Part shown: one piece after another, positions 1-64,000 of the stretch
Layout: each line of letters opens with the position of its first letter
How positions within the stretch are numbered: position 1 is the first letter of the stretch
Assembly: GCF_902713615.1 (NCBI RefSeq)
Contig: NC_052158.1
Location: 42,495,159-42,559,158 of the forward strand
Reading direction: 5' to 3'
Length of the DNA: 64,000 bases
Source: Scyliorhinus canicula
Taxonomy: Eukaryota
Program-made: the position numbers and the translations under genes
Notes under the pieces: model-generated
What the model was told of the DNA's origin: nothing
Databases searched by the model: none
What the model saw: the letters and a program-made list of their open reading frames with translations, nothing else

Positions 1-378
1 ACTATGCTCCCTGTACGGACATGATTGTCTGGCACAATTCAGCTCCCACTCCATCTACAAGGTTGCTGATGACTCGACCGTAGTGGGTCGTATCTCAAAC
101 AACGACGAGTCGGCTTAGTGGCGTGGTGTAATAACAATAATCTCTTCCTCAACATCAATAAGGGAGCTGGTCATTGACTTCAGGAAGCGAAGTATCGTAC
201 ACGTCCCTGTCTGCATCAATGGCGCCGAGGTGGAGATGGCTGACAGCTTCAAATTCCTAGGTGTAAATGTCACCAACAATCTGTCCTGGTCCCCCCAGGT
301 CGACGCTACAACCAAGAAAGCACAACAGCACCTATACTTCCTCAGGAAATTCGGCATGTTCGCATTGACTTACTAAAT

Positions 379-695
379 GTCAGCACAGTAGCATAATGGT
401 TAGTACAATTGCTTCACAGCTCCAGGGTCCCAGGTTCGATTCCTGCCTGTGTCACTGTGGAGTCTGCACGTTCTCCCAGTGTGTGCGTGGGTTTCCTCCA
501 GGTGCTCCAGTTTCCTCCCACAGTCCAAAGATGTGCAGGTTAGGTGGATTGGCCATGCTAAATTGCCCTTAGTGTCCAAAATTGTCCTTAGTGCTGGATG
601 GGGTGGAGGTGTAGACTTGAGTATGGTACTCTTTCCAAGAGCCATTGCAGACTAGATGGGCTGAATGGCCATCTTCTGCACTGTAAATTCTATGA
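379..695 (+). mobile_element. HE1-like V-SINE (tRNA-derived, elasmobranch)
   Basis: tRNA-like head (CAGCACAGTAGCATAATGGTTAG...GGTTCGATTCC), V-domain GGTTTCCTCC...CCAAAGATGTGCAGGTTAGGTGGATTGGCCATGCTAAATTGCCC, and tail CTGCACTGTAAATTCTATGA. Confidence 0.85.
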
Positions 696-734
696 AATTT
701 CTATAGATGTACCATAGAAAGCAAATCATCCTAG

Positions 735-900
735 GCTGGATTCTCTGCCGTCAGGATGCTCCGTTTTGCCGGCAGCCCGGGGTTTCCTGACAGCGTGGGG
801 CTGTCCCACAATGGGAAACCCCACTGACCAGCCAGCAAAATGGAACATCCCGACGGAATGCTGAACTAGAAATCTGACACGGCGGTATGGAGAATCCAGC
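735..900. mobile_element. 166-bp palindromic MITE-like element
   Basis: Perfect terminal inverted repeats GCTGGATTCTC (735-745) / GAGAATCCAGC (890-900). An internal 24-bp inverted pair has 4 mismatches. The element interrupts the Rex1 codons IES-ILS. Confidence 0.7.
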
Positions 901-1387
901 TTCCTATCTGGCTGCATCACAGCCTGGTATGGCAACTGCTCAGCCCAAGGCTGCAAGAAACTTCAGAGAGTTGTGAATACCGCCCAGTCCATCACATAAA
1001 CCTGCCTCCCATCCATTGACTCCATCTACACCTCCTGCTGCCTGGGGAAAGTTAGCATAATTAAAGACCTCTCCCACCCGGGTTATTCTTTCTTCCATCA
1101 GGTAGGAGATGCAAAAGTCTGAGAACATGCACAAACAGATTCAAAAACAACTTCTTGCCCGCTCTTGTCAGACTCCTGAATAACCCTTTGAGGGTCTGAA
1201 CTGATCTTATGGACGGAACTGATCCTGAGACTGTGTTGACACGAGGGCAGGATTCGTGGACTTCCACGACAAAACTGACCATTTCAGCGAGCATTGAGGG
1301 GCTAGCACAGGTGCCACATGTAACATAATCGATTCTAATGGAAAACAGTGCCAGATTCCCCACACACACACCATCCCAGCCAACAAG

Positions 1388-2070
1388 ATGGCAATAAGGA
1401 GAGCAGCACCCTTTTTTTTTAAACTGATGCAGAACCAGAGACCCTGCTGGACACCGTGGAGGAGAAGTGGGAACACCTGTACCCCGGCCCAAAAAGGAGG
1501 CTGCCAGCCGCCACCGTTCGCCAAACCCGAACCCCCACCCTGCACCATCTGCCAGTACCCATGCTGGCCGCTATGGCCAGGTGCCCTGGTCACTGAAGCC
1601 ACCAGCTGGGCTGCATGTGTGGGACTGTCTAACACTGCGTGGTCTGTTTCCCCCCCCTCTCCAGTTAGCTTCTGGCTGCTGTTGAGTAAAGAGTCCAGAG
1701 TTCTGCTCCTATTCCCAAACACCTTTATTTTCCTTGAACACACCATCTCCAAAACTCTAGCACCACATCATATGCCACAAGAGCCACCTGCAACCCCTCA
1801 ACATATCAGTGTCAATTATTGGATACTTAACATCAATGAGACATCTAATTGGAATGTCTCTGAACCCATTGCTTAACATTCCCTAACCAGGAGAAGGCTG
1901 CACACAACCAGCAGGAGTGGGAGAAGACTGGAGGGGGACCGCCGGACCTGCGGCTCCTCATTGTGGCAAAGCAGAAGGTCCTGGACATGGTCAGTGGGCC
2001 AGAGGAAAGGGCAGTCGCCGGTGTGGACATCGGCCTTCGACAAGGGAGTGAGACCCTACTGAGTTGCGGT
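1388..2070 (+). pseudogene. Harbinger Myb/SANT-like DNA-binding protein (NAIF1/MSANTD-like), frameshifted, two exons
   Basis: MAIRRAAP..TDAEPETLLDTVEEKWEHLYPGPKRRLPAATVRQ across a frameshift. After the acceptor CCTAACCAG (~1890) it reads EKAAHNQQEWEKTGGGPPDLRLLIVAKQKVLDMV. Confidence 0.65.
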
Positions 2071-2989
2071 TCCTCATGACCCGTCTGTCCGCACACCCCT
2101 AAAGCACCACCCTCACCCCCACATCCCCCGACTGCCCGCAGTCTAATCATGCGTCCCGTTTTGTGTCTTGAAGGACCTGCTGGTGATGGAGCAGGTTCAT
2201 CTGGCGTCTCTTGCCACCAGCCAGTGCCACAGCCTGAGACCCGGATGCTGAGCAGTGATGAATACACCAACACAGACAGGAGCCAGCAGCCCCCCTCCCG
2301 CAACCCCCCGGAGACCCAGGCCACCCCATACTCGGGTCCTGGAATGATATTGACTTTCTGTCATAGCTGCCCCCAACACCCCCCACCATCAGAGAGACAT
2401 TCATTTCGGTTGGGTAGTTTAGGTGAAGAGGCTCCTGGGGATAGATGCACCAGTACATCAGGTGGAGGTAGGAACTCCCAAGGGGATGGACAGTCGGAGG
2501 GCAAGCCGATCTCAGGGACTAGCTGTTCAGATGGATTTCAGGCTTCTGGAAAGGACAGTCCCATCGATTGTGGAGATGCAATTGCAGAGCCAGGGACTAC
2601 ATGAGGGGTTACCGGCGAATATTCAGCACCTGCAGGCGTAGGTGGAGGAGTCCAACCGTGTGCAGGAGCAGGAGGTGGTGCCGATGTATGCCACCCAGGA
2701 GGTGGTGTCACAGTGGAGGCATTGGGGCACTGGTTTTGGCTATGGATCAGCATGTCCAAGGCCTGGGTTTGACAATGTCTGCCTCCTGCCCACGGTAGCA
2801 CTGTCTACCATCCACTAGGGTGATCCCTGTATCCAAGCTGGCCATTTCATTACACAGTTCCATTGAATCCCTGGATCCCCAAGTGGCAGGGATGGGGACA
2901 ATAGGGGTCATTGTAGTGGGTCTCCACGTTGGTCTGTGGCCATCAACTCGGACTGCAGCAGATAACCCCTGTTGCCCAAAAGCCAACCG

Positions 2990-3800
2990 CAGCAGGGTCA
3001 GGAATTGTTGAGCGTGCCAGGATGAAGGCACAGTGCATGCTGCCCAGGTATCGGGCACAGACGTGCACGATGCGCATCTGATGGTCACACACCAGCTGCA
3101 CGTTCATCGAGTGGAACCTCTTTCAGTTTGTGAAGAGCGACCTGTCACCTGTAGGTGCTCATAGGGCGATATGCATTCCGTCAATCATCCCTTGGACCCT
3201 GGGCATGTCGACGGTGGTGGTGAACCGTGCTGTCTAGGGATCCTAGTGGGCACGGTCCACATTGAAATGGATGCATTATTCCGATCAGGCATACAACCGT
3301 GCAGATGCACCTGTGCACCGAGGTCTGTGAGATTCTGGACAGGTCCCCACTCAGCGCCTGGGAAGGACTCTGTGTAAATGTTCCGGGCGACGGGCACGAT
3401 GGCTATAAGGAGTGGGTGTCCTTCCCCATTGCCCCGCGGTGCCAGGTACGCCATCATCTGGCAGATATGTCTTTGATGGTATGTCTGGTGCGACAGGCCC
3501 TGGAATGACTGGCGCTGCCGGTACACACGAGGCCTCATGCGGCGCCTTCTTTGCACCGCCTCCTCCTCGACCTGTTGGGCAGCCGGCTCTCAATCCTCAG
3601 TGGCTGGCTCATGTTCCTCTGGGGCAGACACTGTTACTGCATCTTCCTCCTTCTTGGGCAACTCCTGCTTGTACCGCAGTGCATCATCCAGGGCCACGAG
3701 ACTAGGAGGAAGGTCACCATTGCTGGTTGAATTCCAATATCCATTGTCTGCAGGGGTGAAAGGCAGACATGTTAGCATGGTGCGTACCCCTGTGCCCAAT
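2990..3800 (-). pseudogene. Harbinger (HARBI1-like) transposase, truncated with stops
   Basis: RRRRMRPRVYRQR...HICQMMAYLAPRGNG..HPL, then MPRVQGMIDGMHIAL*AP...FTN*KRFHSMNVQLVCDHQMRIVHVCARYLGSMHCAFIL. The IDGxH and NxK.FHS.NVQ.VCD motifs are Harbinger DDE hallmarks. Confidence 0.8.
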
Positions 3801-4459
3801 CAGGTCCAATGGGTGAAATGTTGCCCCGGTTGGCACTGCAAACTCTGCCCCTGCATGTGCCTCCCCCAGGCCCCAGTGCTCGGTGCATGGGGGCCTCTGG
3901 CCCTGGTGCCCATCCCTGCTGCCAGGGGTACCATTGCCTGCTGCTGCCCATGCAACAGTACGCTCCATGGCCCCCATGCAATGCCCTCTCTGTGGGGTCT
4001 ACTGTGGGCATCGCCCTTGGGTGGGCCGTGTGATGCCTTGCCGGTGGGTGGCGGCCAGTTGGGGGTGGGGTGGTTTTCCGGAGGATGGCAGATGGGATGA
4101 GAGCTCGGGGGCATCCATATGGCCGGTGGCACTCGGCAGAATCAGGGGCCAGGGTGAGCGGTCAGTGGGGTGCGCAGCAAGATGGCTGCCTTCTGGCTGT
4201 GGCAATGGCAGTCCGTGACTGGGCATCACCCCAGTCCTGTGGGATGGGAGGCACCTGGCCCCATGCCCTGTTTTCCCGTCACCCCCGCCCTCCCCCTCCC
4301 CTGGCAGGATCCCCACACCTCAGCCATCCAGGCCAGTGTCAGGACCTGCAACCCACAGTAACACCACTCCGTCACCTACCTCCTCTCTCTCCTTCCCTCA
4401 TCAGCCACGGTTTCCCATTTTTCCAAGCACAAGTGAACCCTGCCATCGGGAATTTGCAC

Positions 4460-4705
4460 GAGTGGAGGCGAAGGGTATCCCTGAGGGAACAATCCCTGTG
4501 GAATGCTGACAGGGTGTGAGGAGAAGATATGTTTGGTGGTGGCATCATGCTGGAGTTGGTGGAGGATGATTCTTTGAATGTGGAGGCTGGTGGGGTATAA
4601 ATCTCATCGTATTTCCAGTTCTCTCCAACTTTGACAAAGTCATCAAGATGCGAAACGCCGTTCGCACGCCTTAGATGCTGTCAGGCCTGTTGAGATTACA
4701 TAGAG
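4460..4705 (-). mobile_element. Penelope-like element fragment plus degenerate terminal repeat
   Basis: The minus strand reads YPTSLHIQRIILHQLQHDATTKHIF..LSAFHRDCSLRDTL, the linker region of fish/shark Penelope RT-GIY-YIG proteins. Confidence 0.6.
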
Positions 4706-4706
4706 A

Positions 4707-5047
4707 ACATAGAACAGTACAGCACAGAACAGGCCCTTCGGCCCTCAATGTTGTGCCGAGCCATGATCACCCTACTCAAACCCACGTATCCACCCTATAC
4801 CCGTAACCCAACAACCCCCCCCCCCCTTAACCTTACTTTATAGGACACTACGGGCAATTTAGCATGGCCAATCCACCTAACCCGCACATCTTTGGACTGT
4901 GGGAGGAAACCGGAGCACCCGGAGGAAACCCACGCACACACGGGGAGGACGTGCAGACTCCGCACAGACAGTGACCCAGCCAGGAACCGAACCTGGGACC
5001 CTGGAGCTGTGAAGCATTTATGCTAACCACCATGCTACCGTGCTGCC
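4707..5047 (-). mobile_element. HE1-like V-SINE
   Basis: Reverse-complement tRNA head and V-domain, with an ACATAGAGAACATAGAAC tail repeat. Confidence 0.85.
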
Positions 5048-5952
5048 TTTGTCCAGCATTTTCTGTTTTTGTTTCAGATTACAGGATTTGCAATAATTTG
5101 CTTTTGTCACTGAAACAAAATGAAGCTGTTCATATTCCTCATATTAACAATATGGCCCTGATCAGACTGGTACCTGGAGCAGCCCGACAGGAGCCAGTGC
5201 CAGAATCTCAATGCACTGGACTTTGTTTCCTTACTGAAAATATAGCACATTTCTTTTGACCAAGGTGTGGATTATGTGACTAATTGGGCAGGAGTGGGTT
5301 CACTGAACATCCCTCTGTGCTATTTTATCTGCCTCTGCTTGGCCAGGAGTCAGAATTCTAAAGTTTCATTCCATAAAAAAAGAGTTATTGGATGTTTCGG
5401 TAAAACTGTCAACAAGGTCAGGGATTATAAAAAGACGAGATGCTAAAAATTAAGGGATGCCAACAAATGATCAGCCAAAATGTGACAACGAGAGTGACAA
5501 AAAGCAAAATAAAAACATGCCAGAGCCATGAATCGACAATAAAGTCCAACATATATTTATTATCTGACAGTAATACTTCACAACTCTGATCACAAGTAAT
5601 ATAAAAACTGACCTTGGAATGAGACCTGTGCTGTCTGTGGAAACAGGACATGCCCCTGTGGCTGGAGATTATATAATTGGCAGCTGATATTTGTAACCTG
5701 ACTGAATTTACAAATCCCCCCAAAACTGAAGAACAAACCTCCACTTACAGGGAGACCAACAGAGAGGGAGTGTAGTTAGTGCTGTAAAATACCCGCGTAA
5801 TGCTTCACTGCTGGTGCCAGGGACGTTCAGACTGAGGAAATGGGGAATTCCTCACTATGGGGCAGTCTCTTCCCACATGTTCTCCCAGACATCTCCAGCC
5901 AGAGAGACGTCCGGGGGAACAGGCTCAGACCGGGCATGATGGCATGCCTCAC

Positions 5953-8900
5953 TTACAGGGGCACCCGGGCACAGCCCCTGCCCAAAACAGGGGATCCCAG
6001 GCACAGCCCCCACCCCAGTTACAGGGGGGCACAGGCACAGCCCCCACCCCAGTTACAGGGGGACCCCGGGCACAGCCCCCACCGCAGTTACAGGGGGGCA
6101 CGGGCACAGCCCCCGCCCCGTTACAGGGGTACCCGGGCACAGCCCCCGCCCCGTTACAGGGGAACCCCGGGCACAGCCCCCACCCAGTTAGAGGGGAACC
6201 CGGGCACAGCCCCCACCCCAGTTACAGGGGAACCCGGGCACAGCCCCCGCCCCAGTTACAGGGGAACCCGGGCACAGCCCCCGCCCCAGTTACAGGGGAA
6301 CCCGGGCACAGCCCCCACCCCAGTTACAGGGGGACCAGGGCACAGCCCCCGCCCCAGTTACAGGGGAGCCCTGGGCACAGCCCCCACCCCAGTTAGAGGG
6401 GAACCCCGGGCACAGCCCCCGCCCCAGTTACAGGAGAACCCCGGGCACAGCCCCCGCCCCAGTTACAGGGGAACCCCGGGCACAGCCCCCGCCCCAGTTA
6501 CAGGGGAACCCGGGCACAGCCCCCGCCCCAGTTACAGGGGAACCCCGGGCACAGCCCCCGCCCCAGTTACAGGGGAACCCGGGCACAGCCCCCGCCCCAG
6601 TTACAGGGGAACCCGGGCACAGCCCCCGCCCCAGTTACAGGGGAACCCGGGCACAGCCCCCGCCCCAGTTACAGGGGAACATGGGCACAGCCCCCACCCC
6701 AGTTACAGAGGTACCCGGGCACAGCCCCCGCCCCATTACAGGGGTACCCGGGCACAGGCCCCGCCCCGTTACAGGGGAACCCCGGGCACAGCCCCCACCC
6801 AGTTAGAGGGGAACCCCGGGCACAGCCCCCGCCCCATTTACAGGGGAACCCTGGCACAGCCCCCGCCCCAGTTACAGGGGAACCCCGGGCACAGCCCCCC
6901 GCCCCAGTTACAGGGGAACCCGGGCACAGACCCCGCCCCAGTTACAGGGGAACCCGGGCACAGCCCCCGCCACAGTTACAGGGGAACCCGGGCACAGCCC
7001 CCGCCACAGTTACAGGGGAACCCGGGCACTGCCCCCCCCCACCCCAGTTACAGGGGAACCCCGGGCACAGCCCCCGCCCCAGTTACAGGGGAACCCGGGC
7101 ACAGTCCCCGCCCCAGTTACAGGGGAACCCGGGCACAGCCCCCGCCCCAGTTACAGGGGAACCCGGGCACAGCCCTCGCCCCAGTTACAGGGGAATCCCG
7201 GGCACAGCCCACACCCCAGTTACAGGGGAACCCCGGGCACAGCCCCCACCCCAGTTACAGGGGAACCCCGGGCACAGACCCCACCCCAGTTAGGGGGGAC
7301 CCCGGGCACAGACCCCACCCCAGTTAGGGGGGAACCCGGGCACAGCCCCCACCCCAGTTAGGGGGGAACCCCGGGCACAGCCCCCACCCCAGTTACAGGG
7401 GAACCCTGGGCACAGCCCCCACCCCAGTTACAGGGGAACCCTGGGCACAGCCCCCACCCCAGTTACAGGGGAACCCGGGCACAGCCCCCACCCCCGGTTA
7501 CAGGGGAACCCGGGCACAGCCCCCACCCCAGTTACAGGGGAACCCGGGCACAGCCCCCGCCCCAGTTACAGAGGAACCCCGGGCACAGCCCCCACCCCAG
7601 TTACAGAGGAACCCCGGGCACTGCCCCCACCCCCCCGCCAAAGTTACAGGGGAACCCGGGCACTTCCCCCCCCCCCCCCCCCCCCGCCCCAGTTACAGGG
7701 GAACGCCAGGCACAGCCCCCACCCCAGTTACAGAGGAACCCCGGGCACACCCCCCGCCCCAGTTACAGGGGAACCCGGGCGCAGCCCCCGCCCCAGTTAC
7801 AGGGGAACCCCGGGCACTGCCCCCGCCCCAGTTACAGGGGAACCCCGGGCACAGCCCCCACCCCAGTTACAGGGGAACCCCGGGCACAGCCCCCACCCCA
7901 GTTACAGGGGAACCCCGGGCACAGCCCCCGCCCCAGTTACAGGGGAACCCCGAGCACAGCCCCCACCCCAGTTCCAGGGGAACCCGGGCACAGCCCCCGC
8001 CCCAGTTACAGGGGAACCCGGGCACAGCCCCCGCCCTAGTTACAGGGGAACCCGGGCACAGCCCCCGCCCCAGTTACAGGGGAACCCGGGCACAGCCCCG
8101 CCCCAGTTACAGGGGAACCCCGGGCACAGCCCCCCCCCAGTTACAGGGGAACCCGGGCACAGCCCCCGCCCCAGTTACAGGGGAACCCCGGGCACAGCCC
8201 CCCCCCAGTTACAGGGGAACCCGGGCACAGCCCCACCCCAGTTACAGGGGAACCCGGGCACAGCCCCCACCCCAGTTACAGGGGAACCCGGGCACAGACC
8301 CCACCCCAGTTACAGGGGAACCCGGGCACAGCCCCCACCCCCAGTTACAGGGGAACCCCGGGCACAGCCCCCGCCCCAGTTAGAGGGGAACCCGGGCACA
8401 GCCCCCACCCCAGTTAGAGGGGAACCCGGGCACAGCCCCCACCCCAGTTAGAGGGGAACCCCGGGCACAGCCCCCGCCCCAGTTACAGGGGAACCCGGGC
8501 ACAGCCCCCGCCCCAGTTACAGGGGAACCCCGGGCACAGCCCCCGCCCCAGTTACAGGGGGACCCGGGCACAGCCCCCACCCCAGTTACAGGGTGACCTG
8601 GGCACAGCCCCCGCCCCATTTACAGGGGAGCCCTGGGCACAGCCCCCGCCCCAGTTACAGGGGAACCCCGGGCACAGCCCCACCCAAGTTACAGGGGAGC
8701 CCCGGGCACAGCCCCCACCCAGTTACAGGGGAACCCTGGCACAGCCCCCACCCCAGTTACAGAGGAACCCGGGCACAGCCCCCACCCAGTTACAGGGGAA
8801 CCCCGGGCACAGCCCCCGCCCCAGTTACAGGGGAACCCCGGGCACAGCCCCCACCCAGTTACAGGGGAACCCCGGGCACAGCCCCCGCCCCAGTTACAGG

Positions 8901-10259
8901 GGAACCCCGGGCACAGCCCCCGCCCCAGTTACAGGGGAACCCGGGCACAGCCCCCACCCCAGTTACAGGGGAACCCGGGCACAGCCCCCCACCGCAGTTA
9001 CAAGGGAACCCCGGGCACAGCCCCCGCCCTAGTTACAGGGGAACCCCGGGCACAGCCCCCACCCAGTTAGAGGGGAACCCCGGGCACAGCCCCCGCCCCA
9101 GTTAGAGGGGAACCCCGGGCACAGCCCCCGCCCCAGTTACAGGGGAACCCAGGGCACAGCCCCCGCCCCAGTTACAGGGGAACCCCGGGCACAGCCCCCA
9201 CCCTAGTTACAGGGGAACCCCGGGCACAGCCCCACCCCAGTTACAGGGGAACCCGGGCACAGCCCCCACCCCAGTTACAGGGGAACCCGGGCACAGCCCC
9301 CACCCCCAGTTACAGGGGGTCAAGGGCACAGCCCCCACCCCGGTTACAGGGGGGCTCGGGCACAGCCCCCGCCCCATTATAGGGGTACCCGGGCACAGCC
9401 CCCGCCCCATTATAGGGGTACCCGGGCACAGCCCCCTCCCCGTTACAGGGGAACCCCGGGAACAGCCCCGAACCAGTTAGAGGGGAACCCCGGGCACAGC
9501 CCCCGCCCCAGTTACAGGGGAACCAGGGCACAGCCCCCGCCCCAGTTACAGGGGAACCCGGCACAGCCCCCACCCAGTACCAGGGGAACCACGGGCACAG
9601 CCCCCACCCCAGTTACAGGGGAATCCCGGGCACAGCCCCCACCCCAGTTACAGGGGAACCCCGGGCACAGCCCCCACCCCAGTTACAGGGGGACCCGGGC
9701 ACAGCCCCCACCCCAGTTACAGGGGAATCCCGGGCACAGCCCCCGCCCCAGTTACAGGGGAATCCCGGGCACAGCCCCCACCCCCAGTTACAGGGGAACC
9801 CGGGCACAGCCCCTACCCCAGTTACAGGGGAACCCGGGCACAGCCCCGCCCAGTTAGCAGGGGCACCCCGGGCACAGCCCCCGCCCCAGTTACAGGGGAA
9901 CCCCGGGCAACAGCCCCCGCCCCAGTTACAGGGAACCCCGGGCACAGCCCCCGCCCAGTTACAAGGGGAACCCGGGCACAGCCCCAGCCCCAGTTACAGG
10001 GGAACCCTGGGCACAGCCCCCGCCCCCAGTTACAGGGGAACCCTGGGCACAGCCCCCGCCCCAGTTACAGGGGAACCCCGGGCACAGCCCCCGCCCTAGT
10101 TACAGGGGAACCCCGGGCACAGCCCCCGCCCCAGTTACAGGGGAACCCGGGCACAGCCCCCGCCCCAGTTACAGGGGAACCCCGGGCACAGCCCCCGCCC
10201 TAGTTACAGGGGAACCCCGGGCACAGCCCCCGCCCCAGTTACAGGGGAACCCGGGCACG
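5953..10259 (+). repeat. GC-rich minisatellite, ~34-35-bp unit GGGGAACCC(C)GGGCACAGCCCCCGCCCCAGTTACA, ~125 copies (MHC IIB intron 2)
   Basis: Direct tandem repetition is visible throughout. Copy number is estimated as length/unit. Confidence 0.97.
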
Positions 10260-10322
10260 GCCCCCGGTCGGGGCATAGGGCCGGTGATGGGAAGTCCCCC
10301 CCCCCCGATCCCCCGCTCTCAC

Positions 10323-10583
10323 CTCTCCGGGGCAGCACGTCACTTTCATCGATGCCAATGTTAGTCTGACACATGGCGATCGCTTGTTGGTAGGTCGATT
10401 CCCCGCTCTCTTTAGTCCATCTCTCCGCATCGCTTTTCGACCAGTCCTTCACCGCGATGTACTTCTTCTGGTTAAAGTCGTAATACGAGATCAGCTCATG
10501 ATCATAGACATCGTAGTCAATATAGGTCCAGGTCCCGGAGCTGTTAAACTCACATCCAGCTATGCTGCTGTAGGTGTGAGCCC
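10323..10583 (-). CDS. mhc2b: MHC class II beta chain exon 2 (beta-1 peptide-binding domain)
   Basis: 261-nt phase 1-1 exon bounded by CTCTCTCTCACAG| and |GTGAG. It encodes (G)AHTYSSIAGCEFNSSGTWTYIDYDVYDHELISYYDFNQKKYIAVKDWSKSDAERWTKESGESTYQQAIAMCQTNIGIDESDVLPRR, with a Cys pair 61 apart, an N-glycan site NSS after the first Cys, Y(D)xE..xYD, W, and a C-x-x-N...RR end like class II beta CRHNYGVxESFTVQRR. Confidence 0.9.
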
Positions 10584-10805
10584 CTGTGAGAGAGAGAGAC
10601 ACACACAGAGTTACTGCCGGGAGACAGACAGCACCGACCCCCTGACATCCCGGGGGGGGGGGGGGGGGGGAGGGTCTCCTAACCACCGGGAGGTCTGATA
10701 ATCCACGGGGAACACCAGGAATTATCCTTCACTAACATGGGACCCGACAGACAGGAGTGGAAGGGCCGAGGACCGAGGGGAAAGGTTTGGAGCCGGGGGG
10801 GCGGA

Positions 10806-11490
10806 GGCTGTGCCTGGGGTTCCCCTGTAACTGGGGCGGGGGCTGTGCCCGGGGTTCCCCTGTAACTGGGGCGGGGGCTGTGCCCGGGGTTCCCCTGTAA
10901 CTGGGGCGGGGGCTGTGCCCGGGGTTCCCCTGTAACTGGGGCGGGGGCTGTGCCCGGGTTCCCCTGTAACTGGGGCGGGGGCTGTGCCCGGGTTCCCCTG
11001 TAACTGGGGTGGGGGCTGTGCCCAGGGTTCCCCTGTAACTGGGGTGGGGGCTGTGCCCGGGGTTCCCCTCTAACTGGGGCCGAGGCTGTGCCCGGGGTTC
11101 CCCTGTAACTGGGGCGGGGGCTGTGCCCGGGGTTCCCCTCTAACTGGGGCGGGGGCTGTGCCCGGGGTTCCCCTGTAACTGGGGCGGGGGCTGTGCCCGG
11201 GCCCCCTTGTAACTGGGGTGGGGGCTGTGCCCGGGTTCCCCTGTAACTGGGGCGGGGGCTGTGCCCGGGTTCCCCTGTAACTGGGGCGGGGGCTGTGCCC
11301 GGGTTCCCCTGTAACTGGGGCGGGGGCTGTGCCCGGGGTTCCCCTGTAACTGGGGTGGGGGCTGTGCCCGGGGTTCCCCTGTAACTAGGGCGGGGGCTGT
11401 GCCCGGGTTCCCCTGTAACTGCGGCGGGGGCTGTGCCCGGGTTCCCCTGTAACTGGGGTGGGGGGGCTAAGCCCAGGGTCCCCCTCTAAC
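10806..11490 (-). repeat. Same ~34-bp minisatellite in inverted orientation, ~20 copies (MHC IIB intron 1)
   Basis: The unit CTGTGCCCGGGGTTCCCCTGTAACTGGGGCGGGGG is the reverse complement of the 5953-10259 unit. Confidence 0.95.
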
Positions 11491-11655
11491 GGGGCTGTGA
11501 GAACCGAGTTACAAACTGCAAACTTGTCAGGGAGAGAGAGAGTGAACACAAATGTCAGCTGGAACTCTATAACTAATTGCAACTTCATTTTGCTCCACCG
11601 CCTAGCCCTATAACAGAGAGCACGATCAAAGAGCTATTGATGTGGGGTTATCTCG

Positions 11656-12530
11656 TTAATAATAATAATAATTATTGTCACAAGTAGGCTTGCATTAACA
11701 TTGCAATGAAGTTACTGTGAAAACCCCCGCGTTGCCAATTTCAGGTACCTGTTCGGGTGCACGGAGGGAGAATTCAGAATGTCCAATTCACCGAACAGCA
11801 CCCTGGGCCGGATTCTGTGATCCTGAGGCTAAGTGTCAACGCGGTTGTAAACACCAAACCGTTTACCGACGGCGCCAACATGGCCTCAGGATCAGCAGTT
11901 CTGGCCCCTACAGGGGACCAGCACAGCACTGGAGTGACCCACGCAGCTCCAGCTGCCGATCCTGCCGTCAACTGGGTGCCGCATGGTCCGTGGATGTGCT
12001 GCGGCTCCCTTGTCCGCGCCGGCCCCGGCCCCGATGCAACATGGTGTGGGGCTACAGGGGCTGGCGCGGAAGAAAGGAAGCCCCCAGCCTGAGCAGCCGG
12101 CCCACTGATCGGTGGGCCCTGATCGCGGGTCAGGCCACAGCTGAGGCCCCCCAGCGGGGTCGGCCCCCCACCAACAGGCTGCCCCTGGACCCTGTGACAC
12201 CGAGATCCCGCCGCTAAGACCAGGTGAGAAAGATGCCGGCGGGACTCGGATTTTTTTGGTACGGCTACTTGGCCCAGGATCGCTGGGGGGGGGGGCCGTA
12301 GAGCGGCCAGCGCTGCATCGACCATGCCAGCGCCAATGGTGCCAATTCTCCGCAGAGCAGAGAATCACATTCCGGCATTGGGGTGCGATACGCGCTGATT
12401 CTCGGGCCCAGCCCCGGGCTGAGAGTATCCCGCCACACGTCTTTCGGGACTGCAAGAGGAAACCGGAGCGCCCGGAGGAAACCCACGCAGACACAGGGAG
12501 AACGTGCAGACAGTGACACTAGCACAGAAT
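11656..12530 (-). mobile_element. V-SINE variant with (TAA)n tail, interrupted by a GC-rich TIR element (11805-12434)
   Basis: The SINE halves rejoin as ...ACAGCAC|ACGTCTTTCGGGACTG...GGAAACCCACGCAGACAC. The insert has ends GGGCCGGATTCT / GAGTATCCCGCC resembling the Harbinger TIR at 1245. Confidence 0.7.
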
Positions 12531-13159
12531 CAAACCTGGGTCTCTGGCGCTGTCAGACAATTAATATCAACCGGTTGTGCTGATGCTAAAGTCTGTGTAA
12601 CCTCGGGACTCGACAGGCAAGGGAGAAAGCTGCACTAATATTAAACATCTGTAATATCCACACTATAATTCTGAGGCACCGCGAAAGAACTGGAGGGAGA
12701 GGTGTCAGCTGACTAGTGGGGTGCAATACTTTTGCAGCAACTCACTAATACACAGAATAGGTAATCAATAGGTGCAATAACTGAAAACTATGGGGGAATA
12801 AATCACAACCATTTTAATCTCAAAGGTTCAGGATTTCAGTATCACTAACTATTCCTGTGCAAGTACATCTTCATTGCTCAATATCCACAAAGTGCAATAA
12901 CGTTTAAGAGGTGCTGTTTCTTCAAGCTTCACTAGAGCGTAGGAGGGCAGATCTCCATGAGTGGGTAGAGCTCAAAAATATGGCTGTTGACAATTTGCCA
13001 GACTCAAAGGAGTTCAACAATTCAGATCATAACCTCTGCTCACATCTGTGGGTGACAGCTGTCTGTAATGATTCTGCATTCACACCTCTTCCAGATACTC
13101 ATTTCTTTACTGGCTTCATTACCACCCTTCACCTTTTGCCTTGCAACATATCCTGTCAT

Positions 13160-13508
13160 TTAGAACATAGAACATAGAACAGTACAGCACAGAACAGGCC
13201 CTTCGGCCCTCGATGTTGTGCCGAGCAATAATCACCCTACTCAAACCCACGTATCCATCCTATACCCGTAACCCAACAACCCCCCCCTTAACCTTACTTT
13301 TAAGGACACTACGGGCAATTTAGCATGGCCAATCCACCTAACCCGCACATCTTTGGACTGTGGGAGGAAACTGGAGCACCCGGAGGAAACCCACGCACAC
13401 ACGGGGAGGACGTGCAGACTCCGCACAGACAGTGACCCAGCCGGGAATCGAACCTGGGACCCTGGAGCTGTGAAGCATTTATGCTAACCACCATGCTACC
13501 GTGCTGCC
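13160..13508 (-). mobile_element. HE1-like V-SINE
   Basis: Near-identical to the 4707-5047 copy, with an (AGAACAT)n tail. Confidence 0.85.
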
Positions 13509-13659
13509 CCTTTTAAGGTCACTTTTCAATCTTATCACCAATCTTTCTTTTTGTTCCAACCACCTGCTCCCTCCACGCTATGCCTTCATCTCAGCTTTAA
13601 AACTATTTCCAGTTTTGAAAAAAAAAAAGTGTCCATATATTTTTATTAGAACAGTAAAA

Positions 13660-13664
<5 letters not shown>

Positions 13665-13700
<36 letters not shown>
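13665..13700 (+). repeat. (CA)n microsatellite
   Basis: About 17 CA units seen directly. Confidence 0.95.
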
Positions 13701-13702
<2 letters not shown>

Positions 13703-15269
13703 GCCAAACAGTACAAACACTAATTTTGTGTTGGAGAAACAGGGTACCCTCCCCTCAGTACCAATGCAAGGGGAGGGTGGGGGGGGGGGGATACTCTGAT
13801 TATTAAAACAGTTCACACACGTTTCTACAAAAAACAATTGGTACAAACACTAAACTTTGTGCTGGAGAGACCGGATACCCTTGCCTCTGTACCAACAGAA
13901 AGGAAAGGAAGGGGGGTGGTGGGGAGGGAAGGGAAAGGAGGGTGGTGGGGAGGGAGGGAGTCGAAGTGTCCATGTTGCAAATATTCAGATTAGTTTTTTG
14001 AAAATTCAAATTTCTAACATCGGCAGTAGCTTATCCTATTGGTTTCTGTAACTCTTTAAGAGAAGTGAATCCAGTGAATTCGCGAGTGTCTCACAGCAAA
14101 ACCCATGGTGATAACTAGCACCAACTCTAGGATTCATAGAGCAGGAGCCTCAGCACCTCACTGGCTGGAAATATGAAAAACTTTTCAGTGATAAATAAGA
14201 CCTTAAGTGATGCCTTATTCCAAATAATTTCGCCCAAGCATTCAAATAACTGCCCGTTTCCTGTCAACTTAATTAACCCTTTGTGAACAGAACCCAATGA
14301 GAATGAAAACAAAGCACTGGAAAATATATCAGTCTGTCAGCGTCCATGGAGGGAGAAAGTTTGCATTTTGAGACCATATGACTATTCTTAAAGCATGTTA
14401 ACTGTTTCTCTCACCAGACGCTGCCAGACCCGCTGAGTTTATTCAATATTTCAGATTCCCAGCATCTGCAGTATTTAAAAACTTTTGTCCCAGTTAGAGA
14501 ACGCTCAAAATACCAAATTTTAACACATCAGGACATGAAGCAGCAAAGGCTTCCTGTACTCCTCAATAAAGGATCAGGTATCAAGTGGAGAGATTTCTTA
14601 GAATTACTGATCTGCAAACGGAATTAGAAAATCATAAAGACATTTTCTCAGTGCTGAAGAGGACCAGTGTCTGCATTGGCTACTCAAACGAGCCATTTAC
14701 TGCCATTCTCCGGTTCTTTCCCCACAACACTGCTTCATTCTTCCTGTTCAAATTTAATACCCTCTTGTATGCTTTGATTGAACCTGCCTTCACCACCCAG
14801 CCAGTGTATTCAAGACCTGAACCACTTGCTACATGAAAAATTTCTCATCGCTGGTTTATTTTCCCAATTTAATTCAATACCCTCATTCTCAATCCTTCTA
14901 GAGAACGGAACAATTCTCCCCATCTGCTGTCCAGATGTCAGAATTGTAGCAGGTACAGAAGGAGGGCATTCAGACCATCATGGCTGCACCAGCTCTCCAA
15001 ACAAGCAACATAGCTTACTACCATTTACTGTGTGAAAAGAAAGAGAAAATGCTGGAAAATCTCAGCAAGTCTGGCAGCATCTGTAGGGAGAGAAAAGAGC
15101 TAACATGGAGTCCAATGACTTTGTCTGTGTGAAAAGGTTCTCGCATCATATTTGCATATCACTTTAAATGTATGCCCCCTCGTTCTGGATCCTTTTACAA
15201 AGAGAACAGTTTCGCCCTATCTATTTTATCTAGCCCCCTTCATGATTTCTGAACATCACCACATGTTGT

Positions 15270-16185
15270 GTGGCACGGTTGGCAGTGGTTAGCACTGCTA
15301 CTTCACAGCACAGGGACCCCGGTTCAATTCCAGTTTTGTCTGTAGAGTTTACATGTTCCCTCTGTGTCTGCATGGGTTTCCTCCAGTTTCTGGGTGCTCT
15401 GGTTTCCTCCCATAGTCCAAAGATTCTTCGCTCCCCACGCAGCATGGGAGAATCGCAGGAGGGCCCCCCTCGCGATTCTCCCCCCCGGCTCGGAAGAATC
15501 GCCGCCCGCCGTTTTTCACGGCGAACGGCGATTCTCCAAACCCGATGGGCCGAGCAGCCTGCCGTTCACGACCGTTTCACGACGGCGGCAAACACACCTG
15601 GTCGCTGTCGTCATGAAATGGCGCCAGATGCCCGTTTGGGGCTTCTAGGGGGCCATTTGGGGCAAGAGCACCACGACTGCTCAGGAGGGGACAGGCCCGC
15701 GATTGGTGCCCACCGATCGTCGGGCCAGCGTCCAAATCGGACGCACTATTTCCCCTCCGCCGCCCCGCAAGATCAAGCCACCACGTCTTGCGGGGCGGCT
15801 GATGGGAAAGATGGCCACCACACATGCGCGAGTTCGTGCTGTCAGCGTTATGACGTCAGTCGCACATGTCATTAGGCCCGCCGGCCGCGTAATTATCGCC
15901 GCAACACCCCCCCGGCCGATATCTACGGAGCGCCGCTCCTATCCCCACTGGGAGAGGAGAATAGGGGGAGGGGAGCGGCCGCCAATGCCGTCGTGAAACT
16001 CGGCCGAGTTCACAACGGCATTCCCGATCTCGGTGAGGAGCGGAGAATTCCGCCCGTGCTGTTTAGGTTGACTGGCAATGCTAAATTGCCACTGAGCACC
16101 TTTAGTTATGGGGCTAGGAACTTAGTGGAGTGCTGTTCAGAGGGTCAGTCCAAACTCAATGGGCCGAATAGCCAGCTTCAGCACT
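15270..16185 (+). mobile_element. V-SINE interrupted by a GC-rich non-autonomous TIR element (15422-16055)
   Basis: SINE head at 15270-15421 resumes at 16056 (GTGCTGTTTAGGTTGACTGGCAATGCTAAATTGCC). The insert ends GGAGAATTCCGCCC. Confidence 0.7.
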
Positions 16186-16304
16186 GTATCAAATCTCCTC
16201 TCAGCCTCTCCAAGGAGCAGTCCCAACCTCTCAAGGTTACTACCATTACTCAAGCTTCTCATACCAGAAGCATTCTTGTAAACCACTTCTACATTTCCAA
16301 CAGA

Positions 16305-16530
16305 GTTTTTTTTCTAAATTTAGAGTACCCAATTAATTTTTTCCAATTAAGGGGCAATTTAGCATGTCCAATCCACCTAGCTTGCACATTTTTGGGTTGT
16401 GGGGGCAAAACCCACACAAACACAGGGAGAATGTGCAAACTCCACACGGACAGTGACCCAGAGCCGGGATCGAACCTGGGACCTCGGCGCCGTGAGGCTG
16501 CAGTGCTAATCCACTGCGCCACTGTGCTGC
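16305..16530 (-). mobile_element. Short V-SINE subfamily
   Basis: Reverse-complement tRNA head (GGCAGCACAGTGGCGCAGTGG), V-domain and A-rich tail. Confidence 0.8.
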
Positions 16531-16696
16531 CTCCATTTCCAATAGAGTTGACATCCTTCCTATAGTGACACCTAGAACTGTACAAGTTCTGCATAATCTC
16601 CATGCCCTTGTATTCTGTGCCCCTATTAATAAAGACCAGAATATTAACTTTATTAACTGCTCTCTCTCCACCTGTCCTGCCATCATCTATGATCTA

Positions 16697-17042
16697 TGAT
16701 GTGGAGATGCCGGCGTTGGACTGGGGTGAGCACAGTAAGAAGTCTTACAACACCAGGTTAAAGTCCAACAGGTTTGTTTCAAACACGAGCTTTCGGAGCA
16801 CGGCTCCTTCTTCAGGTGAATGGAAAGGCTTGTTCCAGAAATGTTTATATAGACACAGTCAGAGATGCCCCGGAATGCGAGCACCTGCAGGCAATCAAAT
16901 CATCAAAGATGCAGTGAGAGAGGTAACTCCAGGTTAAAGAGGTGTGAATTGTCCCAAGCCAGTTCAGTCGGTAGGCCTCTGCAAGTCCAGGCTTGTTGGT
17001 GGGGGCCGAATGTAATGCGACATGAATCCCAGATCCCGGTTG
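16697..17042 (-). mobile_element. Penelope-like element 3' end with hammerhead-type motif, inserted in a (TCTATGA)n tail
   Basis: The minus strand encodes INRDLGFMSHY (Penelope GIY-YIG C-terminus). CACCTGAAGAAGGAGCCGTGCTCCGAAAGCTCGTG lies at 16818-16784. Confidence 0.7.
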
Positions 17043-17789
17043 ATCTATGATCATAGATCATAGATCTATGATCTATGCACATAGATCATAGATCTATGAT
17101 CTATGCAATGATCCATGTGCACCTATGCGCATAGAAATCTAGCCCCTCTGCTTCTGCACCTCTTATTTGATCTCCATGTTCCAACTACCAAAATGCATCA
17201 CCTCAATTCTCCACGTATCAGCCAGCTATCTCCTCACTCCACCCGTGTCCTTTTGATGTTCTACATTGTTCTCTTCATGCGTTTTGTGTCATTTACAAAT
17301 TGAAATTGTCCCCTATACACCAAGCAAGGGTCACAGTACCAATTCCTGGGAACAGTCCGATAATTACCATTGGCCATTACTCTCAGCTCCGTACTATTCA
17401 GCCAATTTTACATCCGTGTTGCTGCTGTCCCATTCGTTTCATGAATTATAACTTTTCTCACAAGTTTGTTGTATGGCACTGCATTGAAAGCCTTCTGAAA
17501 GTCCAAGTACACCCATGTACTCAAGGAGGGGTTACACAGGAATGACCATAAACTGCCAAATCCCCTGACCCTCTAGGTGAAAAGGAATATTACTGAAAGA
17601 TGTTTGAGGATATTTCCCTGAATTCTTACAAGCAGCAATGATGTCATGGAACTGGTTTCTGAATACTGCAGATTTTACACTGGATAGATTTACAGACAAT
17701 GCCGGGTTTCAGTTGTTGGCAGATCCTCTCTCCGGACACCCACTGACCCCAGTCCATCCCGTCACACTGGCTGTAACTCGGGTACTTAC

Positions 17790-17892
17790 CGGCTCCACTC
17801 TCTCTCTCCCCATTGAAGATGATCAGGCTCCAGATGAGGAGGAATATCCTGATCCACAGGGAGCGGGAATCAGCCGTTCGGAGCAGAGACAT
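17790..17892 (-). CDS. mhc2b: MHC class II beta chain exon 1 (leader peptide)
   Basis: ATG at 17892 gives MSLLRTADSRSLWIRIFLLIWSLIIFNGERESGA, then G|GTAAGT (consensus donor, phase 1). This joins exon 2 in frame (GA-G-AHT). It has a hydrophobic core and lies directly downstream of class II promoter boxes. Confidence 0.85.
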
Positions 17893-17962
17893 TTCCCACC
17901 AGCAGCTCAATGAGAAACTGAAATCATCTGCAGCCCGGGGAGACTTTAAACAGAGAGACTGG

Positions 17963-18165
17963 CCAATCCGGATTCAGTATACACTGACCAATAGGAACTG
18001 AGCAGGAAGTAACCAATTCGAGCAGGAGAACAAGGACCAATCAAAATCAAGAAATAGACAAAAACCGGGAGAGTGAGGGGGAAACTGCCAATCAGCCCGT
18101 GCAAAGGCCAGCCAATCAGAAGAGTGGCTTGAACAACCAATCGAAACGGAGCATCTGTTACAAGG
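17963..18165 (-). promoter_or_regulatory. Proximal promoter: seven inverted CCAAT (Y-like) boxes, an ETS motif and a second X1-like box
   Basis: CCAAT on the + strand at 17963, 17988, 18013, 18037, 18088, 18112 and 18137. CAGGAAGT lies at ~18003. CCTTGTAACAGATG on the minus strand (18165-18152) resembles the X1 consensus CCTAGCAACAGATG. Confidence 0.6.
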
Positions 18166-18173
18166 TTAATGTA

Positions 18174-18398
18174 TGATGTGGAGATGCCGGCGTTGGACTG
18201 GGGTGAGCACAGTAAGAAGTCTTACAACACCAGGTTAAAGTCCAACAGGTTTGTTTCAAACACGAGCTTTCGGAGCACGGCTCCTTCTTCAGGTGAATGA
18301 AGAAGAAGGAGCCGTTCACCTGAAGAAGGAGCAGTGCTCCGAAAGCTCGTGTTTGAAACAAACCTGTTGGACTTTAACCTGGTGTTGTAAGACTTCTT
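18174..18398. mobile_element. Penelope-derived fold-back insertion with 14-bp target-site duplication
   Basis: TSD ACAAGGTTAATGTA at 18160-18173 and 18399-18412. Inverted arms 18214-18297 and 18315-18398 match the Penelope end at 16697-16820. Confidence 0.85.
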
Positions 18399-18503
18399 AC
18401 AAGGTTAATGTAAACCAACCAGAGAAGTGCTGGGTTCTGCGCCGGGCAGATCGGACCAATCGGTGTTGAGACAGACAACCTGTCTACGCAGCCAACAAAG
18501 AGA

Positions 18504-18573
18504 CCAATCAGAGAAACGTTGTGAAGAAACGTCATCTGTTGCCATGTGGCTGAGGTGGTTTATGAAAGGTTTT
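18504..18573 (-). promoter_or_regulatory. MHC class II S-X1/X2-Y module
   Basis: The minus strand reads AAAACCTTT (S-like) ... CATGGCAACAGATG (X1) overlapping TGACGT (X2/CRE), then 21 nt to CTGATTGG (Y). Sequence and X-Y spacing match the conserved CIITA enhanceosome (RFX/CREB/NF-Y). Confidence 0.88.
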
Positions 18574-18729
18574 CGCCCACACGTGCGGGATGATTGGTGT
18601 TGGGAACACAGGCTGCAACTTGGCAATGTCCTCAATATTGGAACACACACCAGGAGGGGAATTAATCAGGCAGGGTAATTTATATTAATCAGAGGGTGAA
18701 CAGGAACCAGCGCCTACACTAAACTTCAA

Positions 18730-20342
18730 TACCAAGCCTGGGATCCAGAACCGTCTGATAGTCCAGTCCAACTCCCAGCCTGGGTCAGAACTGTCTGATT
18801 TAGTCCATTCCCACTTCCTGCCGGGATCCCGAATCGTCTGATTTAGTCCAGTCCAACTCCCAGCCTGGGTCAGAACTGTATGAATTAGTCCAGACCAATA
18901 CCGAGCCTGGGATCCAGAACCGTCTGATAGTCCAGTCCAACTCCCAGCCTGGGATCCCGAACCGTCTGATTTAGTCCAGACCAATACTGAGCCTGGGTCA
19001 GAACTGTCTGATTTAGTCCAGTCCAACTCCCAGCCTGGGTCAGAATTGTCTGATTTAGTCCAGACTAATACCGAGCCTGGGATCCAGAACCGTCTGATAG
19101 TCCAGTCCAACTCCCAGCCTGGGATCCCGAACCGTCTGATAGTCCAGTCCAACTCCCAGCCTGGGTCAGAACTGTCTGATTTAGTCCAGACCAATACCGA
19201 GCCTGGGATCCAGAACCGTCTGATAGTCCAGTCCAACTCCCAGCCTGGGATCCCGAACCGTCTGAATTAGTCCATTCCCACTTCCTGCCGGGATCCCGAA
19301 CCGTCTGATAGTCCAGTCCAACTCCCAGCCTGGGTCAGAACTGTCTGATTTAGTCCATTCCCACTTCCTGCCGGGATCCCGAATCGTCTGATTTAGTCCA
19401 GTCCAACTCCCAGCCTGGGTCAGAACTGTCTGATTTAGTCCAGTCCAACTCCCAGCCTGGGTCAGAATTGTCTGATTTAGTCCAGACTAATACCGAGCCT
19501 GGGATCCAGAACCGTCTGATAGTCCAGTCCAACTCCCAGCCTGGGATCCCAAACCGTCTGATAGTCCAGTCCAACTCCCAGCCTGGGTCAGAACTGTCTG
19601 ATTTAGTCCAGACCAATACCGAGCCTGGGATCCAGAACCGTCTGATAGTCCAGTCCAACTCCCAGCCTGGGATCCCGAACCGTCTGAATTAGTCCATTCC
19701 CACTTCCTGCCGGGATCCCGAACCGTCTGATAGTCCAGTCCAACTCCCAGCCTGGGTCAGAACTGTCTGATTTAGTCCATTCCCACTTCCTGCCGGGATC
19801 CCGAATCGTCTGATTTAGTCCAGTCCAACTCCCAGCCTGGGTCAGAACTGTCTGATTTAGTCCAGACCAATACCGAGCCTGGGATCCAGAACCGTCTGAT
19901 AGTCCAGTCCAACTCCCAGCCTGGGTCAGAACTGTCTGATTTAGTCTAGACCAATACCGAGCCTGGGATCCAGAACCGTCTGATAGTCCAGTCCAACTCC
20001 CAGCCTGGGTCAGAACTGTCTGATTTAGTCCAGACCAATACTGAGCCTGGGATCCAGAACCGTCTGATAGTCCAGTCCAACTCCCAGCCTGGGTCAGAAC
20101 TGTCTGATTTAGTCCATTCCCACTTCCTGCCGGGATCCCGAATCGTCTGATTTAGTCCAGTCCAACTGCCAGCCTGGGTCAGAACTGCCTGATTTAGTCC
20201 AGACCAATATCTAACCTGGGATCCAGAACCGTCTGATAGTCCATTCCCACTCCCAGCCTGGGATCCCGAACTGTCTGATTTAGTCCATTCCTACTCCAGC
20301 CTGGGATCCCGAACCGTCTGATTTAGTCCAGTCCAACAGCCA
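18730..20342 (+). repeat. ~42-44-bp satellite (CCCAGCCTGGGATCCAGAACCGTCTGATTTAGTCCAGTCCAACT), left part, with ~422-bp higher-order repeat
   Basis: Direct tandem units. Identical blocks recur 422 bp apart (e.g. 19041 vs 19463). Confidence 0.93.
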
Positions 20343-20702
20343 TGTCATAATATACACCAGTATATCATGGGGCAGACTCACACACTGATGGACGTACACT
20401 AGGACCAATCAACATGCACAAACACCGCAGCCAATCACCAGTTAGAACACACTCACTATAAAGGCAGAGGGCATCACTGTTCCCGCTCATTCTGGATGCT
20501 GCCTCTCAGAAGCACAAGAGCTCATCAGGTACAGTACAGACTCACACATGCTGAGAGATTCGGACAGGCACAGGTCTCTAGTTAAACTAGCATTGTGTAA
20601 ACCCACAGTTATAGCATGTCTAGTATTTTATAAGAGTTAATAAAATAGTGTTGAACCATCTTCACTGTTGGTGGCATATGTCTGCTTCACGAGTGCCCAA
20701 CA
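20343..20702 (+). mobile_element. Ty3/Gypsy element 5' LTR
   Basis: TGTCATAATA...GCCCAACA, followed by PBS-like TGGTACCAG at 20708. Homologous to 58819-59197. Confidence 0.9.
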
Positions 20703-20793
20703 CCTTATGGTACCAGTAGTTGAGGGATGTTAGAACTTCTGAGACATACCTTCCAGTGATCAGCCTTCCACCAGTCTTCAGCCATCCTGCAGT

Positions 20794-23700
20794 ATGGACA
20801 GCGTTCGCCAGCCGCCCTCCCTCCGCATTAACGGGAACCTGGGCTCCGACTGGAAGAGTTTTAAACAGCGCTTCCAGCTGCACCTCGAGGCCAGGGACCT
20901 GGAAGCTGCCTCGGATACACGGAAGATTGCTCTCTTCCTCTCCACAGCCGGGGAACATACCCTTCACATCTTTAACTCGCTCACCTTCGCTGACGGGGAA
21001 GATAAATCAAAGTTCAAGATGGCCCTCCTGCAAAGTCGAGGTAAATGAGAGCTTCGAGCGCTATATTTTTAAGCAGCGCTTACAGGGTAAGGACAAACTT
21101 TTCCAGTCCTTTATCACCCACCTCCATGTCCTTGCGCAGTCCTGCAACTACGGGTCCACCTTTGACTCCATGATACGCGATCAGATAGTTTTTGGTGTGC
21201 AGTCGGAGCCCCTTCGCCGGCAGCTTCTTAAGGTCAAACAGCTCACCCTGTCCACTGCCATAGAGACCTGCGTGTTCCATGAGCACGCCTCCATGCGATA
21301 TTCCTGCATCCAGGCCGCTGAAACGGCGCGGCAAGCTCCCCATGAGGCAGAATGGGTCCAGGTCATCAAATCACTCCAGGGCCTAAGCCTGCACGAAGGC
21401 GCCCATTTTGCGCGCTTTTCACGGACTCCCGTGCTGGGACGCAATGAACATGGCAACGTCGAAGAACGTACAGCGTAGGCGCGCACCACGCTGGATCGCA
21501 CCACGCATGCGCGGTGGCGTAACGAACGCGCCGACGCAACGGCGTGCGGCAACTGTGGCTCCGCCCACTTAAAGCGGCACTGTCCTGCGAAGACCCGACG
21601 CTGTCTGCAGTATGGCAAACTTGGCCACTATGCTGCTTTATGCAGGTCCACTCAGCCTGCTGGTTTCCGAAGATCCAGCCAGCCTTGCAGGGATGTCCGG
21701 GCCATTCATCCCACAATCAACGAGCCTGTCCCAGACCTGTCCTCCGAATTTGACAGCGATGACCTGCAAGCCCCTTTCCAAATCGGCATCATAACCAAGC
21801 ACAGGATGTCTCCTAAGTGCAGCACCAAGCCCATTCCTATACACAGCATTGATCCGGATGATGAGTGGTGTGTCACCCTTATGGTCAACCGGTCCCCTGT
21901 GAGGTTCCGCCTGGACATTGGCATCTCCGCCAATCTCATTGCATCGTCTGACCTTCACAACCTCTGTGTCGAGTCTGCCATCCTGCCATCTGCATGCCAA
22001 CTGCTTGATTACAGCGGAAATGCCATTGCTGCCAGTGACTCCTGCCAACTCATGGTGACGCACTGTGCTCACACAGCTGTATTATCCTTCGAGATCGTTG
22101 CCGCCTCGAAAGCCTCCTTGCTCGGTGCGCAGGCATGTAAGCTGCTGAATTTGATGCAGAGGGTTCACTCTCTCTCTCCCAGCCACGCAACTCGACTCCA
22201 TCATCCAACAGTACCACAATGTCTTCGAGGGCATGGGCACGCTCCCATATACATACAAGATTCTACTCAAGCCAAATGCCACGCCTGTAGTTCACGCACC
22301 TTGCAGGGTCCCAGCGCCCCTTAAGGCCGGCCTCAAGCAATAACTCCAGGACCTCCAGGACCAAGGGGTTATCTCCAGGGTCACGGAACCGACCGACTGG
22401 GTGAGTTCCATGGTCTGTGTGAAGAAACCGTCCGGTGAGCTAAGGATTTGCATAGATCCTAAGGATCTTAATCGGAATATCATGCGGGAGCACTACCCGA
22501 TTTCCAAACGTGAGGAACTCATGTGTGAAATGGCCCACGCCAAACTCTTCACAAAACCCAACGCCTCAAAAGGCTTCTGGGAAATCCAGCTGGATGAATC
22601 GAGCAGAAAACTGTGCACATTCAACACCCCCTTTGGCAGATACTGCTACAACCGAATGCCATTTGGCATCATCTCAGCGTCCAAAATATTTCACAGAATA
22701 ATGGAACAGATGATGGAGGGAATTGAAGGTGTCCGTGTCTACGTCGACGACATAATAATCTGGTCCACCACCCCGCAGGAGCACATCAGCTGCCTCAAGC
22801 ACGTCTTCAAGTGCATACATGAGCATGGCCTCCGCCTCAATAGAGCCAAATGCTCTTTCGGCCAGTCGGACATTAAATTCCTGGGTGACCACATTTCCCA
22901 TTTGGGTGTGCGGCCGGATGAGGACAAAATTGCTGCTATTACTTCCACGAAAACGCCCGAGGACAAGAAAGCGGTCCTCCGGTTCTTGGGCATGGTAAAT
23001 TTCCTGGTAAGTTTGATCCCAACCTCGCCTCGCATTCCACGGCTCTCAGGAACCTGGTCCGGAAGACAACGGACTTCCAGTGGCTCCCTCCCACGAGCTC
23101 GAGTGGAGGGAACTGAAGGCCAAGCTATCCACGGCCTCAGTTCTGGCCTTTTTTGATCTGGCTAAGGAAATGAAAACCTCTACGGACGCCAGTCAGTCTG
23201 GGATTGGAGCCGTGCTTCTGCAGCGTGATGAAGCCTCGTCATGGGCCCCCGTTGCGTATGCGTCACAGGCAATGACCCCCATGGAACAGCGCTATGTGCA
23301 AATAGAGAAGGAGTGCCTCGGCCTTCTGACCGGTGTCATGAAGTTCCACGACTATGTTTATGGACTTCCCCAGTTTACTGTCGAGACCGACCATCGTCCG
23401 CTCATCAACATAATACAAAAGGACTTGAATGATATGATGCCTCGCCTCCAACGCATCCTACTCAAGCTACGGAGGTATGATTTCCAACTCGTTTATACCC
23501 CTGGCAAGGACCTTGTCGTTGCTGACGCCCTTTCCAGGTCGGTCACCACACCATGCGATCACGAAGGGTTCGTTTGCCAGGCTGACGCCCAAGTTCAGTT
23601 CGCAGCCTCCCACTTGCCAGCATCGGATGCATTTGGTACAAATTCGCCGCGAGACAGCGGCTGACCCCCTTCTGCAGCGTGTCATGCACCTAATGATGGA

Positions 23701-24831
23701 TGGGTGGCTCAAAGGCCAATGCCCACAGTTTTACAATGTTCGAGCCGATCTGGCAATCGTTGATGGGGTTCTCCTGAAGCTAGACCGCATCGTGATCCTG
23801 CACAGCATGCACCAGCTGGCCCTAGAGCAGCTGCACGAGAGCCAGCTAGGCGTTGAAAAATGTCGCCGCAGGGCCAGGGAAGCTGTGTATTGGCCGGGAA
23901 TCAACGACGACATTACCAATGCGGTACTCAACTGCCCCACCTGCCAGCGTTTTCAACCCGCCCAACCACGGGAGACCCTGATGCCCCATGAGTTGGTCAC
24001 ATCGTCCTGGACCAAGGTGGGCATTGACCTGTTCCCACGCATTGGGTAGGGACTATGCATTAATTATTGATTACTTCGCAAACTACCCGGAGGTTATCAG
24101 GTTGCACGACCTCACTTTATCCTCTGTCAGTCGGGCGTGCAAAGAGAAATTTGCCCAGCATGGCATCTCGCTCACAGTGATGTCGGACAATGGCCCCTGC
24201 TTCACAAGCCAGGAATGGGCCAGCTTCGCCCGCAGTACAACTTTGCAGACATCACATCCAGTCCCCTGTACCCTCAGTCCAATGGCAAGGTGGAAAAGGG
24301 GGTTCATATAGTCAATAGGCTGCTCTGCAAGGCTGCCGATGCCGGATCTGACTTCCATCTCGCTTTGTTGGCCTATCTCTGCGCCCCGCTCTCCACTGGG
24401 CTGTCGCCCTCACAGTTGTTAATGAATCGCACCCTGAGGACAATGGTGCCGTCTATTCACACCCCGAATCTTCATCATGTCCCCTTGCTTCACAGGTTGC
24501 AGACGTCTCAGACGCAGCAAAAGGCGACACACGGCTCACGTGCTGCTGATCTCCCCGACATCCAGCCGAAAGTATTCATCTCCTGGATGGTGGCTGGTCT
24601 GGAACTGCTGTTGTCCTTAGGCAGGTGGCACCCCGCTCCTTCCTGGTCCAGTTACCGGACGGATCCATTCTGCGCCGCAATCGGCCGTGCCCTTCGCCTT
24701 GTTCCACAGTCGTCACGGGATCCTCCGAGCAGCTCCTCTGCTGACCCTGCCATGGGCTGTGCAGAGCTTCCGGTCACTCTGTCTCTTCCTGACTGTGTTG
24801 CAACCCACCCAGCCCCTGACCTGGCGGCTAT
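20794..24831 (+). pseudogene. Ty3/Gypsy gag-pol (Mag-like), multiply frameshifted; the 3' tip resumes at 58496 after the ERV array
   Basis: Gag WKSFKQRF...RDQIVFG with two CCHC-like knuckles (CGNCGSAH..HC; C..YGKLGHY..LC), protease FRLDIG, RT LRICIDPKDLN...RMPFGI...YVDD, RNase H TDAS/EKECL/TDH/ADALS, and integrase HESQLG..C..C, DLF, SDNGP, QSNGKVE. The C-terminus PLRRSTRVRRPPQTLNL* lies at ~58500-58556. Confidence 0.92.
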
Positions 24832-25843
24832 TGTAGCCACCTAAGATGGACACTGGGCTAACAAAATGGAGAACTGCTAAGACTGTAGGGAGAAAACAGT
24901 TTTAGCCAGGACAAGCAGTCTGCAAAGGCTAATTAGCATTCTGCACGTAACAAAACTAGTTTATGGCCAGGTGGAAGATCTCAACCAAAGGTGTAAATAG
25001 CAAAACGCTTTGCATAGTAATGAGGCAATCCAGATCTGGGCACACACAATAGCAACATTTGGGTTTGAATGGATACTTTGAGTGGACGCCCAGACGAAAC
25101 GGCACCAGAAGTATCCATCACAAAAGACCCTAGAGACCGCCCCACCCATCGAGAAGAGACCCTCAGATTGGGGGATTTGTAAGACATCGATTGGGAAATG
25201 ACCCAATCGATACATGGCAGGTAAAGGCCCGCCTGGAAAAGGCACGGACATTGGGGGCCCTATAAAGGTAGACCCCGCACATGGTTCTGTCTGTTTTTGT
25301 GCTCCGGCTTGGACTGCTGTTTTGACTCCGGCCCAGATCTGCTGTTGTAGCCTGACTCTAACTCCAGCCGTTGATCCTGTCTTCCATCACCAGCCGTTGA
25401 GCACCAGCCATCGTTCAGTAAGTGCCAAAACGACGCTCGCTACGTGAACCCGGCATTACTTATACATTATTCAACTATTAGTGAACAGAAGGTGCAGCCC
25501 AGAAAGGAACAAAGGCCTTGTCCCCTGACCTTGCTGGTTCCTACATAGATAAGTATTTAGTCGTTTAATAGTAGTAATAAGTATTAGTCTTTAGCGTATG
25601 CATGTGTATTTATTATATTTGTATAATAAATATTAATCGTTTGAACTTACTAATCGGTGTATAGTTTTATTACTTTGAACCTGACCTTGAAATACTTGTG
25701 AGGTGTCCAGATACGGCACCTGGCGACTCCGAGCTGAAAATACACACACAGAGCTGTAGCAGTGTTAAGCACACGGCCTTTAAACGGAGGCGTCTTAATA
25801 CACTCCAATAAACGCATAATACACTCAAGTAAAACGTGCAACA
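24832..25843 (+). mobile_element. Retrovirus-like provirus copy 1, 5' LTR (1012 bp)
   Basis: TGTAGCC...GTGCAACA with CCAAT at 25203, TATAAA at 25261 and AATAAA at 25625 and 25807. Preceded by CTAT, which is duplicated at 58492-58495. PBS-like TGGCGACATCCTGACGGGAC follows at ~25848; the primer tRNA is not resolved. Confidence 0.93.
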
Positions 25844-26159
25844 TTTAGTGGCGACATCCTGACGGGACACGGTTACAAGTGGCACCCCCACTCCGTCGAG
25901 GACCCTGAAATTTGAATCAGAAATCCAAGTAAAGAAAAAGGAAAGAAATCACAAGTATTCAAGGTGTTCAAACGAATAAACGTAATTCGGAAGTGTGTTT
26001 TGTGCATGCGTAGTAACAGGGTTGTAAGGAAAACCTGAAAGCATTTTTGTTGCGACAAACTTTCGGTAGTTTTGTGAACGGAACATAGCGTAAGCCTTAC
26101 CCGTTTCGTGAGACATAACCTCAACACCCCCTGTTCCAAATTTAAGTGAGTCAAAGAAA

Positions 26160-27905
26160 ATGGCCATGCAGTCAATGGAACGCCTCATGAACCCAGAACG
26201 GTTTGTGGTCGCAGCGACCAGCAGTAGCCGAGTAGGTCAGTGTCCCGTGTGGGAGCTGGAACTCTGCAAATATCTGCAAGGAAAGGGATGGCCCCTTTGG
26301 AAAGAGTTCTGTTTGAATGAGGAGACAGGTCCCGGAAGTATAGGACATACTTGGTGGGAGAACCTCTCTCAAATTCATAAGAAAACCCTTAGTAAAGCAC
26401 GCAAGCCGATGGCAATCGTATCCTGTTTGGCACAATTGCGAGGCACAGAGGAGGTCGTTCAGACGCTCCGGGCAGAATTAGAAGAGAGAAATCGAATGAG
26501 TAAAGTGGATGTCAGGGACATCGAGAAAGAAAATATGGATCTTAGAGGGAAGTTGGCAGAGAAAGGTAGAGAGGTGGATGATGCCAAGAGGGCACATCAG
26601 TCTTTTCTAGCCCATCTCAGCAGTTCCCAGACCCAGTACGAAAAGGCCTATCAGGACGTGCAACGTGCCGTCCTGATAAGAGAAGAATCAGAGAAGCAGG
26701 TAGAGGCTTTGCAGAGGCAATGCTCTGACCTAAAGGCAGCTTTAAGAGCACTCCATGCTGCCACCACAGAACAAAGACAGAGTACAGTAGACCATGCAAA
26801 ATGCAGGAAGCAGATTGCGGAGCTGCAATCGCTGCTTTCAGTGCAGAATGGGTTCCAAAGCACCTTTGGAACGCAGTTAGATGAGGAGAATGCCCCAGAC
26901 TGGAAAGAGTTAAGTGAGACAGCGCAGCGTTATGTTCAGGGAACATGTGCGCCAGCAGCGCAGCAGAAAAGACAAGCACCCCAACCCCCCACAGATCAGA
27001 TAGTTACCGCACCAATGAATCCAGTCACCACCCAAAGGAAAGCGACCACAGAAGGCGCACCCGATATCACTTACACCACCCCCTTAACTGTAACCCAACT
27101 CAGGGACGCGTGTGAGAAGATCACTCTGTTTCTCCCCACCGCAGACCCCCACCAATTTTTCGCAAAAGTAAAGCAATAGGCAACCATGTACGGCCTGGAC
27201 GAGAGAGAGCAGGTTAAGCTCACGGTCCTGAGCTTAGACCAATCGGTTGTAGCAGCCCTCCCCGACCCACAGAACGTTGGCGGAGGCACCCTAGAGGAAA
27301 TGCACACCTCCATTTTAGATGCCATAGGGTATAACCGAGGTGACCCAGTCGAAGGACTTAACAAGTGCCGACAAAAGAAAACCGAGCACCCCACAGCATT
27401 TGCAGGAAGGCTGTGGATCCATTTTAACGCAGTTTTCGGCGATTTAAATAGAGCCCATTTGAACCGAGAAAATATGGTTAAATGGACGCGCACCATAATT
27501 TCCCATGCCACAGATGCAGGACAGAGTGCTTGCAACAGCTATGACCCCTCAGAGGAGGCCCATAATGAGAAGTGGGTCCTGAAAAGATTGTCCCGCGCTT
27601 GGGAGCAATCAGTTCAGGGCAGAGGCAAAGTAAAGTCCCCAGAAGAGGCTCAGGCTGCAGCGGACATTCAGGCAGTGAGAGCGCACCAAAACCCCGCGTG
27701 GGTGAATGAAGGAAAGAACAGCCCTCCACAGAAGTCGCAGGAATGCTACAACTGTGGCCAGTTAGGACATTGGGCTAAGGAATGTAATGCACCCCAAAGA
27801 TCACAGAGAGGCCAGCAGACAGGCACTCTGAATAGGAATAAAGCCAAACCAATCCATAGTATAGGGATCCAGTCAGGACAGACCAATGTGGACGGAACGG
27901 ACTGA
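26160..27905 (+). CDS. gag: Provirus gag (coiled-coil N-half, CA-like region, one CCHC knuckle); in-frame TAG at 27177-27179
   Basis: ORFs 26160-27179 and 27186-27905 are in the same frame. CYNCGQLGHWAKEC knuckle. Donor-like AA|GTGAGT at 26146 just upstream of the ATG. Confidence 0.85.
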
Positions 27906-30900
27906 CGGTGTTCGGGCTCCCCCACTTGGGTCTGTGACACTCTTTGGGATCAATCCGGAAGACCGGTAGTCACAGCTAAGGTTAGAGGGAAGCCCATAGA
28001 GTTACTTTGGGACACAGGAGGGTCCCGCACCACGATTAATTCCACAACCACGGCACAGGCAGACACGTGGCCGACCACCTCCACCATCACACTTAGCGGT
28101 TTCACAGGACACTCGCAGCAGGGACACATTACAGCACCCGTAGCAATCCAGCTAGGGAACATCTCCACCAGACACCCAGTCGTATTAGTAAATCTTCCCC
28201 GGACAGCAGAACACATCCTAGGGATAGATTTTATGAACGCTCATAGCTTGTCATTCGACCCAGTTAACCAGTGTGTCTGGCGAATGGCGAGATCGGACAG
28301 AGCACCCGCTACTCTCACAGTAGGAGAGTACGCTAACCGGATTAGCGCAGTCGGAGACTATTCATTTGACCTGACTGCACTAAACACGGACAGACAAGTA
28401 AAGGCAGTATTAAACAAACATAGGACAGCATTTGCCAGTCACCGGCACGACTGTGGCAGAATGACTGGACAAATTCACGTTACCGGACCTGACCCCCGAC
28501 CACAGAAACAATACAGATTTCCCCTAGAAGCAGAGGGAGAAATAGAGAAGGTAATAGGTAGCTTATTAGAGCAAGGTGTGCTTAGAACAGTAGCCTCAAC
28601 CAATAATGCCCCTATTTGGCCAGTGAGAAAGCCCGACGGATCATGGCGTCTGACCATTGATTATCGGGAGCTCAACAAAGTAACCCCAGCAGTAGCCCCC
28701 ACGGTAGCAACAAGTCCCGAGACCATGCTCAAACAGGGACTCAACTCCAAATATTTCACGGTATTGGACATTAGCAACGGCTTCTGGTCAATCCCATTGG
28801 CAAAGACGTGCCAGTACAAAGTTGCCTTCACCTTCAAAGCACAACAGTATACCTGGACATGCCTTCCACAAGGATTCCACAATTCTCCCTCCATTTTCCA
28901 CCGACAGCTGGCGAATGGTTTAGAAAAATGTTCCCGCCCCGAATGTCTGGTACAGTATGTAGACGACCTACTACTGCAGACAGACACAAAGGCAGAGCAC
29001 ATTACGCTTCTGGCCGAGCTCCTGGAACTTTTAACCTCAATTGGATGTAAAGTTAACCCAAGAAAGGCCCAGATTTTGGAACACAAAGTGATGTATTTGG
29101 GTACAGTCATCACGCACGGCAAACGCGAGATCGAATTCAAAAGAATTGATTCGATTGTCAAATTGCCCCTTCCCCAGAATGTTTCAGCCCTCCGGTCGTT
29201 CTTAGGACTGGTTGGTTATTGTCGGAACCACATTGACGGATTCGCGACAAAGGCAGCCCCACTCTCAGACCTCCTTAAGAAAGGAGCCCCCTGGGAATGG
29301 CTTCCGCAGCATACAGAGGCTGTGGAGGAGTTAAAGAGAGCCCTTAGCGCAGCACCCGCGCTACAAGTCCCAGACCACCTTTCCCCCTATGCAATAGAGG
29401 TAGCGAGCACAGATCTGACCCTCTCGGCCGTGTTACTTCAGGAACGGCACGAGCAGCTAAGACCAGTGGATTATGCCTCCCGACTTTTAGACCCAGTAGA
29501 ACAGAGATTTTCAGCCTGCGAGAGGCACCTCCTTGCAGTTTTCTGGGCAGTTCAGTACTTCTCGTACATTACCGGACTCAACCCCATCACCATTTTGACC
29601 GAGCACACCCCCACACAGTTACTCCTAGACGGTCGACTGAAGGACGGTTCAGTTAGCCAGATTAGGGCAGCTGGGTGGACATTACTTTTACAAGGACGCG
29701 ACATTACGGTAAAACGGACCCGGACACACACATTTTTAGCCGACAACCTCCAATACCCAGGACAGCCCCATGAATGTGAAATTGTAGCACCCCTGCACAA
29801 CACAGGACCCTTCATAGCGAAGACACCCCCCAGGAAGATAGGGAACCCAAGACAAAGCCCCCAACACACAGACACGTGTGGCCCACTACGGATATACGTG
29901 GACGGTTCATCCACGGTTTTAGAAGGTGAGCGTATCACGGGATGCGGCATATATGTCGAGGACGCGCAGGGTCGCGCACTCGAAGAAATAGCGTTAAAAT
30001 TGGCAGGTCACTTAGGCGCGCAGGCAGCAGAGCTCGCGGCCATGGCTTATATAGTGGACCACCCCGATTCTTTCCCCAGCCCGGCGGACATATATTCGGA
30101 CAGTCGAAATGTCTGCAATAGTTTGACAGATTTTCTACCCCTGTGGAGGACACGAGGTTTTGTCTCCGCAGACGGGAAACCCCTTCCATCAGCCCCTTTA
30201 CTCCGCCACATTTTAGATAAAGCGAAGGACAGAACCTTCGGCATTATAAAAGTCAAGCCACCATAGGTCATCCCCCCCTGGGAATGTAAAAGCCGACGCA
30301 CTGGCTAAGGCAGGTTCCAGGCGAGGACACTTGTGGACACCCCCAGCTAGCGCACCAGCTAGCGCCCCTGTGAGCGCAGTTCAAGTCTCACAGACCGATA
30401 TCAAGGATTTAGATGAAGCACAGAAGCAGGATGAGGATCTCAGGGAGATTTTTAAAGGCAACTTTGTGCCTCAGTTTGACAAATTTAGACACGCACTGAC
30501 CACACATGAGGGTGTGATCATCAAGGACCAGCTTTATGTGGTCCCGCAGCAGGACAGGAATCAAATGATTGCTTTGTTCCATGACGGGCATGGACATCAA
30601 GGAATCGACACGACCACGAGGCACCTCAGGCAGCTCTGTTGGTGGCCTAACCTAAGGACAGATGTAACTCACTACATCGAGAATTGCCTTATTTGCGCCC
30701 AGAATAACCCGGAGAGGTATTCTAAAAAGGCACAGCTTCGGCATACTCGACCAGTTAATGGCCCCTGGACAAACTTCCAGATCGACTTTATAGGACCTTG
30801 TAGGAATGGCTTTAAATACGTTCTGGTGGTAATTGATACCCTTACCAAATGGGTAGAGGCATTCCCCTCAAGAACAAATACAGCAAAGACAGCTGCAAAA

Positions 30901-32130
30901 ATCCTGACCCACCACATCTTCACGAGATGGGGTTTACCCAGAAGTATAGATTCGGACCAGGGATCTCACTTCACAGGACGTGTCATGAAGAACGTCCTGA
31001 CCATATTCGGCATCAAACAAAACTTTCATATTGCGTATCACCCACAGTCCAGCGGGATTGTAGAGCGCATGAATCGGACCCTAAAATCCACACTTAGAAA
31101 AATGGTTCAAGAAAACAACTCAACATGGGATTCAGTGCTCCCATTTGCACTCATGTTTATCAGAAATACAGTTTCAACTTCCACAGGATACACACCACAC
31201 ACACTCATGACCGGACGCCCTATGAAAGGTACAGAATTCCTTTTAGGACTGGACATGACTAGCCCCGAAGTGACGGCCCTCACACACGAAAAGACAGTTA
31301 AAGACCTGGTTGAGACTGTGAGGTCTGCACAGATCGCAGCCGCAGTTCAACTAAGGAAACGGCGTAGACAAAGCACAGCATGCTTTAATAAGACCGTACA
31401 CCCCACAGAATTCCAGGTTGGGCAACAGGTAATGCTATCTGTATATAACCCCAGCAGTTTTTTGGCACCAAAATATTCCGGCCCATATTCAATTTCGGAC
31501 AAAATTAGCCCCTCAGTTTACAGGATAAAATACCCCAACGGAAAGACCGCGTGGTTCCATATTAACCAGTTAAAGGCATATGGAACACAGTCTAACCATG
31601 CACACCATGTCCTGCTAGACGCAGCAGAACACCTCGCCCCGCCCACCAGAGACACGTTTCCACCATCCCACTCACAGACCAGTTCTTCATCGGACTCGCC
31701 CACGACTCCGCCCACTGACCACAACAGACCACGCCCCGAAACGCCCACAAGCTGCCGCAGCAGAGACAGCGAAACAGACACTGACTCTGAGGACAGCCAC
31801 AGCACACCACTCTACAGCCCACATTGCAGTGACTATGACCCCGACTCCAGTGACCCCATGGAAGTCACTTACATTAAAAACCCAGACCCACCACCCGACC
31901 CCGACTACACCGACAATACCCATTCACTTTTAGACCCAACACTCTGGCACAGGGACAATTCGTACCGACTTGTCCGCAACGACGAAAGTGACCCCCGGTC
32001 ACATAATTCAAAAATTTCATGCCTGATCCACACAAGGGTGTGGGATCCGGGAGAGCAGGACGACACGGTGTCTGAATCCCGATACGGCAACCCCTTTGTG
32101 ACCCTGTTCACAGAGGCAGAGAAAAAGTGA
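27906..32130 (+). CDS. pol: Provirus pol: PR-RT-tether-RNase H-IN, in frame with gag after TGA; one frameshift at ~30260
   Basis: PR LLWDTGG; RT PVRKPDGSWRLTIDYRELN, LDISNGFW, LPQGFHNSP, YVDD; tether YASRLLDPVEQRFSACERHLLAV; RNase H YVDGS/AELAA/YSDS/KADALA; IN HDGH..C..C, IDFIG, SDQGSHF, SGIVERMNRTLK, GPY. Confidence 0.93.
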
Positions 32131-33087
32131 GGTGTCCAGATGATGTAAAATAGGAACCGCTTGAGGGAAGCGATGTCCTTTCTGATGGAACCTGCACGTA
32201 TGTTTTGTTTGTCAGTTTATGTTTGTTTGTATTTAATGTTATTGGTTCAGTTGGAGGCTGGACACCTTCTTTTCAGCTGAAAAGATTGTGACCACCTCGC
32301 ACGCACTTTAGTTTGTCCGCCGATACCTTTGAGAACTTCGGTTCCCAACCCAATGGTTTGATTGGAAATCTTTTCAGCTGTAAGGCTTGTGACCGCCTTA
32401 CACGGACACTAAGTTTCTCTGCTGAAATCTCTGAGAACTTCAGTTCACTGTTTTCAGATGTTGGAGCATCTTGGCTCCTCCCTTGTTTTTAGGTGCCCCT
32501 CTATTCGGCGAATAGAGGCTGCAAATCCACGGTAAACACATTCTTGCCCGTTCATTCCAGGTTACTCAGGCAGTGGACAATCGGCACTGAGGACCCGCCC
32601 TGTCTGAGAACCCACTTTGGTCAGCCAAGCTCGGGTATGGCACAGCACGCCCTACCCGGGGATCCCATTCAAATCGTACCCGTAGCGGCCCATACGCAAC
32701 CCATTCGACCTTTTCTTTCAAATTTATTTTCATTTTTCGTTAGGCAGCCCTTAGGCCGCCATCCCACATGCTATTTACATCCAGGAACATTCGGATGGTA
32801 AATGAGCAAAAGCCTGCGAGACGGCTCGCAGGAGGAAAGTTGTTAGGGGTATTGTGTTCATAAAATTCGCTTTTGAAAAAAAAAATGAGGGGAGTCACAG
32901 GGTGTGACTTGGCCAGTCATTTTAATGGGTCAATTGGAATTAGAGGACAGATACACTAACAAGTACGGATATTAAACTGTGTATTGACAGATACTGTGCT
33001 TGATCCCATAGCTTTCAAAGGACGAAAGAGGGTTCACAGCAAGGATCGGCCATACAGGAGGAAGAGAAAGAGAATGAAGAGAAGACC

Positions 33088-33432
33088 ATGATGGAAGCCT
33101 ACCTATTACTGTTAAATGTTATATTTGTATGTGTGGAAGCGAGTCACGTTTCCCCCACAACCCCCGCCGTCAATGTTTCCCTCACACCAACTTCCCCGTG
33201 CTCAGCTCTGATCAGTGAAGTTCAGACCTGGTGCACAAAATTTATGACATGGTACTCCATGTCATACGTGATTGAATCACTGCTAGTGATTGCAATCCTC
33301 TGCATAATCGTACAGACCCTCAGGTTGAGGAAGTGGAAGAGGAGAGCCTCCCGTTCCTGCCCCTCAACCATCTATGGAGTTCAATCCCCTATTTTCGGTT
33401 TCCACCAATCCCCCCAGCCCCTCAATGAATAA
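33088..33432 (+). CDS. 114-aa predicted single-pass type I membrane protein at the env position (unknown function)
   Basis: Hydrophobic leader ending VEA|SH, S/T/P-rich stalk with NVS sequon, C38-X10-C49, aromatic FMTWYSMSY, TM YVIESLLVIAILCIIVQTL, and RLRKWKRRASR. Kozak-like ACCATGATGG. AATAAA at the stop. The identical protein is encoded in copy 3. Confidence 0.7.
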   Translation: MMEAYLLLLNVIFVCVEASHVSPTTPAVNVSLTPTSPCSALISEVQTWCTKFMTWYSMSYVIESLLVIAILCIIVQTLRLRKWKRRASRSCPSTIYGVQSPIFGFHQSPQPLNE

Positions 33433-33792
33433 AGCACTATGTGAATAAAAGATACCCATGTATTATATTGTCCTGGACTCGACTGCCGAGTCAGGAAGCG
33501 ATATGTAATGTGGTATGAATGAATAAGGTTTAGACTGTAATAAAATGTTTAAGGTAAGATAAGGATAGTTGTGATAGGTAGAGGTTCCCGGTTTTGGTAA
33601 TGCATGTCCCCTTTGACATAGGGCCAAGTAGAGATGTCAGGTAAAAAAATTTTCTTCCCATAGTCAAGGACAGAATAGACGCCCAGGAACTTGCCGAGGT
33701 CAGGGAACACAAAGAAGGCACCCAGAAGCACTCGAAGCAACGTGCATAGGTGATCCTTCACAATTTTTATTGTGAGGATCACAAGGAGGGAA

Positions 33793-34270
33793 TGTAGCCA
33801 CCTAAGATGGACACTGGGCTAACAAAATGGAGAACTGCTAAGACTGTAGGGAGAAAACAGTTTTAGCAAGGACAAGCAGTCTGCAAAGGCTAATTAGCAT
33901 TCTGCACGTAGCAAAACTAGTTTATGGCCAGGTGGAAGATCTCAACCAAAGGTGTAAATAGCAAAACGCTTTGCATATTAATGAGGCAATCCAGATCTGG
34001 GCACACACAATAGAAACATTTGAGTTTGAATGGATACTTTGAGTGGACGCCCAGACGAAACGGCACCAGAAGTATCCATCACAAAAGACCCTAGAGACCG
34101 CCCCACCCATCGAGAAGAGACCCTCAGATTGGGGGATTTGTAAGACATCGATTGGGAAATAACCCAATCGATACATGGCAGGTAAAGGCCCGCCCCGAAA
34201 AGGCACGGACATTGGGGGCCCTATAAAGGTAGACCCCGCACATGGTTCTGTCTGTTTTTGTGCTCCGGCT
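33793..34270 (+). mobile_element. Provirus copy 1 truncated 3' LTR (U3 + TATA + 43 nt)
   Basis: PPT AAGGAGGGAA at 33783-33792 precedes TGTAGCC. The LTR breaks at ...GCTCCGGCT and joins Gypsy RT sequence equivalent to 22417. Confidence 0.92.
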
Positions 34271-37200
34271 GTGTGAAGAAACCGTCCGGTGAGCTAAGGA
34301 TTTGCATAGATCCTAAGGATCTTAATCGGAATATCATGCGGGAGCACTACCCGATTTCCAAACGTGAGGAACTCATGTGTGAAATGGCCCACGCCAAACT
34401 CTTCACAAAACCCAACGCCTCAAAAGGCTTCTGGGAAATCCAGCTGGATGAATCGAGCAGAAAACTGTGCACATTCAACACCCCCTTTGGCAGATACTGC
34501 TACAACCGAATGCCATTTGGCATCATCTCAGCGTCCAAAATATTTCACAGAATAATGGAACAGATGATGGAGGGAATTGAAGGTGTCCGTGTCTACGTCG
34601 ACGACATAATAATCTGGTCCACCACCCCGCAGGAGCACATCAGCTGCCTCAAGCACGTCTTCAAGTGCATACATGAGCATGGCCTCCGCCTCAATAGAGC
34701 CAAATGCTCTTTCGGCCAGTCGGACATTAAATTCCTGGGTGACCACATTTCCCATTTGGGTGTGCGGCCGGATGAGGACAAAATTGCTGCTATTACTTCC
34801 ACGAAAACGCCCGAGGACAAGAAAGCGGTCCTCCGGTTCTTGGGCATGGTAAATTTCCTGGTAAGTTTGATCCCAACCTCGCCTCGCATTCCACGGCTCT
34901 CAGGAACCTGGTCCGGAAGACAACGGACTTCCAGTGGCTCCCTCCCACGAGCTCGAGTGGAGGGAACTGAAGGCCAAGCTATCCACGGCCTCAGTTCTGG
35001 CCTTTTTTGATCTGGCTAAGGAAATGAAAACCTCTACGGACGCCAGTCAGTCTGGGATTGGAGCCGTGCTTCTGCAGCGTGATGAAGCCTCGTCATGGGC
35101 CCCCGTTGCGTATGCGTCACAGGCAATGACCCCCATGGAACAGCGCTATGTGCAAATAGAGAAGGAGTGCCTCGGCCTTCTGACCGGTGTCATGAAGTTC
35201 CACGACTATGTTTATGGACTTCCCCAGTTTACTGTCGAGACCGACCATCGTCCGCTCATCAACATAATACAAAAGGACTTGAATGATATGATGCCTCGCC
35301 TCCAACGCATCCTACTCAAGCTACGGAGGTATGATTTCCAACTCGTTTATACCCCTGGCAAGGACCTTGTCGTTGCTGACGCCCTTTCCAGGTCGGTCAC
35401 CACACCATGCGATCACGAAGGGTTCGTTTGCCAGGCTGACGCCCAAGTTCAGTTCGCAGCCTCCCACTTGCCAGCATCGGATGCATTTGGTACAAATTCG
35501 CCGCGAGACAGCGGCTGACCCCCTTCTGCAGCGTGTCATGCACCTAATGATGGATGGGTGGCTCAAAGGCCAATGCCCACAGTTTTACAATGTTCGAGCC
35601 GATCTGGCAATCGTTGATGGGGTTCTCCTGAAGCTAGACCGCATCGTGATCCTGCACAGCATGCACCAGCTGGCCCTAGAGCAGCTGCACGAGAGCCAGC
35701 TAGGCGTTGAAAAATGTCGCCGCAGGGCCAGGGAAGCTGTGTATTGGCCGGGAATCAACGACGACATTACCAATGCGGTACTCAACTGCCCCACCTGCCA
35801 GCGTTTTCAACCCGCCCAACCACGGGAGACCCTGATGCCCCATGAGTTGGTCACATCGTCCTGGACCAAGGTGGGCATTGACCTGTTCCCACGCATTGGG
35901 TAGGGACTATGCATTAATTATTGATTACTTCGCAAACTACCCGGAGGTTATCAGGTTGCACGACCTCACTTCATCCTCTGTCAGTCGGGCGTGCAAAGAG
36001 AAATTTGCCCAGCATGGCATCTCGCTCACAGTGATGTCGGACAATGGCCCCTGCTTCACAAGCCAGGAATGGGCCAGCTTCGCCCGCAGTACAACTTCGC
36101 AGACATCACATCCAGTCCCCTGTACCCTCAGTCCAATGGCAAGGTGGAAAAGGGGGTTCATATAGTCAATAGGCTGCTCTGCAAGGCTGCCGATGCCGGA
36201 TCTGACTTCCATCTCGCTTTGTTGGCCTATCTCTGCGCCCCGCTCTCCACTGGGCTGTCGCCCTCACAGTTGTTAATGAATCGCACCCTGAGGACAATGG
36301 TGCCGTCTATTCACACCCCGAATCTTCATCATGTCCCCTTGCTTCACAGGTTGCAGACGTCTCAGACGCAGCAAAAGGCGACACACGGCTCACGTGCTGC
36401 TGATCTCCCCGACATCCAGCCGAAAGTATTCATCTCCTGGATGGTGGCTGGTCTGGAACTGCTGTTGTCCTTAGGCAGGTGGCACCCCGCTCCTTCCTGG
36501 TCCAGTTACCGGACGGATCCATTCTGCGCCGCAATCGGCCGTGCCCTTCGCCTTGTTCCACAGTCGTCACGGGATCCTCCGAGCAGCTCCTCTGCTGACC
36601 CTGCCATGGGCTGTGCAGAGCTTCCGGTCACTCTGTCTCTTCCTGACTGTGTTGCAACCCACCCAGCCCCTGACCTGGCGGCTATTGTAGCCACCTAAGA
36701 TGGACACTGGGCTAACAAAATGGAGAACTGCTAAGACTGTAGGGAGAAAACAGTTTTAGCCAGGACAAGCAGTCTGCAAAGGCTAATTAGCATTCTGCAC
36801 GTAACAAAACTAGTTTATGGCCAGGTGGAAGATCTCAACCAAAGGTGTAAATAGCAAAACGCTTTGCATAGTAATGAGGCAATCCAGATCTGGGCACACA
36901 CAATAGCAACATTTGGGTTTGAATGGATACTTTGAGTGGACGCCCAGACGAAACGGCACCAGAAGTATCCATCACAAAAGACCCTAGAGACCGCCCCACC
37001 CATCGAGAAGAGACCCTCAGATTGGGGGATTTGTAAGACATCGATTGGGAAATGACCCAATCGATACATGGCAGGTAAAGGCCCGCCTGGAAAAGGCACG
37101 GACATTGGGGGCCCTATAAAGGTAGACCCCGCACATGGTTCTGTCTGTTTTTGTGCTCCGGCTTGGACTGCTGTTTTGACTCCGGCCCAGATCTGCTGTT

Positions 37201-40200
37201 GTAGCCTGACTCTAACTCCAGCCGTTGATCCTGTCTTCCATCACCAGCCGTTGAGCACCAGCCATCGTTCAGTAAGTGCCAAAACGACGCTCGCTACGTG
37301 AACCCGGCATTACTTATACATTATTCAACTATTAGTGAACAGAAGGTGCAGCCCAGAAAGGAACAAAGGCCTTGTCCCCTGACCTTGCTGGTTCCTACAT
37401 AGATAAGTATTTAGTCGTTTAATAGTAGTAATAAATATTAGTCTTTAGCGTATGCATGTGTATTTATTATATTTGTATAATAAATATTAATCGTTTGAAC
37501 TTACTAATCGGTGTATAGTTTTATTACTTTGAACCTGACCTTGAAATACTTGTGAGGTGTCCAGATACGGCACCTGGCGACTCCGAGCTGAAAATACACA
37601 CACAGAGCTGTAGCAGTGTTAAGCACACGGCCTTTAAACGGAGGCGTCTTAATACACTCCAATAACGCATAATACACTCAAGTAAAACGTGCAACATTTA
37701 GTGGCGACATCCTGACGGGACACGGTTACAAGTGGCACCCCCACTCCGTCGAGGACCCTGAAATTTGAATCAGAAATCCAAGTAAAGAAAAAGGAAAGAA
37801 ATCACAAGTATTCAAGGTGTTCAAACGAATAAACGTAATTCGGAAGTGTGTTTTGTGCATGCGTAGTAACAGGGTTGTAAGGAAAACCTGAAAGCATTTT
37901 TGTTGCGACAAACTTTCGGTAGTTTTGTGAACGGAACATAGCGTAAGCCTTACCCGTTTCGTGAGACATAACCTCAACACCCCCTGTTCCAAATTTAAGT
38001 GAGTCAAAGAAAATGGCCATGCAGTCAATGGAACGCCTCATGAACCCAGAACGGTTTGTGGTCGCAGCGACCAGCAGTAGCCGAGTAGGTCAGTGTCCCG
38101 TGTGGGAGCTGGAACTCTGCAAATATCTGCAAGGAAAGGGATGGCCCCTTTGGAAAGAGTTCTGTTTGAATGAGGAGACAGGTCCCGGAAGTATAGGACA
38201 TACTTGGTGGGAGAACCTCTCTCAAATTCATAAGAAAACCCTTAGTAAAGCACGCAAGCCGATGGCAATCGTATCCTGTTGGCACAATTGCGAGGCACAG
38301 AGGAGGTCGTTCAGACGCTCCGGGCAGAATTAGAAGAGAGAAATCGAATGAGTAAAGTGGATGTCAGGGACATCGAGAAAGAAAATATGGATCTTAGAGG
38401 GAAGTTGGCAGAGAAAGGTAGAGAGGTGGATGATGCCAAGAGGGCACATCAGTCTTTTCTAGCCCATCTCAGCAGTTCCCAGACCCAGTACGAAAAGGCC
38501 TATCAGGACGTGCAACGTGCCGTCCTGATAAGAGAAGAATCAGAGAAGCAGGTAGAGGCTTTGCAGAGGCAATGCTCTGACCTAAAGGCAGCTTTAAGAG
38601 CACTCCATGCTGCCACCACAGAACAAAGACAGAGTACAGTAGACCATGCAAATGCAGGAAGCAGATTGCGGAGCTGCAATCGCTGCTTTCAGTGCAGAAT
38701 GGGTTCCAAAGCACCTTTGGAACGCAGTTAGATGAGGAGAATGCCCCAGACTGGAAAGAGTTAAGTGAGACAGCGCAGCGTTATGTTCAGGGAACATGTG
38801 CGCCAGCAGCGCAGCAGAAAAGACAAGCACCCCAACCCCCCACAGATCAGATAGTTACCGCACCAATGAATCCAGTCACCACCCAAAGGAAAGCGACCAC
38901 AGAAGGCGCACCCGATATCACTTACACCACCCCCTTAACTGTAACCCAACTCAGGGACGCGTGTGAGAAGATCACTCTGTTTCTCCCCACCGCAGACCCC
39001 CACCAATTTTTCGCAAAAGTAAAGCAATAGGCAACCATGTACGGCCTGGACGAGAGAGAGCAGGTTAAGCTCACGGTCCTGAGCTTAGACCAATCGGTTG
39101 TAGCAGCCCTCCCCGACCCACAGAACGTTGGCGGAGGCACCCTAGAGGAAATGCACACCTCCATTTTAGATGCCATAGGGTATAACCGAGGTGACCCAGT
39201 CGAAGGACTTAACAAGTGCCGACAAAAGAAACCGAGCACCCCACAGCATTTGCAGGAAGGCTGTGGATCCATTTTAACGCAGTTTTCGGCGATTTAAATA
39301 GAGCCCATTTGAACCGAGAAAATATGGTTAAATGGACGCGCACCATAATTTCCCATGCCACAGATGCAGGACAGAGTGCTTGCAACAGCTATGACCCCTC
39401 AGAGGAGGCCCATAATGAGAAGTGGGTCCTGAAAAGATTGTCCCGCGCTTGGGAGCAATCAGTTCAGGGCAGAGGCAAAGTAAAGTCCCCAGAAGAGGCT
39501 CAGGCTGCAGCGGACATTCAGGCAGTGAGAGCGCACCAAAACCCCGCGTGGGTGAATGAAGGAAAGAACAGCCCTCCACAGAAGTCGCAGGAATGCTACA
39601 ACTGTGGCCAGTTAGGACATTGGGCTAAGGAATGTAATGCACCCCAAAGATCACAGAGAGGCCAGCAGACAGGCACTCTGAATAGGAATAAAGCCAAACC
39701 AATCCATAGTATAGGGATCCAGTCAGGACAGGACCAATGTGGACGGAACGGACTGACGGTGTTCGGGCTCCCCCACTTGGGTCTGTGACACTCTTTGGGA
39801 TCAATCCGGAAGACCGGTAGTCACAGCTAAGGTTAGAGGGAAGCCCATAGAGTTACTTTGGGACACAGGAGGGTCCCGCACCACGATTAATTCCACAACC
39901 ACGGCACAGGCAGACACGTGGCCGACCACCTCCACCATCACACTTAGCGGTTTCACAGGACACTCGCAGCAGGGACACATTACAGCACCCGTAGCAATCC
40001 AGCTAGGGAACATCTCCACCAGACACCCAGTCGTATTAGTAAATCTTCCCCGGACAGCAGAACACATCCTAGGGATAGATTTTATGAACGCTCATAGCTT
40101 GTCATTCGACCCAGTTAACCAGTGTGTCTGGCGAATGGCGAGATCGGACAGAGCACCCGCTACTCTCACAGTAGGAGAGTACGCTAACCGGATTAGCGCA

Positions 40201-43200
40201 GTCGGAGACTATTCATTTGACCTGACTGCACTAAACACGGACAGACAAGTAAGGCAGTATTAAACAAACATAGGACAGCATTTGCCAGTCACCGGCACGA
40301 CTGTGGCAGAATGACTGGACAAATTCACGTTACCGGACCTGACCCCCGACCACAGAAACAATACAGATTTCCCCTAGAAGCAGAGGGAGAAATAGAGAAG
40401 GTAATAGGTAGCTTATTAGAGCAAGGTGTGCTTAGAACAGTAGCCTCAACCAATAATGCCCCTATTTGGCCAGTGAGAAAGCCCGACGGATCATGGCGTC
40501 TGACCATTGATTATCGGGAGCTCAACAAAGTAACCCCAGCAGTAGCCCCCACGGTAGCAACAAGTCCCGAGACCATGCTCAAACAGGGACTCAACTCCAA
40601 ATATTTCACGGTATTGGACATTAGCAACGGCTTCTGGTCAATCCCATTGGCAAAGACGTGCCAGTACAAAGTTGCCTTCACCTTCAAAGCACAACAGTAT
40701 ACCTGGACATGCCTTCCACAAGGATTCCACAATTCTCCCTCCATTTTCCACCGACAGCTGGCGAATGGTTTAGAAAAATGTTCCCGCCCCGAATGTCTGG
40801 TACAGTATGTAGACGACCTACTACTGCAGACAGACACAAAGGCAGAGCACATTACGCTTCTGGCCGAGCTCCTGGAACTTTTAACCTCAATTGGATGTAA
40901 AGTTAACCCAAGAAAGGCCCAGATTTTGGAACACAAAGTGATGTATTTGGGTACAGTCATCACGCACGGCAAACGCGAGATCGAATTCAAAAGAATTGAT
41001 TCGATTGTCAAATTGCCCCTTCCCCAGAATGTTTCAGCCCTCCGGTCGTTCTTAGGACTGGTTGGTTATTGTCGGAACCACATTGACGGATTCGCGACAA
41101 AGGCAGCCCCACTCTCAGACCTCCTTAAGAAAGGAGCCCCCTGGGAATGGCTTCCGCAGCATACAGAGGCTGTGGAGGAGTTAAAGAGAGCCCTTAGCGC
41201 AGCACCCGCGCTACAAGTCCCAGACCACCTTTCCCCCTATGCAATAGAGGTAGCGAGCACAGATCTGACCCTCTCGGCCGTGTTACTTCAGGAACGGCAC
41301 GAGCAGCTAAGACCAGTGGATTATGCCTCCCGACTTTTAGACCCAGTAGAACAGAGATTTTCAGCCTGCGAGAGGCACCTCCTTGCAGTTTTCTGGGCAG
41401 TTCAGTACTTCTCGTACATTACCGGACTCAACCCCATCACCATTTTGACCGAGCACACCCCCACACAGTTACTCCTAGACGGTCGACTGAAGGACGGTTC
41501 AGTTAGCCAGATTAGGGCAGCTGGGTGGACATTACTTTTACAAGGACGCGACATTACGGTAAAACGGACCCGGACACACACATTTTTAGCCGACAACCTC
41601 CAATACCCAGGACAGCCCCATGAATGTGAAATTGTAGCACCCCTGCACAACACAGGACCCTTCATAGCGAAGACACCCCCCAGGAAGATAGGGAACCCAA
41701 GACAAAGCCCCCAACACACAGACACGTGTGGCCCACTACGGATATACGTGGACGGTTCATCCACGGTTTAGAAGGTGAGCGTATCACGGGATGCGGCATA
41801 TATGTCGAGGACGCGCAGGGTCGCGCACTCGAAGAATAAATAGCGTTAAAATTGGCAGGTCACTTAGGCGCGCAGGCAGCAGAGCTCGCGGCCATGGCTT
41901 ATATAGTGGACCACCCCGATTCTTTCCCCAGCCCGGCGGACATATATTCGGACAGTCGAAATGTCTGCAATAGTTTGACAGATTTTCTACCCCTGTGGAG
42001 GACACGAGGTTTTGTCTCCGCAGACGGGAAACCCCTTCCATCAGCCCCTTTACTCCGCCACATTTTAGATAAAGCGAAGGACAGAACCTTCGGCATTATA
42101 AAAGTCAAGCCACCATAGGTCATCCCCCCCTGGGAATGTAAAAGCCGACGCACTGGCTAAGGCAGGTTCCAGGCGAGGACACTTGTGGACACCCCCAGCT
42201 AGCGCACCAGCTAGCGCCCCTGTGAGCGCAGTTCAAGTCTCACAGACCGATATCAAGGATTTAGATGAAGCACAGAAGCAGGATGAGGATCTCAGGGAGA
42301 TTTTTAAAGGCAACTTTGTGCCTCAGTTTGACAAATTTAGACACGCACTGACCACACATGAGGGTGTGATCATCAAGGACCAGCTTTATGTGGTCCCGCA
42401 GCAGGACAGGAATCAAATGATTGCTTTGTTCCATGACGGGCATGGACATCAAGGAATCGACACGACCACGAGGCACCTCAGGCAGCTCTGTTGGTGGCCT
42501 AACCTAAGGACAGATGTAACTCACTACATCGAGAATTGCCTTATTTGCGCCCAGAATAACCCGGAGAGGTATTCTAAAAGGCACAGCTTCGGCATACTCG
42601 ACCAGTTAATGGCCCCTGGACAAACTTCCAGATCGACTTTATAGGACCTTGTAGGAATGGCTTTAAATACGTTCTGGTGGTAATTGATACCCTTACCAAA
42701 TGGGTAGAGGCATTCCCCTCAGAACAAATACAGCAAAGACAGCTGCAAAAATCCTGACCCACCACATCTTCACGAGATGGGGTTTACCCAGAAGTATAGA
42801 TTCGGACCAGGGATCTCACTTCACAGGACGTGTCATGAAGAACGTCCTGACCATATTCGGCATCAAACAAAACTTTCATATTGCGTATCACCCACAGTCC
42901 AGCGGGATTGTAGAGCGCATGAATCGGACCCTAAAATCCACACTTAGAAAAATGGTTCAAGAAAACAACTCAACATGGGATTCAGTGCTCCCATTTGCAC
43001 TCATGTTTATCAGAAATACAGTTTCAACTTCCACAGGATACACACCACACACACTCATGACGGACGCCCTATGAAAGGTACAGAATTCCTTTTAGGACTG
43101 GACATGACTAGCCCCGAAGTGACGGCCCTCACACACGAAAAGGCAGTTAAAGACCTGGTTGAGACTGTGAGGTCTGCACAGATCGCAGCCGCAGTTCAAC

Positions 43201-46117
43201 TAAGGAAACGGCGTAGACAAAGCACAGCATGCTTTAATAAGACCGTACACCCCACAGAATTCCAGGTTGGGCAACAGGTAATGCTATCTGTATATAACCC
43301 CAGCAGTTTTTTGGCACCAAAATATTCCGGCCCATATTCAATTTCGGACAAAATTAGCCCCTCAGTTTACAGGATAAAATACCCCAACGGAAAGACCGCG
43401 TGGTTCCATATTAACCAGTTAAAGGCATATGGAACACAGTCTAACCATGCACACCATGTCCTGCTAGACGCAGCAGAACACCTCGCCCCGCCCACCAGAG
43501 ACACGTTTCCACCATCCCACTCACAGACCAGTTCTTCATCGGACTCGCCCACGACTCCGCCCACTGACCACAACAGACCACGCCCCGAAACGCCCACAAG
43601 CTGCCGCAGCAGAGACAGCGAAACAGACACTGACTCTGAGGACAGCCACAGCACACCACTCTACAGCCCACATTGCAGTGACTATGACCCCGACTCCAGT
43701 GACCCATGGAAGTCACTTACATTAAAAACCCAGACCCACCACCCGACCCCGACTACACCGACAATACCCATTCACTTTTAGACCCAACACTCTGGCACAG
43801 GGACAATTCGTACCGACTTGTCCGCAACGACGAAAGTGACCCCCGGTCACATAATTCAAAAATTTCATGCCGGATCCACACAAGGGTGTGGGATCCGGGA
43901 GAGCAGGACGACACGGTGTCTGAATCCCGATACGGCAACCCCTTTGTGACCCTGTTCACAGAGGCAGAGAAAAGTGAGGTGTCCAGATGATGTAAAATAG
44001 GAACCGCTTGAGGGAAGCGATGTCCTTTCTGATGGAACCTGCACGTATGTTTTGTTTGTCAGTTTATGTTTGTTTGTATTTAATGTTATTGGTTCAGTTG
44101 GAGGCTGGACACCTTCTTTTCAGCTGAAAAGATTGTGACCACCTCGCACGCACTTTAGTTTGTCCGCCGATACCTTTGAGAACTTCGGTTCCCAACCCAA
44201 TGGTTTGATTGGAAATCTTTTCAGCTGTAAGGCTTGTGACCGCCTTACACGGACACTAAGTTTCTCTGCTGAAATCTCTGAGAACTTCAGTTCACTGTTT
44301 TCAGATGTTGGAGCATCTTGGCTCCTCCCTTGTTTTTAGGTGCCCCTCTATTCGGCGAATAGAGGCTGCAATCCACGGTAAACACATTCTTGCCCGTTCA
44401 TTCCAGGTTACTCAGGCAGTGGACAATCGGCACTGAGGACCCGCCCTGTCTGAGAACCCACTTTGGTCAGCCAAGCTCGGGTATGGCACAGCACGCCCTA
44501 CCCGGGGATCCCATTCAAATCGTACCCGTAGCGGCCCATACGCGACCCATTCGACCTTTTCTTTCAAATTTGTTTCATTTACGTTAGGCAGCCCTTAGGC
44601 CGCCATCCCACATGCTATTTACATCCAGGAACATTCGGATGGTAAATGAGCAAAAGCCTGCGAGACGGCTCGCAGGAGGAAAGTTGTTAGGGGTATTGTG
44701 TTCATAAATTCGCTTTTGAAAAAAAAAATGAGGGGAGTCACAGGGTGTGACTTGGCCAGTCATTTTAATGGGTCAATTGGAATATAGAGGACAGATACAC
44801 TACACAAGTACGGATATTAAACTGTGTATTGACAGATACTGTGCTTGATCCCATAGCTTTCAAAGGACGAAAGAGGGTTCACAGCTAAGGATCGGCCATA
44901 CAGGAGGAGAGAAAGAGAATGAAGAGAAGACCATGATGGAAGCCTACCTATTACTGTTAAATGTTATATTTGTATGTGTGGAAGCGAGTCACGTTTCCCC
45001 CCACAAACCCCGCCGTCAATGTTTCCCTCCACACCCAACTTCCCCGTGCTCAGCTCTGATCAGTGAAGTTCAGACCTGGTGCACAAAATTTATGACATGG
45101 TACTCCATGTCATACGTGATTGAATCACTGCTAGTGATTGCAATCCTCTGCATAATCGTACAGACCCTCAGGTTGAGGAAGTGGAAGAGGAGAGCCTCCC
45201 GTTCCTGCCCCTCAAACCATCTATGGAGTTCAATCCCCTATTTTCGGTTTCCACCAATCCCCCAGCCCCTCAATGAATAAAGCACTATGTGAATAAAAGA
45301 TACCCATGTATTATATTGTCCTGGACTCGACTGCCGAGTCAGGAAGCGATATGTAATGTGGTATGAATGAATAAGGTTTAGACTGTAATAAAATGTTTAA
45401 GGTAAGATAAGGATAGTTGTGATAGGTAGAGGTTCCCGGTTTTGGTAATGCATGTCCCCTTTGACATAGCGCCAAGTAGAGATGTCAGGTAAAAAATTTT
45501 CTTCCCATAGTCAAGGACAGAATAGACGCCCAGGAACTTGCCGAGGTCGGGAACACAAAGAAGGCACCCAGAAGCACTCGAAGCAACGTGCATAGGTGAT
45601 CCTTCACAATTTTTATTGTGAGGATCACAAGGAGGGAATGTAGCCACCTAAGATGGACACTGGGCTAACAAAATGGAGAACTGCTAAGACTGTAGGGAGA
45701 AAACAGTTTTAGCAAGGACAAGCAGTCTGCAAAGGCTAATTAGCATTCTGCACGTAGCAAAACTAGTTTATGGCCAGGTGGAAGATCTCAACCAAAGGTG
45801 TAAATAGCAAAACGCTTTGCATATTAATGAGGCAATCCAGATCTGGGCACACACAATAGAAACATTTGAGTTTGAATGGATACTTTGAGTGGACGCCCAG
45901 ACGAAACGGCACCAGAAGTATCCATCACAAAAGACCCTAGAGACCGCCCCACCCATCGAGAAGAGGACCCTCAGATTGGGGGATTTGTAAGACATCGATT
46001 GGGAAATAACCCAATCGATACATGGCAGGTAAAGGCCCGCCCCGAAAAGGCACGGACATTGGGGGCCCTATAAAGGTAGACCCCGCACATGGTTCTGTCT
46101 GTTTTTGTGCTCCGGCT
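34271..46117 (+). repeat. Tandem unit 2 (Gypsy RT-IN 34271-36685; LTR 36686-37696; gag-pol 38013-43977; small ORF 44933-45280; truncated LTR 45639-46117)
   Basis: Colinear with 22417-34270 at an offset of 11854 bp. Same CT|GTGTGAAG junction at 46117/46118. Many single-base indels. Confidence 0.95.
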
Positions 46118-49100
46118 GTGTGAAGAAACCGTCCGGTGAGCTAAGGATTTGCATAGATCCTAAGGATCTTAATCGGAATATCATGCGGGAGCACTACCCG
46201 ATTTCCAAACGTGAGGAACTCATGTGTGAAATGGCCCACGCCAAACTCTTCACAAAACCCAACGCCTCAAAAGGCTTCTGGGAAATCCAGCTGGATGAAT
46301 CGAGCAGAAAACTGTGCACATTCAACACCCCCTTTGGCAGATACTGCTACAACCGAATGCCATTTGGCATCATCTCAGCGTCCAAAATATTTCACAGAAT
46401 AATGGAACAGATGATGGAGGGAATTGAAGGTGTCCGTGTCTACGTCGACGACATAATAATCTGGTCCACCACCCCGCAGGAGCACATCAGCTGCCTCAAG
46501 CACGTCTCAAGTGCATACATGAGCATGGCCTCCGCCTCAATAGAGCCAAATGCTCTTTCGGCCAGTCGGACATTAAATTCCTGGGTGACCACATTTCCCA
46601 TTTGGGTGTGCGGCCGGATGAGGACAAAATTGCTGCTATTACTTCCACGAAAACGCCCGAGGACAAGAAAGCGGTTCCTCCGGTTCTTGGGCATGGTAAA
46701 TTTCCTGGTAAGTTTGATCCCAACCTCGCCTCGCATTCCACGGCTCTCAGGAACCTGGTCCGGAAGACAACGGACTTCCAGTGGCTCCCTCCCACGAGCT
46801 CGAGTGGAGGGAACTGAAGGCCAAGCTATCCACGGCCTCAGTTCTGGCCTTTTTTGATCTGGCTAAGGAAATGAAAACCTCTACGGACGCCAGTCAGTCT
46901 GGGATTGGAGCCGTGCTTCTGCAGCGTGATGAAGCCTCGTCATGGGCCCCCGTTGCGTATGCGTCACAGGCAATGACCCCATGGGAACAGCGCTATGTGC
47001 AAATAGAGAAGGAGTGCCTCGGCCTTCTGACCGGTGTCATGAAGTATCCACGACTATGTTTATGGACTTCCCCAGTTTACTGTCCGAGACCGACCATCGT
47101 CCGCTCATCAACATAATACAAAAGGACTTGAATGATATGATGCCTCGCCTCCAACGCATCCTACTCAAGCTACGGAGGTATGATTTCCACACTCGTTTAT
47201 ACCCCTGGCAAGGACCATTGTCGTTGCTGACGCCCTTTTCCAGGTCGGTCACCACACCATGCGATCACGAAGGGTTCGTTGCCAGGCTGACGCCCAAGTT
47301 CAGTTCGCAGCCTCCCACTTGCCAGCATCGGATGCATTTGGTACAAATCGCCGCGAGACAGCGGCTGACCCCCTTCTGCAGCGTGTCATGCACTAATGAT
47401 GGATGGGTGGCTCAAAGGCCAATGCCCACAGTTTTACAATGTTCGAGCCGATCTGGCAATCGTTGATGGGGTTCTCCTGAAGCTAGACCGCATCGTGATC
47501 CTGCACAGCATGCACCAGCTGGCCCTAGAGCAGCTGCACGAGAGCCAGCTAGGCGTTGAAAAATGTCGCCGCAGGGCCAGGGAAGCTGTGTATTGGCCGG
47601 GAATCAACGACGACATTACCAATGCGGTACTCAACTGCCCCACCTGCCAGCGTTTTCAACCCGCCCAACCACGGAGACCCTGATGCCCCATGAGTTGGTC
47701 ACATCGTCCTGGACCAAGGTGGGCATTGACCTGTTCCCACGCATTGGGTAGGGACTATGCATTAATTATTGATTACTTCGCAAACTACCCGGAGGTTATC
47801 AGGTTGCACGACCTCACTTCATCCTCTGTCAGTCGGGCGTGCAAAGAGAAATTTGCCAGCATGGCATCTCGCTCACAGTGATGTCGGACAATGGCCCCTG
47901 CTTCACAAGCCAGGAATGGGCCAGCTTCGCCCGCAGTACAACTTCGCAGACATCACATCCAGTCCCCTGTACCCTCAGTCCAATGGCAAGGTGGAAAAGG
48001 GGGTTCATATAGTCAATAGGCTGCTCTGCAAGGCTGCCGATGCCGGATCTGACTTCCATCTCGCTTTGTTGGCCTATCTCTGCGCCCCGCTCTCCACTGG
48101 GCTGTCGCCCTCACAGTTGTAATGAATCGCACCCTGAGGACAATGGTGCCGTCTATTCACACCCCGAATCTTCATCATGTCCCCTTGCTTCACAGGTTGC
48201 AGACGTCTCAGACGCAGCAAAAGGCGACACACGGCTCACGTGCTGCTGATCTCCCCGACATCCAGCCGAAGTATTCATCTCCTGGATGGTGGCTGGTCTG
48301 GAACTGCTGTTGTCCTTAGGCAGGTGGCACCCCGCTCCTTCCTGGTCCAGTTACCGGACGGATCCATTCTGCGCCGCAATCGGCCGTGCCCTTCGCCTTG
48401 TTCCACAGTCGTCACGGGATCCTCCGAGCAGCTCCTCTGCTGACCCTGCCATGGGCTGTGCAGAGCTTCCGGTCACTCTGTCTCTTCCTGACTGTGTTGC
48501 AACCCACCCAGCCCCTGACCTGGCGGCTATTGTAGCACCTAAGATGGACACTGGGCTAACAAAATGGAGAACTGCTAAGACTGTAGGGAGAAAACAGTTT
48601 TTAGCCAGGACAAGCAGTCTGCAAAGGCTAATTAGCATTCTGCACGTAACAAAACTAGTTTATGGCCAGGTGGAAGATCTCAACCAAAGGTGTAAATAGC
48701 AAAACGCTTTGCATAGTAATGAGGCAATCCAGATCTGGGCACACACAATAGCAACATTTGGGTTTGAATGGATACTTTGAGTGGACGCCCAGACGAAACG
48801 GCACCAGAAGTATCCATCACAAAAGACCCTAGAGACCGCCCCACCCATCGAGAAGAGACCCTCAGATTGGGGATTTGTAAGACATCGATTGGGAAATGAC
48901 CCAATCGATACATGGCAGGTAAAGGCCCGCCTGGAAAAGGCACGGACATTGGGGGCCCTATAAAGGTAGACCCCGCACATGGTTCTGTCTGTTTTTGTGC
49001 TCCGGCTTGGACTGCTGTTTTGACTCGGCCCAGATCTGCTGTTGTAGCCTGACTCTAACTCCAGCCGTTGATCCTGTCTTCCATCACCAGCCGTTGAGCA

Positions 49101-52100
49101 CCAGCCATCGTTCAGTAAGTGCCAAACGACGCTCGCTACGTGAACCCGGCATTACTTATACATTATTCAACTATTAGTGAACAGAAGGTGCAGCCCAGAA
49201 AGGAACAAAGGCCTTGTCCCCTGACCTTGCTGGTTCCTACATAGATAAGTATTTAGTCGTTTAATAGTAGTAATAAATATTAGTCTTTAGCGTATGCATG
49301 TGTATTTATTATATTTGTATAATAAATATTAATCGTTTGAACTTACTAATCGGTGTATAGTTTTATTACTTTGAACCCTGACCTTGAAATACTTGTGAGG
49401 TGTCCAGATACGGCACCTGGCGACTCCGAGCTGAAAATACACACACAGAGCTGTAGCAGTGTTAAGCACACGGCCTTTAAACGGAGGCGTCTTAATTACA
49501 CTCCAATAAACGCATAATACACTCAAGTAAACGTGCAACATTTAGTGGCGACATCCTGACGGGACACGGTTACAAGTGGCACCCCCACTCCGTCGAGGAC
49601 CCTGAAAATTTGAATCAGAAATCCAAGTAAAGAAAAAGGAAAGAAATCACAAGTATTCAAGGTGTTCAAACGAATAAAACGTAATTCGGAAGTGTGTTTG
49701 TGCATGCGTAGTAACAGGGTTGTAAGGAAAACCTGAAAGCATTTTTGTTGCGACAAACTTTCGGTAGTTTTGTGACGGAACATAGCGTAAGCCTTACCCG
49801 TTTCGTGAGACATAACCTCAACACCCCCTGTTCCAAATTTAAGTGAGTCAAAGAAAATGGCCATGCAGTCAATGGAACGCCTCATGAAACCAGAACGGTT
49901 TTGTGGTCGCAGCGACCAGCAGTAGCCGAGTAGGTCAGTGTCCCGTGTGGGAGCTGGAACTCTGCAAATATCTGCAAGGAAGGGATGGCCCCTTGGAAAG
50001 AGTTCTGTTTGAATGAGGAGACAGGTCCCGGAAGTATAGGACATACTTGGTGGGAGAACCTCTCTCAAATTCATAAGAAAACCCTTAGTAAAGCACAGCA
50101 AGCCGATGGCAATCGTATCCTGTTTGGCACAATTGCGAGGCACAGAGGAGGTCGTTCAGACGCTCCGGGCAGAATTAGAAGAGAGAAATCGAATGAGTAA
50201 AGTGGATGTCAGGGACATCGAGAAAGAAAATATGGATCTTAGAGGGAAGTTGGCAGAGAAAGGTAGAGAGGTGGATGATGCCAAGAGGGCACATCAGTCT
50301 TTTCTAGCCCATCTCAGCAGTTCCCAGACCCAGTACGAAAGGCCTATCAGGACGTGCAACGTGCCGTCCTGATAAGAGAAGAATCAGAGAAGCAGGTAGA
50401 GGCTTTGCAGAGGCAATGCTCTGACCTAAGGCAGCTTTAAGAGCACTCCATGCTGCCACCACAGAACAAAGACAGAGTACAGTAGACCATGCAAAATGCA
50501 GGAAGCAGATTGCGGAGCTGCAATCGCTGCTTTCAGTGCAGAATGGGTTCCAAAGCACCTTTGGAACGCAGTTAGATGAGGAGAATGCCCCAGACTGGAA
50601 AGAGTTAAGTGAGACAGCGCAGCGTTATGTTCAGGGAACATGTGCGCCAGCAGCGCAGCAGAAAAGACAAGCACCCCAACCCCCCACAGATTCAGATAGT
50701 TACCGCACCAATGAATCCAGTCACCACCCAAGGAAAGCGACCACAGAAGGCGCACCCGATATCACTTACACCACCCCCCTTAACTGTAACCCAACTCAGG
50801 GACGCGTGTGAGAAGATCACTCTGTTTCTCCCACCGCAGACCCCCACCAATTTTTCGCAAAAGTAAAGCAATAGGCAACCATGTACGGCCTGGACGAGAG
50901 AGAGCAGGTTAAGCTCACGGTCCTGAGCTTAGACCAATCGGTTGTAGCAGCCCTCCCCGACCCACAGAACGTTGGCGGAGGCACCCTAGAGGAAATGCAC
51001 ACCTCCATTTTAGATGCCATAGGGTATAACCGAGGTGACCCAGTCGAAGGACTTAACAAGTGCCGACAAAAGAAAATCGAGCACCCCACAGCATTTGCAG
51101 GAAGGCTGTGGATCCATTTTAACGCAGTTTTCGGCGATTTTAAATAGAGCCCATTTGAACCGAGAAAATATGGTTAAATGGACGCGCACCATAATTTCCC
51201 ATGCCACAGATGCAGGGACAGAGTGCTTGCAACAGCTATGACCCCTCAGAGGAGGCCCATAATGAGAAGTGGGTCCTGAAAAGATTGTCCCGCGCTTGGA
51301 GCAATCAGTTCAGGGCAGAGGCAAAGTAAAGTCCCCAGAAGAGGCTCAGGCTGCAGCGGACATTCAGGCAGTGAGAGCGCACCAAAACCCCGCGTGGGTG
51401 AATGAAGGAAAGAACAGCCCTCCACAGAAGTCGCAGGAATGCTACAACTGTGGCCAGTTAGGACATTGGGCTAGGAATGTAATGCACCCCAAAGATCACA
51501 GATGAGGCAGCAGACAGGCACTCTGAATAGGAATAAAGCCAAACCAATCCATAGTATAGGGATCCAGTCAGGACAGACCAATGTGGACGGAACGGACTGA
51601 CGGTGTTCGGGCTCCCCCACTTGGGTCTGTGACACTCTTTGGGATCAATCCGGAAGACCGGTAGTCACCAGCTAAGGTTAGAGGGAAGCCCATAGAGTTA
51701 CTTTGGGACACAGGAGGGTCCCGCACCACGATTAATTCCACAACCACGGCACAGGCAGACACGTGGCCGACCACCTCCACCATCACACTTAGCGGTTTCA
51801 CAGGACACTCGCAGCAGGGACACATTACAGCACCCGTAGCAATCCAGCTAGGGAACATCTCCACCAGACACCCAGTCGTATTAGTAAATCTTCCCCGGAC
51901 AGCAGAACACATCCTAGGGATAGATTTTATGAACGCTCATAGCTTGTCATTCGACCCAGTTAACCAGTGTGTCTGGCGAATGGCGAGATCGGACAGAGCA
52001 CCCGCTCCTCTCACAGTAGGAGAGTACGCTAACCGGATTAGCGCAGTCGGAGACTATTCATTTGACCTGACTGCACTAAACACGGACAGACAAGTAAAGG

Positions 52101-55100
52101 CAGTATTAAACAACATAGGACAGCATTTGCCAGTCACCGGCACGACTGTGGCAGAATGACTGGACAAATTCCCGTTACCGGACCTGACCCCCGACCACAG
52201 AAACAATACAGATTTCCCCTAGAAGCAGAGGGAGAAATAGAGAAGGTAATAGGTAGCTTATTAGAGCAAGGTGTGCTTAGAACAGTAGCCTCAACCAATA
52301 ATGCCCCTATTTGGCCAGTGAGAAAGCCGACGGATCATGGCGTCTGACCATTGATTATCGGGAGCTCAACAAAGTAACCCCAGCAGTAGCCCCCACGGTA
52401 GCAACAAGTCCCGAGACCATGCTCAAACAGGGACTCAACTCCAATATTTCACGGTATTGGACATTAGCAACGGCTTCTGGTCAATCCCATTGGCAAAGAC
52501 GTGCCAGTACAAAGTTGCCTTCACCTTCAAAGCACAACAGTATACCTGGACATGCTTCCACAAGGATTCCACAATTCCCCTCCATTTTCCACCGACAGCT
52601 GGCGAATGGTTTAGAAAAATGTTCCCGCCCCCGAATGTCTGGTACAGTATGTAGACGACCTACTACTGCAGACAGACACAAAGGCAGAGCACATTACGCT
52701 TCTGGCCGAGCTCCTGGAACTTTTAACCTCAATTGGATGTAAAGTTAACCCAAGAAAGGCCCAGATTTTGGAACACAAAGTGATGTATTTGGGTACAGTC
52801 ATCACGCACGGCAAACGCGAGATCGAATTCAAAAGAATTGATTCGATTGTCAAATTGCCCCTTCCCCAGAATGTTTCAGCCCTCCGGTCGTTCTTAGGAC
52901 TGGTTGGTTATTGTCGGAACCACATTGACGGATTCGCGACAAAGGCAGCCCCACTCTCAGACCTCCTTAAGAAAGGAGCCCCCTGGGAATGGCTTCCGCA
53001 GCATACAGAGGCTGTGGAGGAGTTAAAGAGAGCCCTTAGCGCAGCACCAGCGCTACAAGTCCCAGACCACCTTTCCCCCTATGCAATAGAGGTAGCGAGC
53101 ACAGATCTGACCCTCTCGGCCGTGTTACTTCAGGAACGGCCACGAGCAGCTAAGACCAGTGGATTATGCCTCCCGACTTTTAGACCCAGTAGAACAGGGA
53201 TTTTCAGCCTGCGAGAGGCACCTCCTTGCAGTTTTCTGGGCAGTTCAGTACTTCTCGTACATTACCGGACTCAACCCCATCACCATTTGACCGAGCACAC
53301 CCCCACACAGTTACTCCTAGACGGTCGACTGAAGGGACGGTTTCAGTTAGCCAGATTAGGGCAGCTGGGTGGACATTACTTTTACAAGGACGCGACATTT
53401 ACGGTTAAAACGGACCCGGACACACACATTTTAGCCGACAACCTCCAATACCAGGACAGCCCCATGAATGTGAAATTGTAGCACCCCTGCACAACACAGG
53501 ACCCTTCATAGCGAAGACACCCCCAGGAAGATAGGGAACCCAAGACAAAGCCCCCAACACACAGACACGTGTGGCCCACTACGGATATACGTGGACGGTT
53601 CATCCACGGTTTTAGAAGGTGAGCGTATCACGGGATGCGGCATATATGTCGAGGACGCGCAGGGTCGCGCACTCGAAGAAATAGCGTTAAAATTGGCAGG
53701 TCACTTAGGCGCGCAGGCAGCAGAGCTCGCGGCCATGGCTTATATAGTGGACCACCCCGATTCTTTCCCCAGCCGGCGGACATATATTCGGACAGTCGAA
53801 TGTCTGCAATAGTTTGACAGATTTTCTACCCCTGTGGAGGACACGAGGTTTGTCTCCGCAGACGGGAAACCCCTTCCATCAGCCCCTTTACTCCGCCACA
53901 TTTTAGATAAAGCGAAGGACAGAACCTTCGGCATTATAAAAGTCAAGCCACCATAGGTCATCCCCCCCTGGAATGTAAAAGCCGACGCACTGGCTAAGGC
54001 AGGTTCCAGGCGAGGACACTTGTGGACACCCCCAGCTAGCGCACCAGCTAGCGCCCCTGTGAGCGCAAGTTCAAGTCTCACAGACCGATATCAAGGATTT
54101 AGCTGAAGCACAGAAGCAGGATGAGGATCTCAGGGAGATTTTTAAAGGCAACTTTGTGCCTCAGTTTGACAAATTTAGACACCCACTGACCACACATGAG
54201 GGTGTGATCATCAAGGACCAGCTTTATGTGGTCCCGCAGCAGGACAGGAATCAAATGATTGCTTTTGTTCCATGACGGGCATGGACATCAAGGAATCGAC
54301 ACGACCACGAGGCACCTCAGGCAGCTCTGTTGGTGGCCTAACCTAAGGACAGATGTAACTCACTACATCGAGAATTGCCTTATTTGCGCCCAGAATAACC
54401 CGGAGAGGTATTCTAAAAAGGCACAGCTTTGGCATACTCGACCAGTTAATGGCCCCTGGACAAACTTCCAGATCGACTTTATAGGACCTTGTAGGAATGG
54501 CTTTAAATACGTTCTGGTGGTAATTGATACCCTTACCAAATGGGTAGAGGCATTCCCCTCAAGAACAAATACAGCAAAGACAGCTGCAAAAATCCTGACC
54601 CACCACATCTTCACGAGATGGGGTTTACCCAGAAGTATCGATTCGGACCAGGGATCTCACTTCACAGGACGTGTCATGAAGAACGTCCTGACCATATTCG
54701 GCATCAAACAAAACTTTCATATTGCGTATCACCCACAGTCCAGCGGGATTGTAGAGCGCATGAATCGGACCCTAAAATCCACACTTAGAAAAATGGTTCA
54801 AGAAAACAACTCCACATGGAATTCAGTGCTCCCATTTGCACTCATGTTTATCAGAAATACAGTTTCAACTTCCACAGGATACACACCACACACACTCATG
54901 ACCGGACGCCCTATGAAAGGTACAGAATTCCTTTAGGACTGGACATGACTAGCCCCGAAGTGACGGCCCTCACACACGAAAAGGCAGTTAAAGACCTGGT
55001 TGAGACTGTGAGGTCTGCACAGATCGCAGCCGCAGTTCAACTAAGGAAACGGCGTAGACAAAGCACAGCATGCTTTAATAAGACCGTACACCCCACAGAA

Positions 55101-58100
55101 TTCCAGGTTGGGCACAGGTAATGCTATCTGTATATAACCCCAGCAGTTTTTTGGCACCAAAATATTCCGGCCCATATTCAATTTCGGACAAAATTAGCCC
55201 CTCAGTTTACAGGATAAAATACCCCAACGGAAAAGACCGCGTGGTTCCCATATTAACCAGTTAAAGGCATATGGAACACAGTCTAACCATGCACACCATG
55301 TCCTGCTAGACGCAGCAGAACACCTCGCCCCGCCCACCAGAGACACGTTCCACCATCCCACTCACAGACCAGTTCTTCATCGGACTCGCCCACGACTCCG
55401 CCCACTGACCACAACAGACCACGCCCCGAAACGCCCACAAGCTGCCGCAGCAGAGACAGCGAAACAGACACTGACTCTGAGGACAGCCACAGCACACCAC
55501 TCTACAGCCCACATTGCAGTGGACTATGACCCCGACTCCAGTGACCCCATGGAAGTCACTTACATTAAAAACCCAGACCCACCACCCGACCCCGACTACA
55601 CCGACAATACCCATCACTTTTAGACCCAACACTCTGGCACAGGGACAATTCGTACCGACTTGTCCGCAACGACGAAAGTGACCCCCGGTCACATAATTCA
55701 AAAATTTCATGCCTGATCCACACAAGGGTGTGGGATCCGGGAGAGCAGGACGACACGGTGTCTGAATCCCGATACGGCAACCCCTTTGTGACCCTGTTCA
55801 CAGAGGCAGAGAAAAAGTGAGGTGTCCAGATGATGTAAAATAGGAACCGCTTGAGGGAAGCGATGTCCTTTCTGATGGAACCTGCACGTATGTTTTGTTT
55901 GTCAGTTTATGTTTGTTTGTATTTAATGTTATTGGTTCAGTTGGAGGCTGGACACCTTCTTTTCAGCTGAAAAGATTGTGACCACCTCGCACGCACTTTA
56001 GTTTGTCCGCCGATACCTTTGAGAACTTCGGTTCCCAACCCAATGGTTTGATTGGAAATCTTTTCAGCTGTAAGGCTTGTGACCGCCTTACACGGACACT
56101 AAGTTTCTCTGCTGAAATCTCTGAGAACTTCAGTTCACTGTTTTCAGATGTTGGAGCATCTTGGCTCCTCCCTTGTTTTTAGGTTGCCCCTCTATTCGGC
56201 GAATAGAGGCTGCAAATCCACGGTAAACACATTCTTGCCCGTTCATTCCAGGTTACTCAGGCAGTGGACAATCGGCACTGAGGACCCGCCCTGTCTGAGA
56301 ACCCACTTTGGTCAGCCAAGCTCGGGTATGGCACCGCACGCCCTACCCGGGGATCCCATTCAAATCGTACCCGTAGCGGCCCATACGCAACCCATTCGAC
56401 CTTTTCTTTCAAATTTATTTTCATTTTTCGTTAGGCAGCCCTTAGGCCGCCATCCCACATGCTATTTACATCCAGGAACATTCGGATGGTAAATTAGCAA
56501 AGCCTGCGAGACGGCTCGCAGGAGGAAAGTTGTTAGGGGTATTGTGTTCATAAATTCGCTTTTGAAAAAAAAATGAGGGGAGTCACAGGGTGTGACTTGG
56601 CCAGTCATTTTAATGGGTCAATTGGAATTAGAGGACAGATACACTAACAAGTACGGATATTAAACTGTGTATTGACAGATACTGTGCTTGATCCCATAGC
56701 TTTCAAAGGACGAAAGAGGGTTCACAGCAAGGATCGGCCATACAGGAGGAAGAGAAAGAGAATGAAGAGAAGACCATGATGGAAGCCTACCTATTACTGT
56801 TAAATGTTATATTTGTATGTGTGGAAGCGAGTCACGTTTCCCCCACAACCCCCGCCGTCAATGTTTCCCTCACACCAACTTCCCCGTGCTCAGCTCTGAT
56901 CAGTGAAGTTCAGACCTGGTGCACAAAATTTATGACATGGTACTCCATGTCATACGTGATTGAATCACTGCTAGTGATTGCAATCCTCTGCATAATCGTA
57001 CAGACCCTCAGGTTGAGGAAGTGGAAGAGGAGAGCCTCCCGTTCCTGCCCCTCAACCATCTATGGAGTTCAATCCCCTATTTTCGGTTTCCACCAATCCC
57101 CCCAGCCCCTCAATGAATAAAGCACTGTGTGAATAAAAGATACCCATGTATTATATTGTCCTGGACTCGACTGCCGAGTCAGGAAGCGATATGTAATGTG
57201 GTATGAATGAATAAGGTTTAGACTGTAATAAAATGTTTAAGGTAAGATAAGGATAGTTGTGATAGGTAGAGGTTCCCGGTTTTGGTAATGCATGTCCCCT
57301 TTGACATAGGGCCAAGTAGAGATGTCAGGTAAAAAAATTTTCTTCCCATAGTCAAGGACAGAATAGACGCCCAGGAACTTGCCGAGGTCAGGGAACACAA
57401 AGAAGGCACCCAGAAGCACTCGAAGCAACGTGCATAGGTGATCCTTCACAATTTTTATTGTGAGGATCACAAGGAGGGAATGTAGCCACCTAAGATGGAC
57501 ACTGGGCTAACAAAATGGAGAACTGCTAAGACTGTAGGGAGAAAACAGTTTTAGCAAGGACAAGCAGTCTGCAAAGGCTAATTAGCATTCTGCACGTAGC
57601 AAAACTAGTTTATGGCCAGGTGGAAGATCTCAACCAAAGGTGTAAATAGCAAAACGCTTTGCATAGTAATGAGGCAATCCAGATCTGGGCACACACAATA
57701 GCAACATTTGGTTTTGAATAGATACTTTGAGTGGACGCCCAGACGAAACGGCACCAGAAGTATCCATCACAAAAGACCCTAGAGACCGCCCCACCCATCG
57801 AGAAGAGACCCTCAGATTGGGGGATTTGTAAGACATCGATTGGGAAATAACCCAATCGATACATGGCAGGTAAAGGCCCGCCCCGAAAAGGCACGGACAT
57901 TGGGGGCCCTATAAAGGTAGACCCCGCATATGGTTCTGTCTGTTTTTGTGCTCCGGCTTGGACTGCTGTTTTGACTTCGACCCAGATCTGCTGTTGTAGC
58001 CTGACTCCGACTCCGGCCGTTGATCCTGTCTTCCATCACCAGCCGTTGAGCACCAGCCATCGTTCAGTAAGTGCCAAAACGACGCTCGCTACGTGAACCC

Positions 58101-58491
58101 GGCATTACTTATACATTATTCAACTATTAGTGAACAGAAGGTGCAGCCCAGAAAGGAACAAAGGCCTTGTCCCCTGACCTTGCTGGTTCCTACTTAGATA
58201 AGTATTTAGTCGTTTAATAGTAGTAATAAGTATTAGTCTTTAGCGTATGCATGTGTATTTATTATATTTGTATAATAAATATTAATCGTTTGAACTTACT
58301 AATCGGTGTATAGTTTATTACTTTGAACCTGACCTTGAAATACTTGTGAGGTGTCCAGATACGGCACCTGGCGACTCCGAGCTGAAAATACACACACACA
58401 GCTGTAGCAGTGTTAAGCACACGGCCTTTAAACGGAGGCGTGTTAATACACGCCAATAAACGCGTAATACACTCAAGTAAAACGTGCAACA
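46118..58491 (+). repeat. Tandem unit 3 (Gypsy RT-IN 46118-48530; LTR 48531-49540; gag-pol ~49857-55820; small ORF 56776-57120; complete 3' LTR 57481-58491)
   Basis: Colinear with units 1 and 2. Ends in a full LTR ...GTGCAACA followed by TSD CTAT and resumed Gypsy integrase. Confidence 0.95.
56776..57120 (+). CDS. Third copy of the 114-aa membrane protein ORF
   Basis: Translation in the ORF track is identical to 33088-33432. Confidence 0.7.
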   Translation: MMEAYLLLLNVIFVCVEASHVSPTTPAVNVSLTPTSPCSALISEVQTWCTKFMTWYSMSYVIESLLVIAILCIIVQTLRLRKWKRRASRSCPSTIYGVQSPIFGFHQSPQPLNE

Positions 58492-58818
58492 CTATCGACC
58501 CTCCCTTGAGGCGGTCAACCAGGGTTCGTCGCCCACCTCAGACACTGAATTTATGAACTTTGCAAATTTATGGACTCTCTGAGATGTTTCCCTCCTTGTT
58601 AAATCGTTTTCTATTGGTTTGTATATAGCACTGATCTTGTTCAATTTGTTGCATACTACCTATCTGCACCAGGCACCTTCCCTTGTATACAGCTTTGTTT
58701 TCCTGTATATAGATCTGTACATATGTCATCGCACCTCACACGTAGTTAGGAACATTCTTCACACACCCACACTATTTATTGTCACACATTCACATCAAAT
58801 TTTTTTTAAAAGGGGGGA

Positions 58819-59197
58819 TGTCATAATATACACCAGTATATCATGGGGCAGACTCACACACTGATGGACACACATAGGGACCAATCAACATGCACAAACA
58901 CCGCAGCCAATCACTAGTTAGAACACACACACTACAAAGACAGAGGGCATCACTGTTCCCACTCATTCTGGATGCTGCCTCTCAGAAGCACAAGAGCTCA
59001 TCAAGTACAGTACAGACTCACACCACATGCTGAGTGATTCAACTGGTTCGGACAGCCACAGGTCTCTAGTTAAACTAGCATTGTATAAACCCCCAGTTAT
59101 AGTATGTCCAGCATTTTATGGGAGTTAATAAAATAGCGTTGAACCATCTTCAGTGTTGGTGGCATATGTCTGCTTCACGAGTCTACAGTGCCCAACA
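58819..59197 (+). mobile_element. Ty3/Gypsy element 3' LTR
   Basis: Preceded by PPT AAAAGGGGGGA. Homologous to 20343-20702 with roughly twenty substitutions and three indels by eye. The flanks GCCA / CCCA could be a degraded 4-bp TSD. Confidence 0.88.
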
Positions 59198-62100
59198 CCC
59201 AAAGCCAGACTGCTATCCAGAACCATCTGATTTAGTTCAGTCCAACTCTCAGTCATTTCATTTCAGTCTGGGATCTAGAATTCGATGATTCAGACCAGAC
59301 CAACTCACTGCCTGAGTTCCAGAACCATCTGATTTAGTCCTGTCCAACGGCCAGCCTGGGAACCAGAACTACCTGATTTGGTCCAGTCCAACACAGATCC
59401 TCAGACCCAGAACCATCTGATTTAGCCCAGTCCATCACCCAGCTTGGATCCAGAACCACCTGATTTAGCTCAGTCCATCACCCAGCTTGGATCCAGAACC
59501 ACTTGATTTAGTCCAGTCCAACACACAGCCTCTGATCCAGAACTGTCATATTTATTCCAGTCCAACTCCCAGCCTCGGCTCCAGTACCATCTGATTTAAT
59601 CCAGTCCAAAACCCAGCCTGAAATCCTGACAGTCTGATTTAGTCCAGTGCAACAGCCAGCCTAATACCCATAACCATCAGATGTAGTCCAGTCCAACTCC
59701 CAGCCTGGGATGCAGAACATTCTGATTTTGCCCAGTCCAACAGGCATCCTGAGATCCAGAACCATCTGATTAACTCCAGTCGAACACCGAGCCTGAGATC
59801 CAGAACTGTCTGATCTCGACCAGTCGAACCCCCAGCCAGGGTTCCAGAATCATCTGATTTAGTCCAGTCCAGCAACCAGCCTGCTATCCAGAACTATCTG
59901 ATTTAGACCATTGCAACACCCAACCTAATATCCAGAACCATCAGATTCAGTCCAGTCCAACACCCAGCCTGGATCCAGGACCGTCTGATTTAGTCCAGTC
60001 TAACCACCAGCTTGGGATCCAGAAATATCTGATTTAGCCCTGTCCAACAGCCAAACAGGGATCCACAACCATCTGATTTAGTCTATTTAAACAGCAATAT
60101 TGGGATGCAGTACTATCTGATTCAGTCCAGTCCAACACCCAGTCTGAGATCCAGAATCATCTGACTTAGTCCAGTCCAACATCCAGCATGCGATCCAGAA
60201 TCATCTGACTTAGTCCAGTTTAACACCCAGCCTGGAGTCCAGAACTGTATTTTTTTAGTCCTCTCCAACTTAGGGCAGCACGGTAGCATTGTGGATAGCC
60301 CAATTGCTTCACAGCTCCAGGGTCACAGGTTCGATTCCGGCTTGGGTCACTGTCTGTGCAGAGTCTGCACCTCCTCCCCATGTGTGCGTGGGTTTCCTCT
60401 GGGTACTCCGGTTTCCTCCCACAGTCCAAAGATGTGCACGTGAAGTGCACATTGGCAATGTGTGGTGGATTGGCAATGATAAATTGCCCTTCGTGTCCAA
60501 AATTGCCCTTAGTGTTGGGTGGGGTTACTGGGTTATGGGGATAGGGTGCAGGTGTTGACCTTGGATTGGGTGCTCTTTCCAAGAGCTGGTGCAGACTCGA
60601 TGGGCCGAATGGCCTCCTTATGCACTGTAAATTCTATGATAATCCCTGCCTGGGATCCAGAACTGTCTGATTTATTCCACTCCAATTCCCAGATTGGGAT
60701 CCACTACCGTCTGTTTTAGACCATTCCAACACCCATCCTGACATCCAGAACTGTCTAATTTAGTCCAGTGAGCTCCCAGCCTGGGGTCCAGAACTGTCTG
60801 ATTTAGTCCAGGGCCATACCCTGCCTGGGAACAGAACTGTCTGATTTATTCCAGTCCAACTCGCAGGCTGGCATCCAGAACAGCCTCATTTAGTCCATTC
60901 CCACTGCTTGCCTGGGATCCAGAACTGTCTGATATAGTCCATCCAACACACAACCAAGGATCCAGAACTGTCTACATATAGTCCAGTCCAACAGCCAGAC
61001 TACTATTCAGAACCGTCATTTAGTTCAGTCCAACTCCCAGTCTGGGATCTAGAATTGTATCATTTAGTCCAGTCCAACTTCCAGTCTGGGATCCAGACCA
61101 TCTGATTTAGTCCTGTCCAACACCCAGCCTCAGATCCAGAACTGTCTGATTTAGTCCTGTCCAATACCCAGCCTCAGATCCAGAACTGTCTGATTTAGTC
61201 CAGTCCAACAGCCAGTTTGGATCCAGAACCATCAGATCTACTCCAATCCAACATCCAGCCTGAGATCTTGACCGTCTGATTTAGTCCAGTGCATAGCCAG
61301 GCTAATGTCCAGAACCATCAGATTTAGTCCAGTCCAACTCCGAGCCTGGGGTCCAGAACTATCTGATTTACTCAAATTGAACTCCTAGCCTGGCATCCAG
61401 AACAGTCTGACTTGGCCCAGTCTAAAAGAAAAACTGGGATCGAAACTGTCTGATTCAGAGCAGTCCAACAGTGAGATTGGGATCCAGAACCATCTTAGTT
61501 AGTCCAGCCAGAGAGTCAGACCGGGACCTAGAACCATCTGATTCACTCCAGTCGAACAGCCAGCCTGGGATCCAAAACTGTCTGATTTAGTCTGGTCAAA
61601 ACCAGTTAATATCCAGAACCTTTGCATTTAGTTCAGCCTAAAAGCCAGCCTGGGAAGCAGAACCGTTTGATTCTGCTGGGCCTCAGCGGCTATGGGGAGA
61701 AGGCAAGGGAATGGGGATGAGAAAATATTAGCCATGATTGAATGGCGGAGCAGATTCGATCTGCTGAGTGGCCTAATTCTGCTCCTATGTCTTATGGTCT
61801 TATTTTCTCCAGTCCAACACCCAGCCTGCAATCCAGAACCGTTGAATTTACTCCAATACAACTCCCAGCCTGGGATCCGGAACTGTCTGATTTAGTTCAG
61901 GCCAATACCCAGCCTGGGATCCAGAAGCCTATTATTTGGCCCATTCGAACAGCCGGCCTGGGATCCAGAGTTGACCGATTTAGTCCACTCCAACACATGG
62001 CCGGGGACCGAGATCTATTTGATTAAGTCCGGTCCACCAGCCAGCCTGGGACGCAGAACCATCTGATTTAGTCCAGTACAACACACAGATTGGGATCCAC

Positions 62101-63070
62101 AATCATCTGAATTAGTTCAGTTGAGCAGCCAGACTGGGAGCCAGTACTGTCTGATTCAGTCCAGTCGAACACCAGCTTGGGATCCAGGACCATCTGACTT
62201 AGTCCAGTCGAACAGCAGGCCTGGATCCTGAACTGTTTGATTTAGTCAAGTTTTTGTTCTTTGATTGAGGTCTACAAAATTATGAGAGGTATGGACATGG
62301 TGGATATCAAAAAGCTTTTTCCAAGAGTGGGGGTGTCAGTTACAAGGGGTCACGATTTCAAGGTGAGAGGGGGAAGATGCAGAACCATCTGATTTATTCC
62401 AGTCCAACAGCCAGCCACTGATCCAGAATGGTCAGATTTAGTCCAGTCCGACAGCCAGCCACTGATCCAGAATGGTCAGATTTAGTCCAGTCCGACAGCC
62501 AGCCACTGATCCAGAATGGTCAGATTTAGTCCAGTCCGACAGCCAACCTCGGATCCAGAACTACCTGATTTAAACGAGTCCAACAGCCGGCCTGGGATCC
62601 CAAATCGACTGATTTAGTCCACTCCAACACATGGCCTGGGACTCACAACCATCTGATTTAGGCCAGTCCACCAGCCAGCCTGGGATCCAGAACTATCTGA
62701 TTTAGACCAGTACACCAGCCAGCCTGGGATCCAGAACCATCTGATTTAGTCCAGTACACCAGCCAGCCTGGGATCCAGAACTATCTGATTTAGACCAGTA
62801 CACCAGCCAGCCTGGGATCCAGAACTATCTGATTTAGACCAGTACACCAGCCAGCCTGGGATCCAGAACCATCTGATTTAGGCCAGTCCACCAGCCAGCC
62901 TGGTATCCAGAACTATCTGATTTAGACCAGTACACCAGCCAGCCTGGGATCCAGAACTATCCAGAACTATCTGATTTAGACCAGTCCACCAGCCAGCCTG
63001 GGATCCAGAACGATCTGATTGAGACCAGTACACCACCCAGCCTCGGATCCAGAACTGTTTGATTTAGTCA
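59198..63070 (+). repeat. 44-bp satellite, right part (degenerate, with homogeneous sub-arrays at ~62400-62560 and ~62660-63060)
   Basis: Same unit as 18730-20342. Carries a SINE and CR1 scraps (~61675-61800, ~62260-62376). Confidence 0.9.
60272..60640 (+). mobile_element. HE1-like V-SINE inserted in the satellite
   Basis: GGGCAGCACGGTAGCATTGTGGATAGC head, V-domain, and GCACTGTAAATTCTATGA tail. Confidence 0.85.
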
Positions 63071-63119
63071 AGTGAAGCAATTGTGCTATCCACAATGCTA
63101 CCGTGCTGCCCTTAAGAAA

Positions 63120-64000
63120 AAATTAATCTACACTCCATTATTCTACCATAATCCATGTACCTATCCAATAGCCGCTTGAAGGTCCCTAATGTTTCCGACT
63201 CAACTACTTCCACAGGCAGTGCATTCCATGCCCCCACTACTCTCTGGGTAAAGAACCTACCTCTGACATCCCCCTATATCTTTCACCATTTACCTTAAAT
63301 TTATGTCCCCTTGTAATGGTTTCTTCCACCCAGGGAAAAAGTCTCTGACTGTCTACTCTATCTATTCCCCTGATCATCTTATAAACCTCTATCAAGTTTC
63401 CCCTCTTCCTTCTCCGTTCTAATGAGAAAAAGCCTAGCACCCTCAACTTTTCCTCATAAGACCTACTCTCCATTCCAGGCAACATCCTGGTAAATCTCCT
63501 TTGCATCTTTTTCAAAGCTTCCACATCCTTCCTAAATGAGGCGACCAGAACTGCACACAGTACTCCAAATGTGGCCTGACCAAGGTTTTGTACAGCTGCA
63601 TCATCACCTCACGGCTCTTAAATTCAATCCCTCTGCTTATGAACGCTAGCACACCATAGGCCTTCTTCACAGCTCTATCCACTTGAGTGGCAACTTTCAA
63701 AGATCTATGAACATAGACCCCAAGATCTCTCTGCTCCTCCACATTGCCAAGAACCCTACCATTAACCCTGTATTCCGCATTCATATTTGTCCTTCCAAAA
63801 TGGACAACCTCGCACTTGTCAGGGTTAAACTCCATCTGCCACTTCTCAGCCCAGCTCTGCATCCTATCTATGTCTCTTTGAAGCTGACAACAGCCCTCCT
63901 CACTATCCACAACTCCACCAATCTTCGCATCATCTGCAAATTTACTGACCCACCCTTCTACTCCTTCATCCAAGTCGTTAATGAAAATCAAAACAGCAGA
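63120..64000 (-). mobile_element. CR1-type LINE, RT C-terminal part and 3' region
   Basis: FINDLDEGVEGWVSKFADDAKIGG...QMEFNPDKCEVVHFG...YKTLVRPHLEYCVQFWSP, then ALKKMQRRFTRMLPG...SLERRRKRGNLIEVYK. Confidence 0.92.

Follow-up and report, generated by a model that had tools for sequence, protein, structure and literature searches.

How should a pol gene be classified that carries, after its reverse transcriptase (RT), first a Gypsy-type RNase H with substituted catalytic residues and then a second RNase H? Such a gene lies in the 64-kb stretch of the genome of the shark Scyliorhinus canicula that was analysed here (hereafter the window). The initial annotation of the window saw in it a Pol from near the base of the retroviral tree, belonging possibly to a chondrichthyan lokiretrovirus (loki) or to a new branch with a different 3′ gene. 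We examined the provirus that contains this gene, further copies of it in the same genome and its relation to known retroviruses.

All features of the provirus lie on the plus strand. The insertion site is the 3′ end of a Gypsy integrase gene, and direct reading revealed a 4-bp target-site duplication (TSD), CTAT, at 24828..24831 with its partner at 58492-58495. The 5′ LTR (24832..25843; 1012 bp, TG...CA), with TATAAA at 25261 and AATAAA at 25625 and 25807, is followed by a primer-binding site (PBS; 25849..25868) that is imperfect in this copy, gag (26160..27905), pol, a 114-codon ORF (33088..33432), a polypurine tract (PPT; 33783..33792) and a 3′ LTR (33793..34268) shortened by a tandem-duplication junction. 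In the assembled sequence, three tandem 11.85-kb units, consisting of a Gypsy fragment and the provirus and 98.9-99.7% alike, occupy 22415..57958, and the last LTR of the array is complete (57481-58491). Insertion into the Gypsy integrase end came first and tandem triplication after. The window provirus is a broken copy, with a premature gag stop at 27177 that is private to it (0 of 19 other copies read there) and a frameshift near 30255, at the RNase H end.

The window copy belongs to a large family. Among the RT matches listed in its own genome, 150 of 150 scored at 96-100% identity, and a 28-nt gag/pol junction pattern had 828 exact matches (control, 0), which is a lower bound on copy number. 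Twenty copies were fetched, in rank order by RT after the window's own matches. All of them share the layout LTR-gag-(UGA)-pol-small ORF-LTR and none contains env, although env-bearing kin could be missed in this set because it consists of the nearest copies by RT. A 4-bp TSD was read directly in 11 of 19 copies, in addition to that of the window. The K2P divergence of LTRs had a median of 0.0071 and a range of 0.001-0.039 (n=19; one copy has no 5′ LTR and one value is partial), the outlier of 0.039 being an LTR common to a tandem provirus. At the shark rates assumed in the accessible portions of PMC10699275 and PMC4422223 the family is roughly 7-16 million years old, an LTR-based age that assembly error would inflate. 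Pairwise dN/dS, calculated from pairs that are mutually non-independent, was 0.07-0.15 for gag and the pol domains, 0.40 for the integrase tail and 0.29 for the small ORF. Purifying selection acts on every gene of the family.

Gag has a long helix, predicted to be a coiled coil, in its N-terminal half, a capsid-like region and, as annotated, one CCHC knuckle (27744-27785; zf-CCHC, 33 bits in Pfam). The single-sequence fold of the N-terminal half was poor (pLDDT 53.5) and a long helix is the sole part of it used here. In the Atlas its capsid part is similar to the Gag of retrotransposons, a similarity that serves as a lead only, and a 45-aa query, too short to mean anything, returned no Gag homologs. 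Gag had also been described as fused to Pol. This proved incorrect: gag and pol share one frame and are parted by a TGA (27903-27905) that all 20 other copies share, with CGG directly 3′ of it in 19 of the 20. The resulting UGA-CGG (27903..27908) is a type II readthrough context according to the accessible text of PMC13517186, and other aquatic ERVs with UGA junctions are known (PMC13517186; PMC8278194, likewise in their accessible text). No stimulatory RNA structure stood out 3′ of the UGA (z -0.67, not significant). UGA readthrough is not novel for ERVs, since XtERV-S, which also belongs neither to class I nor to class II, has an in-frame TGA between gag and pol; it differs from the S. canicula family in being ERV-L-related and in its dUTPase, class I env and tRNA-Ser primer (PMC8278194, accessible text).

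Pfam gave the domain order protease, RT, tether, RNase H and integrase in Pol. A retropepsin (27906..28472; DTG, Asp at 28011) precedes RT (28473..29276; YVDD at 28956-28967), the tether (29277..29750), the second RNase H (29880..30330) and the integrase (30538..32130; H2C2, rve core and SH3 with GPY, then a Pro/Ser/Asp-rich tail). An HMM scan of both RNase H domains agreed with the initial description: the tether matches RT_RNaseH_2 (79 bits) and RT_RNaseH (62 bits), after which come RNase_H (35 bits), rve, H2C2 and SH3. The tether is 32% identical over 116 aa to the RNase H of the neighbouring Gypsy, which was correctly described as intact (TDAS, EKE, TDH, ADAL). Its first three catalytic positions are V, H and E in the window and in all 20 other copies, which confirms the reported substitutions; the fourth Asp (ADNL), unmentioned in the initial annotation, is retained in 20 of 20. 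The second RNase H was credited with four acidic residues (D, E, D, D). All 20 copies have the first three, and the fourth, in the motif KADALA, stands in the next frame in the window copy because of the frameshift near 30255.

This double RNase H is not in itself unusual. The RT_RNaseH/RT_RNaseH_2 scores of the window (62/79 bits) lie close to those of walleye dermal sarcoma virus (WDSV; 60/72) and a gammaretrovirus (50/64), loki reaching 74-79/90-100 and true Gypsy elements about 130/120. Since the tether is about as Gypsy-like as that of WDSV, the tether and second RNase H form the ordinary retroviral layout. In retroviruses it is the second RNase H that cleaves, the tether being structural. 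Membership of Ty3/Gypsy was considered and rejected: the element does not have a single active Gypsy RNase H, and its RT is not among Metaviridae. The RT motifs quoted in the initial annotation are all present, but the label foamy-like given to them is too narrow, LDISNGFW and KPDGSWR occurring also in snakehead retrovirus (SnRV).

The position of the element was determined from RT and integrase phylogenies. A set of 416 RT segments, thinned to 226, was used for a fast tree, and 57 hand-picked rows for a tree of RT and tether (LG+C20, Gypsy outgroup). Reference rows (SnRV, WDSV, foamy, loki, class II) were assigned from their motifs or from published alignments, those of loki by FGY[AS]NSP and their resemblance to consensus sequences in the accessible part of the PMC7947760 supplement, and two class III-like rows carry labels by motif alone. 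The trees are without Odin, fish FLERVs, CoeEFV, CmiFLERV/XtrFLERV, mammalian ERV-L, and lenti- and deltaretroviruses. In the RT and tether tree canonical retroviruses, including the window RT, form a clade (100/99) with loki (100/99) as its sister. The window groups with frog, coelacanth and further elements (79/98) at the base of the canonical retroviruses, without resolution. As the initial annotation had proposed, a Pol of retroviral type that falls close to the weakly resolved retroviral base occurs in a shark. The AU test rejects a union with loki (p-AU 0.0009). Unions with SnRV (p-AU 0.318) and with foamy viruses (p-AU 0.227; mammalian foamy viruses only) are absent from the best tree and are not rejected by the same test. 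In the integrase tree (54 rows, five wanted rows dropped, quick method) loki are again separate (support 100) and the shark/frog/coelacanth group is a basal grade, not a clade. Mammalian foamy viruses are placed elsewhere in both trees. The RT is 48% identical to that of SnRV vs 38% to foamy, and the tether and integrase are about 40% and 38% identical to those of loki vs 25% and 28% to SnRV.

The top Pol homologs came from frogs (50-57%, with Xenopus tropicalis elements among the best matches), coelacanth (53%) and turtle (44%), and the closest named fragment is from Mustelus asterias (66% over 104 aa). Related loci amounted to one distant match in metagenomes and zero in viral contigs. Database names hint at a NYNRIN link, for which a term search of PMC9447858 gave no match. 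No description of the family was found in the literature, Repbase, Dfam and subscription journals lying outside the search. A described shark ERV shows, by eye, the same Gag/UGA/tether organisation, which largely speaks against the initial reading: CmiERV lineage I of the elephant shark, which is SnRV-related and clusters with SnRV (PMC4422223, accessible text) and which, lying outside our trees, was compared by eye. The likenesses include a charged repeat-rich Gag N-terminus, one CCHC, an in-frame TGA ahead of the protease, LEVA and CERHLLA in the tether and a GP[FY] integrase tail; counted by hand in two blocks of RT, 65 of 84 positions of CmiERV-I agree with the window, compared with 67/84 for a frog element and 58/84 for SnRV. 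In the accessible text of PMC4422223, CmiERV-I is an old element (LTR divergence 0.033) with an env of class I type. The S. canicula family differs in lacking env, in its 114-codon ORF for a predicted membrane protein, in priming by tRNA-Arg and in its young copies, which number in the hundreds. SnRV itself, the namesake of the SnRV-like/clade Huo ERVs, shares one CCHC, an in-frame gag stop, the GPY tail and YVDD, but it possesses env, has UAG as the stop and is not sister to the family in the best tree.

Taken together, these data point, with a probability of about 0.7, to a young, high-copy, env-less ERV family that belongs to the canonical retroviruses, has kin in frogs, coelacanth and likely the elephant shark, and likely spreads in the germ line in a retrotransposon-like manner. 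Its nearest relatives are the frog and coelacanth elements and, judging by eye, likely CmiERV lineage I. Accessible portions of the literature record ERVs that are related to SnRV, were left unclassified and possess a zinc finger and a GPY/F motif (PMC4299795), and place SnRV-like or clade III elements in amphibians, coelacanth and sharks (PMC4977317, PMC6001957, PMC11089739). We class the family as an env-less and newly described member of these loosely named SnRV-like shark/frog/coelacanth ERVs, CmiERV having been compared by eye. The name SnRV-like is a loose label because the group has 79/98 support, is split in the integrase tree and is without SnRV in the best tree. ERV4 was rejected as an identity because, in the accessible text of PMC4299795, it has a 5-bp TSD and neither a zinc finger nor GPF/Y, in all of which the family differs.

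It is unlikely that the family instead belongs to the foamy-like ERVs shared by sharks and frogs (CmiFLERV, XtrFLERV), which were known only from pol fragments and would be seen here at full length for the first time. The best PDB match is foamy virus Pol, X. tropicalis elements are among the top matches, the union with foamy viruses is not rejected (p-AU 0.227, as given above), and YVDD and similar N-terminal motifs are shared with foamy viruses and fish FLERVs (PMC5210030, PMC5512871, accessible text); in the accessible part of PMC5512871, frog and shark FLERVs cluster, the ghostshark being represented by pol only. The hallmarks of foamy viruses are nevertheless missing: the family has a Cys-His (CCHC) box, an in-frame TGA at a readthrough-type junction, a tRNA-Arg and no tRNA-Lys (or Asn) primer, a retropepsin and not a Spuma A9 protease, and no GGGTG PPT:LTR junction. 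The placing of mammalian foamy viruses elsewhere in both trees and the lower RT identity to foamy (38%) than to SnRV (48%) also speak against it. A fish FLERV-type RT pattern had no match in the shark's own genome, a weak result obtained by exact matching only. The family is also not ERV-Spuma.0-Sca, which has another LTR, other gene sizes and an annotated env in the accessible text of PMC10699275, and 0 of 3 16-mers from the window occur in the accessible part of the supplement PDF of that paper.

Somewhat more doubtful is a slowly evolving earliest branch of the canonical retroviruses that perhaps never had an env of its own. The short branches at the basal polytomy, the basal grade next to loki in the integrase tree, the non-rejection of a position as sister to all others (p-AU 0.139) and, as a lead only, the resemblance of the capsid region to retrotransposon Gag in the Atlas are consistent with such a branch. 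So is the env of CmiERV-I, which may be a capture, since its immunosuppressive-domain stretch, in the accessible sequence and by eye, is nearly identical to that of epsilon-like ERVs of the S. canicula genome. However, the earliest-branch position was found for the window alone in just 11 of 1000 bootstraps (68 of 1000 together with the turtle group), and the nearest described relative, CmiERV-I, does have env as far as its accessible description goes. The short-branched basal group has so far been described from few old copies. The family is of modest importance as a young, abundant, full-length example of it that helps to test root placement and the frequency of env loss or capture. ERVs commonly lose env and then expand in copy number, which also counts against an earliest branch. 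We regard as no less doubtful the further proposal that the whole clade is a slowly evolving, primitively env-less stem lineage of canonical retroviruses, an Odin-like intermediate of the kind predicted for the retroviral side, in which the elephant-shark env would be a later class I capture and the 114-aa protein an independent route to the surface.

A chondrichthyan lokiretrovirus, as initially suggested, or an Odin-like element is very improbable: the family shares with loki the tether and second RNase H (common to all retroviruses), a Bik-1-like coiled coil upstream of the capsid and about 40% identity in tether and integrase, and with Odin the dual RNase H and absence of env (PMC9040795, whose accessible text also predicts further env-less dual-RNase H elements), but in our trees, which are without Odin, loki form a clade of their own (100/99 and 100) from which the window is excluded at p-AU 0.0009, FGY[AS]NSP and the paramyxovirus-like fusion-type env of loki are missing from the family, and none of the 6 chondrichthyan genomes surveyed in the accessible part of PMC7947760 yielded loki.

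As an env-less ERV of the canonical group, the family would express a full-length RNA from the 5′ LTR that is translated into Gag, with occasional readthrough of UGA-CGG giving Gag-Pol. The CCHC knuckle would package this RNA with its tRNA-Arg(UCU) primer, cleavage would fall to the second RNase H, with the tether serving as a structural element as established for retroviruses, and the integrase would insert the new copies. Spread would likely be intracellular, within the germ line and retrotransposon-like, as suggested by the absence of env together with the high copy number.

In the usual place of env is the 114-codon ORF, and the initial annotation was right to expect a different 3′ gene. 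It encodes two hydrophobic stretches and a basic tail, and 18 of the 19 copies read keep it open over 113-114 aa. The product is predicted to be a type I membrane microprotein, with a signal peptide, a short ectodomain, one transmembrane helix and the basic tail. The variant ratio was 0.37 (p 4e-5, distinct variants) vs 0.93 and 1.31 in its other frames; six non-coding control frames gave 0.47-1.55, one of the six being low (0.47, p 0.017). The small ORF is under purifying selection. A diverged subfamily (Pol about 70% identical) has a homolog with 50% identity in the C-terminal half, the search being confined to the shark's own genome. All Pfam matches were below cut-off, and the best Atlas match (0.88, with low recognition) indicated no family. 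A cut-down env was rejected as an identity: the ORF resembles neither SnRV env nor two env ORFs of its own genome (best E 0.047). The genome contains 78 class I env matches, and at none of the 19 loci examined does family pol adjoin env; pol detected beside them is epsilon-like and 25-42% identical to that of the family. Our best guess is an accessory protein of the cell surface or secretory pathway, not a cut-down env, that may aid particle exit or blunt host defence.

Expression was assessed in three RNA runs from two studies. The reads of these runs contained no GT-AG joint and no spliced transcript of the small ORF. Reads spanned 30 of 30 element bins; those placed at 90% numbered 1245 to 4721 per run, from 13-15 million read. 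They were about ten-fold commoner on one strand in two bulk runs and were more frequent in the 3′ part. Just 59-143 reads were 99% alike, so that the family is transcribed but the window copy need not be. Most reads (90-95% alike) may reflect passive transcription of other copies.

The primer could be identified from the proviruses themselves. SnRV has a PBS for tRNA-Arg and CmiERV-I one for tRNA-Ser. In the S. canicula family the commonest PBS is imperfect, and some copies have an exact 18-nt match to tRNA-Arg(UCU); PBS variants are identical to the 3′ terminus of a tRNA-Arg(TCT) gene of the genome. About 44 nt of spliced tRNA are carried by family copies at four of six loci fetched from 24 pattern matches. 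These captured sequences demonstrate priming by tRNA-Arg(UCU), and copies with spliced tRNA-Arg in the provirus are a direct record of primer use.

The provirus was found within a tandem array of three 11.85-kb units on the plus strand of the window (22415–57958), each unit being composed of a Gypsy fragment and the provirus. The units meet at an LTR-to-Gypsy junction with 2 bp of microhomology. Differences between units are mainly 1-bp indels within base runs (24 of 28 and 71 of 77). Since such differences resemble long-read error, we conclude that the array is either very recent or an artefact of assembly. Minisatellite arrays with units of 34–35, 42 and 44 bp are located at 6000–11500, 18700–20340 and 59200–63100 of the window; the array at 6000–11500 contains an inverted block.

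In four family copies, L061, L063, L065 and L066, the primer-binding site, near position 1500 of each locus, extends for ~44 nt into a spliced, CCA-bearing tRNA-Arg(UCU), reaching the anticodon. Copies L025, L029, L037, L053, L057 and L059 belong to a subfamily distinguished by a duplicated stretch of 9 bp where the LTR begins. Epsilon-like ERVs with a class I env, distinct from the family, are frequent in the S. canicula genome (78 matches; env loci L109 and L111–L128 were sampled), and the one at L109 is nested within a family copy.

The Pol of snakehead retrovirus (P0018, L088) contains an additional stretch between RNase H and integrase that is absent from the window element. This stretch bears two HxT/S motifs, which are typical of 2H phosphoesterases. 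The gene model of the frog relative (P0001) continues past the integrase with a hydrophobic stretch and a region that, by eye, resembles an Ig V-type domain; this C-terminal extension is either a captured gene or the product of a fused gene model.

Follow-up and report, generated by a model that had tools for sequence, protein, structure and literature searches.

The window, a 64,000-nucleotide stretch of Scyliorhinus canicula DNA, carries between positions 22415 and 58491 three tandem units of ~11.85 kb with a mutual identity of 99.1-99.6%. Many 1-bp indels separate the units, indicating either recent duplication or an assembly artefact. Each unit consists of a Gypsy-type piece with a retrovirus inserted in it. 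Satellite arrays with units of 34-35, 42 and 44 nt are found at 5974-11551, 18727-20287 and 59265-63035. The features of the first retroviral copy (copy 1) and of its small protein are collected in Table 1. The primer-binding site may resemble tRNA-Arg 3′ ends. The gag of copy 1 has an internal stop at 27177-27179 and its pol is frameshifted near 30250-30266; in many other copies pol is a single open frame of ~1410 aa. Target-site duplications of 4 bp were observed wherever both element ends were read. The TGA-CGG junction is kept in families A and B, and among 40 10-kb stretches, the majority of which were picked for a long pol, 15 have a gag frame terminating in TGA-CGG-TGT. UGA-CGG is a type II readthrough context of alphaviruses and coltiviruses, and the retroviral contexts given in the accessible part of PMC13517186 differ.

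Table 1 Features of the element in the window (nucleotide positions) and of the 114-aa protein (residues)
Feature	Position	Strand	Basis
5′ LTR, element copy 1, TG...CA, ~1012 nt	24832..25843	+	sequence
Primer-binding site	25849..25866	+	sequence
gag: no N-terminal Gly, N-half coiled-coil, single CCHC knuckle	26160..27905	+	frame and domain analysis
gag-pol junction, in-frame TGA-CGG, type II readthrough hexamer	27903..27908	+	sequence; PMC13517186 (accessible part)
pol: protease, RT, tether, RNase H, integrase	27906..32130	+	frame and domain analysis
Conserved non-coding block	32500..32840	+	families A/B comparison, RNA depth
Splice-acceptor motif, AG at 33010-33011, purine-rich leader after	32997..33011	+	conservation across copies
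Small membrane protein gene, 114 aa	33088..33432	+	ORF translation, family alignment
Polypurine tract	33783..33792	+	sequence
3′ LTR, ends after 478 nt at tandem-duplication breakpoint	33793..34270	+	sequence
Small ORF, tandem duplicate 2, with compensating frameshifts	44933..45280	+	sequence
Small ORF, tandem duplicate 3, protein identical to copy 1	56776..57120	+	sequence
Predicted signal peptide	residues 1-18		hydrophobicity, near-invariant Ala18
Ser/Thr/Pro-rich ectodomain, sequon N29	residues 19-46		sequence
Aromatic stem W48-C49-x2-F52-x2-W55-Y56	residues 48-56		family alignment
TM with invariant E63 and Q76	residues ~60-78		family alignment
Basic cluster, RLRKWKRR after TM	residues 79-89		family alignment
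Tail Y96-x3-SPIF	residues 96-103 region		family alignment

The element was placed with a careful RT tree of 36 rows and a quick tree of 99 rows, both built without foamy and Odin rows; the snakehead retrovirus (SnRV) and Loki rows were identified by eye from the accessible part of the PMC7947760 supplement and a Labeo rohita label. Its RT falls in a 25-row clade with SnRV, ERV-L-like and epsilon-like RTs (support 100/99), outside the Loki clade (100/99) and apart from Gypsy. Within the retrovirus clade of the careful tree it sits in a polytomy with frog, coelacanth and turtle Pols, where SnRV does not come out as its sister. With LTRs, primer-binding site, polypurine tract, gag-pro-pol, tether plus RNase H and this RT position, the element belongs to the Retroviridae, on the canonical side. 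A lokiretrovirus identity, assumed from NYNRIN-like labels, was ruled out by both RT trees; lokiretroviruses were found in none of six cartilaginous fish genomes according to the accessible part of PMC7947760. The closest Pols, 53-57% identical, are unclassified frog, coelacanth and Logan/ENA sequences. None of 28 candidate viral contigs was confirmed, and a metagenome scan gave seven loci, of which those read are ERV-L-like by tree position, with no close relative among them.

The accessible parts of PMC6001957, PMC2717909 and PMC4422223 describe in SnRV, Ovex1 and clade Huo a coiled-coil, non-myristoylated Gag with one zinc knuckle and readthrough of the gag-pol stop, as in the shark element, with RT motifs in common. 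SnRV differs in its RT (just 40% identical), its full Env and its UAG junction. Lokiretroviruses and Odin likewise have dual RNase H and a Gypsy-like integrase C-terminus, NYNRIN-like labels occur on relatives, and Odin is also env-less (PMC7947760 and PMC9040795, in the parts accessible). Unlike the lokiretroviruses as described there, the shark element has its RT outside their clade, and a strict first-pass search for a paramyxovirus-F-like env gave no match.

A small membrane protein gene under purifying selection

The ORF downstream of pol is the longest forward frame between the pol stop (32130) and the polypurine tract (33783), with 142 aa from stop to stop. Translation bears out the sequence-only reading that this interval holds no env-sized ORF and that its best-formed ORF encodes 114 aa. 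That reading had also pointed to the identity of copies 1 and 3. Their proteins are indeed identical, and copy 2 carries compensating frameshifts; since the window's copies are tandem duplicates at the identity given above, the agreement is not independent evidence of conservation. An out-of-frame upstream ATG overlaps the ORF start in copy 1 (33074-33091), and most reads differ at 33075.

The protein has two hydrophobic stretches, with Kyte-Doolittle 19-mer means of 1.7 at the N-terminus and 2.25 from residue 58, a single sequon at N29, and cysteines at 15, 38, 49, 72 and 91. Intact natural ORFs (at least 22 listed) encode 111-129 aa, with one mature TM and an ectodomain of ~40 aa. Residues N29/S31, W48, F52, W55-Y56-S57, S59, E63, L65-L66, Q76, R79, K82-W83, R85, A87, P101, F103 and Q107 are invariant in all 20 representatives, and C49, Y96 and A18 nearly so. 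The proposed aromatic membrane-proximal stretch and the polybasic cluster after the TM are family-wide features. Among 62 distinct intact ORFs, E63 is kept in 62, W-C49 in 60 and the sequon in 61; the ectodomain, half Ser/Thr/Pro in composition, is predicted to be glycosylated, in keeping with the earlier description of a ~40-aa sequon-bearing ectodomain. The hydrophobic N-terminus and near-invariant Ala18 of the proposed signal peptide were recovered, and from the A-X-A-like context of this alanine we infer cleavage, with VEA/SH as the suggested site. The TM stands on its hydropathy; the cysteine noted within it, Cys72, varies among young copies. A p10-like cystine loop (C-X10-C) did not survive comparison: a second ectodomain Cys is present in 38 of the 62 intact ORFs, a sample rich in family A, and in 7 of the 20 representatives, in three different registers, being absent from the other 13. 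The C38-C49 loop is restricted to the window's subfamily. AlphaFold2 gave a pTM of 0.32, with helices at 2-19 and 37-89. Hydrophobic moments are modest in the stem (0.3-0.4) and high only in the basic stretch; the Pro-rich tail has a low moment and a pLDDT below 50.

A first-pass search of the genome (4.2 Gb) returned 5425 ORF candidates and 4846 pol-tail candidates, 150 of each being scored; candidate copies of the element number ~5,000, which is not an exact copy number. LTR pairs are 98.4-99.7% identical in 7/7 copies measured, which marks a young family with recent activity. An older family B, found via a 60%-identical integrase piece, has the same ORF in the same place at ~50% identity. 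Further subfamilies retain it at 44-89% protein identity, and a second catshark species also keeps it; named Scyliorhinus proteins are among those matching family members.

Families A and B were compared column-wise using 29 + 29 loci selected by pol, after dropping L034 (the window's duplicate) and L073 (a likely duplicate of L072). The pN/pS ratio is 0.44 for the entire ORF (90 codons); over aa 46-103 it is 0.22, where integrase has 0.21. The two remaining forward frames give 1.03 and 1.54, and the antisense frame with the same third positions has a ratio of 0.57 in the ORF and 0.38 in integrase. There are no in-frame stop columns in the ORF frame and 3-11 in each of the five others; the codon pattern of purifying selection is seen in the ORF frame only. 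A codon model gave an omega of 0.30 for 20 intact natural ORFs, a set selected for the absence of stops in which neutral changes since insertion also count. Of 29 loci selected by pol alone, 21 have the ORF intact. These values are not those of a neutrally evolving frame: the 114-aa ORF is a real gene under purifying selection. By region, pN/pS is 0.66 in the signal, 0.53 in the ectodomain, 0.22 in stem plus TM, 0.24 in the basic cluster and 0.29 in the tail. Constraint is weakest in the signal and ectodomain and strongest in stem plus TM, which suggests that the working part is the stem, TM and tail rather than an N-terminal loop.

Conservation arising from an overlapping RNA element or from recent amplification, with no functional protein at all, is very improbable. 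A conserved non-coding block does lie just upstream, and the 3′ ORF sequence of SnRV has a cis role (PMC12193657, accessible part). Against this, synonymous sites are saturated to the same degree in the ORF and in integrase (pS 0.67 in both), amino acids are kept and stop columns are lacking. The upstream block is ~75% identical between families A and B, compared with 33% at synonymous sites, has no codon pattern and shows the highest RNA depth of the element. Several of its hairpins are kept in 20 copies (folding z -2.1), with two-sided change in only 4 of 59 pairs. It is a candidate export, packaging or internal-promoter element. An Rfam search gave 0 matches. A second ORF within 32541-32830 was ruled out, the codon pattern being absent in six frames. 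The non-coding block also contains a second polypyrimidine-AG at ~32743.

The env position and its expression signals

In all 125 loci with both genes, the ORF lies 337-2185 nt from pol, mostly 750-1010 nt (some insertions are counted twice). No env-sized frame was found in these loci, nor around the ORF among the 450 scored matches listed; the longest frame around 300 scored ORF matches is 322 aa. Together with the selection described above, the 125 loci uphold the description of an env-less vertebrate retroelement with a small, selected type-I membrane gene at the env position. The ORF would be an internal env deletion if related proviruses carried a full env ending like it. Such proviruses were not seen in the loci examined, which does not prove their absence, and no env-bearing parent was found in the 125 loci or among longer database homologues, which were host fusions only (a weak search). 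A parent Env in another species is possible. In the frog Pol model P0002 the C-terminus is followed by a signal peptide together with an Ig V-like segment resembling SLAM/CEACAM (E 0.004). A related frog element may have captured a gene at its env position here; otherwise the extension is an artefact of the gene model.

Env-bearing epsilon-like ERVs of two or more families (L236-L240) are also present in the genome. The PF00429 Envs in the genome belong to epsilon-like elements, and Trp-rich stems precede their TMs. An ancient internal deletion could have left the signal peptide, stem, TM and tail of some Env, a remnant that would be kept as an assembly or budding scaffold or for borrowing the Env of these coexisting families. 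The stem of VSV G has a role in budding. The env position, the env-type acceptor, the signal-stem-TM-tail order and the Trp-rich stems of Envs in the same genome all suit such an origin, which we nevertheless regard as unlikely. The small ORF did not match any of 20 PF00429 Env loci of the same genome (best E 0.58), hhalign against two full Env frames gave probabilities of 0.05% and 0.2%, and the longer homologues include no Env. A PF00523 search, a strict first pass without a positive control, also gave no match.

Of 62 distinct intact ORFs, 59 have the acceptor motif 38-90 nt 5′ of the ATG, with purine-rich sequence next. Eight shark RefSeq models (P0183-P0190) include the small ORF, and several of them attach a host protein at a point 14-20 codons upstream of it. 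In P0188 the first viral residues fit the frame directly after the AG; P0183 and P0184 do likewise, judged by eye. Acceptor use here is that of gene models and not of splice reads from this analysis. Isoform models ending in the small ORF involve B3GAT1-like, galectin-related, KIAA1958, SUGCT and HEPACAM2-like host genes.

Oligo-dT reads are almost all from one strand, which fits sense RNA if the library was stranded in the usual way. RNA depth over the ORF is 21-25, against 0.2-0.5 antisense; it is 21-72 across 32390-33790, against 0.5-10 across gag-pol, a gradient for which 3′ bias can account. Only 37 of 1095 reads are at least 99% alike, so the source of the RNA is other copies. No leader-to-acceptor junction read was found among 1095 + 4344 reads. 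Other subfamilies do not conserve the leader splice donor considered at 26146.

Candidate functions of the small protein

Homologue searches gave few leads. None of nine candidates of similar length scored, and a PDB profile search found nothing below E 0.05. The best ESM Atlas scores for two family members, 0.88 and 0.89, fall in unnamed clusters and are leads only; the weak neighbours are small TM proteins, with influenza M2 at 0.82-0.83. The best weak family match is TMEM156 (PF15106), which covers stem, TM and basic region in 16 of 20 members (best E 3.4e-4). Small ORF copies make up 13 of the top 15 matches of this profile in the genome, and it matched none of four control TM segments, too few controls. 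Membership of TMEM156 was rejected, at no more than 22.9 bits against a cut-off of 27 bits. No host TMEM156 was found in the S. canicula genome, and the likeness may be taken as a lead to gene capture only. The literature search, with Repbase/Dfam and subscription journals outside its scope, found no description of the lineage or the small gene; within the searchable literature the gene is previously undescribed.

Reovirus FAST proteins (p10, p14, p15) were proposed as the model for the shark protein, and share with it 100-200 aa, one TM, a small ectodomain, an aromatic membrane-proximal region and a polybasic motif; R79, K82 and R85 are invariant, as such a motif would have it. Membership of the FAST group did not hold. 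FAST proteins have a reverse signal anchor and a fusion peptide that carries a myristate or is built on a cystine loop, features that the shark ORF does not show family-wide; the myristoylation motif MGxxxS/T occurs in 0/62 intact ORFs. FAST trafficking uses neither signal peptide nor glycosylation (PMC3952855, accessible part), unlike the shark ORF with its predicted signal peptide and conserved sequon. The amphipathic endodomain helix of FAST is not clear in the shark ORF beyond the basic stretch.

A further parallel is sORF2 of insect MDG1-group elements, as described in the accessible part of bioRxiv 2025.03.14.642691: an env-less LTR host element with a short, single-TM, N-out ORF bearing a juxtamembrane basic cluster. 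In 7 of the 22 lepidopteran cases there, sORF2 follows pol, as the shark ORF does, and the mature ectodomain of the latter falls within the 10-50 residue range of sORF2. Unlike sORF2, whose hosts are Metaviridae, the shark ORF is carried by a retrovirus with dual RNase H, lacks a myristoylation motif, carries a conserved sequon and begins with a signal peptide predicted to be cleaved; the likeness drawn here is one of layout, no sequence homology having been found. The FAST reading has partial support: the resemblance to sORF2 and FAST is one of outline only, and the predicted protein fails three FAST-defining features. The accessible part of PMC4299795 describes in CrocERV31 a non-class-I/II ERV whose env was swapped for a membrane gene (captured nectin3) under purifying selection. 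There a complete host gene is involved, with six insertions; the shark gene is tiny, with no host source identified, and present in thousands of copies and many subfamilies.

We tentatively favour, at somewhat short of even confidence, the reading that the small gene is an Env replacement that aids contact-dependent spread and is not a FAST member, fusion being putative. This reading draws on the env position, on expression signals like those of env, on selection in each of the subfamilies sampled and on the precedents from insects and crocodilians. The ORF would be expressed from a spliced, env-like mRNA; the signal peptide would be cleaved and the protein delivered to the surface via the basic cluster. 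The glycosylated N-terminal part would act as a spacer with little demand on sequence, while the stem, TM and tail would form clusters in the membrane that draw capsids or actin regulators to sites of cell contact. Such a small type-I membrane glycoprotein would replace Env in that capsids pass between touching cells and not as free infectious particles. Several observations count against it. No candidate fusion peptide is apparent, with neither a myristoylation motif nor a conserved loop. The ectodomain is Ser/Thr/Pro-rich with a conserved sequon, and the stem moments are modest. The invariant intramembrane Glu suits partner binding at least equally, and leader-to-acceptor reads were lacking. 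Env-less elements can also amplify within cells with no need of a transfer protein.

The sequence-only reading had offered an accessory or immune-modulating protein as its alternative, and this we consider nearly as likely as Env replacement, which still leaves it on the doubtful side. The protein would bind a host membrane protein via Glu63 and Gln76, perhaps as a Cys49-linked dimer, and would lower a restriction or immune factor or activate a growth receptor in the transposing cell. Papillomavirus E5 and HIV Vpu are models for such an intramembrane modulator. The conservation of E63 and W-C49, the strong constraint on stem plus TM and the small TM proteins among the weak Atlas neighbours are in line with it, as is a YV[IV]E[SA]LL stretch resembling shark CD3zeta/FcRgamma TM exons (L188, L189) in the same register to the first Arg. 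A CD3zeta/FcRgamma mimic was rejected, this likeness not being significant: the hhalign probability is 0.6%, and PF11628 picked 0 ORF copies at E<=10. The Tyr/Thr residues of the zeta dimer are absent from the ORF, whose tail has a single Tyr and neither an ITAM nor a YxxPhi motif, and modulation leaves the exact env position unexplained.

The same polar TM residues would also fit a viroporin, in which the TM with its Glu and Gln oligomerises to a small channel and alters compartment pH or membrane permeability. A single amphiphilic TM with invariant polar residues and the low-scoring M2 neighbour are compatible with this. The Atlas scores, below 0.9, are leads only, a His/Trp gate is lacking and it is not evident why an env-less element would need a channel; we judge a viroporin quite improbable.

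Endogenous retroviruses that lose Env are usually regarded as confined to single cells, and their env region as left to decay. The shark lineage, env-less and very successful, retains a small membrane gene in that place, and selection on this gene matches that on integrase in strength. As the acceptor has been recruited into host gene models, the small ORF may add membrane anchors to shark proteins. If the protein modulates a host protein, it would represent a new retroviral accessory family and point to a host factor that limits transposition. If it acts in transfer, env-independent spread would extend from insect Metaviridae to vertebrate retroviruses, with a new minimal fusogen design in one short ORF. 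On the fullest form of this proposal, which we put forward as less likely than not, a vertebrate retrovirus lineage would have dropped Env and taken up a glycosylated, signal-peptide-bearing cell-to-cell transfer protein of ~100 residues and new design, a counterpart of sORF2, and would have moved from soma to germline without virions to reach thousands of copies in catsharks.
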